A stretch of 63,994 nt of DNA, counting the filler, from Dimargaris cristalligena (lineage: Eukaryota), in assembly GCA_003614675.1 (NCBI GenBank). It is 10 parts of 10 records of this genome, joined end to end, with 100 filler letters (N's around TTAATTAATTAA, not from the genome) between each part and the next. Parts side by side here need not be neighbours in the genome. Positions count along the whole stretch, not along the records: positions 19,344 to 25,679 come from ML003532.1; 9 more parts are not named here. The stretch is one strand, 5' to 3'. The first letter of the stretch is position 1. Each line of letters opens with the position of its first letter. The translations under genes and the position numbers were made by a program. Shown in pieces: positions 1 through 63,994 of the stretch. A model generated the notes under the pieces. It saw nothing but the letters and a program-made list of their open reading frames with translations. It had not been told where the DNA came from and did not search any database.

Positions 1-1
1 G

Positions 2-910
2 CGTGGTTTCATTAGCCTGGCAGACATCCTGTTTGCAAATTGGGCAGCATTTTTTGCGAGTAGTCAGCCACAGGTCGACGCAAGCGCAGTGGAACTGGTG
101 GCGGCAGGGCAGAATGCGGAGTTCGTCGTCGTCGACGTAGTCCTCAAGACATATGGCGCATTCCTCGGGCTCATTGGGGAGTCGTTTCGCCACAAAAAAG
201 GCCTTGGAGGGAAGGTTTGACACGACACTCACCGGGGCCAAGTCGCGCTTCTGCCTGCGGTGCAGCCGAACCCGGTAGAGTGCGTAGACAAACAATAGCA
301 TGATACCGGGGGACAGCACCGTGATCAAAATGACATCGGCCACAGGCAGTGAATAGAGGTCCCCCTGGACCAGGCGAGTTAGGACGGGGGCGGGCAGCAC
401 CCGGTAAACGGCGCGCAGCTCACGGTAGTGGGTGCGGGCGATAAATACGGAGGGTATGTTGATATCGGAGGTGTCCTCCGAGGCATACATAGTGACTAGA
501 GTATCGAAGAACGGGTCGCCGACAATGACGGCGCTGGCCCCGGACTGCTGCATGTTCCGCACTTTATCAATGAAGGCACACTCCCCACGCTCAACCAGGG
601 CGAACCACGGTTGGGGGCTGAGGCCGGCGGGTGGGCGAAAAGGCCGGCACCCGAACCGGTTAGTGGGGTCGGTGGGCGGGAGAGCCACCAGGGAACCAAC
701 CAGGCCCGCCTCGGAGGGTGGGGGCCCAAAGGCGGCTGACCGGTCCGTGAAGGTCTGGTTCGTGGCCTCGACGACAATAAGACCACTGACGCCAAAGTAG
801 GGCAGGGCGGGAATGGTCCCAAGGGTCCAGGTGCCGCCGGGCCAGCATATTAGAAGCAAGGGGATGGCGAACCCCCAGAGGTGCGTAAGCAGGCGATGCA
901 GAGCGCGCAT
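2..910 (-). CDS. PA-domain transmembrane RING-H2 E3 ubiquitin ligase (RNF13/RNF167-like), 3' end runs off the window
   Basis: Absent from the ORF track because it has no stop in the window. My translation from ATG 910: signal-like MRALHRLLTHLWGFAIPLLLICW; PA domain (FTDRSAAFGP...WFALVERGECAFIDKVRNMQQSGASAVIVGD); TM helix (VADVILITVLSPGIMLLFVYALY); RING-H2 CAICLEDYVDDDELRILPCRHQFHCACVDLWLTTRKKCCPICK. Confidence 0.93.
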   Translation of the reverse strand, partial: MRALHRLLTHLWGFAIPLLLICWPGGTWTLGTIPALPYFGVSGLIVVEATNQTFTDRSAAFGPPPSEAGLVGSLVALPPTDPTNRFGCRPFRPPAGLSPQPWFALVERGECAFIDKVRNMQQSGASAVIVGDPFFDTLVTMYASEDTSDINIPSVFIARTHYRELRAVYRVLPAPVLTRLVQGDLYSLPVADVILITVLSPGIMLLFVYALYRVRLHRRQKRDLAPVSVVSNLPSKAFFVAKRLPNEPEECAICLEDYVDDDELRILPCRHQFHCACVDLWLTTRKKCCPICKQDVCQANETT

Positions 911-1489
911 GGTAGAGCGGAGGGGTGGCTGGAGGGACTGAGAATATAACCGATACGCAGAGGGGGTACAAAAAACCTAAAGGTATAAGAAAGGCCAAAG
1001 GAATAAAGGAAAATGGCAGGAGCAAAGGATAAGGGAAATGCGAGGAAAGGCTGTGTGTCAGTAAACTGGTACTGGCGAGAGACTATCCTACTGGCAGTCC
1101 GTTGCCGTGGGTAAAACAGCCAGCGGTGGGAAGGGGTTGGTTGTTTAGTTTGTCCTTGTCCCATTCGGCTTGTCGCTCTTCTATACAAACTAATTAGTGT
1201 GGTGGCGGCGCATCACACACAACCATTTTCTATGAGTGGTCCAGCCAAGTAATAATGGGTAATCAGGTGACTTGTGCGAGACTACCAATGTATTAGTAGC
1301 TCTGCTGTACTATCGCTGAAGGATGTTGTGGGGTGGTGATCCTGTATGCTTTGAGATGGCAGTGGCCGACATGATTCGGCGGAAGCCAGTAGTACTGGTG
1401 GTATATGTGCCCTCCTTTGATCCGAAGCCCATCGTGTTCCTTCTCTTTCTTGCCGTGCTCCCCCCTTGCCCATCACCCTTATCCTAGCG

Positions 1490-1930
1490 GTATGCTGTCC
1501 GTTCCACTACTATCCCCTAGCCATGCGATTTCTGCCATCCACTCGTCCGTTCGTCCATCTATCCATCCATTAATCCGTCCGTCGGTGAGCCAAACCCCGC
1601 ACCGCTCTAATAGTGGATACACGTCGTCGTTACCCATTCGGACCACTCGATTTTCCCGATTTCTCTGAGGAATACTCTCGCAGGGTGTCCAAAATTGGAG
1701 CGATCGGTTCGACTTATGGATGGATGGATGGATGGATCAATGGGCGGATGGATGACCATTAGGTCTATTGTAAAACCCCCGCCGATTGAGTGATAACTGC
1801 TCAATCGGCACCGTTAAAACCCTTATAAACAGACTACTCCCCACAGCACAATCGATTTTATTGACTAATCGCGCTATATGGCCACCTACTATTACTATGT
1901 CGCCCATTCACACAATTCCGATCCACATAG
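1490..1930 (+). other. Predicted 5'-UTR intron of RACK1
   Basis: Donor GTATGC at 1490 after a pyrimidine-rich leader; branch-like TGACTAAT at 1862; no AG until CATAG at 1930; ATG at 1957. Confidence 0.65.
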
Positions 1931-1956
1931 CTACACACGCTTCATTGCCAGTCAAT

Positions 1957-2901
1957 ATGGATACCCTTTTGAACCGCGGAACTCTTCGAGGCCACTCCGA
2001 CTGGGTGACTGCCATCGCCACCACCGCCGAGAACCCCGATATGATCATCTCGTCTTCCCGTGACAAGAGCCTCATCATCTGGACCCTGTCCCGCGATGAG
2101 TCCAGCTTCGGCTACCCTCGCAAGTCCCTCCTCGGCCACAGCCATTTCGTGGAAGACATCGCCATCTCCTGCGACGGTCAGTTCGCTCTGTCCGCTTCTT
2201 GGGATCGCACTCTGCGTCTGTGGGACCTGAACACTGGTAACACCACCCGCCGCTTCGTGGGCCACACCAACGACGTCCTGTCCGTGTCCTTCTCCCCCGA
2301 CAACCGTCAGATCGTCTCCGGCTCCCGCGACAAGTCCATCAAGCTGTGGAACACCCTTGGTGAGTGCAAGTTCAACATCACCCAGGACGGCCACACCGAG
2401 TGGGTCTCCTGCGTGCGCTTCTCCCCCAACGCCGACAGCTCCCTGATCGTTTCCTGCGGTTGGGACAAGTTGGTCAAGGTCTGGGAACTGACCAAGTGCA
2501 AGCTCCGCACCAACCATATTGGCCACACCGGCTACATCAACACCGTGACCATCTCCCCTGACGGTTCCCTGTGCGCCTCCGGTGGCAAGGACGGCATCGT
2601 CATGCTGTGGGACCTCAACGACGGCAAGCATCTGTACTCTCTGGAGGCCAACGATGTCATCAACGCCCTCGTCTTCTCCCCCAACCGCTACTGGCTGTGC
2701 GCCGCCACCGACTCTTGCATCAAAATCTGGGATTTGGAATCCAAGTCCGTCGTGTGCGAGCTCAGCCCCGAATTCACCGATGTCGGCAAGAAGTCCATCC
2801 CCCCCCAGTGCATCTCCCTGGCCTGGTCCGCTGACGGCACTGTCCTCTTCTCCGGCTACACTGATGGTCTGATCCGCGTCTGGCAGGTGACCCGCGTCTA
2901 A
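1957..2901 (+). CDS. RACK1: RACK1/Asc1/Cpc2, 40S-associated WD40 G-beta-like protein (314 aa)
   Basis: [22 protein letters not shown]...SRDKSLIIW...[31 protein letters not shown]...[13 protein letters not shown]; seven WD repeats; strong C-ending codon bias. The true start is ATG 1957, not 1786. CDS is intronless. Confidence 0.98.
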
Positions 2902-3542
2902 ATCGCGGAACCAACGCCTAATATTCCGGCTATGTGACTACTTTTCTCCTCCCCCCCGCCCTTTCAATCGAACTGTGCTATTTTTAAGCCTTATTTGTGT
3001 TGCGAAGCACCCGTTTATCGGTCCCAATAAAATCTCTACCCCTTTCTATTCGATTCATTATATTGGTAATTCATGATCTGTTTATGCAATCGCAGATGCG
3101 GCTATGTAGGGGTGATATTGGAGCAGAAATGATTTTGAATTGCCCTTAATCTTAAGCGCACTGTTGATTATTTATATACCCATTGGTCAATGCTGGTCTC
3201 GGCTGAGTGATATATTATAGGGCATTAGCCAACAAGCCACCTAGCTACTGCGAATCAGCTGTGGTTTTGATGAATGAATCAGCTTAGGGCCAAAGGCATT
3301 AACAATTTACAACCCAAGGTGGCTGAGCTCCATAAAACTAGGCAAGATTTTGGCCAGTACCTATAAAAACACCCCAATTTTATTGAAATAATACTATGCA
3401 CAAAAATAACTCTAAATACGGTCATTTGAGAGATGGATGTCATCACTTCATAGGGGCGGGATATACCTTTTTAAGGGTCCGCTGAGTTAAATGGCCGCTA
3501 TATGTACAGTAGGGCAATGCGTCTGTGAAGGGGGGGGGGCTG

Positions 3543-4724
3543 CTACTCAAATAAAGCTAACCATGGTCGATGGAGATTGTTATACTCCACGTAAAAGGCA
3601 ATAGCGACTGCTAACAGGGCTAGCCAAGCTAAGCGCCGACCCAGTCCAACAAAGCGTCCCCAGAGCCAACTGGATAGACCACTCACCAATCGGTAGGCAA
3701 CTACAGTGGAGAGTACCATGGCCCCCGACTGTATGCCGGCACGAATGCGGCGGAATAGAATATCCATATGGACGGCCTTCCGTAGGGGGAGGGTCGATTG
3801 GAAGAAATCCACGGCCGGCTCTGGGGAGACTGGGATTCTCTGGCAGAAGGTACCGCTGCCTACGAAAGTGCACCAGCTAGGTAAAGAGGCTTCCGAGGTC
3901 GAGGCAGCGCACCGCTGGGGTGCTACGGGCACGTCCCGTATGGCCCGGCAAGTGTCGGAAGGATAAGGGGTGCCCGGCCACAGTGGTAAGCAGACCAGCC
4001 CCTGGAGAGTTTGAAAGGCCAGCCAGGGAAGCCAGTATGGCTGAAGAACCCGCACCATCGTTAAAGTGGTCCACACCACCAGGGCCAGGTAGCCCAGCAG
4101 AAGCCGGCTGAGAAATGTAGTCAAGTAGTGGGGGCGGTCCAGTCCCACCACCCCCGGCTCCACCGAATCCAACGAAGCCGAGTCCGGGGGGGATGCTGGT
4201 CTGGGCTCCTGCCATATCTGCTGGAGGTGGTGGCCGAGAGCCCGGGTGAAACACACAAACCAGCGGCCGTATTGGAGGAGTGGGCTGGGGCGGTCGGTAG
4301 GCCACTGGGCTTGGCACTCTGGGTCCTGGCGGGCCCTGGTCGAGCCCAGTTGGACCATACGCCAGCCCACCGTGAAGGGGTCCACCAAGCGGTCCAGACC
4401 CCCCTCCAGCTGTTGGATATAGTAAGGGGCTGGCTCCAGGGCCCCGTGGGCTGAGAACCAGGAACGCCCTAGGGGCTGGTCAAAGTAGTCGACGGCACGC
4501 CCCAGACCCGCGGGCACGCTTTGGCAAAGCCCACTGGCGGTTGGGGGCAGGTGGAAGTCGTTACAGGTGGAGGCCAGCAGTTCGGTGAATAGGCGAAGGT
4601 ACAAGGGAAGAAGGTGGTATGACCACGGAAGCACACACGGGAAAGAGGCAGCGGCCATGACGACTAGGCTGGAAGATTTACAAAGCCGGGGGATATGCGC
4701 AAAGGTTCGGACAAAAGAGAACAT
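3543..4724 (-). CDS. Uncharacterised multi-pass membrane protein
   Basis: Long open frame with several hydrophobic segments (LLLGYLALVVWTTLTMV; LAWLALLAVAIAFYV). Start uncertain (ATG 4724 or 4658); the ORF-track extension to 5015 reads through a purine/pyrimidine-skewed intergenic tract. Confidence 0.6.
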   Translation of the reverse strand: MFSFVRTFAHIPRLCKSSSLVVMAAASFPCVLPWSYHLLPLYLRLFTELLASTCNDFHLPPTASGLCQSVPAGLGRAVDYFDQPLGRSWFSAHGALEPAPYYIQQLEGGLDRLVDPFTVGWRMVQLGSTRARQDPECQAQWPTDRPSPLLQYGRWFVCFTRALGHHLQQIWQEPRPASPPDSASLDSVEPGVVGLDRPHYLTTFLSRLLLGYLALVVWTTLTMVRVLQPYWLPWLAFQTLQGLVCLPLWPGTPYPSDTCRAIRDVPVAPQRCAASTSEASLPSWCTFVGSGTFCQRIPVSPEPAVDFFQSTLPLRKAVHMDILFRRIRAGIQSGAMVLSTVVAYRLVSGLSSWLWGRFVGLGRRLAWLALLAVAIAFYVEYNNLHRPWLALFE

Positions 4725-5131
4725 GAGAGGAGGAAATCCGTCTGTCTCCCTCTCCTTTTCCTCTCGGCAGGGCATATACCCATAACTAGAGCATATACAC
4801 AGAACCAGGGCATATACACAGAATAAGTGCACCTTGAACTTGCCTGCCTCGCCACCCTTTAAGGCCGTGAATGATATAATCAAACCCAGCATATCCAGAA
4901 AGAGCCCCACGCCTTGCTTACCAACCACGCTGCTGGAGTGTTTCATTCCTTTTTTCTTCCTCTCTTTCTGCTGGATGTAGCCCTCCCATTCCTTTCCCCC
5001 TTTTCCTTTCTTCACACCTTGCCCTTCTCCTTTCCCCGTGCTCGTCGCTGGGTCCTTCGCTCAGTCCGTTCCCGCTATTTAGGTACCCCTCCCCGGCCGG
5101 GTCTCTCCCTCGGCTTACCCGTTTGTTCACC

Positions 5132-6356
5132 ATGTACGTCACCTGTCCCTGCCTCAACACTAAAGTTCACCTGTCCGCGCCCGTCGAGCCCGACTCGGAG
5201 GCCTGGCGCCTCGCCTTAGCCGGGGTGGTGCTGGAGCAACCCCTTGCCCAATATCAAGACCACCCCACGACCCCCACCGCCGTGTGTCGAACCGTCACCT
5301 GCGCTAATTGCGACACCCCCGTATATACCTTCACCGCCGACCCCGCGGTCCTCACCGAGGACACCTATTTGCCCGTTAACGGGGTTCTGACGCCCCTCCC
5401 GCCACTCACCCAGGAGGAAGAGGCCCTGCGCATCGCCCGGACCAGCACCGGTTATTCCCCCGTCTTCCGTTTTATTGTGGATTATCACTCCAGCCTGGAT
5501 CCGCCAACCACCACCGATGGGCCTTCAGGTCCCTCGATTCGCGCTCGCTTGACCACGCTTCCCAGGCGCATAGTCACCGACATTGAGGCCCAGGCCAACC
5601 GCTACCTCCGGATACAGCACCAGGCGGTGACTTCGCAGCAGTTGGGGACTGCCTCGGAGGCGCAAACCGAATTGGAGCGGCTCCAGGCCCTTGTCGAGCA
5701 TGACTCACTACTCCTGGTGGATCGGTTCCATCAACTAATTACCCAGGGCCGCTTACACTTAACCGGCGCCTTGTGCACAACCCCGGCCCTCCAACTCATC
5801 CGTATCTTACCGAATCCTGCCGACCCGGCCACTCTGGCCATGATCACGGAAGGCACCCTTGAGGCCCCTCTGCGCTCCATTCCCCGGCGGACCTCGGTAT
5901 CGGCCCGGGCCCAGAGTCTCCGTCCCGCCCTGGCCGACCTGGTGGACCCCCGCTCTCAGATTCCCCTACCTCCCCTGACCAGCAACGGTCGCAGCGACGC
6001 CGAGCTGGCCGCCTTATCGTTGCACTTTAACCACCTGGATGCCCTAGAGCAGCGCCGCCGCGTCGAAACGCTACATGAAATGCACCGTGAAGACGAAGAC
6101 GGGCTTGAGGTCCCTGCTCCACCCGCCCCCACCGCTCCGCCAGCCCTCACCCGCCGTCGCGCCACCGTGACCCGACCTACTGAAATGTTCCAATTCGACC
6201 GGGATGAAGACTCCGGTCCCTCAGCAGCCAAACCACCGTCTCGGTTTGACCCTCTCCGCCGGAACACGCTCGGCACCTCCTTGCGTCCCTCCAACGCCTC
6301 GCACTTTTCCCGGGACTCCTCTCTCAGCGCTTCCCACCGCCCCCCTGTCCCGCTCT
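5132..6356 (+). CDS. Uncharacterised protein: N-terminal CxC/CxxC putative zinc module, helical middle, disordered Pro/Ser/Arg tail; truncated by contig end
   Basis: caccATG at 5132; MYVTCPCLNTKVHL...VTCANCDT...YSPVFRFIV; open to the N-linker. Confidence 0.8.
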
Positions 6357-6456
6357 NNNNNNNNNNNNNNNNNNNNNNNNNNNNNNNNNNNNNNNNNNNN
6401 TTAATTAATTAANNNNNNNNNNNNNNNNNNNNNNNNNNNNNNNNNNNNNNNNNNNN
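6357..6456. other. Artificial contig linker
   Basis: N-run / TTAATTAATTAA (stops in all six frames) / N-run, 100 nt. Confidence 0.99.
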
Positions 6457-6457
6457 C

Positions 6458-6763
6458 GCCTCTACCCCGGCCCAGCGGGAAGCAAGCCCGTCCCCAGCCC
6501 GCGCCACTTCGCCTCGCCTGACCCAGCGCGTGACCACGGATCGCCGGCGCCGTCGCTCCTCGGGCCCGGCCGTCACTGCTGCCCAGCTGCCCCCTTCGCC
6601 CTCGCCGTCGGTGGACGATACTGACGGTGCTTGCGACGGCAAGTCGGAGAAGAGCGAGTGCGACACCCCCACTCCAACACGCACCAAACCCGCCAGCCGG
6701 AAGCGTAAACTGGCCGGCCAGGCACCGGCCCTGCCCGCCATCCCCGAAACCACCGCTGCCTAA
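6458..6763 (+). CDS. 3' end of a low-complexity Ser/Pro/Arg-rich protein with a basic NLS-like RKRK (5' truncated)
   Basis: GC-rich open frame from the contig start to TAA 6763 (ASTPAQREASPSPARATSPR...KPASRKRKLAG...), followed by AT-richer 3'-UTR-like sequence. Confidence 0.6.
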   Translation, partial: ASTPAQREASPSPARATSPRLTQRVTTDRRRRRSSGPAVTAAQLPPSPSPSVDDTDGACDGKSEKSECDTPTPTRTKPASRKRKLAGQAPALPAIPETTAA

Positions 6764-8435
6764 GTGGGTGTTGTTTGTCAGAATTATGCTTTGGCCAGCC
6801 ACCCTAACGATGCCACTCCCGACCTTGTTACTTCTCTGGCTTCTAAGCAATTCGACCCGCGGCCAATGCTAGGCATCGCGTAGATATTCTGGCCAACTGT
6901 TCCCTTGACTGTTAATACTACATATGCTATTCCTTTCAAGAAAAACTCGGAAAGGTATATATATATTTAATCACACTCCACGTAAATTTAAAGCTCTTCT
7001 CCAAAATAACCAGGGAAGTCCTCCTACTCGAGTTGACGGACCAAAAACGGACCTTGAATTTATCCCAAGAAACGTTCCTATAGTTTCCGACCAAGCAGCC
7101 TGCTGCTCCACAAACTGGAACCAAACCACCCCCTTGTACATCCAAATTGGCCAGTAGTGGATGAGCTATAAGGCACGCCGCCGCGTTATACTGTATTCCA
7201 GAAACCGTAGATATCATCCGCCAATAGCTGGCGGGGCTATTTTTTAAAGTCAGTTAGTTCGTACCAAATTGATATTAGGGGCAATCAGCTTTGGAGAACG
7301 GGTGTATTCGTGCTATACCCGATTGTTTAGGATGATTTTGTCGTTCGCAGTCAGTTGCAACTGGGTAATACTGGTCTCGGGCCACGTCAAGCTTCTCTAT
7401 AGTTGGCTCAAACATTAATGGCGTGGTATGTAAAGCGAATGCAGGGACCTGGTTATGACCCTTCACCACATAGGTTTTTTGACCAACCGCCAGTTATTTG
7501 TTCACACCCACAGCTACAAGCCATCCATCCCAACCAGGGTTGGGCTCATTCACGGCAGGGGCAATGGTGGGGGGGGGGCGGTGGCAGAAAATACCCAAGT
7601 ATAGATTGGGTGCACGAGGGTTTCGAGCGGATTTGAATGGTAACGGATAACCAGTCGCTCCTCAATGGGTCCCTCCTATCAAACAGTTCCCCGCTAAGAA
7701 GAAGGGATGGGTCTCTTCAAGGTGTTTTCGTGAAGTTCTTGGAAGCCTCCTCAAGCAATCTTCCATTCCCCAAATGATAACCGAGACAAACGGTACGGGG
7801 CGGCGGGTGGATGTGCGGAAGGTCTATAGGGGCGCCAAAGAACCATGCAGCGAGAGCCCTAAATTTATGGGGCAAATGGTCGCAACACCGGCTGTAGGTG
7901 AGGAAATGGGCCAGGCTGCTTTAGCAATACCCCGGGTGATCTTTCCACTTCAGTACAACCAGAGTCGGGGCGTCGAGACCTCGATTGTCAAGGAGGGTAG
8001 CAAAGAATTCTGACCGGCTGACCCCGACGCCACATAGTTAAGACTTTTAATATAGCCAGAAAGCCAGATCCTATTCAGCCGGATACTCCATTCCCGTGTC
8101 CACTATAACTAGTATAAAGATCCCAGAGCTCGCTCACCCTACAGGCCATATCCTCTCCAGCACCCCTGATTCGACTATTATCCGCTAAGCAGCGTTTCTA
8201 TTAATATTTTCCCACCCTTGTTTTGGGTCGATTGAGCCTATCCCCACGAGTGACAGCCATTGGTCCCATTTCATGTGCATGCGCATATAATCCCTTGCAT
8301 TCCCAGTATCACCAGTGTATACCTATATACTCCTGTGACCTACCCCACCCCGGGCTTTCCTATCTTCTCTCTTCCTTTCGATCCTCCTATCAACCACCAG
8401 GCATCGTTACCCCCATCGCACCCTCGCCGTTCCTG

Positions 8436-11400
8436 ATGTACCGTTACACCCACGAGCTCGCCGGCCCCCTCGGGCCCACCGGAGAAGCTGGACTACTCGA
8501 TTTTATCAAGGTTCACAATCTGGTCAACGACGTACAACTGCACTACAACGCCCCGTTGCATGAACTACACCTGGCCTGTCAAGAAACCGAACCATTGACC
8601 AGGCTGAAGGACCGGATACCCACCCTTTTGGCCAAGTTCCTTACCACCACCCCCGCCCCCGAGGGTGTCGACACTCGTTCGCCGAAATCATCCCCGCCAC
8701 CACCTACCGTCCCTGAGTCCCGGGCGGAGTCGGTCGGCTCTGTTGACTGGGAGTTTACTTCCCCTCTACACCGAGAGTCGCCGGCCCCTCAGGACCGCTC
8801 AGCGGTAATAATGGATCTTGCCCCGCCTCCCGCCCGTAGTAGCACCTTCCTCAATCGGTTCATTCTTCCTGGACTGGCCCACGGATTTGACCACATTCTG
8901 GCCCCGTCCCAAGGGAGCGAAGCAATAGCCCCTTTTCGTGAACCGTCGAACTACCAACCCTATGTTATTCGGGATGCAACCCAGGATACCTTCATTCGCG
9001 CCAAGAGCACTACCCCGCTCTTTCACTTTGAACGCACCTCGCCCATCGGTACTGGTCTATTTGTACCACTAAACGCCTTAGACCAGCAGTCCATTTTCCG
9101 GCGTCTGGTTGATGGGGCCCTCAAAAACCCCGCCTCCCGGCCTCCGATCCCATTTATTCTGGTAAGAAAATCGGACCGCACTCGGGACCTCCAGGTCCAG
9201 GAACTTCGTAGCCTTCCCTCCACCTCGAAGGGAACCAACAACCTGGGCTACTACCAACCTCGGGCCCAGTCCCCTAATCCACCGGCAGCCAAGGGCGCAC
9301 ATTTAAATACGGCATTTGGGCATTTTCGACGGGCCACCCGTGCTCCGATCCAGAAAACACCCGTGTCGGCCTATAGCGAGATCCCAGGTTCGCTACAATG
9401 GCATTCGCCTCAGTCCACTCCGGCCCAAGGTCCAGGCAAGCGGAGAACCCCGCCTCCACTTACACCTGCTTCCAAGCGCCAGCGCCATCCATCCGGCCGC
9501 AATGTTGGTCAAATGGTAGGTGCAGGTGCCCCCACTAGCCACGTAAAAAATAGAGCGGCAACTCCGGCGGCCAAGTTCCGCGAAATTGCACAGCGGGTGA
9601 TTTACAGCAACCCCTCCTCTCCCGAGCCCATCGTTAAGGTCAACCGGCTTTCCGACAGTTTGTTCTTTAATCCCATGCAACAATCAGCCCCAATGGAGTG
9701 GAATACCCCCGACAATTTAGAAGCCGCCGCTACTCCTGTCGCTGACCATGTCCTCTCTGATTCAACACTGCCTCAGGCCTCCCCGTCCCCCGCAGCTGAG
9801 CATGAAGATAAGGACCCGTCTGGGCCATTTGGCAAGGAAATTGCGCATATCCACGATCTTCTGAAGGACCTGCCGCAGGCCTCCAGAGGTAGCCTCAAGC
9901 ACATGCTGGAGCAGCTGGTGGCCTCCCAGGCCGGCGAGGAAGACACGGCGGAGTCTCTGGGATCCATTTCCGATCCTGATTCCGACTCTGATTCCGACTT
10001 TGATGTCAAAAGGTTTGTGGAGGAACGAGTGACGGAGATTGAATCAATGGCCCAGCCAGAGGTTGGCACGCCCCCTGAGATGACGGACTTGGTGGATTTG
10101 ACCGAATTGCCCGACGTATTTATGACCCACCATGAGCCCCAAGGTAAGGCGGCTTCGGAAACCACGCTCGAATCAAGCGAGGGTACCGAATCGGAGGTTA
10201 GACCCCCGCCCGAGATTAAACGGTCGATCCCTTCTCTATTCGATCAACAGCCTTGCGCCACCGACCCGTCGACGCAACCAGATTTGGACCACGGTCTACA
10301 GTTTCCCATTGCCGTATCGGACACCGATTCCCAAATAAGGGCCGCTTCGGAGCCCTCGATTCCGCTGTCACAAAATCTGGCCTTGGCCACTAATGGACGA
10401 CTTGAGCAGGGCCACCTGAATCACGAGTTGAAATCTTTCCTTCAGCTGTACACCACCCTGGCTCCACAGCTCCAGCTTCTGCGTTCGTATGCGGGCGAAG
10501 TCATGTTGAGCGCTCGGTTCGGCCGGGTAATGTACTTCAACTGTAAGCCGGATTTATTGGCCCGGGAATGGACCGCGGAGACGTTGAGCCAGTTTAAAGT
10601 GGAATCGTCTGGTGTCTTCCGAACCTTTTCCTGTCGGTTACCCGTCGATCCTGTGAACTGCGCCATGACAGTTAGTCGGCATCTGAACCCTCCATGTGAT
10701 ATTGGTAGCTTCGTGTACCGAGAGGCTTTGGGCCGAGCCCACTACAAGCGATACTGTGAAAATACTCTAAATCCGGCTGGCGAGGAGTCGTCATCCCTGA
10801 CTATGCTCTTGGACAACCCTCTCCAATCCCAGGCCGCGCTGGCGGTTCCGGTATGCCAATCCATCCGGGCGGTTGAGTTTAGCGTATTTGCATTAACCCA
10901 GCTCCATGGCGACATCAAATTCCGCCCGTGTAAATTAACGATTGACTTGTCGAATGGGTCCCTCCTGCGAGTGGTCAGCAACAAGTCTCACCTGGCCGAT
11001 TTTCCCATTTCGTCGCTGGACCAGCCGTTTGACGTTCGGATTGGCCTGCACTGCCGACGGCATATTGAACTCTATGATAACGCGCACCAAACTTTTGCTG
11101 ACCAGGTCAAGATCCGCAATAACGGACGTAGTATCGAGTTTAGTGACATTCCTGGGTCTTTGTACGTTCGCAAGGTCAAGGTCCGCCTAACCAAGGCCTA
11201 CCCCCTGGCAGGCCCGTTTGTGGCATTGGTATCGGAGGTTTTCGAGTTATTCAGTCGCAATATAGATGAATGCTCGGCTTTCAAAAAGCCCCATCACTCC
11301 ATGGCCTCAGGATACAATTCCACCGCCAAAGGCAGGCTGCCTGATCCAGTTCTCCGACAACCGCTTAAGGTTGGTAACCAAACTCCGCCCACCTACTCTC

Positions 11401-11615
11401 AGATTGAAATTGCTAGTCGGGAGTGGAATTACTACTTTGCGGCCAACCAGAAATTACCCCAGGGCTATTTTACCAGCTGGACCGAGGACGACATTATTGG
11501 GGATCCCGATCAGGATAGTCCCCACCTACTTAACTTTTATAGAGTAACGAAGGCATTGCTCGAACTTTTAAACCGTAGCGCAGTTGAGGAGGCCCGGGGT
11601 CAGACGGCAAATTAA
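8436..11615 (+). CDS. Uncharacterised protein of about 1059 aa: short N-terminal KH-like segment, long disordered middle, globular C-terminal domain
   Basis: Single long ORF with likely ATG at 8436 (MYRYTHELAG). The C-terminal 400 aa are beta-rich, with EVMLSARFGRV, FDVRIGL, YVRKVKVRLTKAY and YSQIEIASREW. Confidence 0.85.
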   Translation: MYRYTHELAGPLGPTGEAGLLDFIKVHNLVNDVQLHYNAPLHELHLACQETEPLTRLKDRIPTLLAKFLTTTPAPEGVDTRSPKSSPPPPTVPESRAESVGSVDWEFTSPLHRESPAPQDRSAVIMDLAPPPARSSTFLNRFILPGLAHGFDHILAPSQGSEAIAPFREPSNYQPYVIRDATQDTFIRAKSTTPLFHFERTSPIGTGLFVPLNALDQQSIFRRLVDGALKNPASRPPIPFILVRKSDRTRDLQVQELRSLPSTSKGTNNLGYYQPRAQSPNPPAAKGAHLNTAFGHFRRATRAPIQKTPVSAYSEIPGSLQWHSPQSTPAQGPGKRRTPPPLTPASKRQRHPSGRNVGQMVGAGAPTSHVKNRAATPAAKFREIAQRVIYSNPSSPEPIVKVNRLSDSLFFNPMQQSAPMEWNTPDNLEAAATPVADHVLSDSTLPQASPSPAAEHEDKDPSGPFGKEIAHIHDLLKDLPQASRGSLKHMLEQLVASQAGEEDTAESLGSISDPDSDSDSDFDVKRFVEERVTEIESMAQPEVGTPPEMTDLVDLTELPDVFMTHHEPQGKAASETTLESSEGTESEVRPPPEIKRSIPSLFDQQPCATDPSTQPDLDHGLQFPIAVSDTDSQIRAASEPSIPLSQNLALATNGRLEQGHLNHELKSFLQLYTTLAPQLQLLRSYAGEVMLSARFGRVMYFNCKPDLLAREWTAETLSQFKVESSGVFRTFSCRLPVDPVNCAMTVSRHLNPPCDIGSFVYREALGRAHYKRYCENTLNPAGEESSSLTMLLDNPLQSQAALAVPVCQSIRAVEFSVFALTQLHGDIKFRPCKLTIDLSNGSLLRVVSNKSHLADFPISSLDQPFDVRIGLHCRRHIELYDNAHQTFADQVKIRNNGRSIEFSDIPGSLYVRKVKVRLTKAYPLAGPFVALVSEVFELFSRNIDECSAFKKPHHSMASGYNSTAKGRLPDPVLRQPLKVGNQTPPTYSQIEIASREWNYYFAANQKLPQGYFTSWTEDDIIGDPDQDSPHLLNFYRVTKALLELLNRSAVEEARGQTAN

Positions 11616-11995
11616 CAATAATTCGAGACGGCCCATGGACATGCGACCTTCAGACCCGACCAACCGTTGAGCCGATGGCGTGGTAATCTCTAAAAAATGT
11701 CTATGTAATTTATGAATTAGGTGCAATATACCCAATCTGACCTCCCATATGTGTAGATGTGACTAATTTTATTAAATTCACCAATAGAATAACTAGCAAA
11801 GTAACAATATAAATTTATTTTATCTATAACTAATGGACAATATACTGTAAGAAATTAGCGGAGCTGTACCCCCAGTGGGGTATCTTAAAGATAAGATACA
11901 TTAGTAGTACGTATTGTTTTACTATGCCATATTCCCATTAATAGACTCTGTAGTGTTTGACCTTGGCAATCGTATGCGCCAAATTAACTACAGTA

Positions 11996-12137
11996 AATGG
12001 GAGAAGTTCAACAAGGCTGTATAACGAAAAATCCATTTGGTGAGGCAACTACTACTGGTTGAAATTAAATATCCCACCGATTTTCCCATACACATATCAG
12101 TTGAAACCTTATACAACCGAGCTAAACGTCTCCCAAA
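11996..12137 (+). mobile_element. MITE family A, copy 1 (about 142 bp)
   Basis: Left end ATGGGAGAAGTTCAACAAGGCTGTATAAC; degenerate right end TATACAACCGAGCTAAACGTCTCCCA; aligns by eye with 63135-63276. Confidence 0.75.
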
Positions 12138-12749
12138 TGAACCCGATAAAAATGACGTTTGGTTAAAAATGAAGATTGACAGTACTCAATGGCATAGTGG
12201 GATACATGCCCCATTTAATTGGGGGGTGTTATTAAAGACCAGGCAGTATAACAGCTGTATACTATAGATATAGCCTAACGATGGAAACAAAGTAACTAAG
12301 GATTAATTATGGGTAAATGTAAATGAGATACTAAAGAAAGGTACGAGGCATGTCTCCAAATAAATTGGTGGTACTGCCAACTGATTCGCCGATTCGGCAC
12401 ATTTCGAATGGCCGGGTCCAATAATACGAGGATGGGCGATGTGACCAGTATATCGCCGTGAACATAAACGCAAATGTATGCAGGAAAAGCGCAAGGGTAA
12501 GTGGTAATTGGGATGATAGATCCGACATGAGGTAACGATTGAAAAGGGCCTGGTACTGAATGAGTTGAATAAATGTTGGGTTAGTAACTAAAGTGCAACG
12601 GCGATACTGGGTAGTATATTGAGATGTTTATTTACTGTGGCTCTAACAGTGTCAACCGCACCTCGAATTACAAGGTATATAATGGAATTACACTGGAAAA
12701 CACGCACGCACGCGCATTTCCTCTAGGGTACCATCATGGTCCACCAGGG

Positions 12750-12799
12750 TGTTGTGGTTGCAATTAATGCCACAAGGTAATATAGCCCGATAACCTTAT
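12750..12799. repeat. Dispersed repeat at contig end
   Basis: Its reverse complement is nearly identical to 25801-25850. Confidence 0.85.
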
Positions 12800-12804
12800 T
12801 ATGG

Positions 12805-12904
12805 NNNNNNNNNNNNNNNNNNNNNNNNNNNNNNNNNNNNNNNNNNNNTTAATTAATTAANNNNNNNNNNNNNNNNNNNNNNNNNNNNNNNNNNNNNNNN
12901 NNNN
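12805..12904. other. Artificial contig linker
   Basis: N/TTAATTAATTAA/N, 100 nt. Confidence 0.99.
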
Positions 12905-13453
12905 TAAAGGCAACTTAAACATGAAATTGCTAGTTGCCTGGAAGTATGGATATAATAGCTGGCTATGTATAAATGATACTGAGTTGGTTCTAACTGCATA
13001 GCCAGGTTCTTATCCTCTGGGGTGGTTCTACCCTGGATATATAGGTACTGGTCTATATATTTAGTTAGTACCGGGTACTGTAGTCAGTTTAGTATTAACC
13101 CTCCTTTAGTATATGGATAGATATAGGTAATAATAGTAATAGTAATTGGGCGGCAGTTCCAATCAATTAAACACTGAGGAGAGTTTGGGATCAGGTGACC
13201 GGAAATGCTAATACTAAGGAGTTACACCTAGGAGTTAGCCCCATACATTTTTACAAAAAATAGCGGCTTTATAATATAGATATGTATGTGTAGTACCATG
13301 AGCACTGTACCAATTAGGTATTCACTATTTAGTTATCAGTTTACCTACCATTTCTAATGGTGATTCAATGATTATTGGTTATTCTGATATTTACAATTAA
13401 TTTTGTCCAATATAACAAATTATATGTGAATCTTTTCCATGCTATTTGGGAAG

Positions 13454-13830
13454 TGTCGGCCCTCCTAATCCAACTTAATCTAGACCTAACAATCACCATC
13501 CTATTTAGGCCTTATAGTACCCTATTAACCCTTCCATAGTTCCCCCCAGCATTATGGGGGCATCCTCTATTATGTAACCCCACTCATTTGACCCTAACAC
13601 TTTGCACCCCAAATACTCAACTCACTGATCCAAGACTCTTCCAGTTCTCATAAGAGTCTTCCTAATGTGAAGCCATCTGGTCAGATTCTTTACTTATCCA
13701 CACCTTAGTCATAATAGTATTTCCCTTGGGACCTCCCTCTGGAGCTGTCCCTGTGTATATATAACCAGGCCCCACTGGGGCTGGTTCAATAGCTTAGCTT
13801 ATTCTTACCCCCTGGTTTACCCCTAATAAA
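13454..13830 (+). mobile_element. Degenerate solo-LTR-like repeat, family B copy 1
   Basis: Begins TGTC; contains GGGACCTCCCTCTGGAGCTGTCCC, TATATATAA and AATAAA (13825); homologous to 13979-14392 (inverted) and 50693-50990; CpG nearly absent. Right boundary approximate. Confidence 0.65.
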
Positions 13831-13978
13831 CCATATATATACTCACTCCCCCCATACTGACTAGTAAATGTACCCACTGTACATCCCTTGCATATACCTA
13901 TACTTAGCCTTTATTAGTTAGTACTATGCCTGTACCTACTGCTAGCAGCCCACTTGGCTAAGCCTAAGCCCTGCCTAC

Positions 13979-14392
13979 TGTTAGAAGCCTATCCTTGGGA
14001 CTCTTGATGGACTAAGTGTGGTTAACCTGGGCAATAGGTAGGAATAAGCTAAGGAATCTAACTGGACCCAATGGGGCCTAATTATGTATATATAGGGATA
14101 ACTCCAGAGGGAGGTCCCAAGGGAAGACTACAGCTAAGACTAAGGTATAGATAAATAGGTCAACCAAATGGCCACTATTATCTGGAAGACTCTGATGGTA
14201 ACCAGAAGAGATTTCAGATCAGCACTGGAGTGATTAGTGCAAAGAGGTGGAGTCCTGAAGGGGAAGGGTTATATGATATAGGATGATCCCATAGTACCAG
14301 GGGTGACCATGGGAGGGTTAATATGGCACTATAAGGCCTAATAGGGATAGTCACTAAGGCATCCAGATTAAGGAGGATTAGATGGTCTGATA
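13979..14392 (-). mobile_element. Degenerate solo-LTR-like repeat, family B copy 2 (inverted relative to copy 1)
   Basis: Minus strand reads TATCAGACCATCTAATCC...GGGACCTCCCTCTGGAGTTATCCCTATATATACATAA...CTAACA. Confidence 0.65.
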
Positions 14393-15105
14393 AGACCTAT
14401 GAGACTGGTAATTATATTCACGTGGATGGCCATGGAATATGCTGCTATAGGTTCAAGATGTATGAATACCTCAATAAAACATGTGAATTTCTAGTAATGC
14501 TGCTGTAGTTGTGAGATGGTAACTACTTCTAACAATTATTAGTGATGTGAACCCCTTTATTTCATAGGGTGAAATAATAGTTAATGTTATAATGACCATG
14601 CCTAGGATGAATATCAGAAAGCAGTACACATAATAATGCTGCAAAAGAGGCTTTATGGATAATAAAAATAATGGATGTTAAATATAGGGGGTGAGTTGAT
14701 TAGTAAAAGGGGTATGAGGCATGACTAATGTTGAAGAATATGTTCCTACGTGTTCTTTATTCTATCCTATTTATACCCAATTATGTTAGTTTATTCTGCT
14801 ATCATGAGATCATTCATGTTAGCCAATTATATTTCACCCCACAGAAATTACAATTCAATAAAACTAACCACCTAGAGGTACCTACCGTCCTCTAGCTGCT
14901 TTCTTCCCTTACTTCCAGTTTTATTTCCTTTACAACCTTAGTATTCCAATAACTAATTGACCTAGTAATATCTGCAGGGTTTGGAACAGCCATTGATAGC
15001 TGAACATACCAACGCTTCCAGCATAGAGCCAACCCATAATATGCTGAAATATACTACTAGGTAGTACGATGTGATGCTTGCTAACCACAAATGTGGGATA
15101 AAGAA

Positions 15106-15247
15106 TGTGTGTGAAATTTGGGCCAATTGTATAAGTTCTTCATTAATATTAGTATGGCAACCTAAGTCAGAGATTCACTTTTAATCAGTAAAATGTAACC
15201 CATATAAAGGATTCTTTGTTGTACAGCCTAGTTGAACCTCTCCCATA
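15106..15247 (-). mobile_element. MITE family A, copy 2
   Basis: Minus strand starts TATGGGAGAGGTTCAACTAGGCTGTACAAC; the opposite end reads TGTGTGTGAAATTTGGGCCAATTGTATA on the plus strand. Confidence 0.75.
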
Positions 15248-15692
15248 TGCTATGTCAAATATTAAAATGAAGAGACGGAAATGGCTAAAGAAAGGTGATC
15301 CTTCGGTGATTGAATTCCCACACCTCATTGATGGAACTAGGCGCCATTATTACCTAGTTCCCAAAGGCAGGTGGACTAATCACATTGATCATTAGGCCGG
15401 ACATTTTATTATAAGTCACCTATTTGATAGTCAGGTCCGAGATTGGGAGATCAGGATTAGACTATTGTAGCTGTCACTGTAATCATTTTGGAATTGAAAA
15501 TTTACTCTGTACTTACTTAAGACAGAACCAATTTGAATTTTAGATTTTTATATAAATACCAGGTCTCGAGGCATTTAGTAGAAAGTCTAACCATCCTTGA
15601 TATATACCAGTATATACCTTATACTAAGCTAATCTCTTTCCCATTTCCAACCATAGCCAGTGCTCCATCCATCGCCAGTCTTACCTACTCCA

Positions 15693-16148
15693 ATGACAGC
15701 ATCAGATATGGACGAAATACCCTACCAGCGCACCTCCCCCGACTGTAGAATTAACAGCCAATTCATATGCGAAGGTGGTAAAGTAAATAATAGACATATT
15801 TCTTGAGATGGTTATTCACTGATACGATGCACCCCCAATTGAATTAACCTGTTATATACGACCTTTTTTATTATCTTGTTATGGTGCCTCGTCCTACATT
15901 TATTGGGGGTCGCAGATACAATGACCCTGGAAAATCCGCTGGCATATCCACCGTGTTATCACGTGAAAGTGGTCGGTGTCAACCGGGAAAAGCGTCTATT
16001 ATCATACCAAGTCCAGTGGTGTATCAAAGGGGTCACTTTTGAACATGAAATTCATGCCGTCTCCTTTGATTCGCTAAATATACGTGTTATTTCTAGGGAT
16101 GGGAAATCTCCATCTGTTAATGAATTGTGTCCTAATTATCGGAAATGA
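15693..16148 (+). CDS. Small two-exon protein (about 105 aa), unknown family, paralog 1
   Basis: Exons 15693-15777 and 15916-16148 (phase-1 intron GTAAAG...CGCAG) give MTASDMDEIPYQRTSPDCRINSQFICEG-DTMTLENPLAYPPCYHVKVVGVNREKRLLSYQVQWCIKGVTFEHEIHAV...; TATATAAATA near 15550. Confidence 0.6.
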
Positions 16149-18265
16149 GACATCATTCCGATGGGATACCGACATTGTCATTAAATCGAACTGTAGCCAT
16201 GGGCCAAATTTAGCTATTCATTTATCCGGTGAAATTATATCGTTTCAATCGGCCAACCTTATACTTGACCTGTATTCTAATCATTTCGCACGAACCGAGT
16301 AATTTTCGTATTATTTTAGTACTGTTAAGTATACATTTTCCCCTTCCTACCACTGGAATATATATTCGGATTATTGCCCCCGACAAATAAGTGTGACCTT
16401 AATTGGCCTCATCAGCCAGCTCCAGCACCAACATTCACTATGACTAGGGTATATTTACCCTTTACTATACCTTCAATAAATACTTTATAGTTACATATTG
16501 TTGTAGCAAAAAATATTAGTAAATGGGATAATACCTACGCGTAGGAGGAGTGATTATTAGAGGACGCCTAAAATGAGGTTATGTGGGGTACTTTGTAGAC
16601 AACAACAGTGACGAACATCACATATAAGGGTGGGTTAACTATTAAACAGATTGATGGACAGCGGCATTAACTGAGTGACAACTATAGGATTTGGTTCGGC
16701 TATATTTAGCCGACCAGACCAAGTAGAAAGGCATCAAACCAGCGCAGAACATGCTGGAAGGCGCTTACTAAATGATAGGATAGGAAGAGGGGTGGTGAAG
16801 GTGTAATAAGAAATAAGTGATAATGAACATGTGAATGAAAAGGCGGAAAATGCTGAAGGAAGGTAATCCCCCAGTGGTTGAATTCTTGCACCTCATCGAT
16901 TATTTAGCATGACAGATATCACTAGCGAGTGGAATCTCGATGCCGCTTCTAAATACTGAAATTTCTATAAATGAGGAAATATTGCCTATGTAGTAGGAAC
17001 CCATGTTAATGGTTGAAGAAGATAGTAAAACACATCATAAACGGCGCCCTACCATATTTCGGTTTATCTTAAAATCATGTTTTTAGACCACATCAGCAGT
17101 TCCCGTTTACGGAGGTATGTGCGCTAAAAACTAAACGACCAAGGAACTCTCCATAAAACCTACACTAACCAATAATTCATTTTAATGGGTATGTTTATTG
17201 AGATTACCCCTTTCCTGGAACTACATACGCAAACAAATACTGGCACCTTTGTAATTGCCATACCAACTGGCCTGCTGGTTGCAACTTAGCATAATGGGAC
17301 TTAATTAATGTTATAAGTGTCGTCTGTAAATATTACACTTAGCCACCGGCTTTATTTTTCTGGACATTCTTGACTAGTCTAGCCCCCTCCTTGCACCCTA
17401 AGCCTGCAAAACTATTTTCTTTATTGATTATTTTCAATATTTCTGGCATATATTATTCTAGCATGCTGTGAATTTGCGATTCAGCCCACGGCTACCTTCA
17501 ATTTTAAGACAAAGCCTACAACACTATTATATTGGATCAATGGCAGCATTCCCATCAACCCATATTTATCAAAAACAGCTCCTATTGGGGGACCTACTTA
17601 TTAAACCAAAGCATGAACTTCCAACAAGGATATCCATCAATTTTTTAGGCCAACCTGGTGGATGTATTGTTATGAGTACTTGAAGTTGATCTACTTTACG
17701 AGGCGTTGACTTTAGCAATGTGGGTTCTTTGGTTGATGAGGTCAATGAATGACAATACTATCAGGTGATTTTAGAATTAGCGTTGGTTCAATACTGGTGT
17801 CCATCAGTCAGTTATTTTATTTTGGCTTGGTTTCCCAATCAAACGATCAACCCCCTTGTGGGTTAACGTGCCTGTGATTTACTAAACGAAACGCTGGTTT
17901 CCATAGGCGCCTAAATTGATTGTATAGAGGCGTAACCTCTAAATTTTAGTTTTCTAAACTCCGCAGTCACGAATGTATATACTATGTTTCCAATATTTTA
18001 TCTACGCCCTTGAAAGTCTGCCGACAAAGACCCATGATTACGCCCCCTTTATTTCTAGATACAACCCTCTAGCGCTGGCCTCCATTGATCCAACTCCAAT
18101 CCATTTGGGCCCTTTGCATAAAAAGGTGCCATCTGCCAACTATTTTCAAAACCAACATTGTTTTCCAATCCTTTTCACACAGCTCCGATTATTTGCGACT
18201 TCTCAACCTTAACTGTCTTCACAACATCTCCTTATTCCAACTGACCACTTCGTTCATTTGTAACC

Positions 18266-18683
18266 ATGCCTTGTTTTACTGACATTCCCATTACCGAAAC
18301 TTGCCACGAGCCAACCACGTCCAACCTCGCACTTATGGAAAAGAGAGGTAAGTAACAGAATCCTTGATTGCTTAGCGTGTTTCTTTTCGCTATCTGTTTT
18401 CTATACCATCACCCCTTCCCTCCCTCCCCCCATTTTGGAAGTTACTCACTATAGTTTGCTTTCTAAGCTATACGTCCCTGTTATTACTATGGTACGAATC
18501 ATTTTAGACTCCATTTGTGTCACGAATAGTGGACTATATCCTCCGGAATTTGAGGCCATGGTCACACATGTGGACCACGAGACGGGTGCGATCGAGTATG
18601 AGGCCGATTGGAGCGCAGATGCGATGCAAATATACCGCCAGGAATACCAAGGGTGGATTTGTGTTGGCGTCGGGATCATCTAA
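18266..18683 (+). CDS. Small two-exon protein (about 85 aa), unknown family, paralog 2; C-terminus possibly disrupted
   Basis: Exons 18266-18347 and 18508-18683 (phase-1 intron GTAAGT...TTTAG) give MPCFTDIPITETCHEPTTSNLALMEKR-DSICVTNSGLYPPEFEAMVTHVDHETGAIEYEADWSADAMQIYRQEYQG... Confidence 0.6.
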
Positions 18684-19243
18684 TCCACCGCTAGGATTCG
18701 GATTACGGACTGGCGTATCTTGCTCGAGTGCAGAACGCTGGGGCGTGGATGGCGGTGTACCCGGGCCGGACAAAGGTGGGACGCTAGGTCCAGAGGAACG
18801 AATGGGGAGGCGCGACATTGAAGAGAAAGTGTTAAGTGTTGATGTATTTTGAGGGAAGAAATTTAGTAATTATTAGTATTTTATTTTATTTTTATAGTAA
18901 TCGTGAAGAGAATAGGAATTATGAACAAAGTATTGTTTTCCTGTTGCAGGAAGAGGGCTCTCTGAATAGAGGTCGCAAATTGGTCGTTATAAATAGTTCA
19001 AAATATTATTAATGGGTTCGAATATCGTCATAATATCATCACAGCACATGGACGTTATCATGAACATAAAATAACAAAACGGGAGTTGACTTCCCAAAAG
19101 ACATGGAATATTTCTCATGAAATTCGTCATATCAGTTATAATTGCTAGTATTTGATAAAAAAACAGTCGTAAGTATTGTAATTCTTTGATAATCGTCAAA
19201 TCAGCATAAGAATCGGCAGATAAGTTGATAGCCGGATGGTAAA

Positions 19244-19343
19244 NNNNNNNNNNNNNNNNNNNNNNNNNNNNNNNNNNNNNNNNNNNNTTAATTAATTAAN
19301 NNNNNNNNNNNNNNNNNNNNNNNNNNNNNNNNNNNNNNNNNNN
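19244..19343. other. Artificial contig linker
   Basis: N/TTAATTAATTAA/N, 100 nt. Confidence 0.99.
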
Positions 19344-19722
19344 GGAGGCTGGTTATTCCCAAGCCCTACTCATAAAGGATCGTCGTAGTATAAAAGTGGT
19401 AATATAAGGTGGTCAATTGTCATAGCTTTAAAATCATCATTGACTTTGACGACCTATAACTTCATCAATAATAGACGGAAAGGCAAATAGAAGTATGATT
19501 TGGAAAGCTGAAGGAAAAGAGAATCAGCTAGCATAAAGAAATACAATATTATTAACGACCCCGGACCGTTCCCATGGAAATAACTCGTCAATCGTCCGGG
19601 GCCTTGAATTCACCCAAAGTATGACTACTTTGTGGATTAGCAATATGTGTTGGAGCTTACGTGGCCCCTGGCCAGCTGCCCACGGCAGCACATCTCCTCA
19701 GTCTGACTTTGAACCCCATGGT

Positions 19723-22700
19723 TCAAACTGAGTGAAAATACTGGCGCAAATGTACTCCCGCGGTTGGATCTTTGAAAGGAGCACCATCAAGTTCGCAGAG
19801 TGTGTACACGTCCTCATGAATAACTGTATCAATGACATAGGGACCTCTCCATCTCAACCGAAGCTTGCCTTTTACCTTGGATAACCGTGTGTCCTTTAGT
19901 AATACCATGTCGCCTGGTTGAAATGGAGTTCGTCGAATGGGATGACGTCTTTCAAAATACTTCTTTCCACGTTGGCGGCTCTCATCGAGGTTAATCCCAG
20001 CTAGCTCACGCAGCCATGAGTTCTGGATTAACTGGATTGATCGGAACTGAAGTAACTCGTCGGTGGACATGCCCTTTTGCCAGGGTAGACTAACCCACGT
20101 ACTTTCTTGTAAGTCAAACGGCAATGTGCAGTCCTGTCCATATATCAATCGGTATGGACTCAAACCCGTCGTGGATTTAACTGTGGTTCTGTCTGCCCAT
20201 AGCGCCGCATGCAGAAATCCTGGCCAGGTCTCAGGCTGATTATGACACAGCTTTTTCAAACAGTTCACTAAATCGCGGTGACCACGCTCAATCATACCAT
20301 TGGTCTGTGGATGGTATGCAGTAGTGAACTTCAACGTTAATCCATCCTGCCTTGCCGCTTTGGCAACTACTTTGCCCCACAACTCGCCCCGATCAGCAAG
20401 TATTTCACCAGGGATGCCAAAACGAGATATGATATCCTCATATAAAAACTGGTACACGGTGGAACTCTTCTTATCAGTTAATGCTCGGGCTTCGACCCAA
20501 CCAGACAGATCGTCACGGGCGACAACTAGATAACGGTGACCATCGGCAGACTCCTCAAGCTCTGTCAAGTCAATACCAATGCGACTGAACACCGTGGATC
20601 CTACTGAGACCTTTAGAGGGACTTGAACTGACCCGTATGGATTTCGCTGGCAGATGTCACAGGTACGAATTACCCGCTCAATGTCTTTGTATAACTTTGG
20701 CCAGAAAAATCGACTGGCACACATACGATAGGTAGCTTTGATACCTCGGTGACCGCTGGGATGACCTCCATGAACAGCCTTGATGACTCGAATTCGCTCT
20801 TCTGGATCACTGATCACTCGCCGAGGTAGACCCATCTTTTCACGTTTGAAAAGCATACCTGATTCAAGTAGATAGTTTCGACTTTGTTGTTTGACGCCAG
20901 CTCGTTGATTAGCTGTCAAGTCCTTGTTAGGCGAACCAGTTTTGAGAAACTGAATGATGTCCGAAAATTTGCCATGATCTTTCACGCCTGCTTGCTTGAT
21001 TTCATTGACACCTAAATGAATTCCTTCATCAGTGATACTAGTGCTGTGAACTACATTAACACCTGTACTACCAAATCCGGCAATGCCCTGTTCCCCAAGA
21101 ATGGCTTCCTTTGGGACTTGGATAACCTCGGGTCTGGCAAATCGTTCCATAATGAACTGAGCAACCCGGTCCCCCTGTTTAATGTCCTGGGACCGGTTTA
21201 ATTCGTTGGACATGATTACACATATTTCTCCAGTGTAACTTGGGTCTACTACTCCACCCCCAACTCGAAATCCACGTAAAGCCATGCTGCTGCGATCAGC
21301 AATTCGAATGTAGGTACCGTCAGGTGGTGTACAGTGTAGCCCAGTGGGTACCCGGACCGTTTCAAAGGGTTCAAAATGAATATCAACACGTGCAGTCACA
21401 TCCATCCCAGCATCGGTGGAATGCTTTAACACTGGAATAGGTGTACCATCAGAGGCATAGACCTTTAGTTGATTTACCTGGGGCGGTGGTAATGAGCCTT
21501 TCATGGGTAGTCGGCTAAGAGCATCAGTAATGGGATTATCAACTCCCTTGATGTGCCGAATTTCAAAATCGAACATTTTCAAATAACCTATCCATCGACT
21601 AGCCACATCACCCGGAAGATCAGGGCAATTAATCAAACCAATGAGTGGTTGAGCGTCAATTTCCAGGATAAAGAAGACTCCATACAGGTAGCGACGTAGT
21701 TTCTTTACCATCATGTAGGTAGCAAAGAGCTCACGTTTGATTTGTGAGTAACGACGTTCACGATCAGAGAATAGGTAGCTCTCATAACGAATTACATAGC
21801 GTTGACCATCATTATCCATTTGACCAAGTACGGCCCCAGCGCCAATAGGACTAGCATCAGTAGTAAGTATCAGTGGGGGAACGTCCTCCCCATAGCGAGG
21901 TGCACGGATTAGGGGTGCTTCGGTGATGGCTTTCTTTAGGGTCTCGAATGCCTTGCTCTGCTCAGGGCCCCACTCGAACTTTACTCGCTGACGGGTTAGA
22001 GCATACAATGGACCCGCAATAGTAGAAAAATGGGGTATCCAAATTCGCAGAAATGCACAGGTGGCAATAAACGAGCGTACATCTTTTGGGCTGGCTGGAA
22101 TATCCCAAGCTTGGATAGCTGCGACCTTCGAGTCAGTGGGACAACGGCCATCGGTAGTACACATGTAACCAAGTACCTCAACCTTAGTCATTGCAAATGC
22201 TGATTTCATGCCGCTGATAACCAACCCGGCCTTCATCAAGTCAGATAGGATACTGACTACGTCGTCCGCATGCTGAATTACTTTCTGTCGAACTTCCTCA
22301 GTCTGAATTTCTGCTTCGGTCTTGGGCATTCTTGTTTTTACTACACCGTCGTCAACAAATAGGGATAACCGATCCGGCATGTGGCGGTGAAGAATGGATG
22401 TGAGAACTCGCTGAAATGCACTCACACTATTTGCCCACCCCATCGGGAGACGTGTCATATGAACTAGGCCAATTGGTGTATTGATGGCAAAGATATCACG
22501 GTCTCGGGGATCAATAGGAATCTGGTCATACCCAGAATACAAGTCGAATTTAGTGATAAGACTGCACCCAGATAATTCTTCCGCCATTTCATCGGCTACG
22601 GGTGGAACACCAGCATTACGAATTGTGACAGCATTGACCGGCTGGAAGTCTTGGATGAATCGTAGATTGACCCCATCCTTCTTCAACAGTGTGAACCAGC

Positions 22701-25419
22701 GACTGGCATAAGGACCCTCAGATGGTTCAATGACACCAGTTTCCAGGCGATCTCGTAGCATTTGAACAACTTTATCGTGCATTGCTCGGGGTACCGCAAA
22801 TGGTTTGTAATTCCACGGGGTGTGTGGTACAGTTGCTACTCGAATAGGTGGCACAAACTCGGGCTTAATCATCCCCAAGTGTTGTTTGGTAAAGGCAAAG
22901 ACTTGGTCGACCTCTCGGAGTCGGCCAAGGAAATAACGAATTTCTTTTGGTGTCAGTTCCCCATCACCAATAACTAATGTTTTAACATTTTCATCAGTCA
23001 ATTGGAGTTCTGGGTCACCATTTATGTCAACCTCGTCAAAGACATCTCGACCAGTGATAGGATACTCTTGCTTGAACTCGTCGGGAATAGGTGCTGCAAC
23101 CGGACGAATTTTCTTGTGAACCGGTTTGAACCTCGCCGCATTCACCATGGGTAACTCAGCCATTACCATCAGACTACGCACCATACTACTGATAGGTCCT
23201 TCAGGTATAGTAAATCGCTCGGTGACATTATTCCAGGTTACCACCAACTGCTTCTGCCCATCAACACCCTTACTAACGACCCAGTCGACGGAGGATAACC
23301 AGGGCATTCCCAGAATAGTCTGTTGGTGCTTGTCATTGACGACTAAGAAACTGGTGGGTACGGTTAACTGCCCAGTGGTGACCAGCACATCCCAGACGGC
23401 CTTTCCAGATTCCACAGCACTTTCGCCAACGCCGAATACCTTGGGGATATCAGGATGTAACTGAATTGCACCCTCCGGTAATAGTTTTGCCAATCGCGCT
23501 GGTACCAGGTTAACTTCAGACCCAGTGTCAATTAGCACATCGGCTTTCGCTCCCCCAATCATGGCAGGAATAACCATTGTTGGCAATCGTAAAACTCGGG
23601 TGTTCACTTTCGCACTTCGGGGACTGGAATGACCCCGGGATTTAATCCCCATACCACCGTCAGAGTCGGACTCGGAGGTATCGTCCACCTGAACTCCATG
23701 AGCTATCGGATCTGGAGTTAAGTACTCCCGGTGCTTCACTAGATGCTGGCGGACTAGCTTACGGGCTCGAGGTACAACCGCTAGATATTCCCAGGTAGAT
23801 AAACCTAGATTACCACGGCCAAGATGTTCCATGACCAATTCATCAGAGTTAACCTCATCAATCTTGGCTACTAAGTGGTACTTCGGGTTTTTCCTCTGTC
23901 TAGTTGGCACCTCAGTTCCCTTCTCCTGGGTCTGCTTCCCCGGTGAAGGTACTTCGATTTCCTCCATACCACCATCATCGTCGTCATCGTGATTGACAAT
24001 TTTGGCTGGTTGAGGTTGATTAGAAGATGCACTCTTGTGTTTCCCATTGAGCGAACGGTCTTCCACCACAGCATCGGCTGGCTCACCGGCCAGGCATTTA
24101 GATCGCTTGATAGCCCCGGCCTGACGCACCACTAGATGGCTAGACATCTCCATTATGCCCCATTGGTCCGGAATCTTCGAAATGGTTACCGCCGAACTGG
24201 TGATACGTGGTTCGCGTTCTGCTAATGCTGCCTTGATACCGCCTTGGCCAAATCGTGTGGTGGCTACAGACCCATCAGCAAAGAGAACTTGCTTGCCACT
24301 CAGGCGCAGCTTCTTGGCAGCCACGGCCTCAAAGAACTCGGTACAATCGCTTCGGTAGTGTCCTGGTTGATCACAAAACAGGCACAGCTTCTGGCGAGGC
24401 GTGGTAGAATGTCCCTGCTTTGCTCCCTCCAATCTGGCCTGCATCATCCCACTGAGTCGATCAAACAGTCGGGCCTCCATGCCGGCAAACTGGCTAGCCA
24501 AATCATCAACCTGCGCTTGGTTGGTTTTGACGGCCGTCTTCGATGTTTTACTGATGGACCTTTTCTTCCTCTCATGCCCGTCGTCATCGCTGGAATCATC
24601 ATCAGTGTCCTCAGAACTATCCGAGTCCGAATCATAGCTGGAGTCAGAACTATCCCCGTCCCTTCTACGTTGGCCAAGGTGTTTATCCTGATGCGCGGTC
24701 TCAGTTAGCTTTGTCAGATACTCAGGGAACGATGGTTTTCCATTGTGGAATTTATCCAAGGTCCGCACAAGCAATTGACGTGGCATCGTCTTTTCCAGCA
24801 GCTTGATTTTTTCTGCATTGGAAACTTCGGTGGCAAGGCTCGCCGCCTCCTCAAAGATCTGAAGGAATGGCAGGATCTCTTTACCACGGGGTCGCTTCTT
24901 GGCCAGGCGCTGCAAGGTTCTATAACAGTGGTCCGGCCCTTCGCGTCGCTTTCTGGCTGCGTACTTCAGCAGGAAGGCCTTGACTTGCTTCCAAGGTGTT
25001 CCCGGTTCGTACAAATCGCGCAGCTGGTTTCGCACTTTCTTCGGGGTTAATTTCTTAACATGACGCAGGCGTTCTCGATCAGACATACCGCGCGCATTAG
25101 CATAGGCCTCGAATTCTTCCAGAAAACTTTCAGCGTCCTCATCGGTGTACCCCAGAGGTTTGTCCATCCCCTGGTACGTGGTACCAACCCACGGAATGAG
25201 CCCCCCCGCATTGGGCTCCACTTGTGTTGCCAACGATTTGAGGGACTCCGCTGGCGTGCCTTTGGGAGAGTTGGCAGGAGGGGGAATCTCCGGTTTCTTT
25301 CCACTTGATGGCTCGCCATATTTTGTCATGTAATGCGGAACGTTGGGCTTTGCTGGGTTCGGGGGGGTCGAGACCGAGGTGTCCTTAGGGAAGTCGCCGC
25401 TGGTGTTCTGGTCGGCCAT
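19723..25419 (-). CDS. Gag-Pol polyprotein (1898 aa): Gag with CCHC knuckle, aspartic protease, RT, RNase H, dUTPase, integrase
   Basis: CLFCDQPGHYRSDC knuckle; LIDTGSEVN protease; RT KFDLYSGYDQ...RLPMGWANS...LFVDDG; RNase H TDASPIGAG...RYSQIKRELFA; dUTPase AGMDV/RSSMA/GGVVDPSYTGEI/GDRVAQ/GFGSTG; integrase HGGHPSGH...CDIC, GIDL, ADRG, MIERGH, WRGPY; no chromodomain. Confidence 0.97.
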   Translation of the reverse strand: MADQNTSGDFPKDTSVSTPPNPAKPNVPHYMTKYGEPSSGKKPEIPPPANSPKGTPAESLKSLATQVEPNAGGLIPWVGTTYQGMDKPLGYTDEDAESFLEEFEAYANARGMSDRERLRHVKKLTPKKVRNQLRDLYEPGTPWKQVKAFLLKYAARKRREGPDHCYRTLQRLAKKRPRGKEILPFLQIFEEAASLATEVSNAEKIKLLEKTMPRQLLVRTLDKFHNGKPSFPEYLTKLTETAHQDKHLGQRRRDGDSSDSSYDSDSDSSEDTDDDSSDDDGHERKKRSISKTSKTAVKTNQAQVDDLASQFAGMEARLFDRLSGMMQARLEGAKQGHSTTPRQKLCLFCDQPGHYRSDCTEFFEAVAAKKLRLSGKQVLFADGSVATTRFGQGGIKAALAEREPRITSSAVTISKIPDQWGIMEMSSHLVVRQAGAIKRSKCLAGEPADAVVEDRSLNGKHKSASSNQPQPAKIVNHDDDDDGGMEEIEVPSPGKQTQEKGTEVPTRQRKNPKYHLVAKIDEVNSDELVMEHLGRGNLGLSTWEYLAVVPRARKLVRQHLVKHREYLTPDPIAHGVQVDDTSESDSDGGMGIKSRGHSSPRSAKVNTRVLRLPTMVIPAMIGGAKADVLIDTGSEVNLVPARLAKLLPEGAIQLHPDIPKVFGVGESAVESGKAVWDVLVTTGQLTVPTSFLVVNDKHQQTILGMPWLSSVDWVVSKGVDGQKQLVVTWNNVTERFTIPEGPISSMVRSLMVMAELPMVNAARFKPVHKKIRPVAAPIPDEFKQEYPITGRDVFDEVDINGDPELQLTDENVKTLVIGDGELTPKEIRYFLGRLREVDQVFAFTKQHLGMIKPEFVPPIRVATVPHTPWNYKPFAVPRAMHDKVVQMLRDRLETGVIEPSEGPYASRWFTLLKKDGVNLRFIQDFQPVNAVTIRNAGVPPVADEMAEELSGCSLITKFDLYSGYDQIPIDPRDRDIFAINTPIGLVHMTRLPMGWANSVSAFQRVLTSILHRHMPDRLSLFVDDGVVKTRMPKTEAEIQTEEVRQKVIQHADDVVSILSDLMKAGLVISGMKSAFAMTKVEVLGYMCTTDGRCPTDSKVAAIQAWDIPASPKDVRSFIATCAFLRIWIPHFSTIAGPLYALTRQRVKFEWGPEQSKAFETLKKAITEAPLIRAPRYGEDVPPLILTTDASPIGAGAVLGQMDNDGQRYVIRYESYLFSDRERRYSQIKRELFATYMMVKKLRRYLYGVFFILEIDAQPLIGLINCPDLPGDVASRWIGYLKMFDFEIRHIKGVDNPITDALSRLPMKGSLPPPQVNQLKVYASDGTPIPVLKHSTDAGMDVTARVDIHFEPFETVRVPTGLHCTPPDGTYIRIADRSSMALRGFRVGGGVVDPSYTGEICVIMSNELNRSQDIKQGDRVAQFIMERFARPEVIQVPKEAILGEQGIAGFGSTGVNVVHSTSITDEGIHLGVNEIKQAGVKDHGKFSDIIQFLKTGSPNKDLTANQRAGVKQQSRNYLLESGMLFKREKMGLPRRVISDPEERIRVIKAVHGGHPSGHRGIKATYRMCASRFFWPKLYKDIERVIRTCDICQRNPYGSVQVPLKVSVGSTVFSRIGIDLTELEESADGHRYLVVARDDLSGWVEARALTDKKSSTVYQFLYEDIISRFGIPGEILADRGELWGKVVAKAARQDGLTLKFTTAYHPQTNGMIERGHRDLVNCLKKLCHNQPETWPGFLHAALWADRTTVKSTTGLSPYRLIYGQDCTLPFDLQESTWVSLPWQKGMSTDELLQFRSIQLIQNSWLRELAGINLDESRQRGKKYFERRHPIRRTPFQPGDMVLLKDTRLSKVKGKLRLRWRGPYVIDTVIHEDVYTLCELDGAPFKDPTAGVHLRQYFHSV
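21062..21468 (-). other. dUTPase domain inside pol, between RNase H and integrase
   Basis: Five trimeric dUTPase motifs in canonical order; motif 5 reads EQGIAGFGSTG. Confidence 0.93.
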
Positions 25420-25679
25420 CGCGTCGTATGTCGTTGTCTCGCGTCGTCGGTTGTTAAAAAGGTCGAAATAAAAAAAACGTTATAAGGAAAACGTTATGCT
25501 CAAATCGTATAATCAATTTGGTACTCGGAGATACCACAAACTCAAACTAAGTAGATAAAAGTAAAACAAGTAGAAGTAATGGTAATAAAATAACTGATAA
25601 TGATAAAACTGGGTAAAAGGTTAATCGTCGGTATCGTCTGGTGAAGTTAAAACAGATATTTATTCGTTTATCTCGAAAC

Positions 25680-25779
25680 NNNNNNNNNNNNNNNNNNNNN
25701 NNNNNNNNNNNNNNNNNNNNNNNTTAATTAATTAANNNNNNNNNNNNNNNNNNNNNNNNNNNNNNNNNNNNNNNNNNNN
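25680..25779. other. Artificial contig linker
   Basis: N/TTAATTAATTAA/N, 100 nt. Confidence 0.99.
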
Positions 25780-25800
25780 AGACTGCTCCAGTTGGCCCTG

Positions 25801-25850
25801 ATAAGGTTATCAGGCTATATTACCTTGTGGTATTAATTGCGACCACAACA
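25801..25850. repeat. Dispersed repeat at contig start
   Basis: ATAAGGTTATCAGGCTATATTACCTTGTGGTATTAATTGCGACCACAACA matches the reverse complement of 12750-12799. Confidence 0.85.
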
Positions 25851-25869
25851 ACACCATAAACCCAATTCT

Positions 25870-26590
25870 TAATGGTGTTTACCTATAAAGATGATTGTTT
25901 AATTGCACTAAATGTGCACTAACCTTTTTTCAATTACCCAGGGTTTATAATGGTGAATATATCTTGGGCCTATACCATGTGTAAAAAGCATCACTTAGTA
26001 GGCCTGCATTAGCCAATGGCAACATGCTTAAGCCATATAATCTGCGCAAAAGACCCCATCAGGGCTGCGTGGCATGTTTCTATTTATGTCCCCATACTCT
26101 TCAGGAAATTGGCAACCATGATTGGTGGACTTTTAAACATCAACAGGCACTAGTTCTTGGAAAGGATCCTTTATAATGGCTTGAACAGTTAATGTCTGAT
26201 CCTAATACCACCATTGAAGAGCCCTTTCACAGTTTTGAATTGGCAAATGAGCCTCTTTATTTCTTTAATATTACTATTTTCCAAATAAGCTAATTATTTA
26301 AGAAACATTAAACTTGTAAAGGATTGTTGTTCAAGGTAAGTATATTTGGCAGTGCTATTCGGTAGGTGGCCTGCCATATGTGCCTGGTGGTATACCATAT
26401 GCCTGATGTATTTTGGTCACAGGTCACTGTGGCTGGGTATTTGCAAGTGGAGGAGGGTGTCAACTTTCATTCAGTTAGGCCCGCAGTCCATGGGGCTGTT
26501 TTTCTACTTGTAAAAAATATGGCACTCCCAGAGTTGCAAGGGGCAGCTCCTATAATAGGCCTGCTTGTTATTTTGGACCAGTGGGAATAG
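25870..26590 (-). pseudogene. CpG-depleted decayed coding remnant, probably TE-derived
   Basis: Protein-like minus-strand frame (PKYIRHMVYHQAHMAGHLPNSTAKYTYLEQQSF...) broken by many stops; family not recognised. Confidence 0.3.
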
Positions 26591-27423
26591 GCAGACATAT
26601 ATCACTCGGCTAGATGAAATATTAAGGAATTCTATTTTATTGTAAATGTAATGCCTCGCCCCGGGGATCCGGGAGGAGCGATGATTTGCCTGCCGGGTTG
26701 AGAAGACCCAGGGTGAGACACGGAAGTTGGCCCAGACCTTTGTAAATTTGGGGATTCAGGCTGAGAAGGTGACGGCGATGTTGACATCTCTTGCGGGGAG
26801 ACTAATCAATTACGACTGGAGCGAAACATACTGCGAATTGTGGGTAACGTTGTAAGAGGATCAATGATTGTTATTAATATTTGAAATGTAAATAAGAAGT
26901 TATGGCTACTTACTGCCTCACCCTCGCTGACTTCTTCAATACACAACGACTAGAAGGGTTTTTTTATTTTATAAATGCTTAAGGACCAAAATGAATAATA
27001 TATGCTGCCAGGTTTTTTGCTCCCCGATTTAGGGAACAAAACTGGTGGGTTTAAATACTCCCGTCCTCAAACTAAGAATGCGGATTTTTACAGCACTCAG
27101 TCAGGCAGCAGAAGGGGTTTGCCCCTTCTTGATGAGGTACACTGCTGCCCCATGATCAGCTCTGGGCACTAACTTCCTCCAGCAGCTACGACGGTAACAG
27201 CTAGCTCCCACAATGGCCCGATGAGGATGCCTCCGTTATATGAAACGGGAATATATTGAAACTGATAATGATTGATCCGGTTTGATAGGAGAAAAGGCTT
27301 CCCGAACCCCATAATATGCAACACTATATGAATTAGGGGAGAATATCGGGAAATATATACACAAGTAAAAGGGATAATGAATAAACTTTCCCGATTCTGC
27401 ACTTTGCAGCACTACATAAATAC

Positions 27424-27565
27424 TATGGGGTGAAAGTCTGCCCACATATAGACGGCTATTAATGATATGTGCATGGTACAATGTATTGCAGATTCATTCT
27501 CAGCAAGTAATAGAAGCCTTATCCAACCCATTTTTTATTTATAGTCTGGTTGAACCTCTCCTATA
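27424..27565 (-). mobile_element. MITE family A, copy 3
   Basis: Minus strand starts (A)TATAGGAGAGGTTCAACCAGACTATAAA; the other end reads TATGGGGTGAAAGTC on the plus strand. Confidence 0.7.
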
Positions 27566-28716
27566 TCATTTATTATCAGCCTAGGAACTGTGGCAGTCGC
27601 GAACCAATCGATCAATGGAGGGGCCCATTTTTGGGGATAAGACCAACTTAATTGACAATGCATTCTGTTAATGTTTCCTGTGCTCATATTTTTAGTGGCT
27701 GCATTGGTTTGGGCACTGATTGAACCTCCGTTACACATGGCTCGGGATGCGCAGGAATGGGGCAAGCACACTCAATAAGTCAGTTTGGGCCTGGATACAT
27801 GTGCCCAATCACACCCATTCTACGTGACTATATATACATCTCTCTCTCCTATTTTCGTGGAGTGAAATAGACCAGCATCTTGACTGGCCACCAATATTAG
27901 AATCCCAATGATTAACATTTCCTCGTATATTTAGAACTGACCAAGTGGCCAGTCGCAATACAGGTGAAAATCCAAACAGGTCGCCGACAGCCGGGCCAGC
28001 TTAAGCAGGGTAGAGTGTGTTATTCCAGGCAGGGAGAGAGTGGGGAAGATGCCACGCTGACTTTGTGACCTCTTCCTCTCGCTTATCTTCGACCCGTCCT
28101 AATGACATCCCTTAGGCGGAATACCTTGGGAACATTCTCCACGTAACCAGCTGTTCTAGTTTGCGACCCGACTCTATTTCCCCAAATATGAATGCCCCCG
28201 AGTAGGACATGGCGATAGATAAGCAAGGTTATACAGAAGTTTAGAGTGACACCCTGGAAAGGAGCTGATCCTAAAACAATAGCCCTATGCTGTCAAAAAA
28301 ACGCCTCATGCTCAGAGAGCATTATTACCGAATAGAAATAGTATAGTGTGGGTCCAATGGGAGAATAACCAGGGCATATGGTCTGTGAGTGGGTATCAAA
28401 GTTTTCCTACTATTACGACTGTTCACCAGTCCTCTTTAATAATTCCCCGTCCGGTATAATAATGCCGGGTTATGCTTCCAGCCGTCTTACTCAGCTTTGT
28501 CTTCTTACTTGTTGAATCCACGCCTATTCCCTTGCGTAGATCCATTTTCCTGTTAGTTAGACCATTTGGCTCAACTCCTCTGCCCTTCTTCTCTTATCAA
28601 CTCTCTCTGCTTGAACTCCCCCCCCCCCGTTGCATACACTCCTTCACTGATTCCGCGCTTGTATTTATCTAGCATATGCCATATTCGACTACAATACTAT
28701 TCTTTTAACTCAACCC

Positions 28717-31539
28717 ATGCACCAGATTCCTGCGCTTCGGGCGGCAAGTCGGCGACTGGCCCTTCCGTTACGGGGCAGCGGTGGTCCGCTTCTCGTCCAC
28801 CGGTCCCTCCGGCCCACCGCCACGTCCGGTAGTCGCCAGGCGTCGGCCCGCTCCTTCCATTCGGGCCGGTGGTGGTCCCGGGCCCGGTCCTGGACCTCGT
28901 CCCAGTTCTCCTCCGCATCTGCCCGCTTCACTAATAGTAGTAGTTACACCAGCGGCAGTGGTCGACCTCGGTTGGCGCCCGGTCGCTTATTCCCGGCCCT
29001 GGTCCTCCTCCTCCGGCACCCCGCTTTCCACACCGCGGCCCATACCCTCGCCACGGCGGGGGCCACCGCTCCCCGGCGCGGTCGTGACCTCACCAAACGA
29101 CTTCCCCCGGCCCGTCTGTACGAACTGAAAGCCGACCACTACCGCCGGGCCTTACTAACGGAATCCAACGACGATGTTATTTGGAATTTATACAAGAAAC
29201 TTCATGCGTCGCGGTCCACGAATTTTCTAACCCGCCAGGATTACGTATGGACGTTGCATCGGCTGTGGAACCCGGCCGTATTGGCCAATTTTCGGTTGGA
29301 GGCCCGTCGGGCCGCTAGTCGTTCGTTGGCTCGGGGACCATCAGCTGCGACGGGCGGTGGCGCCATGTCCAAAGCCGTATCGGCCGCAACGTCATTTAGC
29401 CAGGCCCAGCTCGGGCGGTTTGCCACCCTCGGACCTGGCGGGGCCGTCAACCCCCTCATGAACCAGCGCATTATGCATACTGCCTGGCAAACGGACCTCA
29501 CCTCACCCATTCGGATAGACCGCTGGTTTAATCCCCAGGAAGTGCGGTTTCCCCGTATGCGGGTACGCACCCGGCAGCGGATTCGGCAAATTAGCCAGGA
29601 CTGGCTATTCCCCGAGACCATTGCAACGTTGGACACTACCCTACGACCCGCCGCGGCCACGGCTACAACGGCTACCCACGGTGCCGCGCGCTCTTTCCGG
29701 AGAAGGGGGGATACTCCCATTAGTCACCACCACCTCCGGCCCTCCCAACGTCCTACTGCCAAAATTCGCTACAGCAGTGGGATGGTAGGGGGAATGACGA
29801 CGGTAACACGGGGCCGCCTGAGTGGGCAGCCCATCCCGGAAACTCCCGGTCACTACGGGGCTGAAGGCGGGGATTTCCCTTTGATATTCACCCCGGCCAA
29901 TGATGAGGGTGGGAGCTATGAAGAGGTGCCATTGTTGGTATCCGAAGCCACAGCGGCCACTGCTGCCCTCCGAGATACCACCAAGGCGGCTGCTGCTGCC
30001 ATGGGCGATGAAACAGCTGGCAGGGCGGCTAATAATAGTAACTCTTTGCACCCCAATTCCCTTCCAGAGGGGGGCGAGAAGTTTCCAGACACCCCCACCG
30101 TCGTTGATTTTCCCCACCGCGACCAGTCTGGTGAAGAGACTCCCGGTTTGACCGGTTCCGCCGGGCCCTCCTCCGCATCATTTCAACCGAGCCGCCCTTC
30201 GCCCGATGACTGTGACTGGGTTCTGGAACTTTATATCCGCCTTGGGCTGCACCAGGATGCTGTTGACCTGGCCCACCTGTTAGCACAGCGCCAAATCGGG
30301 TTTTCCACCTCCACCCTAAACTGGCTGATGTTGGCTTATCGCTCGCGGAGAAATCTGGTGGGCGCCCGGGCCCTTCTGCAGGATATGCTCCACGCCTGGC
30401 CCCAGGTATCCCCCAACGCCCGAACCTACCGCATTTTCATTGGCCTTTTGGTCCAGTGCGGTGAATTTGAAGAAGCCTGGTCGACCCTGGAGGACCTCCA
30501 GGCCCTCACCCAATCCCCCGAAACGCACATGGCCCAGGTACTACTTAAGGGAATGCAAAATACCCAAACGGATGAAACCATCCGGCAGTTTTGTGATAAT
30601 ATCCGGCAACGGAGTTCCACCCACTGGTCTCATGCGCTGGCCACTAATTTAATCGAAATGCTCAGCCCGCCGTTGTCAACCACGAAAACAATGGGTCGTA
30701 GTGACATGCTGGGCTCCTTCACCGCCAGTGGTCATCATCCCCATCCCCTTGCCGCCAACTTAGATACCGCCGTGGCCGTGTTCCATACCTATCGCCTTCA
30801 TACACCCTCCATCCATGCATCGGTTTTCGGTGCCCTCTTGCGGCTTTACAATGCCCACGACCAAGCCTACGATGGTATCGTTACCCTCCGCCCTTTAATC
30901 GACGCTACCTTCTCGAAAGAACACCTCGGAACTGACCTGGCGTGTGAACTCATGTCTTCCTACGCCGCCATTTCCGACCACAAGAATGTATACCTCCTCT
31001 ACCGCAATCTCATCCAGCATAGTAACAGCAATACGGGCTTCGTGACACTTCAGGCTAACCATTTCTTGCATTTCCTGCACTGTTTCGCCACGTTAAACAA
31101 TATGGACCTGGTTTGCCACGCCCTCTACCACCTTTCCGGTAATTCGGCCCTAGCCACCACTACTCATGAGCATGGAGATGGTGATGCTAATGGTGGTAAA
31201 GTGAGGAGGAGTAGTGCAAGCAACCAGCGTCCTTTGTCCCTGCATACCGGCTTAGTCAACCGGGCACTCGAACTGGCCCTCACTACCCATAATTCCGGCC
31301 TGTTACCTGTTTTTTTGTACCTACTCGAACTGAATTGTCTCCCGTGGAACTTATTCACCTACGAATTAGTGATGCGCCATTACCTACAATCAGGGAATAC
31401 TAAGGCCGCCCATCGGTACTGGCGTAAATTCACCCAATCCGGGGAACCGGTCCACCAAGCGAGCTTTGCGGCCTTTTGCGCGAAGTATCGACCCATCGAT
31501 TCGCCACCCCACCGGCGAATGTGGTATGTGTTCGCCTAG
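28717..31539 (+). CDS. Mitochondrial pentatricopeptide-repeat (PPR) protein
   Basis: Arg/Ser-rich, acid-free presequence; tandem 35-aa PPR motifs (STLNWLMLAYRSRRNLVGARALLQDM; PNARTYRIFIGLLVQCGEFEEAWSTLEDL; NLFTYELVMRHYLQSGNTKAAHRYW). Confidence 0.88.
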   Translation: MHQIPALRAASRRLALPLRGSGGPLLVHRSLRPTATSGSRQASARSFHSGRWWSRARSWTSSQFSSASARFTNSSSYTSGSGRPRLAPGRLFPALVLLLRHPAFHTAAHTLATAGATAPRRGRDLTKRLPPARLYELKADHYRRALLTESNDDVIWNLYKKLHASRSTNFLTRQDYVWTLHRLWNPAVLANFRLEARRAASRSLARGPSAATGGGAMSKAVSAATSFSQAQLGRFATLGPGGAVNPLMNQRIMHTAWQTDLTSPIRIDRWFNPQEVRFPRMRVRTRQRIRQISQDWLFPETIATLDTTLRPAAATATTATHGAARSFRRRGDTPISHHHLRPSQRPTAKIRYSSGMVGGMTTVTRGRLSGQPIPETPGHYGAEGGDFPLIFTPANDEGGSYEEVPLLVSEATAATAALRDTTKAAAAAMGDETAGRAANNSNSLHPNSLPEGGEKFPDTPTVVDFPHRDQSGEETPGLTGSAGPSSASFQPSRPSPDDCDWVLELYIRLGLHQDAVDLAHLLAQRQIGFSTSTLNWLMLAYRSRRNLVGARALLQDMLHAWPQVSPNARTYRIFIGLLVQCGEFEEAWSTLEDLQALTQSPETHMAQVLLKGMQNTQTDETIRQFCDNIRQRSSTHWSHALATNLIEMLSPPLSTTKTMGRSDMLGSFTASGHHPHPLAANLDTAVAVFHTYRLHTPSIHASVFGALLRLYNAHDQAYDGIVTLRPLIDATFSKEHLGTDLACELMSSYAAISDHKNVYLLYRNLIQHSNSNTGFVTLQANHFLHFLHCFATLNNMDLVCHALYHLSGNSALATTTHEHGDGDANGGKVRRSSASNQRPLSLHTGLVNRALELALTTHNSGLLPVFLYLLELNCLPWNLFTYELVMRHYLQSGNTKAAHRYWRKFTQSGEPVHQASFAAFCAKYRPIDSPPHRRMWYVFA

Positions 31540-32115
31540 AAACCCCGAATATATATGACATTGCTTCGCGTACCCCGGTCCCCATTTATAACTATTTATG
31601 ATGTATAATCATTTATTTAATGTCACTTTTATTAATATTTATATATATATAACCCTCCCAGTATTAATTTATGTGCTGATGTAATAAAACTTAAACTTTG
31701 GAATGTTAAGGTATTTTGTATGAGAATAGGGGAGGAGGGGTGCTTGGAGGCGCAGTCACCTGAGGCTAGAGAGAGTTGTGATGTTTGAAGTCCAAATCAG
31801 GTTCACGGCCTTTATTGGGGAGTTTCTCACCCTATTCGGCTGCTCTTGTGATACACAAATCAATGGTAGTTGTTTGAGACTCTATAGTCATTTGTCCATA
31901 ATAGTTTAAGGTGGTACAGATGGAATCAAGCCTAAGCCCAAGCCCAAGCGGCAGCCTCCGCTTTCCCAAGTCGGGTGTCTTTGTGCTTTCCTCTCGGCTA
32001 TATTGGAAAACCCAGGACCCCAAGGATACCCCATATATTGGGCTACCGAAAGCATCGAATAAAGTAACCTGCTCTACTTCCGTTTTCTCTGGGCCTCTGT
32101 GGTTTCTGCCAACTG

Positions 32116-32215
32116 NNNNNNNNNNNNNNNNNNNNNNNNNNNNNNNNNNNNNNNNNNNNTTAATTAATTAANNNNNNNNNNNNNNNNNNNNNNNNNNNNN
32201 NNNNNNNNNNNNNNN
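32116..32215. other. Artificial contig linker
   Basis: N/TTAATTAATTAA/N, 100 nt. Confidence 0.99.
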
Positions 32216-34836
32216 CCCCAACTGTTCATTATATAATACAGTACTCGAGATACACTCGATAACGAGAACATGTATATTAATTAAGAATGAGTAGAAAGAA
32301 ACGAACACACAGCGTACGCACATTACGATGCGGCGGCTCTACAGGCCTGTTAGCCTCCGGATTAAATCAGCCCACAATAACAGGCAGATTTAGCGAATAA
32401 AAGGTGAGGCGAGTTGTGCCATACATATCATTTGTTTGCTTCTACGTCCTTGGAACTCTTTATAAGGGCCGGTAAAATAAAATACTGCGTATACCAATTA
32501 AAGCAAGAAACAGGACCGGTCCAAGTAAACGTATTAATAAATGCCAAGAACTAAGATAACTGTAAGGTGGCCCCACTATTAGGTGCGATTTTGGCATTGG
32601 TGCCAGTGTCCCTAGCAGGAGTGCCCAGGTTTGGGGGACTTGTAAGGGATATAAGCCCTACAAGGGGGCGGTAATAGAATACCAGTACCAGGAAATAAAG
32701 AGTGACCCTACTCCTCCGAGGTATCGCCATTTATCCTTACCGCTCATTCCTATAACATATACTATTTGAAGTACTAAAGCATCAGCATAAGCATCACTTG
32801 ACAAGCGGGCTTTGATGTATAGCTAGTGTTACGTTTGGTCGAGGTGGACTAGTATTTAAGGGAGCCGAGTAGGGCATGAGGTTTTTAAGATATATATGAT
32901 TATTTTATTAGAACATAAAGAACCCATATTATGACGAGTTAACCCTTATTTTATACTCTGGGCACGTTAGTATTGATGGTAAGTCTTGTAACTGTTCGCT
33001 CCCCGCTTGGCGGTGCACTCTCACTGAGGGAGTCAGGAGACCCCTCTGGTTCAGGAGGACTGATTCCCTCTGATGGTTGCACTAGGAAGATTATAGAAAT
33101 ACGTGCAATTGACCAACCGCTTTCTAGCGTCTAATACGAGAAATAAGTGGGCGGGTTGTGTAGCAACCGCGTGTACTACTGTTAAACTGTGCCATTAAAT
33201 ATGGGAACCAGTCATCATAATTGGCAAAGGTACTCGCTATTTCTAACTTTATTGTCGGGTAAGAATTTGCCAAATTCCTATTCAACCGAATTCCCCACTA
33301 ATCAATAGGATATAATAATGAATCCATAAAGCTCGTCACCATGGCGATTATTCTTAAACTACAAAGACCTTGCCCGAATAGCAAATTTTAACGACCAAAT
33401 TTGCCAAGAATTTATTTATTGGGTGGACATTTTCCTCGCCAAGGGGGCCAACTATCCATCTATGTGTTAAAAGCCCTACTACTGCCCTATACCCCTGAAC
33501 ATAGCTGGTATGCCAATACCCTAGTATTGTTAAAATTGGGCCAATCAGTATTTTTTACATGATCACATAGTTTCTAGCATGACTTCACTACCACTATTAG
33601 GCCTTAGATTTCCTGTAAGTTGCGTGGCCCTACTGCACGACTGACGGTTAGTGATTATCCATATCCAGGGATACCCTCTGGTTTGCTGAGAATGTCGATG
33701 GATCTTCGTTTGGAAACCCCAATCAGTGCATACTGCTCGAATATCGAGCTAATTGACTACGTCTGAGGAGTCGCCTGATTCGATAGTATGATCGCATATT
33801 AAACCTCTCTTTGAAACGGCCGGGCCTATGGTAAGGGCATTGGCTCCCCGTATATGGATGGTTACTAGAGTCTCTACACTTTTCCGTATAAGATTTACTA
33901 AGTGAAGCATGTATCAAGACATGGCATTTAGACGTCGAGCGGGGTGTAAAGCATCGGGCAAAAAGCCATAGAGACTATCAATGATTTGCATGCTAGTGTA
34001 TCGAATCATAAAGTGCACTTTTAAGGGATTGTCGCGGCATCCACCTATGCACATTGAAGTATCTTAAATACATTGGTCCTAATTGTTAACAGGCTTTGGC
34101 GATCCCACTCGTTACATCGACTGTGATATTAGCTAACGAAAAGTTGGACCACTCACTTGCTTAAAACAGCGAATTAGGAATAATAGAGATCGATTGGGTA
34201 ACCGCAGGTGGAACCGACACCCTTGGTAAGCACAGGGTCAAATTCGAGGAGAAAGGGCATAGGGTAGGTAATCGAGTACATTACGGTTTTCTCAGGGACC
34301 TGGAAGGTGTGAATAAGAATGTTGCCAGCTTCAAAATCAAGCACATGGACAGTCAAAAGACATTATGTCTCTTTAACTAACGAGAAAAGCCGACCTGTTG
34401 TTGAAAAGGGTATTTATTTACTTAATGACGCTAGGCAAGGATTTTCAATACAGCCCTGCCCTGGCGAAATCAAATCTTGCCCTGCTTAACTAACGACGAA
34501 TGGGATGGAAGAGATAACCAAGATTGTCCGCCGCAGATGACATAGGCTACAGCCAACCCAATTGGAAACTGAAAGCACATTTATATATTCACGGGTATGC
34601 GTCTTATTATAACCAACCGTTCTTTCCAGTTTGGGCTGCTAGTGTGGAGCAGAAACCTTACCATTCTATATATAGATAGATATGGATATATATCACACTC
34701 TACTCGCCATTATCTTGATACCTACAGCCGCCTAATTCTATAATCTTTATCTATACCCATTAATGTACCCTTTTATATTACCCACCTTTATAATCATTAA
34801 TTCTGTAATCATTTTGACTATATCTTACGCAACACT

Positions 34837-37407
34837 ATGTTGTCAGTTATTGGGTGCCTAGCTTTATTATCATACTTGGTCGTTCTGGCAATCAGTCTAG
34901 CACACGGCCAGACCGATAGCAACGTTAAGGGAATTGATCTTATCCCTAACAGCTACATCGTTCAATTCCCAGGAGACCCGGGAACCTCCGGCGGGAACAA
35001 GGGCGCTGGCACATTTCACAAGCAAATGCAAGCGCTTAATGTGCCCTACACTATTACCAGCAACTATTCGACTTTATTTAACGCCGCCGCTCTGCAAATG
35101 GATGACCAATATCTGGATAGCGTGGTCAGTCTAGCGAACAACAAGGGGACGTGGCCCCAGCGGGTGATAGCCGTGAACAGCCAGACCGACTACTCCAGCA
35201 AATATTTTACCTTGCCGCCCAAGAAGCAGCTGGCCCACGCGTACACCGGAGTAGAGCGCGTCCACTCCGAGCTGGGCCTATCGGGGAAGAACATCAAGAT
35301 TGGGTTCTTGGATTCCGGGCTCGACTACACCCACCCGGCCTTTGGGGGTTGTTTCGGACCCGGTTGCCGAGTTCAATTCGGGTTCGATTTTGTCGGCGAT
35401 AATTACACCGGTTATAACGTCCCGCAACCCGATGATGATCCCATGGATCCCTGCAATGTCCATGGTACCCACGTCGCCGGCATCGCGACCGGTAACCATG
35501 GCGAATTTCAAGGAGTGGCCCCCCACGCCGTTATCGGAGCCTACCGAGTCATGGGCTGTAGTCTCAAGACCGATACCACGGTTCTCCTCGCCGGCTTAGA
35601 AAAGGCCTACCTTGATGGTATGGATATTATCAACCTGTCCGTCGGTGCCGGTAGTGGCTGGGCCAATTCATTCGAAGCGGTGGCTGTCGAGAACGCCTTC
35701 CAACTCGGTCGGTATATCGTCACTGGGGCAGGTAATAATGGGTTTGATTCCCTATGGTCAATTACGAAACCATCAGCGAGTCCCCATAGTATCGCTGTGG
35801 GAGCAGTGGACCTACCTCAGCATTACGCTCTCTACCTAAATGTGACCACCGACCGCACCGAGACCTATGAGCGCAGCGATCAGCAGCGTTACCTAGCTCC
35901 TCTCAACCTGGTGAATGTGCCCATTATCCAGGCTAAGAGTAATACAGGCGATGACTATGCGTGTACCTCGTTGACGGGAGTTAGCGGTGCTATCGTGGTG
36001 GCACAGAAGGGCGGCAGTTGCTCCCTGATGGACATGGTCAAAAACGTCTTTAATGCCGGCGGTGTGGCCATGGTGGTGTACAACAATCGGGAGGGTGACT
36101 TGGGCCCGCTTTTGTACACGGAAAACATCGCCCTGCCTTCCTTTTCGCTGCTCCGGTCCGCTGGTTTAAAGCTAGTGGCCCAATTGGCCAAAGGCGGCTC
36201 TCCTAAAGGCACTGTCAAGAACGACGCCCTCGTTTTCGATAGCGGGTTCGCTCAACCCAGGGTATCCGTATTTTCAGCCTGGGGCCCCTCCCCGGATGGC
36301 AATCTCAAGCCCGATATTGTAGCCCCCGGCAGCGGGATCTATTCCACCATTCCCCAGAGTATGGGTTCGTATGGCGTCGGCGACGGCACCTCCATGGCTG
36401 CTCCCTATATCTCTGGCTCGGTCGCTTTGTTGCTGGAGGCCAACCGCGTCTCTACCAACTGGGATGTTTACTGCCTTCTCCTCAACACCGCCACCCCGCT
36501 GTGGAACCGTCCCAAGGTATTACAGTCTGCAGCTATGCAAGGGAGTGGATTCTTGCAACTCTACAATGCTCTCACTACCGATTTTTCCTTCAGTGCGACT
36601 TACAAGCACGAGAGCCGGTACAGCGCTGACAATAATAAGTTGGTGTCCCGATCACTGACCGTGCGGAATTTAGGTTCCTCTGGCGTTACCTACAACTTCG
36701 AATATCTACCGGCACTCTCGGTTTCTGGCTTTGACAAGCAGAAAGTAGCCGTCTATCCACCCCGTACTAGTCAAGTGGCTGGCGACGCCTATTTCATATT
36801 CGACAGCATCAAATTGGCGGCCAAGAAAACCGCCAAGAACAGCATCACGATTGATTTATCGGCCATTCGGGCCAGTGATTTCATGGTGCACAGTGGCTAC
36901 GTGAATGCCTACCCTGCCGACGGCAAGGGCTACAACCTAACATATCCTATTGTTGGCTTTGCCTACCCCTCGTCCACCATTCCGCTGTTGAGCCCCCAGT
37001 ACGGCGGCCTCAAACTACCCTGTACCATGCGTAAATCCAACGGAAAATGCCTGACGGGTACCAACACCTACACCTTCGTTGGGGATGATGTTCCCGTTAT
37101 CCGCTTCCACCTGCAGCATCCAGTGCGCCGACTCCGTATCCGGGTGGCTTTCAGCCAGACGCCCACCAAGCCGCACGCCGTCGTTACCGAAAATCACTTC
37201 ATGTGGATGAGCAAGAACTTGTCCGACGACGACCAACTTTACTATGAATACGTCTGGCGGGGCCGTGCCTATTATTCTAGCTCACCTAACAAAATCATCG
37301 ACCTGCCCAACAAAGATTACGTCCTAACGCTGGAGTTCTATGCCACCTGTCCCGAGGATCCGCCCATCCGTTATGTGTCAAGTGTAATCCGTGTCGCTCG
37401 CAAGTGA
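34837..37407 (+). CDS. Secreted subtilisin-like S8 serine protease with I9 propeptide, PA insert and Fn3-like C-terminal domain
   Basis: Signal peptide; I9-like YIVQF; catalytic triad FLDSGLDYTHP / HGTHVAGI / GTSMAAP; oxyanion AGNNG; PA segment IVVAQKGGSCS...AGGVAMVVYNN; KPDIVAPG. Intronless. Confidence 0.96.
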   Translation: MLSVIGCLALLSYLVVLAISLAHGQTDSNVKGIDLIPNSYIVQFPGDPGTSGGNKGAGTFHKQMQALNVPYTITSNYSTLFNAAALQMDDQYLDSVVSLANNKGTWPQRVIAVNSQTDYSSKYFTLPPKKQLAHAYTGVERVHSELGLSGKNIKIGFLDSGLDYTHPAFGGCFGPGCRVQFGFDFVGDNYTGYNVPQPDDDPMDPCNVHGTHVAGIATGNHGEFQGVAPHAVIGAYRVMGCSLKTDTTVLLAGLEKAYLDGMDIINLSVGAGSGWANSFEAVAVENAFQLGRYIVTGAGNNGFDSLWSITKPSASPHSIAVGAVDLPQHYALYLNVTTDRTETYERSDQQRYLAPLNLVNVPIIQAKSNTGDDYACTSLTGVSGAIVVAQKGGSCSLMDMVKNVFNAGGVAMVVYNNREGDLGPLLYTENIALPSFSLLRSAGLKLVAQLAKGGSPKGTVKNDALVFDSGFAQPRVSVFSAWGPSPDGNLKPDIVAPGSGIYSTIPQSMGSYGVGDGTSMAAPYISGSVALLLEANRVSTNWDVYCLLLNTATPLWNRPKVLQSAAMQGSGFLQLYNALTTDFSFSATYKHESRYSADNNKLVSRSLTVRNLGSSGVTYNFEYLPALSVSGFDKQKVAVYPPRTSQVAGDAYFIFDSIKLAAKKTAKNSITIDLSAIRASDFMVHSGYVNAYPADGKGYNLTYPIVGFAYPSSTIPLLSPQYGGLKLPCTMRKSNGKCLTGTNTYTFVGDDVPVIRFHLQHPVRRLRIRVAFSQTPTKPHAVVTENHFMWMSKNLSDDDQLYYEYVWRGRAYYSSSPNKIIDLPNKDYVLTLEFYATCPEDPPIRYVSSVIRVARK

Positions 37408-38000
37408 GTCGGTAGTTTCGCCTTTGGCTTGGCTTGACCTGGACAGGATTAGAGCTTACCAGAGGTTTCCCCGAGTAGATATTATTATAGTGGTTAATAA
37501 ACCGTGGGGCCATCGGCATTGTTATGCTCGGCTGGACCAGCGCTACTTCATACCATGTTTTGTCTGCAGTATTGACTACAGGATGCTTAATACAGCCATT
37601 AATACTCGGGTAGATTTTCTCATATAAGGGAGGGGTTTGATTTTACAAACTGGCGCAATGAATTTCGGGCTATACCAAATGAGTGCCTCTGTATTTATAC
37701 TACTGTAAAAGCGACCTTCCACTTCCCCTGCTCTATATCATCATAAAACCCCCGAGCTTCAAGGTGAGTGGATCAAATGATTTTACCCCATACAGCGCAC
37801 TCAATAGCCAGAAACAGATAGACCGGCGCAGCATAGTAGTGATTCACTTACAAGTTGGGGTCATTTATTTCTCTCTTTACTTATACCTTCCCACTCTTCT
37901 ATTTCGAGGGCATTGCTAATTCAAGTAGACGTCTGTCCCCACCTGCTTCTCCGTACGTTACGCCAGTGCCACCTGCCTTCAACACATTTGCATTCGAGAC

Positions 38001-38543
38001 ATGTCAGAAAACCCAATCCCAACCGACTCCACGCCACCAACCCGCGGTGGCTCCGATCCATCCCCTGAATCTAACCGCTGGCGCCATTACTTTTCGGAAC
38101 TCACTGGAATGGGAAAACCCGCCCCATTAACGGAAGAGGAAAGGCTGGCTAAGCTTTCGCAAAAAGAGCAGAAACAAATGCAAAAGTGCATCGAATGGCG
38201 GGATAGCCTGATGCGAAATAGTAAGTAACGGGTTCACTTTTATAACGATAGTATATACCCATATCCGCATCCGTACGCCATATATAGATGGCCCCCGCCC
38301 ATATCCACCAAGTTGGTTTTTCCGAACCCACTACCTAATCTAACCGCTTCGATATTTATCCATTTTAATCGCATTTTCCTTGTACCATTCGTCTCCGCTC
38401 CAACCCGCCTGCTGCCCCTAGGCCCTATTGTGCGATTTATGCTGGATGAACTCGAAAAGAATGGGTGTAAATTCTACCGTAAACACTTTGTGTGCATGCC
38501 CTGCGGTGCCGACCGCAGTGGCGGGTTTAACCCCCATACACTA
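38001..38543 (+). CDS. ATP23: Mitochondrial inner-membrane metalloprotease Atp23 (peptidase M76), 5' part
   Basis: Exons 38001-38220 and 38422-38543 (GTAAGT...CCTAG) give ...KCIEWRDSLMRNSPIVRFMLDELEKNGC...FVCMPCGADRSGGFNP; truncated before the HExxH motif. Confidence 0.88.
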
Positions 38544-38643
38544 NNNNNNNNNNNNNNNNNNNNNNNNNNNNNNNNNNNNNNNNNNNNTTAATTAATTAAN
38601 NNNNNNNNNNNNNNNNNNNNNNNNNNNNNNNNNNNNNNNNNNN
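38544..38643. other. Artificial contig linker
   Basis: N/TTAATTAATTAA/N, 100 nt. Confidence 0.99.
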
Positions 38644-38863
38644 TACACGCGACTCATTTTTTAAGTATTCCCCCTCCCTACTTTCCATTATTACCCCCCC
38701 CGCTCTCATTAAAAATTGGCAATACTCCTGGTAGAATAAATGTCGGTGGTTCATACTATAGACCAGCTTAGATGAAGGTCCCTTCGTTGATTTACCCTAT
38801 TTATTTGGGGAGAGGGGAAGGGCCGCTTCTGGATTCCATGAACTCTAAAACCATTTTACTTAC

Positions 38864-41214
38864 GAGATGCTGCATCGTCCCATCCAGCTTGCCATTTCTC
38901 TGCGCGGTTAAATACCATTGGTCAGGGCGAGTGGCACTGGTGGCCAGCAAATTAAGCTTCATGGAATCGATTGCCGTGGTATCTAAGTTGATTAACAAAG
39001 GGGGGTCGTTTGTAGTGGTACAATAGTAGTCGAACCGTTAGACTGGTGTAGGGACTATTGGTTTCAAACAGTTATCACCGGGAAGCAGAGTAAAAAGGAA
39101 TGCGTGTGCGCGACAATACGGAGTTTGAGTAGGAATAACGACTATCCTCTGGATTCAGCAACTTACACATATCACTATGAAGGCCCTTGCGGTTGTTGAC
39201 TAGAACGGCGTACTTGATCAGGTATTCGTAATAACTATCCCCCAAGGCCCCAAACGTGACAAAATTCGAGCCCAGTTTTCCAGAAATGCTATCCATAAAC
39301 ACCGGAACGAGGCCAGGTGCATCGGTCTCCACCCGACTAAGATACTCAATCACCTTTTGGGACTAAACTCGGACATGAAAACATAGTGGTTGACAGTATG
39401 GTTAGTATGTGCTCTAAAATGACTCAGTTCAGTAGGGAAATGTGTGGGGGGGGGGGGTGATGGTTCAATTGATATATAGTTCAATTAATGGCACTTACCT
39501 TCTCTCTGTACTTATTGTCGCCCGTAAACTCCGTCAGTTTAGCGAACTCCATTTGGTTGGAACCGATTTCAGCTAGCACTACACTTTTCCCGTTAGCGGT
39601 CATTGAGCGCGGATCCACACGGGACAGAGGAAGGCCCGTGGGGGTATTAAAGGCCACCAAGAGGATATCGCCAATCTCTACTGCTTTCTTAAGCAGGATG
39701 GGCTCGCTGGAGAGCTCATAAGCGGATAAAAGGCCACCTAAGACCCGGATACCCGTTTCAAAAAAGGATAACTCGTTGGTCTGGAGGGGTCACCGAATAC
39801 GGAGGGGGTAATAATGGAAAGTAGGGAGGGGGAATACTTAAAAAATGAGTCGCGTGTATAGTTAGAATGGTATGTGAAATACCGCACCATGCGCTATTTG
39901 TCGAATAGGTTACTCATCCAGCCCTGATAAAGCAGTAACAGAACGCCAATACAGCTCAAACTCAAGGGTGATAGGCTACTGGGACACTTTAGTAATACTG
40001 AAGTATACTAACCGCTTTATGGAAATCGATGTTGCGAATTATATCGACGGCCTCTTTAAATTCGTACTTGAGGTCCATCATCCAGAAGGTGTCCAAAACG
40101 TCAATGGGTGTGACACTCAGACTACGGACATGACAAGGTATATGGGTTAAACCAACATGGGGTATTTCATTAGATTTAATGAAATGGCCAAGCCGGAAGG
40201 ATAGAGCCATTTGGCAATATCCAAACCATTTGAGGACTAGTCTCACTTGGCCAACGCCGTTTCGCTAGCCTGGTTAAGGCTCAATTCAACAGTACGTATG
40301 CGGATTCATTTCAATGTTCCTTTGATATTCGTTTTTTCCACACAGATATTAGTGCTGAGTCTACTTACCTCCCAAAGCTAGGTTGCGAAATTTAGGCCAA
40401 ACGGACAAACACGGCGGGTCCGATACAACGCGAAACAGTGCATGTTCACATGGGTTAAGTATTAGTCACCAGGTCAGCATCAGTCTATCTTTTCCGGTTA
40501 AATAATGGATGGGATTCCCCTTATTAGATCTCACTAAATTGACAAGCCACTGTCCGCCTCCAATCGCTTAAAACGGTGTAAACGTGTGATCCCCCTCCGC
40601 ATGATCCAGGTTTCCCATCCTCGGGAGGGTCACCTAGCTGTAGTTACCCCTCCCATTGGAAGTACTCGGAGTGGCGTCGTATCCACACACACATGCCCCA
40701 GCTAAAAGCTGCGTATATTCGGAAGTGCGTCAGTGAACCCGGGGCCGTACCACTGTAAGTGTATTTTCGGCATGGCATCAGCGGTCAACCATGCCACATA
40801 CCAACTCCTCCCCTCTTGCTAGACAGGGGGGTAAATAGGAATTTTACAGAGCATTATTCACCCCTTTCTACTATACACACACACGGTCGAGTGATTGGCT
40901 CTAGGTTCTTCACCCAATTCACTCGAACCTTCATGGATCTCACTGCCGTATGTGGAACTTGGAGTGGCCTCCAAAAAAATATATACAAGAAAACCTTTGA
41001 CTTACTTGTTAGTTCCTAACCGACTCAGGGGTCGCAGTTCGTCGAAGCCGGCCGCATACTTCATATAGGCCCGCCAGGCCCGCTGGGTGGTCATGCGAAC
41101 TGCATCGCGACGACTAACATTAAGCGCCGCCGGACCTTCGGTAACGGGCTGGGCGGATAGGGAAGCCAGGCCCAGAGTGAGTAGAATAAGTCCAATTCGA
41201 GCGACACGGACCAT
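38864..41214 (-). CDS. Secreted class I alpha-1,2-mannosidase (GH47), multi-exon, 3' truncated
   Basis: Exons 41214-41006, 40377-40369 (9 nt), 40121-40013, 39780-39499, 39362-39167 and 38982-38864, all GT-AG and in frame. Motifs AWRAYMKYAAGFDELRPLS, NFGSLSVTPIDVLDT, FETGIRVLGGLLSAY, LAEIGSNQMEF, GALGDSYYEYLIK, MQHL; N-terminal signal peptide. Confidence 0.93.
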
Positions 41215-42278
41215 GATGGATAACTTCACCAATAAATAGATAAATTAATGAGAGTTGCAAGTAGTGGTTAAGAGGAGTATCTGCAATCGGGCCAGAGGAA
41301 CGACAGGAAAATATAGGGGACCGAGAGGAGTTAAAAAGACAGTCACTAGGGGGGCTGGTCACCAAAAGTCAACTGGACTTGCTTAAGTACCTCGGGCAAA
41401 TGAGGAATATATATTTCAATAGTGGTAAATGCCGAAGGAAGCGAGCAATGGGGGTTCAGGAGTAATGAAAATGACAATTGAGCCGGAGAAAGAAAATAGT
41501 TCATGTTATATTGGCAGCTCATTAATGGCCGGCGGACCCTGGGGCGGATTTTATATTGAGACAAGGGAATGTGACCTTGGGATTACAGATTAGGGATAAT
41601 CGAAGACGAGTTTAAGCAACCACTTACCTCCATAATATAGTGTAGTCCGGAATACCACAGATCCTCCCCCCCTGCCCCCTAAAACAGAAAGAAAATGGGC
41701 CCTGTCCCCACCACCACCACCACCCGTTGTTGTTCAGATACCGCCTTTATTTTGACTAATCATGCCGTATCTGTGTAGCATTGGAAAAACGGGAGGGAGG
41801 CCTCTCACATGAGATGGAAGATGTTCAGTCGACCCTCTTTTCACCTGTCCACTTTCCCACCTATAGGAATGCCCCTAAGAGCTGAAAAGGGGCTAGCCAT
41901 GAACAGTCCTGAGGTCATTCTTTTCCAGTCTTATGAGTACTGGAATCAGCCTGTTGGTTACTGTTCTGAAGGGAGGGATGGGCGTATGGGATCGACCACC
42001 GTCCCTTGCTGCTGGACGAGTCGTTGGAACCGGGAAGGATAGCTTGGGCAAATAGGATTTGGGTATGCAAGGTGGGGGGGAATTGACAGGCAAAGGCTTC
42101 ATTTGCATCGGTCCATTAAATATAAATCACCGGATAGGCTTAATGGGCGAATCAGGTGACCTTGGCGCCCAGAGCCTTTAGGCTGCTTGCCTACATTGGG
42201 GGGTGAATTGGTGTGTGTGTGGGTTGAGGGCTACCGGTACGGCTGGACTCATAGCAGATTATGCACATTTCATGATTA

Positions 42279-42298
42279 TGTATATATATATATATATA
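42279..42298. repeat. (TA)n microsatellite
   Basis: Direct reading. Confidence 0.8.
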
Positions 42299-44906
42299 AT
42301 ATAAACACCTTGCCCACTGAGTCACTGTTGAAGTAAAAATGCCGGAAACGAACTGTCATGTTTGCATTGCCCCTGGGCAAGGGTGATTCTCCTGAATCCC
42401 AATACTGTCGGTAGAAACTCCCGAATGTTCAAACAAATGGTGACCTGGATGAGACGACATTGCCTTCACAGTCATCCGAAAAAGCAACCCTTCCCCTTCT
42501 CTTCCGTTTCCTCTCCCACTAGTGGAAATGCACCATAATTACCCTGGCAACTTTTCCCCGAGATGGTAGTATAGATAACCCCTGTCCGATAATCAAACCA
42601 AACCAAACCATGTCTTTCTGTATGGCGGTAACTAAGTCACAAAAAAGGCTGACATCTTCCACCTCATCCCCACAACATGTCTACCCCCGACCGTACCTCA
42701 AATCCAAATGTCTTAATTCTTCTACCATGACCATTAGGCCAAACTTCACTGGGTAATAATTATCTAACAACAGCTGGTTTAATTAAAATGATTATGGTAG
42801 CAATAATAGGCATTGCCAATATAAACCCAAAGACTATACCTTATTCGTTACAAATCCCACTGCGATACCATGCGGGTCAATACATTTGCTAAGTCGACCT
42901 TTTAATGGTATAAGCAAAGCCGGAGAATATATATTAATACAATTCCAGCACATATTATTGATACAGCTATGGACACGCCCTAATTCCGAAGGTACAGTAA
43001 TGCCTCTAAAAACCTGTAAAAGACCTGCCACGAATTCCAGTGCCTCTGTCAGGGTGCCCATTAATACCTTCAGGTACTCATACCAATAACTATAGAATGG
43101 CCGAACCGAGAGGCCTTGTCGGTATTCTGTCTGGAATGTGTGTATTACATCATGTGCTGTAACTTATCCTTTTAATAAGCCTGGCAATTTGCAAGGGACG
43201 ATCCCAGGTATTAATTATCCAGAAAACTAACTGGTACCTGTATTGCGGTCAGACCGTGCCGCATACTGTAGTTTCCGGATGCCCAGCTTCTCATTGGCCC
43301 ATTTCCCCGTTCCTCCATAGTTCCACCAAACCATCCTAGGATAATGGGTGTGGAGAAAGTCTATTTAAAATTAAGGTGGTCTAGCCATATAACGACAAGC
43401 CCGTTGGCCAGACTAGACTAGACAACCAGTTAAGGAAAACCTCCCACTGATTTTTTCCTTTTGTATTTCACCCAAGGTCGTATACAGCTGTGCCGAAAAT
43501 ATCCCTTGCAAACCGGCAAAGGGTATATTAGTCTGTGTTGTTCAGTATATCTCACACCACTTCCAATGGAACGTGTGATACATTATACCAGTGCTATAGG
43601 TATGCTCGACCATCAGTCAAGGACAGGGTTCTTATCACGTTGTAATATACCGAGTGTCCGAATATGTACGCACGATTCGGTCCGTAACCACGGGTACTCC
43701 CCGTAATTGGCTGACAAACAATGGCCGTTCGATCTGAGAGATCGCATGAGAGTGTGGGGTGGGTATGGGCGATTGTTCAAGGTCCCCAGGGTCAATGAAG
43801 CCAGTATGTCATGTACCGTGTGAGTTGATCACTTCTGACTTATTTGCTATTATTAGCAGCTGGCTTTGACATATCCTCTATTCATTCATTTATCCACCAT
43901 TGTTTCTGGCGATACATGGCTTGACCCCTTCCCTTCCTCTGCCGAATTCCCCCAATCGGACGGACATTGCACCATTCGAATCAGAGCGGGACAATGCCAA
44001 ATAGTAACAACAACATGTTGTATCATTAGTGGTTGCAGGACTACGGATTCTACTTCACCTTTTCCGCTTCACTGATCTGTCACCCTCTGTTCCCCGGCAT
44101 TAATCAAGTACTGTTGGTTATGGAACAAAAAGGCACCTAGACCGAACAATCTCAGTCACCTAAAAATCAAAGCACGCCATGAAAAACACGAGCCCAACTG
44201 CCATTTTCCAATCTATCCGCCTGGTTGTCGGGGATGATTAAGCTCCGTTACAGTGGGAAGCAGGGTTGCCCATGGCTTTATGGTTCGGCGGACCTTCACG
44301 TATGTACCCAACATGCCAACAATAGCCCAACATTTATGTGATACGGCAGTAGGGTGAGGTGGTGGATAATAATGATGATATACACACAAGACGGATGGAA
44401 TGCGGGGGAAACAGCACAGTCAGTGGCACAATAAATATTGAAGTCACGTGGACCAGCCGGCTGCAAGGCGACAATCCCGCGCGGCGACTCCCACCAACAA
44501 TGGGCCGCCCTTACGGGCGGATGGACTTCCCCATTGCGGAGCTGAGCTGAACGAATTGGCTAGCCCGGTTGGAAGTGATCTACAAGAGTAATAAGTCAAG
44601 TGAGAGCCACTATTTGGTAACGGGAATATAAAAACCCCGAACCTGCTTGACCCCATACTGTTCGTCTCCCTCTCTCCTCTCTGTATCATTCATTTAACCC
44701 TCCTTAATATTGCCCCTCCCCTCTCCCTTTCTTCGACTTGTACTTGCCTACTTCTCACCTACTTTCCTTCCCCCTCACCTTCCGTGTCTATATATATATA
44801 TATTTATTTCGCCTTCATCTACCCCGTCCGCCATTCGCATCTCGGACCAGCTTACCCCTCCTACTCCAGCTTCCATAACCAACCCCTCCCATCGCTCCTC
44901 ATCACC

Positions 44907-44957
44907 ATGTGCGGCATCTTCGGTTACCTGAACTACCTGGTCGACGTTGACCGGAAG
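44907..44957 (+). CDS. GFA1: Glutamine:fructose-6-phosphate amidotransferase, N-terminus only
   Basis: caccATG then MCGIFGYLNYLVDVDRK, the diagnostic eukaryotic GFAT start with the catalytic Cys after Met1; truncated by contig end. Confidence 0.9.
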
Positions 44958-45057
44958 NNNNNNNNNNNNNNNNNNNNNNNNNNNNNNNNNNNNNNNNNNN
45001 NTTAATTAATTAANNNNNNNNNNNNNNNNNNNNNNNNNNNNNNNNNNNNNNNNNNNN
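44958..45057. other. Artificial contig linker
   Basis: N/TTAATTAATTAA/N, 100 nt. Confidence 0.99.
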
Positions 45058-45155
45058 ACTACTAATAATCAAGCATGAATGTGCATATCCAATCATAGGG
45101 AAAGCATGCATCTACTAATAGAAATATAAATAAAATCAAAGGAAAAATTCATGTG

Positions 45156-45221
45156 GAAAGAATGGGTTAAAAGTGAAGGGAAAAAAACTGGATATACCAG
45201 ATAAAAAAGCCACTTCATACC
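45156..45221. repeat. Left arm of an inverted repeat pair near both ends of contig 8
   Basis: GAAAGAATGGGTTAAAAGTGAAGGGAAAAAAACTGGATATACCAGA...CCACTTCATACC matches the reverse complement of 51059-51123. Confidence 0.85.
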
Positions 45222-45260
45222 TTATATATAAATATAATAATCAAATAGTAATAACTCATA

Positions 45261-45920
45261 CCTGTGGCAATCAAGGGGACACTCCACCTTGCCACACTGG
45301 CTGCCACAACTTCAGGCCATATTGACAAGGAGGCCACTGCCTCCTTGTGAATCCTGAAGGCTGTCAACAATTGGCCGGATGTCCCGGGTAGTACAACTAC
45401 ACCCCCACTGGTCCTATACTACTACAATTCCTACAAGGCCACCTAACATCATGTCTTGATATTTTCATTTGCTAACCTCTCCACCCATTTGAAGGGACTC
45501 ACACAGCACACCATGGCATTCCTAATGGAAGCCAACCCCCTCAACCGGCCATGGATCGACCACTGGCTGGTGGAGCTCTACGAATCTGGAGCCATTATCA
45601 ACTCTTACATCTTTGACTGGTCTTTGGCTGACACAACACCCCAGGTCATGGGCCCCAATTGGCTTGAATTGCACAATAGCACCTGTACCTAAGTGGCCAA
45701 AATACGGTTAATTACTATTTTCTATGACTTCACTTCTGTGGCCCTTTTCTTGGTTTGCCCAAAGAATTGCTTTACCCCCTTTTCAAGGGTTCTGCTTTTT
45801 AAAGATCAGGATGAGGTGGATGAGCTGGCATGGAAGTGGGGAACTTTAGTATTTGATATTCCTAAATTCCGCCTATTCTTGAATTGCACAATGCTTTATG
45901 AGATTGCTGCAGGATATTAA
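45261..45920 (+). pseudogene. Decayed ORF of about 220 codons with three in-frame stops, family unknown
   Basis: One frame continues through TGA 45348, TAA 45444 and TAA 45690; ORF-track entries 45456-45692 and 45693-45920 abut in the same frame; CpG-poor. Confidence 0.5.
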
Positions 45921-48900
45921 ATGTCGTAACCATTACAAAAGCAGCTCATGTGTCTATCAAATTATATTCTTGGAGATTCTCCCATCATAAAGAGAATTAT
46001 ATCCCAACTCTCTTTACAGTCAATAGTTATACAATAAAACACATAGCAGAGTGTATTCCACATAACTCTAGCAGTTTTCTTTACTTTCATTCACTTTGAT
46101 ACACTAAGGCTTTGCATTGTCATATATCCATTCATTCTACCATAGGTCGTGTAGGGTTAGATATCTGAAAAAACTGTTACGCTCAGGCCGGACAGGGCCA
46201 GGAAATACCACAATTGCCGAGTTGGGGATTGAGATGGAATGTGCGGGTTTTTTTTAGATATATACAAGTTATATTTTAATCAGCCTTAGATTTGCCTGGG
46301 AGCATGTGTATGGTTTGTTATTTTATATCCTGGCTCTTTTTAATATGGCCGGTAAGGCGTGTAACTGCTTATTGCCCATCAGGTGGTGCTTTTCGTCGAA
46401 GGGGACATGCGACTTCTTCATCACTTGTGGAGCGGATCTTGTTGGGCGGCTGCACCTTGATAGTTCTCTAATTGGAAAACCACATAATTGAGGGGCCTTA
46501 ATCAAGACGATGATGGGCACATCACTACCAGCCAAATAGGGGTTCTGGGAATCATCCACGTGAACCCCGATGGGGGAGTTGGTGACCTTTGGGGTTGTCT
46601 CCATTCACATGTTTATCCACCCAACGTACCCTTCATGCACACAACGGGCAAATGTAATGGAGCAGACAGTTAATGTGGATGTCCCAAAAATATATAGCCA
46701 GTTGTGTTCCTGGTGCAATATACCCATGAAAACGCCGAATGCAAGGTGGGTATTGTACATGATGCCAAAATGACTTGATCAGATTCACAGACACCATACA
46801 GTAGGGCAGCTTCGAACCGGGAATCACCCCCAGACTTGTCCCACGAATCCTTAAATGAAGCCGGCTTCCAACCTAGGTGCTGAAATTGCAATTTTAGGGG
46901 GTAGTAAGGAACACCATTCATTAAGATCAGCGAGGCCGCGGGGCTGGAGATTTGCATTACAGTGGCCCTGGGACACACTCCACAGATTGTCACACCTCCG
47001 AATTGGTCACACAGCGGCGTTCTTGCCTATTTGGTTAGTCAATTGCGAAAGTAAAAATAATAAAGAGTGAATAATGAGGCCAAATAAGAGTGCACTCCCA
47101 AGTGGATACTTCAAACCCGTGGCGATTCTGGGCAAGCTAAAGTGACGACGTGGGGGTGGGGGTCTGGCAGAGCCAAAACAAAACTGGCTGGAAAAAAAGA
47201 ATTGCGATGTCAGTTGTCTCACCGCGCGGACCGCAAATGGTAACAAAATGTTTTAATGCCTGGGTTGTTTACCATGGTTTGGATCCCAGACGACCGCACG
47301 AGCTGAGGGAGTATGCTGATACCGCTTTAAATAGTGGGGAGTAACATATTATTGGGCATCAAAATAAGTTCTCAGTGTCAGCCGGTTGATATTATGGCAG
47401 TCTAATTACCAGAATCTGTCTAAATACGCACTTCAAGGGGGCTTAGTTCCCAGATTAACATACAATTACGGAATATGCACTCAAATAGAATGGAGACCTG
47501 CGACACAGAACCCTTCTAGTGTTACTGCAACCGCACGACGAACCCCCGGCCCGATCATCCCCCCCGTCACGTGACAGAACCCCGGCCGGGCCCCCAACGA
47601 GCGAAGCAAGCGCGATAAGCGCCGGAGCCGAAAACCTTAATCGAACCAAAATTATAAATTAAACGGATTGACCCGGAATTCGGGAAAAAGGTGTGTTTCA
47701 ATAAAATAATTAACTTTATTACTAAATTCTACAATTACCCTAATTAAGGAATCGTTCGAGTTCCCCTATCCCGCCTCGGATCCGAGCACGACTGGTAATA
47801 CCCACGGTCCGCCGCGACCCCGTTACATTACCAATACCCTTGACACCTACATCTTTGTGAGGTTTATAACGGTTGGCGTGCGGTTAAACAATACAGAACC
47901 TAAAATGTCACCCTTTTGAGAACATCATTGAAATTAACGTGTGGGAAACCCAGTTGTCAATCAATTACAGTGACTGATCGACAAATGATTTCAGATTCTA
48001 GAACTGACCTCGAATCCCCATAATCCCTCGCACCACACCACCCGTTACAGTTTTATGGAGCTGAGAAATTTTAACTTCGTAGTGGACTAAAGTCAGGAGA
48101 TGACTAATTGACCGTCCCGTTTTGATTCGGATCGTCCTGAGAAACTTCCTGAGAGTAGGACAAAGTAGCAAATGCGGTAATTTACACCACCAACTCCAGA
48201 TTTGGGGGGTTTGAATATTCAAATAATAATTCTACCCGCCCTAAATTCCCAAATTATACCTATGAAAAGGGATAGATGAACTATGGCTGTAAGCCAGAGT
48301 GATGAAACTCGGCTACTCATCCCATTCTGAATTACAATTTGCTACCAGAACTCAACCAATGACCCCAGCACCGATTGCCAGCGTCAATTCATTTAGTGTA
48401 TCAGGTCAGGTGGTCATTCGGCCAGGGTTATTGTCACTAGGGGGTACAACAGTCATGCAACTTCGGATTGCTGAACGACGTGGCAAGTCAAGAGTACCTC
48501 AAGCCTGCAAGCGCATCCCTTGCCTAGAGTAAAACGACTCTTATAGTGCTGATCATCCGCATGGGCTATGGGGCTAGTAAATCTGTTGACTGAGTCCATA
48601 TTGAGTATTTCAAAAATACAAACAGCCAAGGCGAGTAGCTCAATAAGGAAGGTCGAAAGTGGATCTAATGAACTAAAGTCAAGTAATAACATAGTCCCGC
48701 TTCAGTTCAGGTTGATTTCCTCTTCCTAATGCGGCAGTGGTTTTGCGGCTACTTAGCCAGACCTGAGCAGCACCTTGGGTTGGAGAGCGACCTATTAGGT
48801 TAAGACTTGCCAGATGGTGGCAACCCAGTTTGCTACAAATATCGGTATTCCGCACTCCAATTCAGACCATCATCAACTACAGCACTTTTCCCCCCATCCT

Positions 48901-48963
48901 CCCAAGAACCATTCTACTACTACTCTCCATTCCACCCCCTCTTACCCAACAGCCCCCGTCAAC

Positions 48964-49155
48964 ATGGCTTCCCTCCGCTTTGTCGCCATCACTCTCCTGG
49001 CTGTCGCCTTCGTCGCTGTCCAGGCCCACCCCGTTCAAGACGATCTTCCCGACCTGTCCAAGCGCCAAATGGAAGGTGGTCCCGGTGAAGATGGTAATGG
49101 TACTGGTCCCGGCTGGGGCTCCTGCTGGAACGGCAGCTGGTGGGTCGCTTGCTAA
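48964..49155 (+). CDS. Small secreted peptide precursor (63 aa): signal, acidic pro-region, KR, Trp-rich 2-Cys peptide
   Basis: MASLRFVAITLLAVAFVAVQA|HPVQDDLPDLSKR|QMEGGPGEDGNGTGPGWGSCWNGSWWVAC; C/T-ending codon bias as in RACK1; AATAAA near 49390. Confidence 0.85.
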   Translation: MASLRFVAITLLAVAFVAVQAHPVQDDLPDLSKRQMEGGPGEDGNGTGPGWGSCWNGSWWVAC

Positions 49156-50226
49156 ACCAGTTGGTGGCTACTAAATGGCTACTGGTGATGTTTTTACCCT
49201 AGCCCCCCACATGAGCTTCGTACTCCACCGCCGACCATACAGCTTTTGTGCTTCACCTGACATGTCAAGTTTGACACTGTATATTTCACCTGCTTACCCG
49301 CGCTTCTCACTGGCAACCGACTTTGTATTTTGTTAAGCGCCATTCGCTTCCATCAACCTGGCCAACTGTTTTCTAGTACACACTCCCCTAATAAACTCCA
49401 ACTCTGTAACTTACGTTGGGCCCCCTGTATTTGGAGATATCTGGAATGCTACTACCTCATTATTGATAGCCGGGTAGTCCGCGGATGACAGCCGTGGGAA
49501 TATCCCGCATTCCAAAAAAATGCACCATGTTTATTCAGGAAGGCAAAAAGGTGATCAAGTCCATTACTAGGGGCAGTGCTGGGTAACCTAAAGACAGTAC
49601 TCCGCGACGCTAACCTCCACTAACACTGATGATTTGTTGTCTATCTCACAATAACTGTTCTATTATTGGTCGATACCATGTGCTCAATAAATCCTATACA
49701 GGCCTATTAATGTTTCTGTTTGTTGGTCCACATTATCCTCCAGCTATCTTAGCATTCCCGTAAGGCGGTGTTCACTGGTAAGAACCATAGTGTATCATTT
49801 TCAAACGAATGGTACTGTCTCTAACAAAGGTTGCTCAGATTTAACCTGAGGTCATCTAAGGCACCCGCCCCCCTCTTCCCCATACATGACTTAGATGTGG
49901 ATATGTCAAATATCTCACAATTAATGGAATGCCGACTGAAGCATACTACCTTATAAAACCCATCCATTATTTTTTGGACCGATTGGTGCCTAAGCCTCCA
50001 GAACATGACCATTGGAACAGGTGCTGAAAGTCAATTGCCACACTCACTAGCACCACTTTCTACCCTACAGAAACAAATTAGACAGCGTAGATTAAACAGC
50101 CTGTTTATGGTTCAAGATAGTCAGGTAAAACATTTGACTTATTGTATCCAGCACAACAACTGACATTGGTAAATAAATACCCATTCATTTAATATAGTCT
50201 AAGGTAATATTTGTTTTGAAATCATT

Positions 50227-50559
50227 TTACCAGAACTGCTCTAATGGCACCCTAGTTCCTACTCGCTTTACCAATTGTTGGATTAGGTGTTCAAAATCAG
50301 AGTGGATGGCTTCACGGGCTATTCTTTGCTGAGTGTTACCACTATTCCCTATTACATTGTTGCCATCATAGCTGTGTGATCCCCTTTCTAGGGTATAGTC
50401 ATTGATGATATTCCTAGACCCATAGTTAGATTCAGAGGTGCCATAGAGTTTGCCAGTATGGACATTGTACTCAGGGGCCCAAGAGTTAAACACTAGTCAA
50501 GCATGGCCAACCACCAGTAGTGCAACAAGAATCATCCAAATGGCTACCAAAAATTTCAT
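50227..50559 (-). pseudogene. Secreted peptide precursor pseudogene ('VGHARP' family), nonsense codon at position 21
   Basis: MKFLVAIWMILVALLVVGHA*LVFNSWAPEY...HLIQQLVKRVGTRVPLEQFW; TGA at 50499-50497 sits where the paralog at 59242 has Arg. Confidence 0.7.
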
Positions 50560-50692
50560 GTTGATGGTGGGTCTTGCCAGGTGGAGTAATGGAAGTAGGG
50601 GTAGGTAGTTGCAGAATGTTACTATATTAATGGACTTACAGCTAAGTAGAACCAAAATTATTGAATGGATAATTGAGAGGAAGTGTGGACAC

Positions 50693-50990
50693 TGTCAGCC
50701 CTTCTAATCCAGCTTAATCTGGACATAATGATGGACTGGCTATATTAGGCTGTATAGTGCCATATTTACCTTACCATATTATATAACCCTTCCCTTTCCA
50801 GACCTTGGAGTTCCATCAATCACTCCTGGGCTGATCTAATGGCTCTTCCAGCTCCCAGCTGAGTCTTCCATACCCTCTACTATCTGGTTAGCTAGTTTAT
50901 CCTTAGTAGTCTTAGTAGTACCTTCCTCTGGGGACCTCCCTTTGGAGCTGTCCCCCATGTATATATAACTGGCCCCCCATTGGGACCAGT
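50693..50990 (+). mobile_element. Degenerate solo-LTR-like repeat, family B copy 3 (partial)
   Basis: TGTCAGCCCTTCTAATCCAGCTTAATCTGGAC...GGGACCTCCCTTTGGAGCTGTCCCCATGTATATATAAC; homologous to 13454-13830. Confidence 0.65.
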
Positions 50991-51058
50991 GTGGTAAGGT
51001 GTACTATTCCCCTATAAGCCACACTAATTATATTATTATTATTATTATTATTATGCAG

Positions 51059-51123
51059 GGTATGAAGTGGATTTTTTTCTGGTATAACCAGTTTTTTTCC
51101 CTTCCCCTTTAACCCATTCTTTC
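51059..51123. repeat. Right arm of the inverted repeat pair of contig 8
   Basis: Reverse complement of 45156-45221; preceded by a (TAT)n tract at about 51030-51054. Confidence 0.85.
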
Positions 51124-51366
51124 TGTAAAGAGCTGAAATCAAATCCTTAAAAACTGAACTTTATTTGAAAAATAGATAATAGAAAGGGAAAGGTAATGAT
51201 AGACTTGCTATTCCAAGTGGTGGCAGTAAGGGGGAGTATTTATACTCGAAAAAGGAAACCTAAATGAAAAGATAGATGAATAATAAATAAAGGGAGAGAA
51301 GGTCCCAGAATATTGGATGACTAAGCAGAGGGAAAGGGAAGGGAGTTCCCAGACAATCATATTAGT

Positions 51367-51466
51367 NNNNNNNNNNNNNNNNNNNNNNNNNNNNNNNNNN
51401 NNNNNNNNNNTTAATTAATTAANNNNNNNNNNNNNNNNNNNNNNNNNNNNNNNNNNNNNNNNNNNN
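51367..51466. other. Artificial contig linker
   Basis: N/TTAATTAATTAA/N, 100 nt. Confidence 0.99.
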
Positions 51467-54400
51467 AGGTTTTGTGCAAATCCAATTCTCTTTTACATGG
51501 CGTTCTAGCGCGTTAGGGGGGTACATAGAGCGGCTTTTACTGCCTCACTTTGCTTAATCCATTCCCGTGTCCCCAGAAATAGCCGCCCCAATGACTGCGT
51601 CTTGCTTGGTGGTGTGTATACTACTCATCTCGACATTTAACCGGCCACCTATAGCATCCACTCGCCTAACTTCTAATTGCAAGTCTCTCCCTAAGCCTCG
51701 GCCGTAACACGACTATGAACCAGCTCCATCACCAGGTGTGCCAGGGTGAAGACGCCTAAGGAACCATGGTTTTAGGATAGGCCCTTTTAAAGTCGCTAAA
51801 GCCTCCTATTTTTTTTAAGTGAACGACAATATGGCCCTTCTCTCTAAATTGGACACTACAGACTCCCTCACTTAGCTAGTCAGGTAGGTTGCCATGGTAT
51901 GATTGAACTGCCAATGCGACATCCGGTTGTGATGGTAACACGCTTATCACTGCAAGAAAAACTACTGGTTGTAATTATGACCCCCCCCCCTTAATTGCCG
52001 CATACTTGCATGGTGCCTTGGAATTCATAAGTAAAAATGATAGCCCTCTGGACACCCACCTCCGATGCCCTTTACTAATAATCAACTTCCAGTGGATTCA
52101 ATAGCTCAGTGGATTCTTTTGTAGAAGTGCATCGAACTATTATAAATAGAGATATCACTTCAGCTCGGCCAATCTAGACTCCAGGCCTGGAACATTCAAT
52201 CCCCAAACTGATTAATCGCAATTCAATTGCGATGGTGTCGGACACGGTAGTGGCACCGGTATAGCAGGGAGACTAGATGAATTAATAGAACCTCGGACTG
52301 TAATGCGGAATTACTTGTCGATGGCATTCGGTGTGCTCCGTAGCTGGGAGTAGCCCAAGTAGTGGTGTATTTGGATACTCCGTTGAGAAGCTGGTGATTC
52401 AAAATAAGTACTCAGGTTTGGATGGCCTATTTGGCTACCCAAATCCCCTATGGATTTACCGTTAAGACGCCCCTCGCCGTTATATGAGACCCATATACGT
52501 ATTTTTTACCAAATCTCCTTGAAACCGGCCGTCCGTATCTGACAGTTACATATAATCTGTTTATAAAATTTTGACATTTAAGTGTCCCATGCTGAGGCAT
52601 ACCCTTTACATATTAAGATCTCCCTCCTGCTGCTACTAAAATTGGCGCTCATGGATGTCTCTTGATTTATAGATGCCTAGCTAGTAGACTTAAATGCTGC
52701 AAATAGTAATGTTCGGTCTTTGTATTGCATCCGGCATTCAAGTTTGGTAATGTCTATTGGCAAATTCGGTACACTTACATGAGTGCACCAGGGATTGTTG
52801 GATTCCGGTCTTCAAAGAGGAGCGACTAGGCTACAGGGCTGGGTAGAGTGATGTAGTCGGAAAGATGGAAACTATTTACTGATTAGGGTACGTTGACCTG
52901 CAATATTTATTTAGCAGTCTTAAATAAGCAATGTGCAGGTTCAAAATCAAGAAGGCTGATATGTAGGTATTGCGGTGGCCAATTACCCCACCACTGTATC
53001 AGAGTATACGCAGGTAGGATTCCTAATAATACAGCACCAGGAGACATTTTCTCGGTAATTTATTGAAAGTGTTACACAGTAATAGAGGGGTACCTATAAT
53101 GCGATGGTACTAATTAGAGATGGATATGTAAGGACTGGTTGAAATGATCTAGATAGATATAACCCACGGGGTTTGCAGCTGTGATTTGGGGAGAGTATTC
53201 GTATGTAGGGCAATGTCAAAAGACCATCCTAGAAAAGAAGGGGCAGCTCCAGAAGGCATTGAATGGGGACCAGAAGAGTCTTCAGAGCAACTGTGAATAT
53301 TCAGTAGTGAAGAACTTTAAGGGCTGGCTGTGGGTAGATATGCTATTGGCATAACACTGGGCACTACTATAGGAAAAGTGCTAGGGCATAATATTACCTT
53401 GTTTGGGAGATGATTGAGGCAAGGGGCCTTGGTTGTGATAGCGTGTATTATCATGCACAACAGTGATTCTTACTGCCCAGGATTTTCATGAATTACCCTG
53501 GGCGGTGCGCCAGATATCCCCTCCTGCATCAAGTTTAATCATATCACCTCCCCAGCCTTATTAAGGACTCGCGGAAAGTTATGGAAGACAAAACCAAATA
53601 GGGCCAATAAGAGGCCCAATAGGTATTTTTAGGGTATCTACATTCCAGTCTGATGTGCCTTAAAATAACTAGTTTGCCAAGTATTTAATAGGGGTTATTT
53701 TCAATATAGCCACGCACTAGTGTACATTAGTATAAGGCCCGACAGGTTAGTATTTATTGGGTAGATTGGAAGACTAATAACAGAATATTGTCGAATCAGC
53801 GTAACGGGGGGAAGGGGTTTTAAACAGCCAAATTTCATCATCAGAGGGGGGTAGAGAAGGGAAAGTATGTAGGAGGGAGAAGGAATGTACAAATCATAAT
53901 ATCGTAAAATATGAAGCATGGGGGGAATCGTCTATAAAAATATGTATATGTAGAAGTTTCGAAGGAGGAAGTGTGCGGAAGCAGCAAACATTTACGAGTG
54001 GCCGGCCAAGTAGGGTTAAAGAAACGGAGAGGGAAATATCCGCGGTATATGATAAGGGATTGCCAAGGGAATTGACATCCCCCCATTTTACTGACACTAT
54101 AGTCTTGCCCCAATTTGGGATCGATTTATCATCGCCCCAGGAAAACGAATAACCACAGGTATTTGATTAATACATTGGTTAGAATGGGGCCGGCCCACAC
54201 CAATTCCCCGAAGCGTTCTAAAGAGGTATCTGTGTTGGCGATGGGAGGAGGGCTAAGTGTCCACGAAAAAAAAACTGGCAAAAAACAACAACAACCAATG
54301 CCAACTTGAGATCAGCAAAAACGAAAGGAATAATATAAATAGCGCTACTAAAGAATACAGGGGTCGAGGATGTGGTACATAACTTGGGCAGTACGAAGAG

Positions 54401-54503
54401 CACCCCCCCAAAAAAGACTACAAGAAGGAGAAAAACGGCAAGCGCACCGGTAGGAACCTGCCCTCCGTTGCACGAGTTAAAAACAGCAGGGGGGGTAGTG
54501 GAT

Positions 54504-55055
54504 TTACCACACCTCGTACGAGGACCGCCAAGACCGCTTGGGGGGCTGGATGTAGTTATCGGTGCCCAGCTTGTAGTCAGCCAAGCTCCATGCGGAGTGC
54601 TTGGTGTGGAGGGCGGGAATAACGGTATCCTGGGTGCATGCGTCGTTGAGCGAGGTCTGGGAGGCATTAATGGCGTCAAAGCGGTGCAGCGGGGAAACCA
54701 ACGGGGAGGAAGGGGAAGGTTTGCGGACAATGTGGCTACTGTCACGGGGAGGGAGCAGCGGAGAGCTGGTGGTGCGGAGGAGGGGAAACGGCTGGAAGAG
54801 GGAGGAGGAGTAGCCCTCTTCCGCACCCATTAGCATGTTGTGCTGGCCCTGCGGGTGGGCAGCGGAGACCAGTTTAGGCGGGCTGGTAAGGGTAGTGGAG
54901 GAGGACTGGGTCATGTACGGGCCGTCCTCCCGGACGGTGGGAAGGGAGGAGGACGGGAAGCGGGACGGGAGGGTGGTCGACGGGGAGTTGGTGGAGTTGC
55001 GCCGGAGACTAGCGGCGTCGGACTTCTTGCGACGGGGCATAAAGCAGCTGATCAT
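54504..55055 (-). CDS. Uncharacterised Ser/Pro-rich disordered protein (183 aa)
   Basis: gccATG context, pyrimidine-rich leader, MISCFMPRRKKS start (possible lipidated Cys plus basic patch); divergent from CDC73. Confidence 0.6.
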   Translation of the reverse strand: MISCFMPRRKKSDAASLRRNSTNSPSTTLPSRFPSSSLPTVREDGPYMTQSSSTTLTSPPKLVSAAHPQGQHNMLMGAEEGYSSSLFQPFPLLRTTSSPLLPPRDSSHIVRKPSPSSPLVSPLHRFDAINASQTSLNDACTQDTVIPALHTKHSAWSLADYKLGTDNYIQPPKRSWRSSYEVW

Positions 55056-55692
55056 GGCAGGCGACGGACTGTGGTGAGTTAGGGAGGCTGGGCAAGGCGC
55101 AGCGGGAGGGAAGCGACTCAGACGCAGATGGGGGAAGGCAGTAAGTAGGAGTAGAATGCGACACGGTTAGTAATGGAATAAGGAATAATAAGAGGAATAG
55201 GAAATAAGGGATAAGGGAGGGACAGAGGAGGGTTTACTAGCAACCGACTACCCTACTGGGAGGAACTTAAGGAGAGAGCATTAAATGCTTCTTGATAAAC
55301 ACTGGCCCCGTGCACTCTTGAGCAATTCTCACTCATCCTGATATATGCGACGAAGCTGTGGTATCTTTTTTCCCAAGCCAGGGTTGACATTCGGTCCCAC
55401 GCATTCAGGCCCCGAGGGGCTGATAAAGGAGGGAGGGGTGAGCAATATAATACCAATACCAATACTAACTCTATAACAGGCCGCTGTTGCATAAGTTCGC
55501 GCATATAGACTGCAAGGCAACATACGGCTACCAGAGCAGTAGGACTCGGCCAATTGGATAGCTCTTCTTACCATTGTTTCGCGTTACTTCATCCCCTTTG
55601 GCCTTTTAGCACCTTCTCTCCCAGATTACCCCTCTTTCCTCCCCAGTCGCCTTCGCATCATCCCCGCTAGTCGCTGACGTATATTACCTGCC

Positions 55693-57692
55693 ATGGACCA
55701 CCGCGATCCCCTGGTCATTCTACGTGATCATATCATTCACAGCAAACCCATTACCTTTTTGGGCCCCGCCGGTGAGAAACTGCCCAGTCTGGTCTCCGCA
55801 ACCCACATCCGCTTCACCGACTCCGATGGCGCACCTCTTCAATTCGAACGCCACACTCCAACCGCCTACAAAATCACCGGTCACAATGCCGACTTTTACC
55901 CCCTCGACTCGCTTGTGTTTCTCGGCCTCAACTACAAGCTCGGATATGGTGCCCTTCTCCGTGAGGGCTCTGCTGCCGGTGTGACGCCCGTCACCTACAT
56001 CGACATGAAGCATGTCCAGAACTACCTGACTGGTGTAGTGGAAACAACCGATAACGTGGTCACGCGTAAGTATAACCACCCCGCTGCCACCAAATACCCA
56101 TTTTTAAAACGGAGAGTATTTGAGGTGCTCTGCTCAACCGGGCATCATGAGCTCTTCTCTAGCTATCGATTCCTAACTTATTTTGCCTTAGTATTTCCAA
56201 TAACCACCCCCTTAATCCAAAACTGCTCCGATATTACTCAGAAAAACCCTCAGTCCCCGTGGATTCCGAAGCCCCCACACCCAGTCTTGCTACCAAATCC
56301 CACTATACCCCCCACTATTCCTCCATCAAGAGCGTTAATGTAGGTCTGGTGTGCTAGTCATCCCCTTATCTGTAATATACTCGGCTCAGCCTTTACCGCC
56401 AACCTTTACGGTTCCGGTCGCTTTAAATACCAACTAGCCAGTCCCATCCCTTCGATATTAATTCGACCTTTTTGTTGGTATTTTTTCTATTGAACCTGCT
56501 TCCTTCTTCAGGCGGATAAAGAACAGGTCGAACTAATCCACAGTCAAGAGCGCAATGTTGGTGCCAAATATTCCTTTATGCACGGCAGCAAGGTAAAAAC
56601 CCCCACCACCTATTCCACCACTGATGTCTCTTATAGCCGACGTATCAAACTACCCTACGGCTATAGTGGTGTTGGATCCACTAGTTATTCCTGACCTTGC
56701 ACATGCTATCGTAACGCTACTCATACCCGGACCTATCTCCTGTATCGCCGTCTATCCTCACACACACACACACATACATACGCACACCAGGACCTGTCTG
56801 CGGTGGTCAATATCTACCACGGATGCTTCGCTTCAGAAGCCATCGATAGTCCCCACCGGACGATCAGGAGCTCCCAAGGCGCCCACCCATTATCCCAGCA
56901 CCCCCCTCGGGGATCCTCCCATCACCCGAATGGGCCCACTCCTGCCAAACTTCCCGCACGTATGCCACCCCCGTCTAAGCGAGCCCACCGGATACCCCTC
57001 ATCATTGTTCCCACCGCCGCCACTTCCCTTATTACCATGTACAACGTCCAAGAATTCCTCGAAAACCATACCTTTGTACCTAGCCAGCAAATACATGACC
57101 AAGGCGTGAAGAAACAGGCCCGAATCACTATTGAACGTACCCGGATTGGACAGCCCAAACCCTTGCTCTACCATGTCGTGGACTCAGTCGACAACTTCAA
57201 GCCAGACGACTGGGACCGGCTGGCTGCGGTATTCACGATGGGAGTCACATGGCAGTTCAAAAAATGGAAGTGGGATAACCCCCGCGAGCTGTTTAAGCAT
57301 GTCAAGGGATTTTACGTCAAAATGGCCGATGAAAACCCCAAGGACGCGGTCGCCTCATGGAACGTCGAAGTGATCAATGTAAGTACCCCCCCCTATTTCT
57401 ATATATAGTTCGCATGTTCATTCTTGCATTGTTTACAACACTGTGCTACTCTACGGCGGTTATTGTTGGGTAGTGGCTGCGTCCCCTTCCCCTCCACAGA
57501 TCTATTATAATTGGCAAAAATTACCACTGATAACAAAACATCTAACCGCCTATATTCTGACTCATGGCCGCCACTATTTTGATTTTATAGGTGGATCGGT
57601 CAAAGCGGCACAAGGACAAGGCAGTGGTTTCCCAACTGTGGAACTCATTGGATCAGTACATTGCCTCCACCAAACCCAATCTCGTCCAATAG
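55693..57692 (+). CDS. CDC73: Paf1 complex subunit Cdc73/parafibromin, five exons
   Basis: Exons 55693-56065, 56242-56339, 56512-56592, 56791-57378 and 57591-57692, in frame. Motifs DPLVILRDHI, FYPLDSLVF, IPLIIVPTAATSLITMYNVQEFLE, DWDRLAAVFTMGVTWQFKKWKW, WNVEVINVDRSKRHKD. The exon 2 acceptor is least certain. Confidence 0.93.
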
Positions 57693-57699
57693 TTTAACA

Positions 57700-57771
57700 T
57701 ATGGCAGATATTCATCCAGGCTGTATAACGAATAATCCATTTGATGAGGTAAATATTACTGGTCAAAAGTT
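57700..57771 (+). mobile_element. MITE family A, copy 4 (cut by contig end), starting 8 nt after the CDC73 stop
   Basis: TATGGCAGATATTCATCCAGGCTGTATAACGAATAATCCATTTGATGAGGTAAATATTACTGGTCAAAAGTT aligns with the first half of 63135-63276. Confidence 0.75.
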
Positions 57772-57871
57772 NNNNNNNNNNNNNNNNNNNNNNNNNNNNN
57801 NNNNNNNNNNNNNNNTTAATTAATTAANNNNNNNNNNNNNNNNNNNNNNNNNNNNNNNNNNNNNNNNNNNN
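57772..57871. other. Artificial contig linker
   Basis: N/TTAATTAATTAA/N, 100 nt. Confidence 0.99.
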
Positions 57872-59241
57872 CATTCACTATCAACTTTGAATAAGGCTGC
57901 CGGTGAAGCACGTGGGTAAATGTTGCCCTCTTTACCCAAGTGGGACTTGCGGGCATGAAAGCTAGCGACCACTCAATTCCAGCCAATTTATCTCTCCCTG
58001 GCACTCGTTTTCCACTAACGAGAAAATCTTACAGCTCACTTGTACCAAAGCCGCCAGAATGGTAGACATCGATTTCATAATATACACGATACGTTCAGTG
58101 TAAAGTCCACTCTAACCTAACGACTGTACCTCTTTACAGATTATTCGCCTGCGGCCTTGCTATTGTGTCCACTTTATCTTTGCTTTTAATTACCTTTACG
58201 CACCCCAAGCAACTGCTCTTGGAAGCCCCTTCATTTACTAACTCTGTTTGCTGTTCCTTTCCGGTTCTCCGCCGGTTTACTATGTACCTTATTGAGCAAG
58301 TTTTTACGTTACAGCGTAGTGATTGCTTTTTACCCTTGTTGTTTTCACTATCCACCAGGGCAGGGGCCCGGTCAGACCGGCTGTTTACGACTCCTATAGA
58401 AGTTAACACCAGCCACTAGACATTGGCACACCGAAGTTGAAATAGTCACACCATTATTTTAAATACAGCAGCTAGAAAGAAAACGCGCTTGCCGAATGTG
58501 TGTGCTTTAAAGGCTCGTTCAATATAGTTGTCTCTTGTTTGACTCTCTTTCCAGTTAAGCAAACCTCCTTCACCCGTCTACCTTCAGCCCAGTCTATCTC
58601 ATTATCCACCTAGAGTTCAAGATAGGTAGAAGTGATGAACGGGGGGCTGCTTATACACCCTCCGTAGTGGTGGAATAGGGGCTGTAGACGAGAGAGGTTC
58701 TGCTATAGTCACCCAAGCTAGGCCAGCCCATGGTCCCCCCTCTTTGGGGCCCATGATATTTAGCGCGGGTCTGCTTTTTTCGGTGATTGACCAGTGGACC
58801 GCACGCCATTATATTTTCCTTTATATTAGGTCTGCCCTTAAGCACAGCGGAACACTATTAATAGGCCTCGCTTGCAGGGCTAAGCCTTACTAAGGTGTCC
58901 AGCTTCCCAAGTCGGCCTGGGTTTAGGGGACCGTTCCTACCACTTGATTATTTCGGTTCCCATTGCTGCCCAACTGCCCAGCTTAATTGGGCATTGCCCA
59001 GCTGTAATTTTCTGTCCCATTGGGCAGCCTTCTCCTAGAGTACTGTATCGGGCACATTCTCCCTCTCCCACTGTAATCTGCCTGGCTATACTCTTGAATA
59101 CATAAAAAACGGCCGTATCGCCCCCTAACCATAAGTACAAGTGTTTTATTACTCCACCATTCCTCCAATTATCAGTCAATACAAGCCTCTATACCTATAC
59201 TCCCATTTCACTCTCTCCAATCCTTTATACCGAAAATCACC

Positions 59242-59448
59242 ATGAGATTCCTCGCCATCGTTCCCTTAGTCGCTGCTGCCCTACTTGCCGTTGGTCATGC
59301 TCGTCCCATTCCCACAAACTACTATCCCGGTGCCTCTACATATAGGGAATCCTCATCCGGATACTCCAGTAATTACCCTATCCCCCTATATCAGCAGGGT
59401 ATGCATCTCCAGCGCCGTCACTTGGATTTCTACAGAGACTCGCTTTAG
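59242..59448 (+). CDS. Small secreted precursor (68 aa, 'VGHARP' family) with an RR site before a 9-aa C-terminal peptide
   Basis: caccATG; MRFLAIVPLVAAALLAVGHA|RPIPTNYYPG...GMHLQRR|HLDFYRDSL. Confidence 0.75.
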   Translation: MRFLAIVPLVAAALLAVGHARPIPTNYYPGASTYRESSSGYSSNYPIPLYQQGMHLQRRHLDFYRDSL

Positions 59449-59649
59449 ACATGTCTGCAACGCCCACCTCCATTAAATTGTAGTCCTGAGTGAGACAACG
59501 GGATAACGGGCTCCAATTTCGACCGTGCAATCATGCTTTCCGCGAAAGTGCGTTGTGCTTTTATTATTTACTTGTATTATCAACATCCCGGTGATTTGGT
59601 AACTTACCACTTCAGGCCACCATTCAACTGTATTATTTATCTTTCCGCT

Positions 59650-59672
59650 TTATATATATATATATATATATA
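59650..59672. repeat. (TA)n microsatellite
   Basis: Direct reading. Confidence 0.8.
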
Positions 59673-62241
59673 TGTATATGTATATTGCCTCTTTGCACCG
59701 TATCAATGTACTTATATTTCCCCCCTATATGTAGTCGCTTATTAAACACAAGTATTGTATGCTGACTCTAGAGAAACACACACCCATAGAAATATCAACA
59801 ATGGTTACTATAGAGCTGAACTGGAAACTATAGGTATGTCGTGTGGTAGATGGGAGAACAGCACAGTATAATTTGGTATAGCACATCGTCAATATAATAA
59901 GGTTTAGTTTTATTTTCTAGCCAGAGATATGTAATATAGGTTATATATTTGATAGTTATTATATGTTTGTGCGTACGGCAATGCCGAGGGTGCAGCTAGA
60001 AAGTATATTGAGGATAAATATAATCGTATGGCTTCTCACTGCATACATACGTCTTCTACCCACCTCATGATTACGGACTCACCTAACGTCAGTCGAGCAA
60101 GAGGATTTAATGTTATTTCATCGAGGCGCCAACTCACCTATCACTAAACTAGCGCCTCGCTCATCCTGCGGTGCCTCTCAATTTTTATATTATTCCCAAC
60201 CACGATCTCTGATTAGTCAGAGCAAGTTTACAAGTTATTGTCGCAAAGAGTTTGCCCTTTTTATTGCGGCTCTTCAATTATTCTAATATATTCGAACAGG
60301 CCCCTTTTACCTCTCACAGTATTGTTACAAGACATAGTGTGGCTCAACAAGACCCATTGAGGGATATCTATCACTGCTGTTCTGGAAACCCATTCTCACT
60401 GGAAGGAGCGGGCATGCTGGAAGTGGTAGCAGAAGATAGAACCTGTTTTCTACCCACTGTAGGTTGCTATAGTCAGTATCTACATTTCTACATCTCCGCG
60501 ACGAATCGATGATGTATTTCAGCCAATTGGACACACTGATGTCCAAATGAGCAGGCAGATATCAGTTGTCAATGCATTTATATATATTCACGCCACCAAA
60601 TGGCCTGGGTAATATCTTCTATCCCTCTGACTTCAGTAGGCAATAATACAGCCACCTCTGGCTTCCCAGAAAGCCCCACCATAGCCAACAAATCCAGTCT
60701 AATGCACTGCCGAGTTGTTAATATTTAGCGACATTCCCCTACTTGATATGTGGACCTGCCCTGTCTGACACCATTGAGTATACCGGTTACGGGATGGGGG
60801 CTCATTGCTGATGTGGCAGACCTTGTCAGGTGAACCTGATGACAAATATGCATACCAGGTTTAGGATCCCATGTTGAAGATTGCAGGCAGCTAGTATCTT
60901 TAACATGCCAGTTGAGTAATAGTAGTTGACCTTTAGAGCTATCCACGCAATCGGCATTGATGAAGGACCTACGAATTTTAGCCGCCAGCGGTTTGTGTCT
61001 GGAAATATATGACCATAGTTGTTTACTAAATTCTTCCGCTGACTATACCTCCTATTATTTTCTTGGCCATTGAAATTCGCTGTCGTATCAATAGGCAAGA
61101 TGTGACATAATTACAAATACCCACATACCAATATTGACAAACCAGACTCAAAGACCCAATACTCTACCTATTTGTAAAATTATCCGAGGATAAAAGCTAT
61201 CACACCGGTATTAAATGGTCGATGATATTTATGCGGGACAATTGACGGACGGTATTTTTGCGACTAGGAGTGTAGGTTTCACGAGTCGAATAATCCACTA
61301 GCTAACTAGATTGTGGTTCTCACGTATCTACTATTTTACTCAAATTCAAAGCATTGGCGGCTACATGCGTTTAACCAGAGCGCAATTAGTGTAGACTGAA
61401 TAAATGTGCAAGTCAAAATCCCGAGCATGTTTGGCAAGGGAGGGGGAGCGAGTGGTTATTTGGTAGTAAAATAATCCTATATTTTACATAGAAATGTTAC
61501 AGCGGCTTACAAGTTAACTCGGCTATTGTCTGACACAGTTTAGTTGTTACATATTGCATTCCAATTGGTGAATGCCTCAATGAACAAACAAGCCGGCCAT
61601 CCCCCTTGCCCAATAGTGTAAGAGTCCCACTACCTTTCCCTCTAATGCCTCCCCGCTCTCTCTTATATTCCCTCCCTTTAATCGCCACATTAGCGAGAAA
61701 GGTGCATGGGTTAAAGAGACCCATACTCTTGGTACTATGGCGGTGATCCTAAAATGTACAATGGTATTGGCGATCCCGGATTAGAGTAAGGTGGACCAAT
61801 GGAGAGTTTACCATGCCTACTCGCTTTCAATTGATTTGGACAAGCTCAAGTATATAAAATAGTTTGGAGGACGAGATGAATGATTTATTATCGACAGATT
61901 GAAAAAAGGCCGTAGGGCTACGGATCAAAGGGGATTTAATCTGTTGGATATGAGGGGGAAAACGGAGAACCAGCTAGTTAGACCATCTGTCCCTAGTAAG
62001 CCCATATTACTCTGCTGCGACCTACACTTATCTTATAAATACCCTACCCCCCGCCCCCGTCCCCTTCTCCGACCAAAGCCATCCCCGCATTTCTCTCTCC
62101 CCCCCACTTCATTCCACCCTTCACTGTAGCTTTGCAGTCTTTCGATCATCTACTATACCCTACCGAACCGTGGTACTGGTTTATTACTCGTTCTTCCAGC
62201 AGCCGTCATACGCAGCCCTCTCCCCGCTCGATCACCCCACC

Positions 62242-62760
62242 ATGAAACTTATTTCCTCTCTTACCCTTGTCATGGCCACTATCGGTTCTGTAGCCATGGC
62301 CCACGCCAACTCTGCCATTGCCGAGGGCAATATCAACAATAAACCACTTCTGAAGAAACGCGGCGAGCAACCCGCCAAGTGCAGTGTCGACGACAACCCG
62401 CTTTTAAAGAAATGTGAAGTACGCACCGCTTTGAGCAATGTCCACTCTAACCCTACCCTCCCCACAGATAGTGTTGATGACAAAACGTCTTTGAAGAAAC
62501 GAGAAGTGCGAGCTGCTAAGGGCAATGCCAACGATAACCAACATCTGAAGAGGCGCGAGGATCAAGCTGTCGAGGGTAATGTCGGCGACAAACCATTTCT
62601 AATGAAGCGTCAGGCGCAACCCATCAAGGCAAGTATCGAAGACCCATCGCCTAAGAAGGATAGTAAGTGGAGCGACCGTATAGTCAAGGGCGCTGGTGCT
62701 TTAGTCGGTGCCCTCGGTGGCTCATTGTTGGCCCCCGGCTTTGGGTCCGTTGCTGGTTGA
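62242..62760 (+). CDS. Secreted Kex2-processed repeat protein (KEP-like) ending in a glycine-zipper peptide; the frame continues past TGA 62758 to TAA 62829
   Basis: caccATG at 62242; TATAAATA near 62034; signal peptide; about 18-aa repeats ending LKKR/LKKC/LKKR/LKRR/LMKR; tail GAGALVGALGGSLLAPGFGSVAG*IAGCYG. Confidence 0.82.
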   Translation: MKLISSLTLVMATIGSVAMAHANSAIAEGNINNKPLLKKRGEQPAKCSVDDNPLLKKCEVRTALSNVHSNPTLPTDSVDDKTSLKKREVRAAKGNANDNQHLKRREDQAVEGNVGDKPFLMKRQAQPIKASIEDPSPKKDSKWSDRIVKGAGALVGALGGSLLAPGFGSVAG

Positions 62761-63134
62761 ATTGCTGGCTGCTATGGCACCAAACATTATATAGATAAAA
62801 ACCGACTGGAAGCGGAGGCCGCAAATTAAAAAATCTGCTGCCCGGTGACTTCGCTTTGCTAGGCCAACCGTCCCCAATATATATATCAGGTTATTTCCTC
62901 TTTAGTTTTCCATCACCAGCAGTGCCCTTGTTCCTTTGCGATTTCCTTTGTATATTTTCAGTTCGGTTTGTTTCTTTATGTACATGCGTTTATATATAAA
63001 TATGTTGCAATAACCACAGGCTTTCTCGAAGTATGGTATGCCGAGATAGATAAATCAAATTCACTAGTTTGAATATCAAGGAAGAATGAACTGCAATGGG
63101 ATGATTAAGATCTCTGCGGGGAGTATTTATTCGA

Positions 63135-63276
63135 TATGGGAGAAGTTCATCCAGGCTGTTTAACAAAAAATCCGTTAGATGGGGCCGATATTACTGGCTA
63201 AAATGTTTTCTCCTACATATTCTCACATACACGTATTATGTAAAACTTTATACAGCTGGGTTGAATTTCACCCATA
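63135..63276 (+). mobile_element. MITE family A, copy 5 (best-preserved TIRs)
   Basis: TATGGGAGAAGTTCATCCAGGCTGT...ACAGCTGGGTTGAATTTCACCCATA; imperfect TIRs of about 27 bp, TA at both ends, no ORF. Confidence 0.82.
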
Positions 63277-63994
63277 TAGTAACATGGAGACTTGAATAAC
63301 TATTAACCCACACTCCTATTCAAAATGTAGTATATTTCTTTTTTTTTCTTGGCCTTAATTTAGTGGCACAGCAAAACTGACATTACCACCGGCCAAACCA
63401 GAGTAGTTAATTTGGAGGTAGGGGATTTGCTAAAGTACCAGACAGCCAAGTGTCACAAACCCCAGAGGGTGACCACGCGAACCATTATTATGTCCCACTT
63501 CAACTGACCATTATTCCGAAGTACTCAATACTAATAAGTTCAGTGCATTTTAGAAAGAGAGAGTAGGTATTGTAATAGCCTGCGCATATTTTAAATTCTT
63601 TAATTATTTACTTCGCCAGAACAACCCACCAGGGGGATCGACTATCCACCAACCTACTATGCTAGCCAGGGTATTTCTGACAAAAAATATTCCCTAACTC
63701 CACTTCCATTCGCTTAAGGCATATGCATTTGTATTTGTATTATATTTAACCACATAGTGCCTCACCCACCCTGACTATCACCCGACTAATTCTGTAGAGT
63801 TCTATTCATGCTGCCAAAGAACTAACTTGTAAGTCAAGGCCCACATTAGCCTAACCTGGTAACGTAGCCCCGAACTACGATGGGCTTCTAGATCTATATA
63901 AAACATATGGACTGTCAATGAAGCCAAGACAATATTAAGGAACACATTTCGTGCGACTTAGAAACTTGCTCTAGTGAGAAATTAGCCGCCGGTC

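Follow-up and report, generated by a model that had tools for sequence, protein, structure and literature searches.

A Ty3/gypsy element of Dimargaris cristalligena with a dUTPase between RNase H and integrase

Dimargaris cristalligena is a zoopagomycete mycoparasite. Its genome carries a Ty3/gypsy element in which a trimeric-type dUTPase lies between RNase H and integrase within a single Gag-Pol reading frame. We consider it about 70% probable that this is a young non-chromovirus element whose family gained a working trimeric dUTPase in the spacer between these two enzymes, and whose copy described here is impaired in it. The element is young; what we say of its dUTPase activity and current transposition is read from sequence.

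General features of the element

The window analysed, a stretch of 63,994 nt, consists of unrelated contigs of about 6.3 kb joined by N spacers, so that neighbours within it are not genomic neighbours. The element occupies one of them, contig C1325 (19344-25679), by which it is referred to here. The original prediction of a single uninterrupted 1898-aa ORF in the order Gag(CCHC)-PR-RT-RH-dUTPase-IN is borne out by both the reading of the ORF and Pfam. The features of the element are as follows.

25223-25679, minus strand: 5' LTR, its 3' 457 nt, cut by the contig end; ends ...CACA and includes the first 65 codons of the ORF
25203-25220, minus strand: primer-binding site, 2 nt after the 5' LTR and inside the coding frame
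19723-25419, minus strand: Gag-Pol ORF, ATG at 25419 to stop at 19723, 1898 aa, no internal stop
24343-24384, minus strand: Gag CCHC zinc knuckle, aa 346-359; C-X2-C-X4-H-X4-C read directly
23293-23571, minus strand: aspartic protease, aa 617-709, DTGS; Pfam Asp_protease_2 E 1e-4, just under the cut-off
22060-22767, minus strand: reverse transcriptase, aa 885-1120, FVDD at 1021; Pfam RVT_1 942-1086
21490-21876, minus strand: RNase H, aa 1182-1310; Pfam RT_RNaseH 1150-1282
21061-21441, minus strand: trimeric-type dUTPase, aa 1327-1453; Pfam 79.6 bits (cut-off 22), E 2e-22
21411-21397, minus strand: dUTPase motif I, AGMDV, read from the sequence
21297-21286, minus strand: dUTPase motif II, DRSS, read from the sequence
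21255-21223, minus strand: dUTPase motif III, GVVDPSYTGEI, read from the sequence
21174-21157, minus strand: dUTPase motif IV, GDRVAQ, read from the sequence
21088-21090, minus strand: Gln1444, at the arginine-finger position of motif V
21078-21061, minus strand: dUTPase motif V, GFGSTG, P-loop and Phe lid present
20641-20808, minus strand: integrase HHCC zinc domain, aa 1538-1593; Pfam Integrase_H2C2, 64 bits
20098-20589, minus strand: integrase DDE core, aa 1611-1774; Pfam rve 1614-1704
19693-19703, minus strand: candidate polypurine tract (weak), a short stretch of mostly purines ahead of the 3' LTR, read from the sequence
19344-19692, minus strand: 3' LTR, its first 349 nt, cut by the contig end; starts TGTG..., and copies elsewhere match exactly from 19692

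Pfam zf-CCHC matches the ORF weakly at aa 346-361, below its cut-off. The DDE core is followed by a GPY-containing tail without a chromodomain, and Pfam finds no Chromo match in the ORF (E 0.1) or in that of the sibling C1390 (E 0.05), in agreement with the non-chromovirus lineage first proposed. The frame of C1390 is open over 1851 aa and is 74% identical to that of C1325. The element contains no env; the ORF stop and the 3' LTR are 32 nt apart. Its PR-RT-RH-IN order in an LTR element devoid of env is that of Ty3/gypsy, and env, a retroviral RT and integrase and accessory genes, by which a lentivirus would be recognized, are absent from it; its domains are Ty3-type.

Long terminal repeats, primer site and the start of Gag

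Matching to 20 other copies ceases exactly at 25223, and loose read ends lie there too, which marks the 5' LTR edge. Two whole solo LTRs measure 1115 and 1110 bp, are bounded by TG..CA and have 5-bp target duplications, as do two pairs of split LTR flanks. C206 and C478, which have the 5-bp duplication in common, are candidates for the flanks of the element. The LTR is common in the genome, with 43 matches from 40 of the 151 candidates scored. All 18 nt of the primer site agree with the 3' end of the tRNA-Lys(CTT) of this genome, and the next-best tRNA reaches 14 of 18, in a comparison that covered 44 distinct ARAGORN tRNA sequences from the loci retrieved rather than all tRNA genes; C1390 has the same primer site. 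A pattern search for the site with a guessed motif gave one match, equal to the control.

The ATG of the ORF lies 197 nt inside the 5' LTR. Across the 20 LTR copies, whose common ancestry means that their indels are not independent events, a single indel occurs in 3939 aligned bases of the coding stretch, compared with 59 in 4784 bases upstream; the ATG is kept in 18/20 and the frame is open in 18/20. The few indels, the kept ATG and the open frame suggest that Gag most likely starts inside the LTR, with Met86, after the primer site, as the alternative start. Gag of Ty1 also starts within the LTR. In C1390 the frame is open across the LTR end, and the three other matches to its LTR are cut at contig ends.

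These signatures suggest that one polyprotein would be translated from the AUG inside the 5' LTR and cut by the element's own protease into capsid/nucleocapsid, protease, RT-RNase H, dUTPase and integrase, that host tRNA-Lys(CTT) would prime reverse transcription, and that integration would leave the 5-bp duplications. The candidate cleavage sites are not identical in sequence across the siblings. A 'VN' protease signal conserved at every junction was considered and rejected: it is present in the C1325 copy and is not kept in the siblings.

Assembly, second isolate and age of the element

One sample sequenced in three runs gave single contigs of 5589, 5590 and 5472 nt that span the element with zero substitutions, one of them with one extra nucleotide in the run of C at 25200; these may be the source of the assembly, and are complemented by an independent contig of 5586 nt from a second study, with 73 substitutions relative to C1325 and no gaps. 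All four cross both dUTPase junctions. An assembly chimera of a dUTPase and a gypsy pol gene, conceivable in so fragmented an assembly and named with the original prediction as what would remove the feature, is hardly credible given these spanning contigs from two samples, which refute mis-assembly, and the same domain order in diverged siblings.

The second isolate's copy has 13 silent and 25 non-silent changes among the 38 of 73 differences listed. They are mostly CpG-type transitions in a neutral pattern and include a stop in integrase, so that an open frame is no proof of current activity. Polarised with the siblings, 18 of the non-silent differences are derived in the second isolate, 3 in the C1325 copy and 4 are unclear.

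The two LTR pieces on the contig do not overlap, so LTR-LTR dating within it is impossible. They are 97.8-99.4% identical to flank-joined copies, and the observed/expected CpG ratio of the ORF is 0.82, both of which uphold the youth first read from retained CpGs and the absence of stops; among the other dUTPase-element contigs of the genome, seven have ratios of 0.01-0.55 and four have 0.61-1.17. Contig depth, a summed depth and not a copy number, is flat and low inside the element and rises on the LTRs by a factor of about 35 to several hundred, a profile that fits one or few full copies plus many solo LTRs. Among the data sets listed as containing the element, none is of RNA.

Phylogenetic position

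A tree of RT-RH from 65 gypsy rows, with no retroviral or copia outgroup and leaving out P0020, P0027, P0038 and P0092 (no full span), places C1325 and two siblings within a 32-row clade (SH-aLRT 100) together with Smittium, Tilletia and Puccinia; within it the sister of the family is formed by a JGI protein and Smittium. The remaining 29 rows of the clade are all without a dUTPase. The nearest named relatives are polyproteins of Smittium, Tilletia, Puccinia and Phenoliferia that share the DDLSGWVEARAL-type integrase motif, all without a dUTPase. By Pfam content, 101/101 of the similarity-search matches are gypsy-type polyproteins. Among 203 outside proteins in which RNase H precedes the integrase zinc domain, gathered by similarity to the query and thus not a census of Ty3/gypsy, one (P0103) has a dUTPase in between; 0/16 of the outside proteins with the clade's integrase motif have one. 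In these 16 the spacer between RNase H and integrase is 82-178 aa long, versus 226 in C1325. In the relatives that lack a dUTPase, the spacer by eye ends like the stretch that follows the C1325 dUTPase, which indicates that the dUTPase domain is an insert. Since the family is nested among relatives that lack it, the dUTPase is a lineage-specific gain.

The element Ylt1 has a single ORF. C1325 likewise has a single Gag-Pol ORF and no chromodomain, and shares the lack of a chromodomain and the long LTR with the Ylt1-like and SN_1006 lineages (PMC2864245, in part). Its clade fits the Ylt1-like group of that paper by host range and the missing chromodomain, in a tree whose rows include no Ylt1 or Tca3 sequence. 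One member of the clade, P0013, has a precomputed Chromo match, so the missing chromodomain alone does not define it. Unlike Ylt1, which is listed as inserting next to tRNA genes (PMC5911963), the C1325 family has no tRNA gene at any of 13 LTR loci in flanks of up to 1.5 kb, which speaks against tRNA-gene targeting by the family. Insertion beside tRNA genes is an element-level trait and may not define the Ylt1 lineage.

The dUTPase domain

The domain matches PDB dUTPases at E 1e-21 and the FIV Pol dUTPase at E 2e-18. The original prediction placed all five motifs at 21062-21468; the span is right within a few codons and motifs I-IV are intact, including the catalytic Asp and the Tyr gate, but the Arg of motif V is replaced by Gln. 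In the arginine-finger column, Arg is found in 4/4 siblings and in 113/117 stand-alone dUTPases, the other 4 having it one residue along. In a viral dUTPase, replacement of this Arg by Ala abolishes measurable activity (PMC7948977, in part). The loss of the Arg suggests that the element's own enzyme is weak or dead, and the dUTPase of the C1325 copy is probably impaired.

The family presents a different picture. Compared with C1390 and C1968, the dUTPase has a pN of 0.17-0.20 at a saturated pS of 0.81-0.89, and RNase H plus the integrase core have a pN of 0.07-0.10; the rate of change of the dUTPase is thus roughly double that of the core enzymes. The siblings retain every catalytic motif. Judged by these substitution rates, the dUTPase is under purifying selection in the family, in which it is probably catalytically working.

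The dUTPase could also have been useful once and be a dispensable passenger now, the youngest subfamily transposing with a crippled enzyme. We regard this as unlikely, though as the most serious of the alternatives. It would account for the Gln at the arginine finger, for an evolution faster than that of RT, RH or IN and for the presence of a host dUTPase, and no difference of the second isolate is listed in 20984-21527, Gln1444 codon included, among the 38 of 73 listed, so that the change may predate both copies. Yet the Arg is kept in 4/4 siblings, motifs I-IV are intact, and the C1325 copy has other private changes (3/21 polarisable amino-acid differences are derived there); the Gln codon, moreover, fits a CpG transition, the prevailing kind of decay here, and may thus be post-insertion damage. 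A source element that already had Gln1444 would mean that the youngest subfamily transposed with an enzyme short of full activity.

A homotrimer of the domain is predicted with a score of 0.88, the highest-scoring of 3 controls reaching 0.00; contacts agree to 87% and the pLDDT is at least 78; the mark was reached by 21/30 solved pairs and 0/23 single chains. The model's pass reflects likeness to solved dUTPases only, and is hence expected. Fold and trimer surface are predicted to be kept in a copy without the Arg, as they would be if the domain served a non-catalytic role, either within the particle, as a spacer or scaffold, or through binding to a host uracil-repair protein; such a role has been suggested for the inactive dUTPase of BIV (PMC4531489, in part). 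We think this improbable: the catalytic Asp, the Tyr gate, the Arg-Ser of motif II and the Arg of motif V are kept across siblings saturated at synonymous sites, which fits selection on catalysis.

A working enzyme in the family is our preferred reading. An ancestor of the C1325 family would have acquired the trimeric dUTPase in the RNase H-integrase spacer; by analogy with FIV and EIAV, the released domain would trimerise in the particle and hydrolyse dUTP, so that uracil would not enter the cDNA at times of low host dUTPase. In the non-primate lentiviruses the dUTPase, placed between RT and IN, matters in non-dividing cells (PMC4531489, in part). Because the host has a dUTPase of its own (C757), any benefit of the element's copy would be confined to certain stages or compartments. 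That an element dUTPase is needed at all is an assumption, given at least one ordinary host dUTPase gene.

Origin of the dUTPase

The dUTPases of the C1325 family form a clade (support 97/95). The trees are poorly resolved (145 columns; the 70-row tree is a quick tree) and name no donor. Direct capture of the host's own dUTPase gene was weighed as a source, as eukaryotic and algal-virus-type enzymes head the PDB matches and the genome has two host-type dUTPase genes, C757, which adjoins a DAHP synthase-like ORF, and C725. It appears very unlikely: identity to these genes is only about 40%, motif II is DRSS, as in many bacterial and unassigned dUTPases, instead of the PRSG of the host copies, and monophyly with C757/C725 is rejected (p-AU 0.034 under the mixture model, 0.018 under LG+G4). 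The clade and the AU results together indicate that the family gained its dUTPase after the split from its relatives, and not from host DUT1.

The donor, not the host's dUTPase gene, may have been another Ty3 lineage, and dUTPases may have been swapped between such lineages. Monophyly with the dUTPases of a distant family of this genome, family B, is rejected under LG+G4 (0.034) and not under the mixture model (0.088); monophyly with P0103 (p-AU 0.23) and with the dUTPase-PR family (0.082) is not rejected. Of the independent capture initially proposed, the limitation of the gain to the C1325 family stands, but a shared origin with family B is not rejected under the mixture model (p 0.088). Kinship with P0103, supported at 95/85 in a 36-row tree, was lost with wider sampling. 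A viral or prokaryotic donor was considered and dropped, the best stand-alone matches being just 34-51% identical and mostly unnamed; at 80 IMG/VR and 33 metagenome dUTPase loci (28-41%), RT, RNase H or integrase is nearby in 0/113.

Other dUTPase-bearing elements in the genome

PF00692 has 33 matches in the genome, 27 of which lie within Ty3 pol genes at three positions, as judged with profiles built for this analysis: 11 directly follow RNase H and 4 more directly precede integrase, 12 precede protease or RT (7 dUTPase-PR, 4 with PR undetected and 1 PR-dUTPase-RT), 3 stand alone and 3 are without context. The 15 in the RH-IN slot comprise 4 of the C1325 family and 11 of family B. The siblings C1390 and C1968 have the order of C1325, and in C1167 the dUTPase precedes integrase. 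C272, of family B, is open over 1963 codons, has YLDD and shares 34% RT-RH identity with C1325. By Pfam coordinates, it and P0103 (ENA), which has a chromodomain, carry the dUTPase in the slot used by C1325, on distant RT lineages. The idea that family B retains the remnant of a dUTPase in its PR-RT interval is not supported (hhalign probability 0.2%).

A 51-member eukaryotic cluster of the ESM Atlas, matched with a score of 0.93 and 203 shared features, has a dUTPase in 100% of members, IN-Zn in 94% and RNase H in 55%, figures that give domain content only. In Entomophthora muscae, dUTPase enrichment is reported beside retroelement domains. The database protein P0107, 'dUTPase-like protein, partial [Dimargaris cristalligena]', has the same sequence as the C1968 dUTPase, and a second sibling's dUTPase is likewise deposited as 'dUTPase-like protein, partial'; entered as stand-alone proteins, such domains can inflate dUTPase counts in early-diverging fungi. 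The RH-IN slot of the C1325 dUTPase is less singular than first read: the RH-dUTPase-IN order recurs in family B and in P0103.

Comparison with known systems

No published description of RH-dUTPase-IN in Ty3/gypsy was found, Repbase, GyDB and two key 2008 papers lying outside the comparison. According to parts of PMC2864245, Postia PosPlaTy3-3, -4 and -5 have a dUTPase at the Pol N-terminus, between PR and RT, or at the C-terminus; Phanerochaete elements and Tmt1 of Tuber are cited there as dUTPase-bearing, a supplement caption calls the fungal dUTPase elements chromodomain elements, and what the dUTPase does in fungal retrotransposons was still a question for that paper in 2010. Like these, C1325 is a fungal member of Metaviridae with a captured dUTPase in Pol, the position of which varies and the captures of which are thought to be independent; unlike them, it has the dUTPase in the RH-IN slot, belongs to a non-chromovirus clade and has a zoopagomycete host. 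A gypsy dUTPase between PR and RT occurs in rotifers, planarians and fungi; the bdelloid Juno, Vesta and TelKA and the planarian Burro, Ty3/gypsy elements with a dUTPase in Pol as in C1325, differ from it by this PR-RT position and their animal hosts (PMC5408684 and PMC6431247, in part). The parts of PMC3248453 drawn on do not mention dUTP.

FIV, EIAV, CAEV and visna virus likewise combine RT-RNase H, a dUTPase of about 130 aa with the trimeric fold, and integrase in one Pol (PMC4531489, in part), which confirms the identity of order with FIV and EIAV noted at the outset. C1325 differs from these non-primate lentiviruses in lacking env and accessory genes and in its Ty3-type RT, RNase H and integrase, and its dUTPase, at 69.9 bits with FIV versus 80.7 bits with cellular enzymes, shows no special closeness to FIV. 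The likeness to the lentiviral layout is convergence, not descent.

Biological implications

More telling than one element is that several Ty3 lineages of one genome use a dUTPase, which two of them carry in the lentiviral slot. This RNase H-dUTPase-integrase layout probably arose more than once in Metaviridae; with its appearance there, the RH-IN slot would be a permissive site, not a lentiviral hallmark. The genome offers natural comparisons between relatives with and without the domain, among three positions, and between siblings with and without the catalytic arginine. We tentatively suggest, at somewhat less than even odds, that the Dimargaris genome is a hotspot in which selection against uracil drove unrelated Ty3 lineages to gain or swap dUTPases at three positions, two of them converging on the lentiviral layout, which would make that layout recurrent and hitherto undescribed in Metaviridae, and would point to retrotransposition in dUTP-rich, non-dividing cells such as spores.

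Other dUTPase-bearing lineages

A dUTPase between RNase H (RH) and integrase (IN) is carried by family B, a distant second Ty3 lineage, whose copy on contig C272 of the same genome (G000) shows the sequence GSFGST at dUTPase motif V and has the Arg. Contig C1331 holds, besides a decayed family-B element, a family-A LTR start near its end; family A is presumably that of the window element. A third Ty3 lineage has a divergent dUTPase immediately 5' of the protease (PR) in five loci, and five outside proteins (P0130, P0155, P0177, P0234 and P0244) have three tandem dUTPase domains per chain.

dUTPase-bearing loci
L046 (G000:C272), 56-5947 (-): open second-lineage Ty3 ORF, 1963 codons, RH-dUTPase-IN
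L051 (G000:C1331), window 57872-63994: decayed family-B element, RT-RH-dUTPase-IN
L047 (G000:C1534): PR-dUTPase-RT order
L052 (G000:C1592), L059 (G000:C1438), L031 (G000:C2183), L033 (G000:C1998), L037 (G000:C1993): third-lineage dUTPase-protease

Other repeats and genes

Many tRNA genes of G000 lie at most about 250 nt from a contig start (e.g., C475, C1152, C571, C131 and C949), and the assembly may be interrupted there by a repeat that targets tRNA genes; this putative repeat is distinct from the window element's family. A small dispersed repeat common to several contigs is perhaps a MITE or a terminal repeat.

Other window features
11997-12138, 15215-15248, 27533-27566, 57701-57768, 63136-63277: small dispersed repeat
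28651-31539 (+): host ORF, 962 aa, weak PPR repeats, on a contig other than the element's

Insertions and LTRs of the element's family

Two pairs of contig flanks, L005 (C206) with L250 (C478) and L011 (C2050) with L054 (C1234), have matching 5-bp duplications, and each pair is probably the two sides of one insertion. Identity to the LTR pieces in the window is 99.4% and 97.8% for the first pair. Of the 73 differences between window 19666-25251 and the second-isolate contig from run X5, the 38 listed are strongly concentrated in 22213-23714 (29, versus 9 in 19666-22212), perhaps because the copy is a mosaic or because methylation varies along it.

The Gag frame most likely starts inside the LTR (window 25223-25419, -), and solo LTRs would therefore each bear a 65-codon open Gag stub, in which indels are nearly nil across the 20 LTR copies compared.
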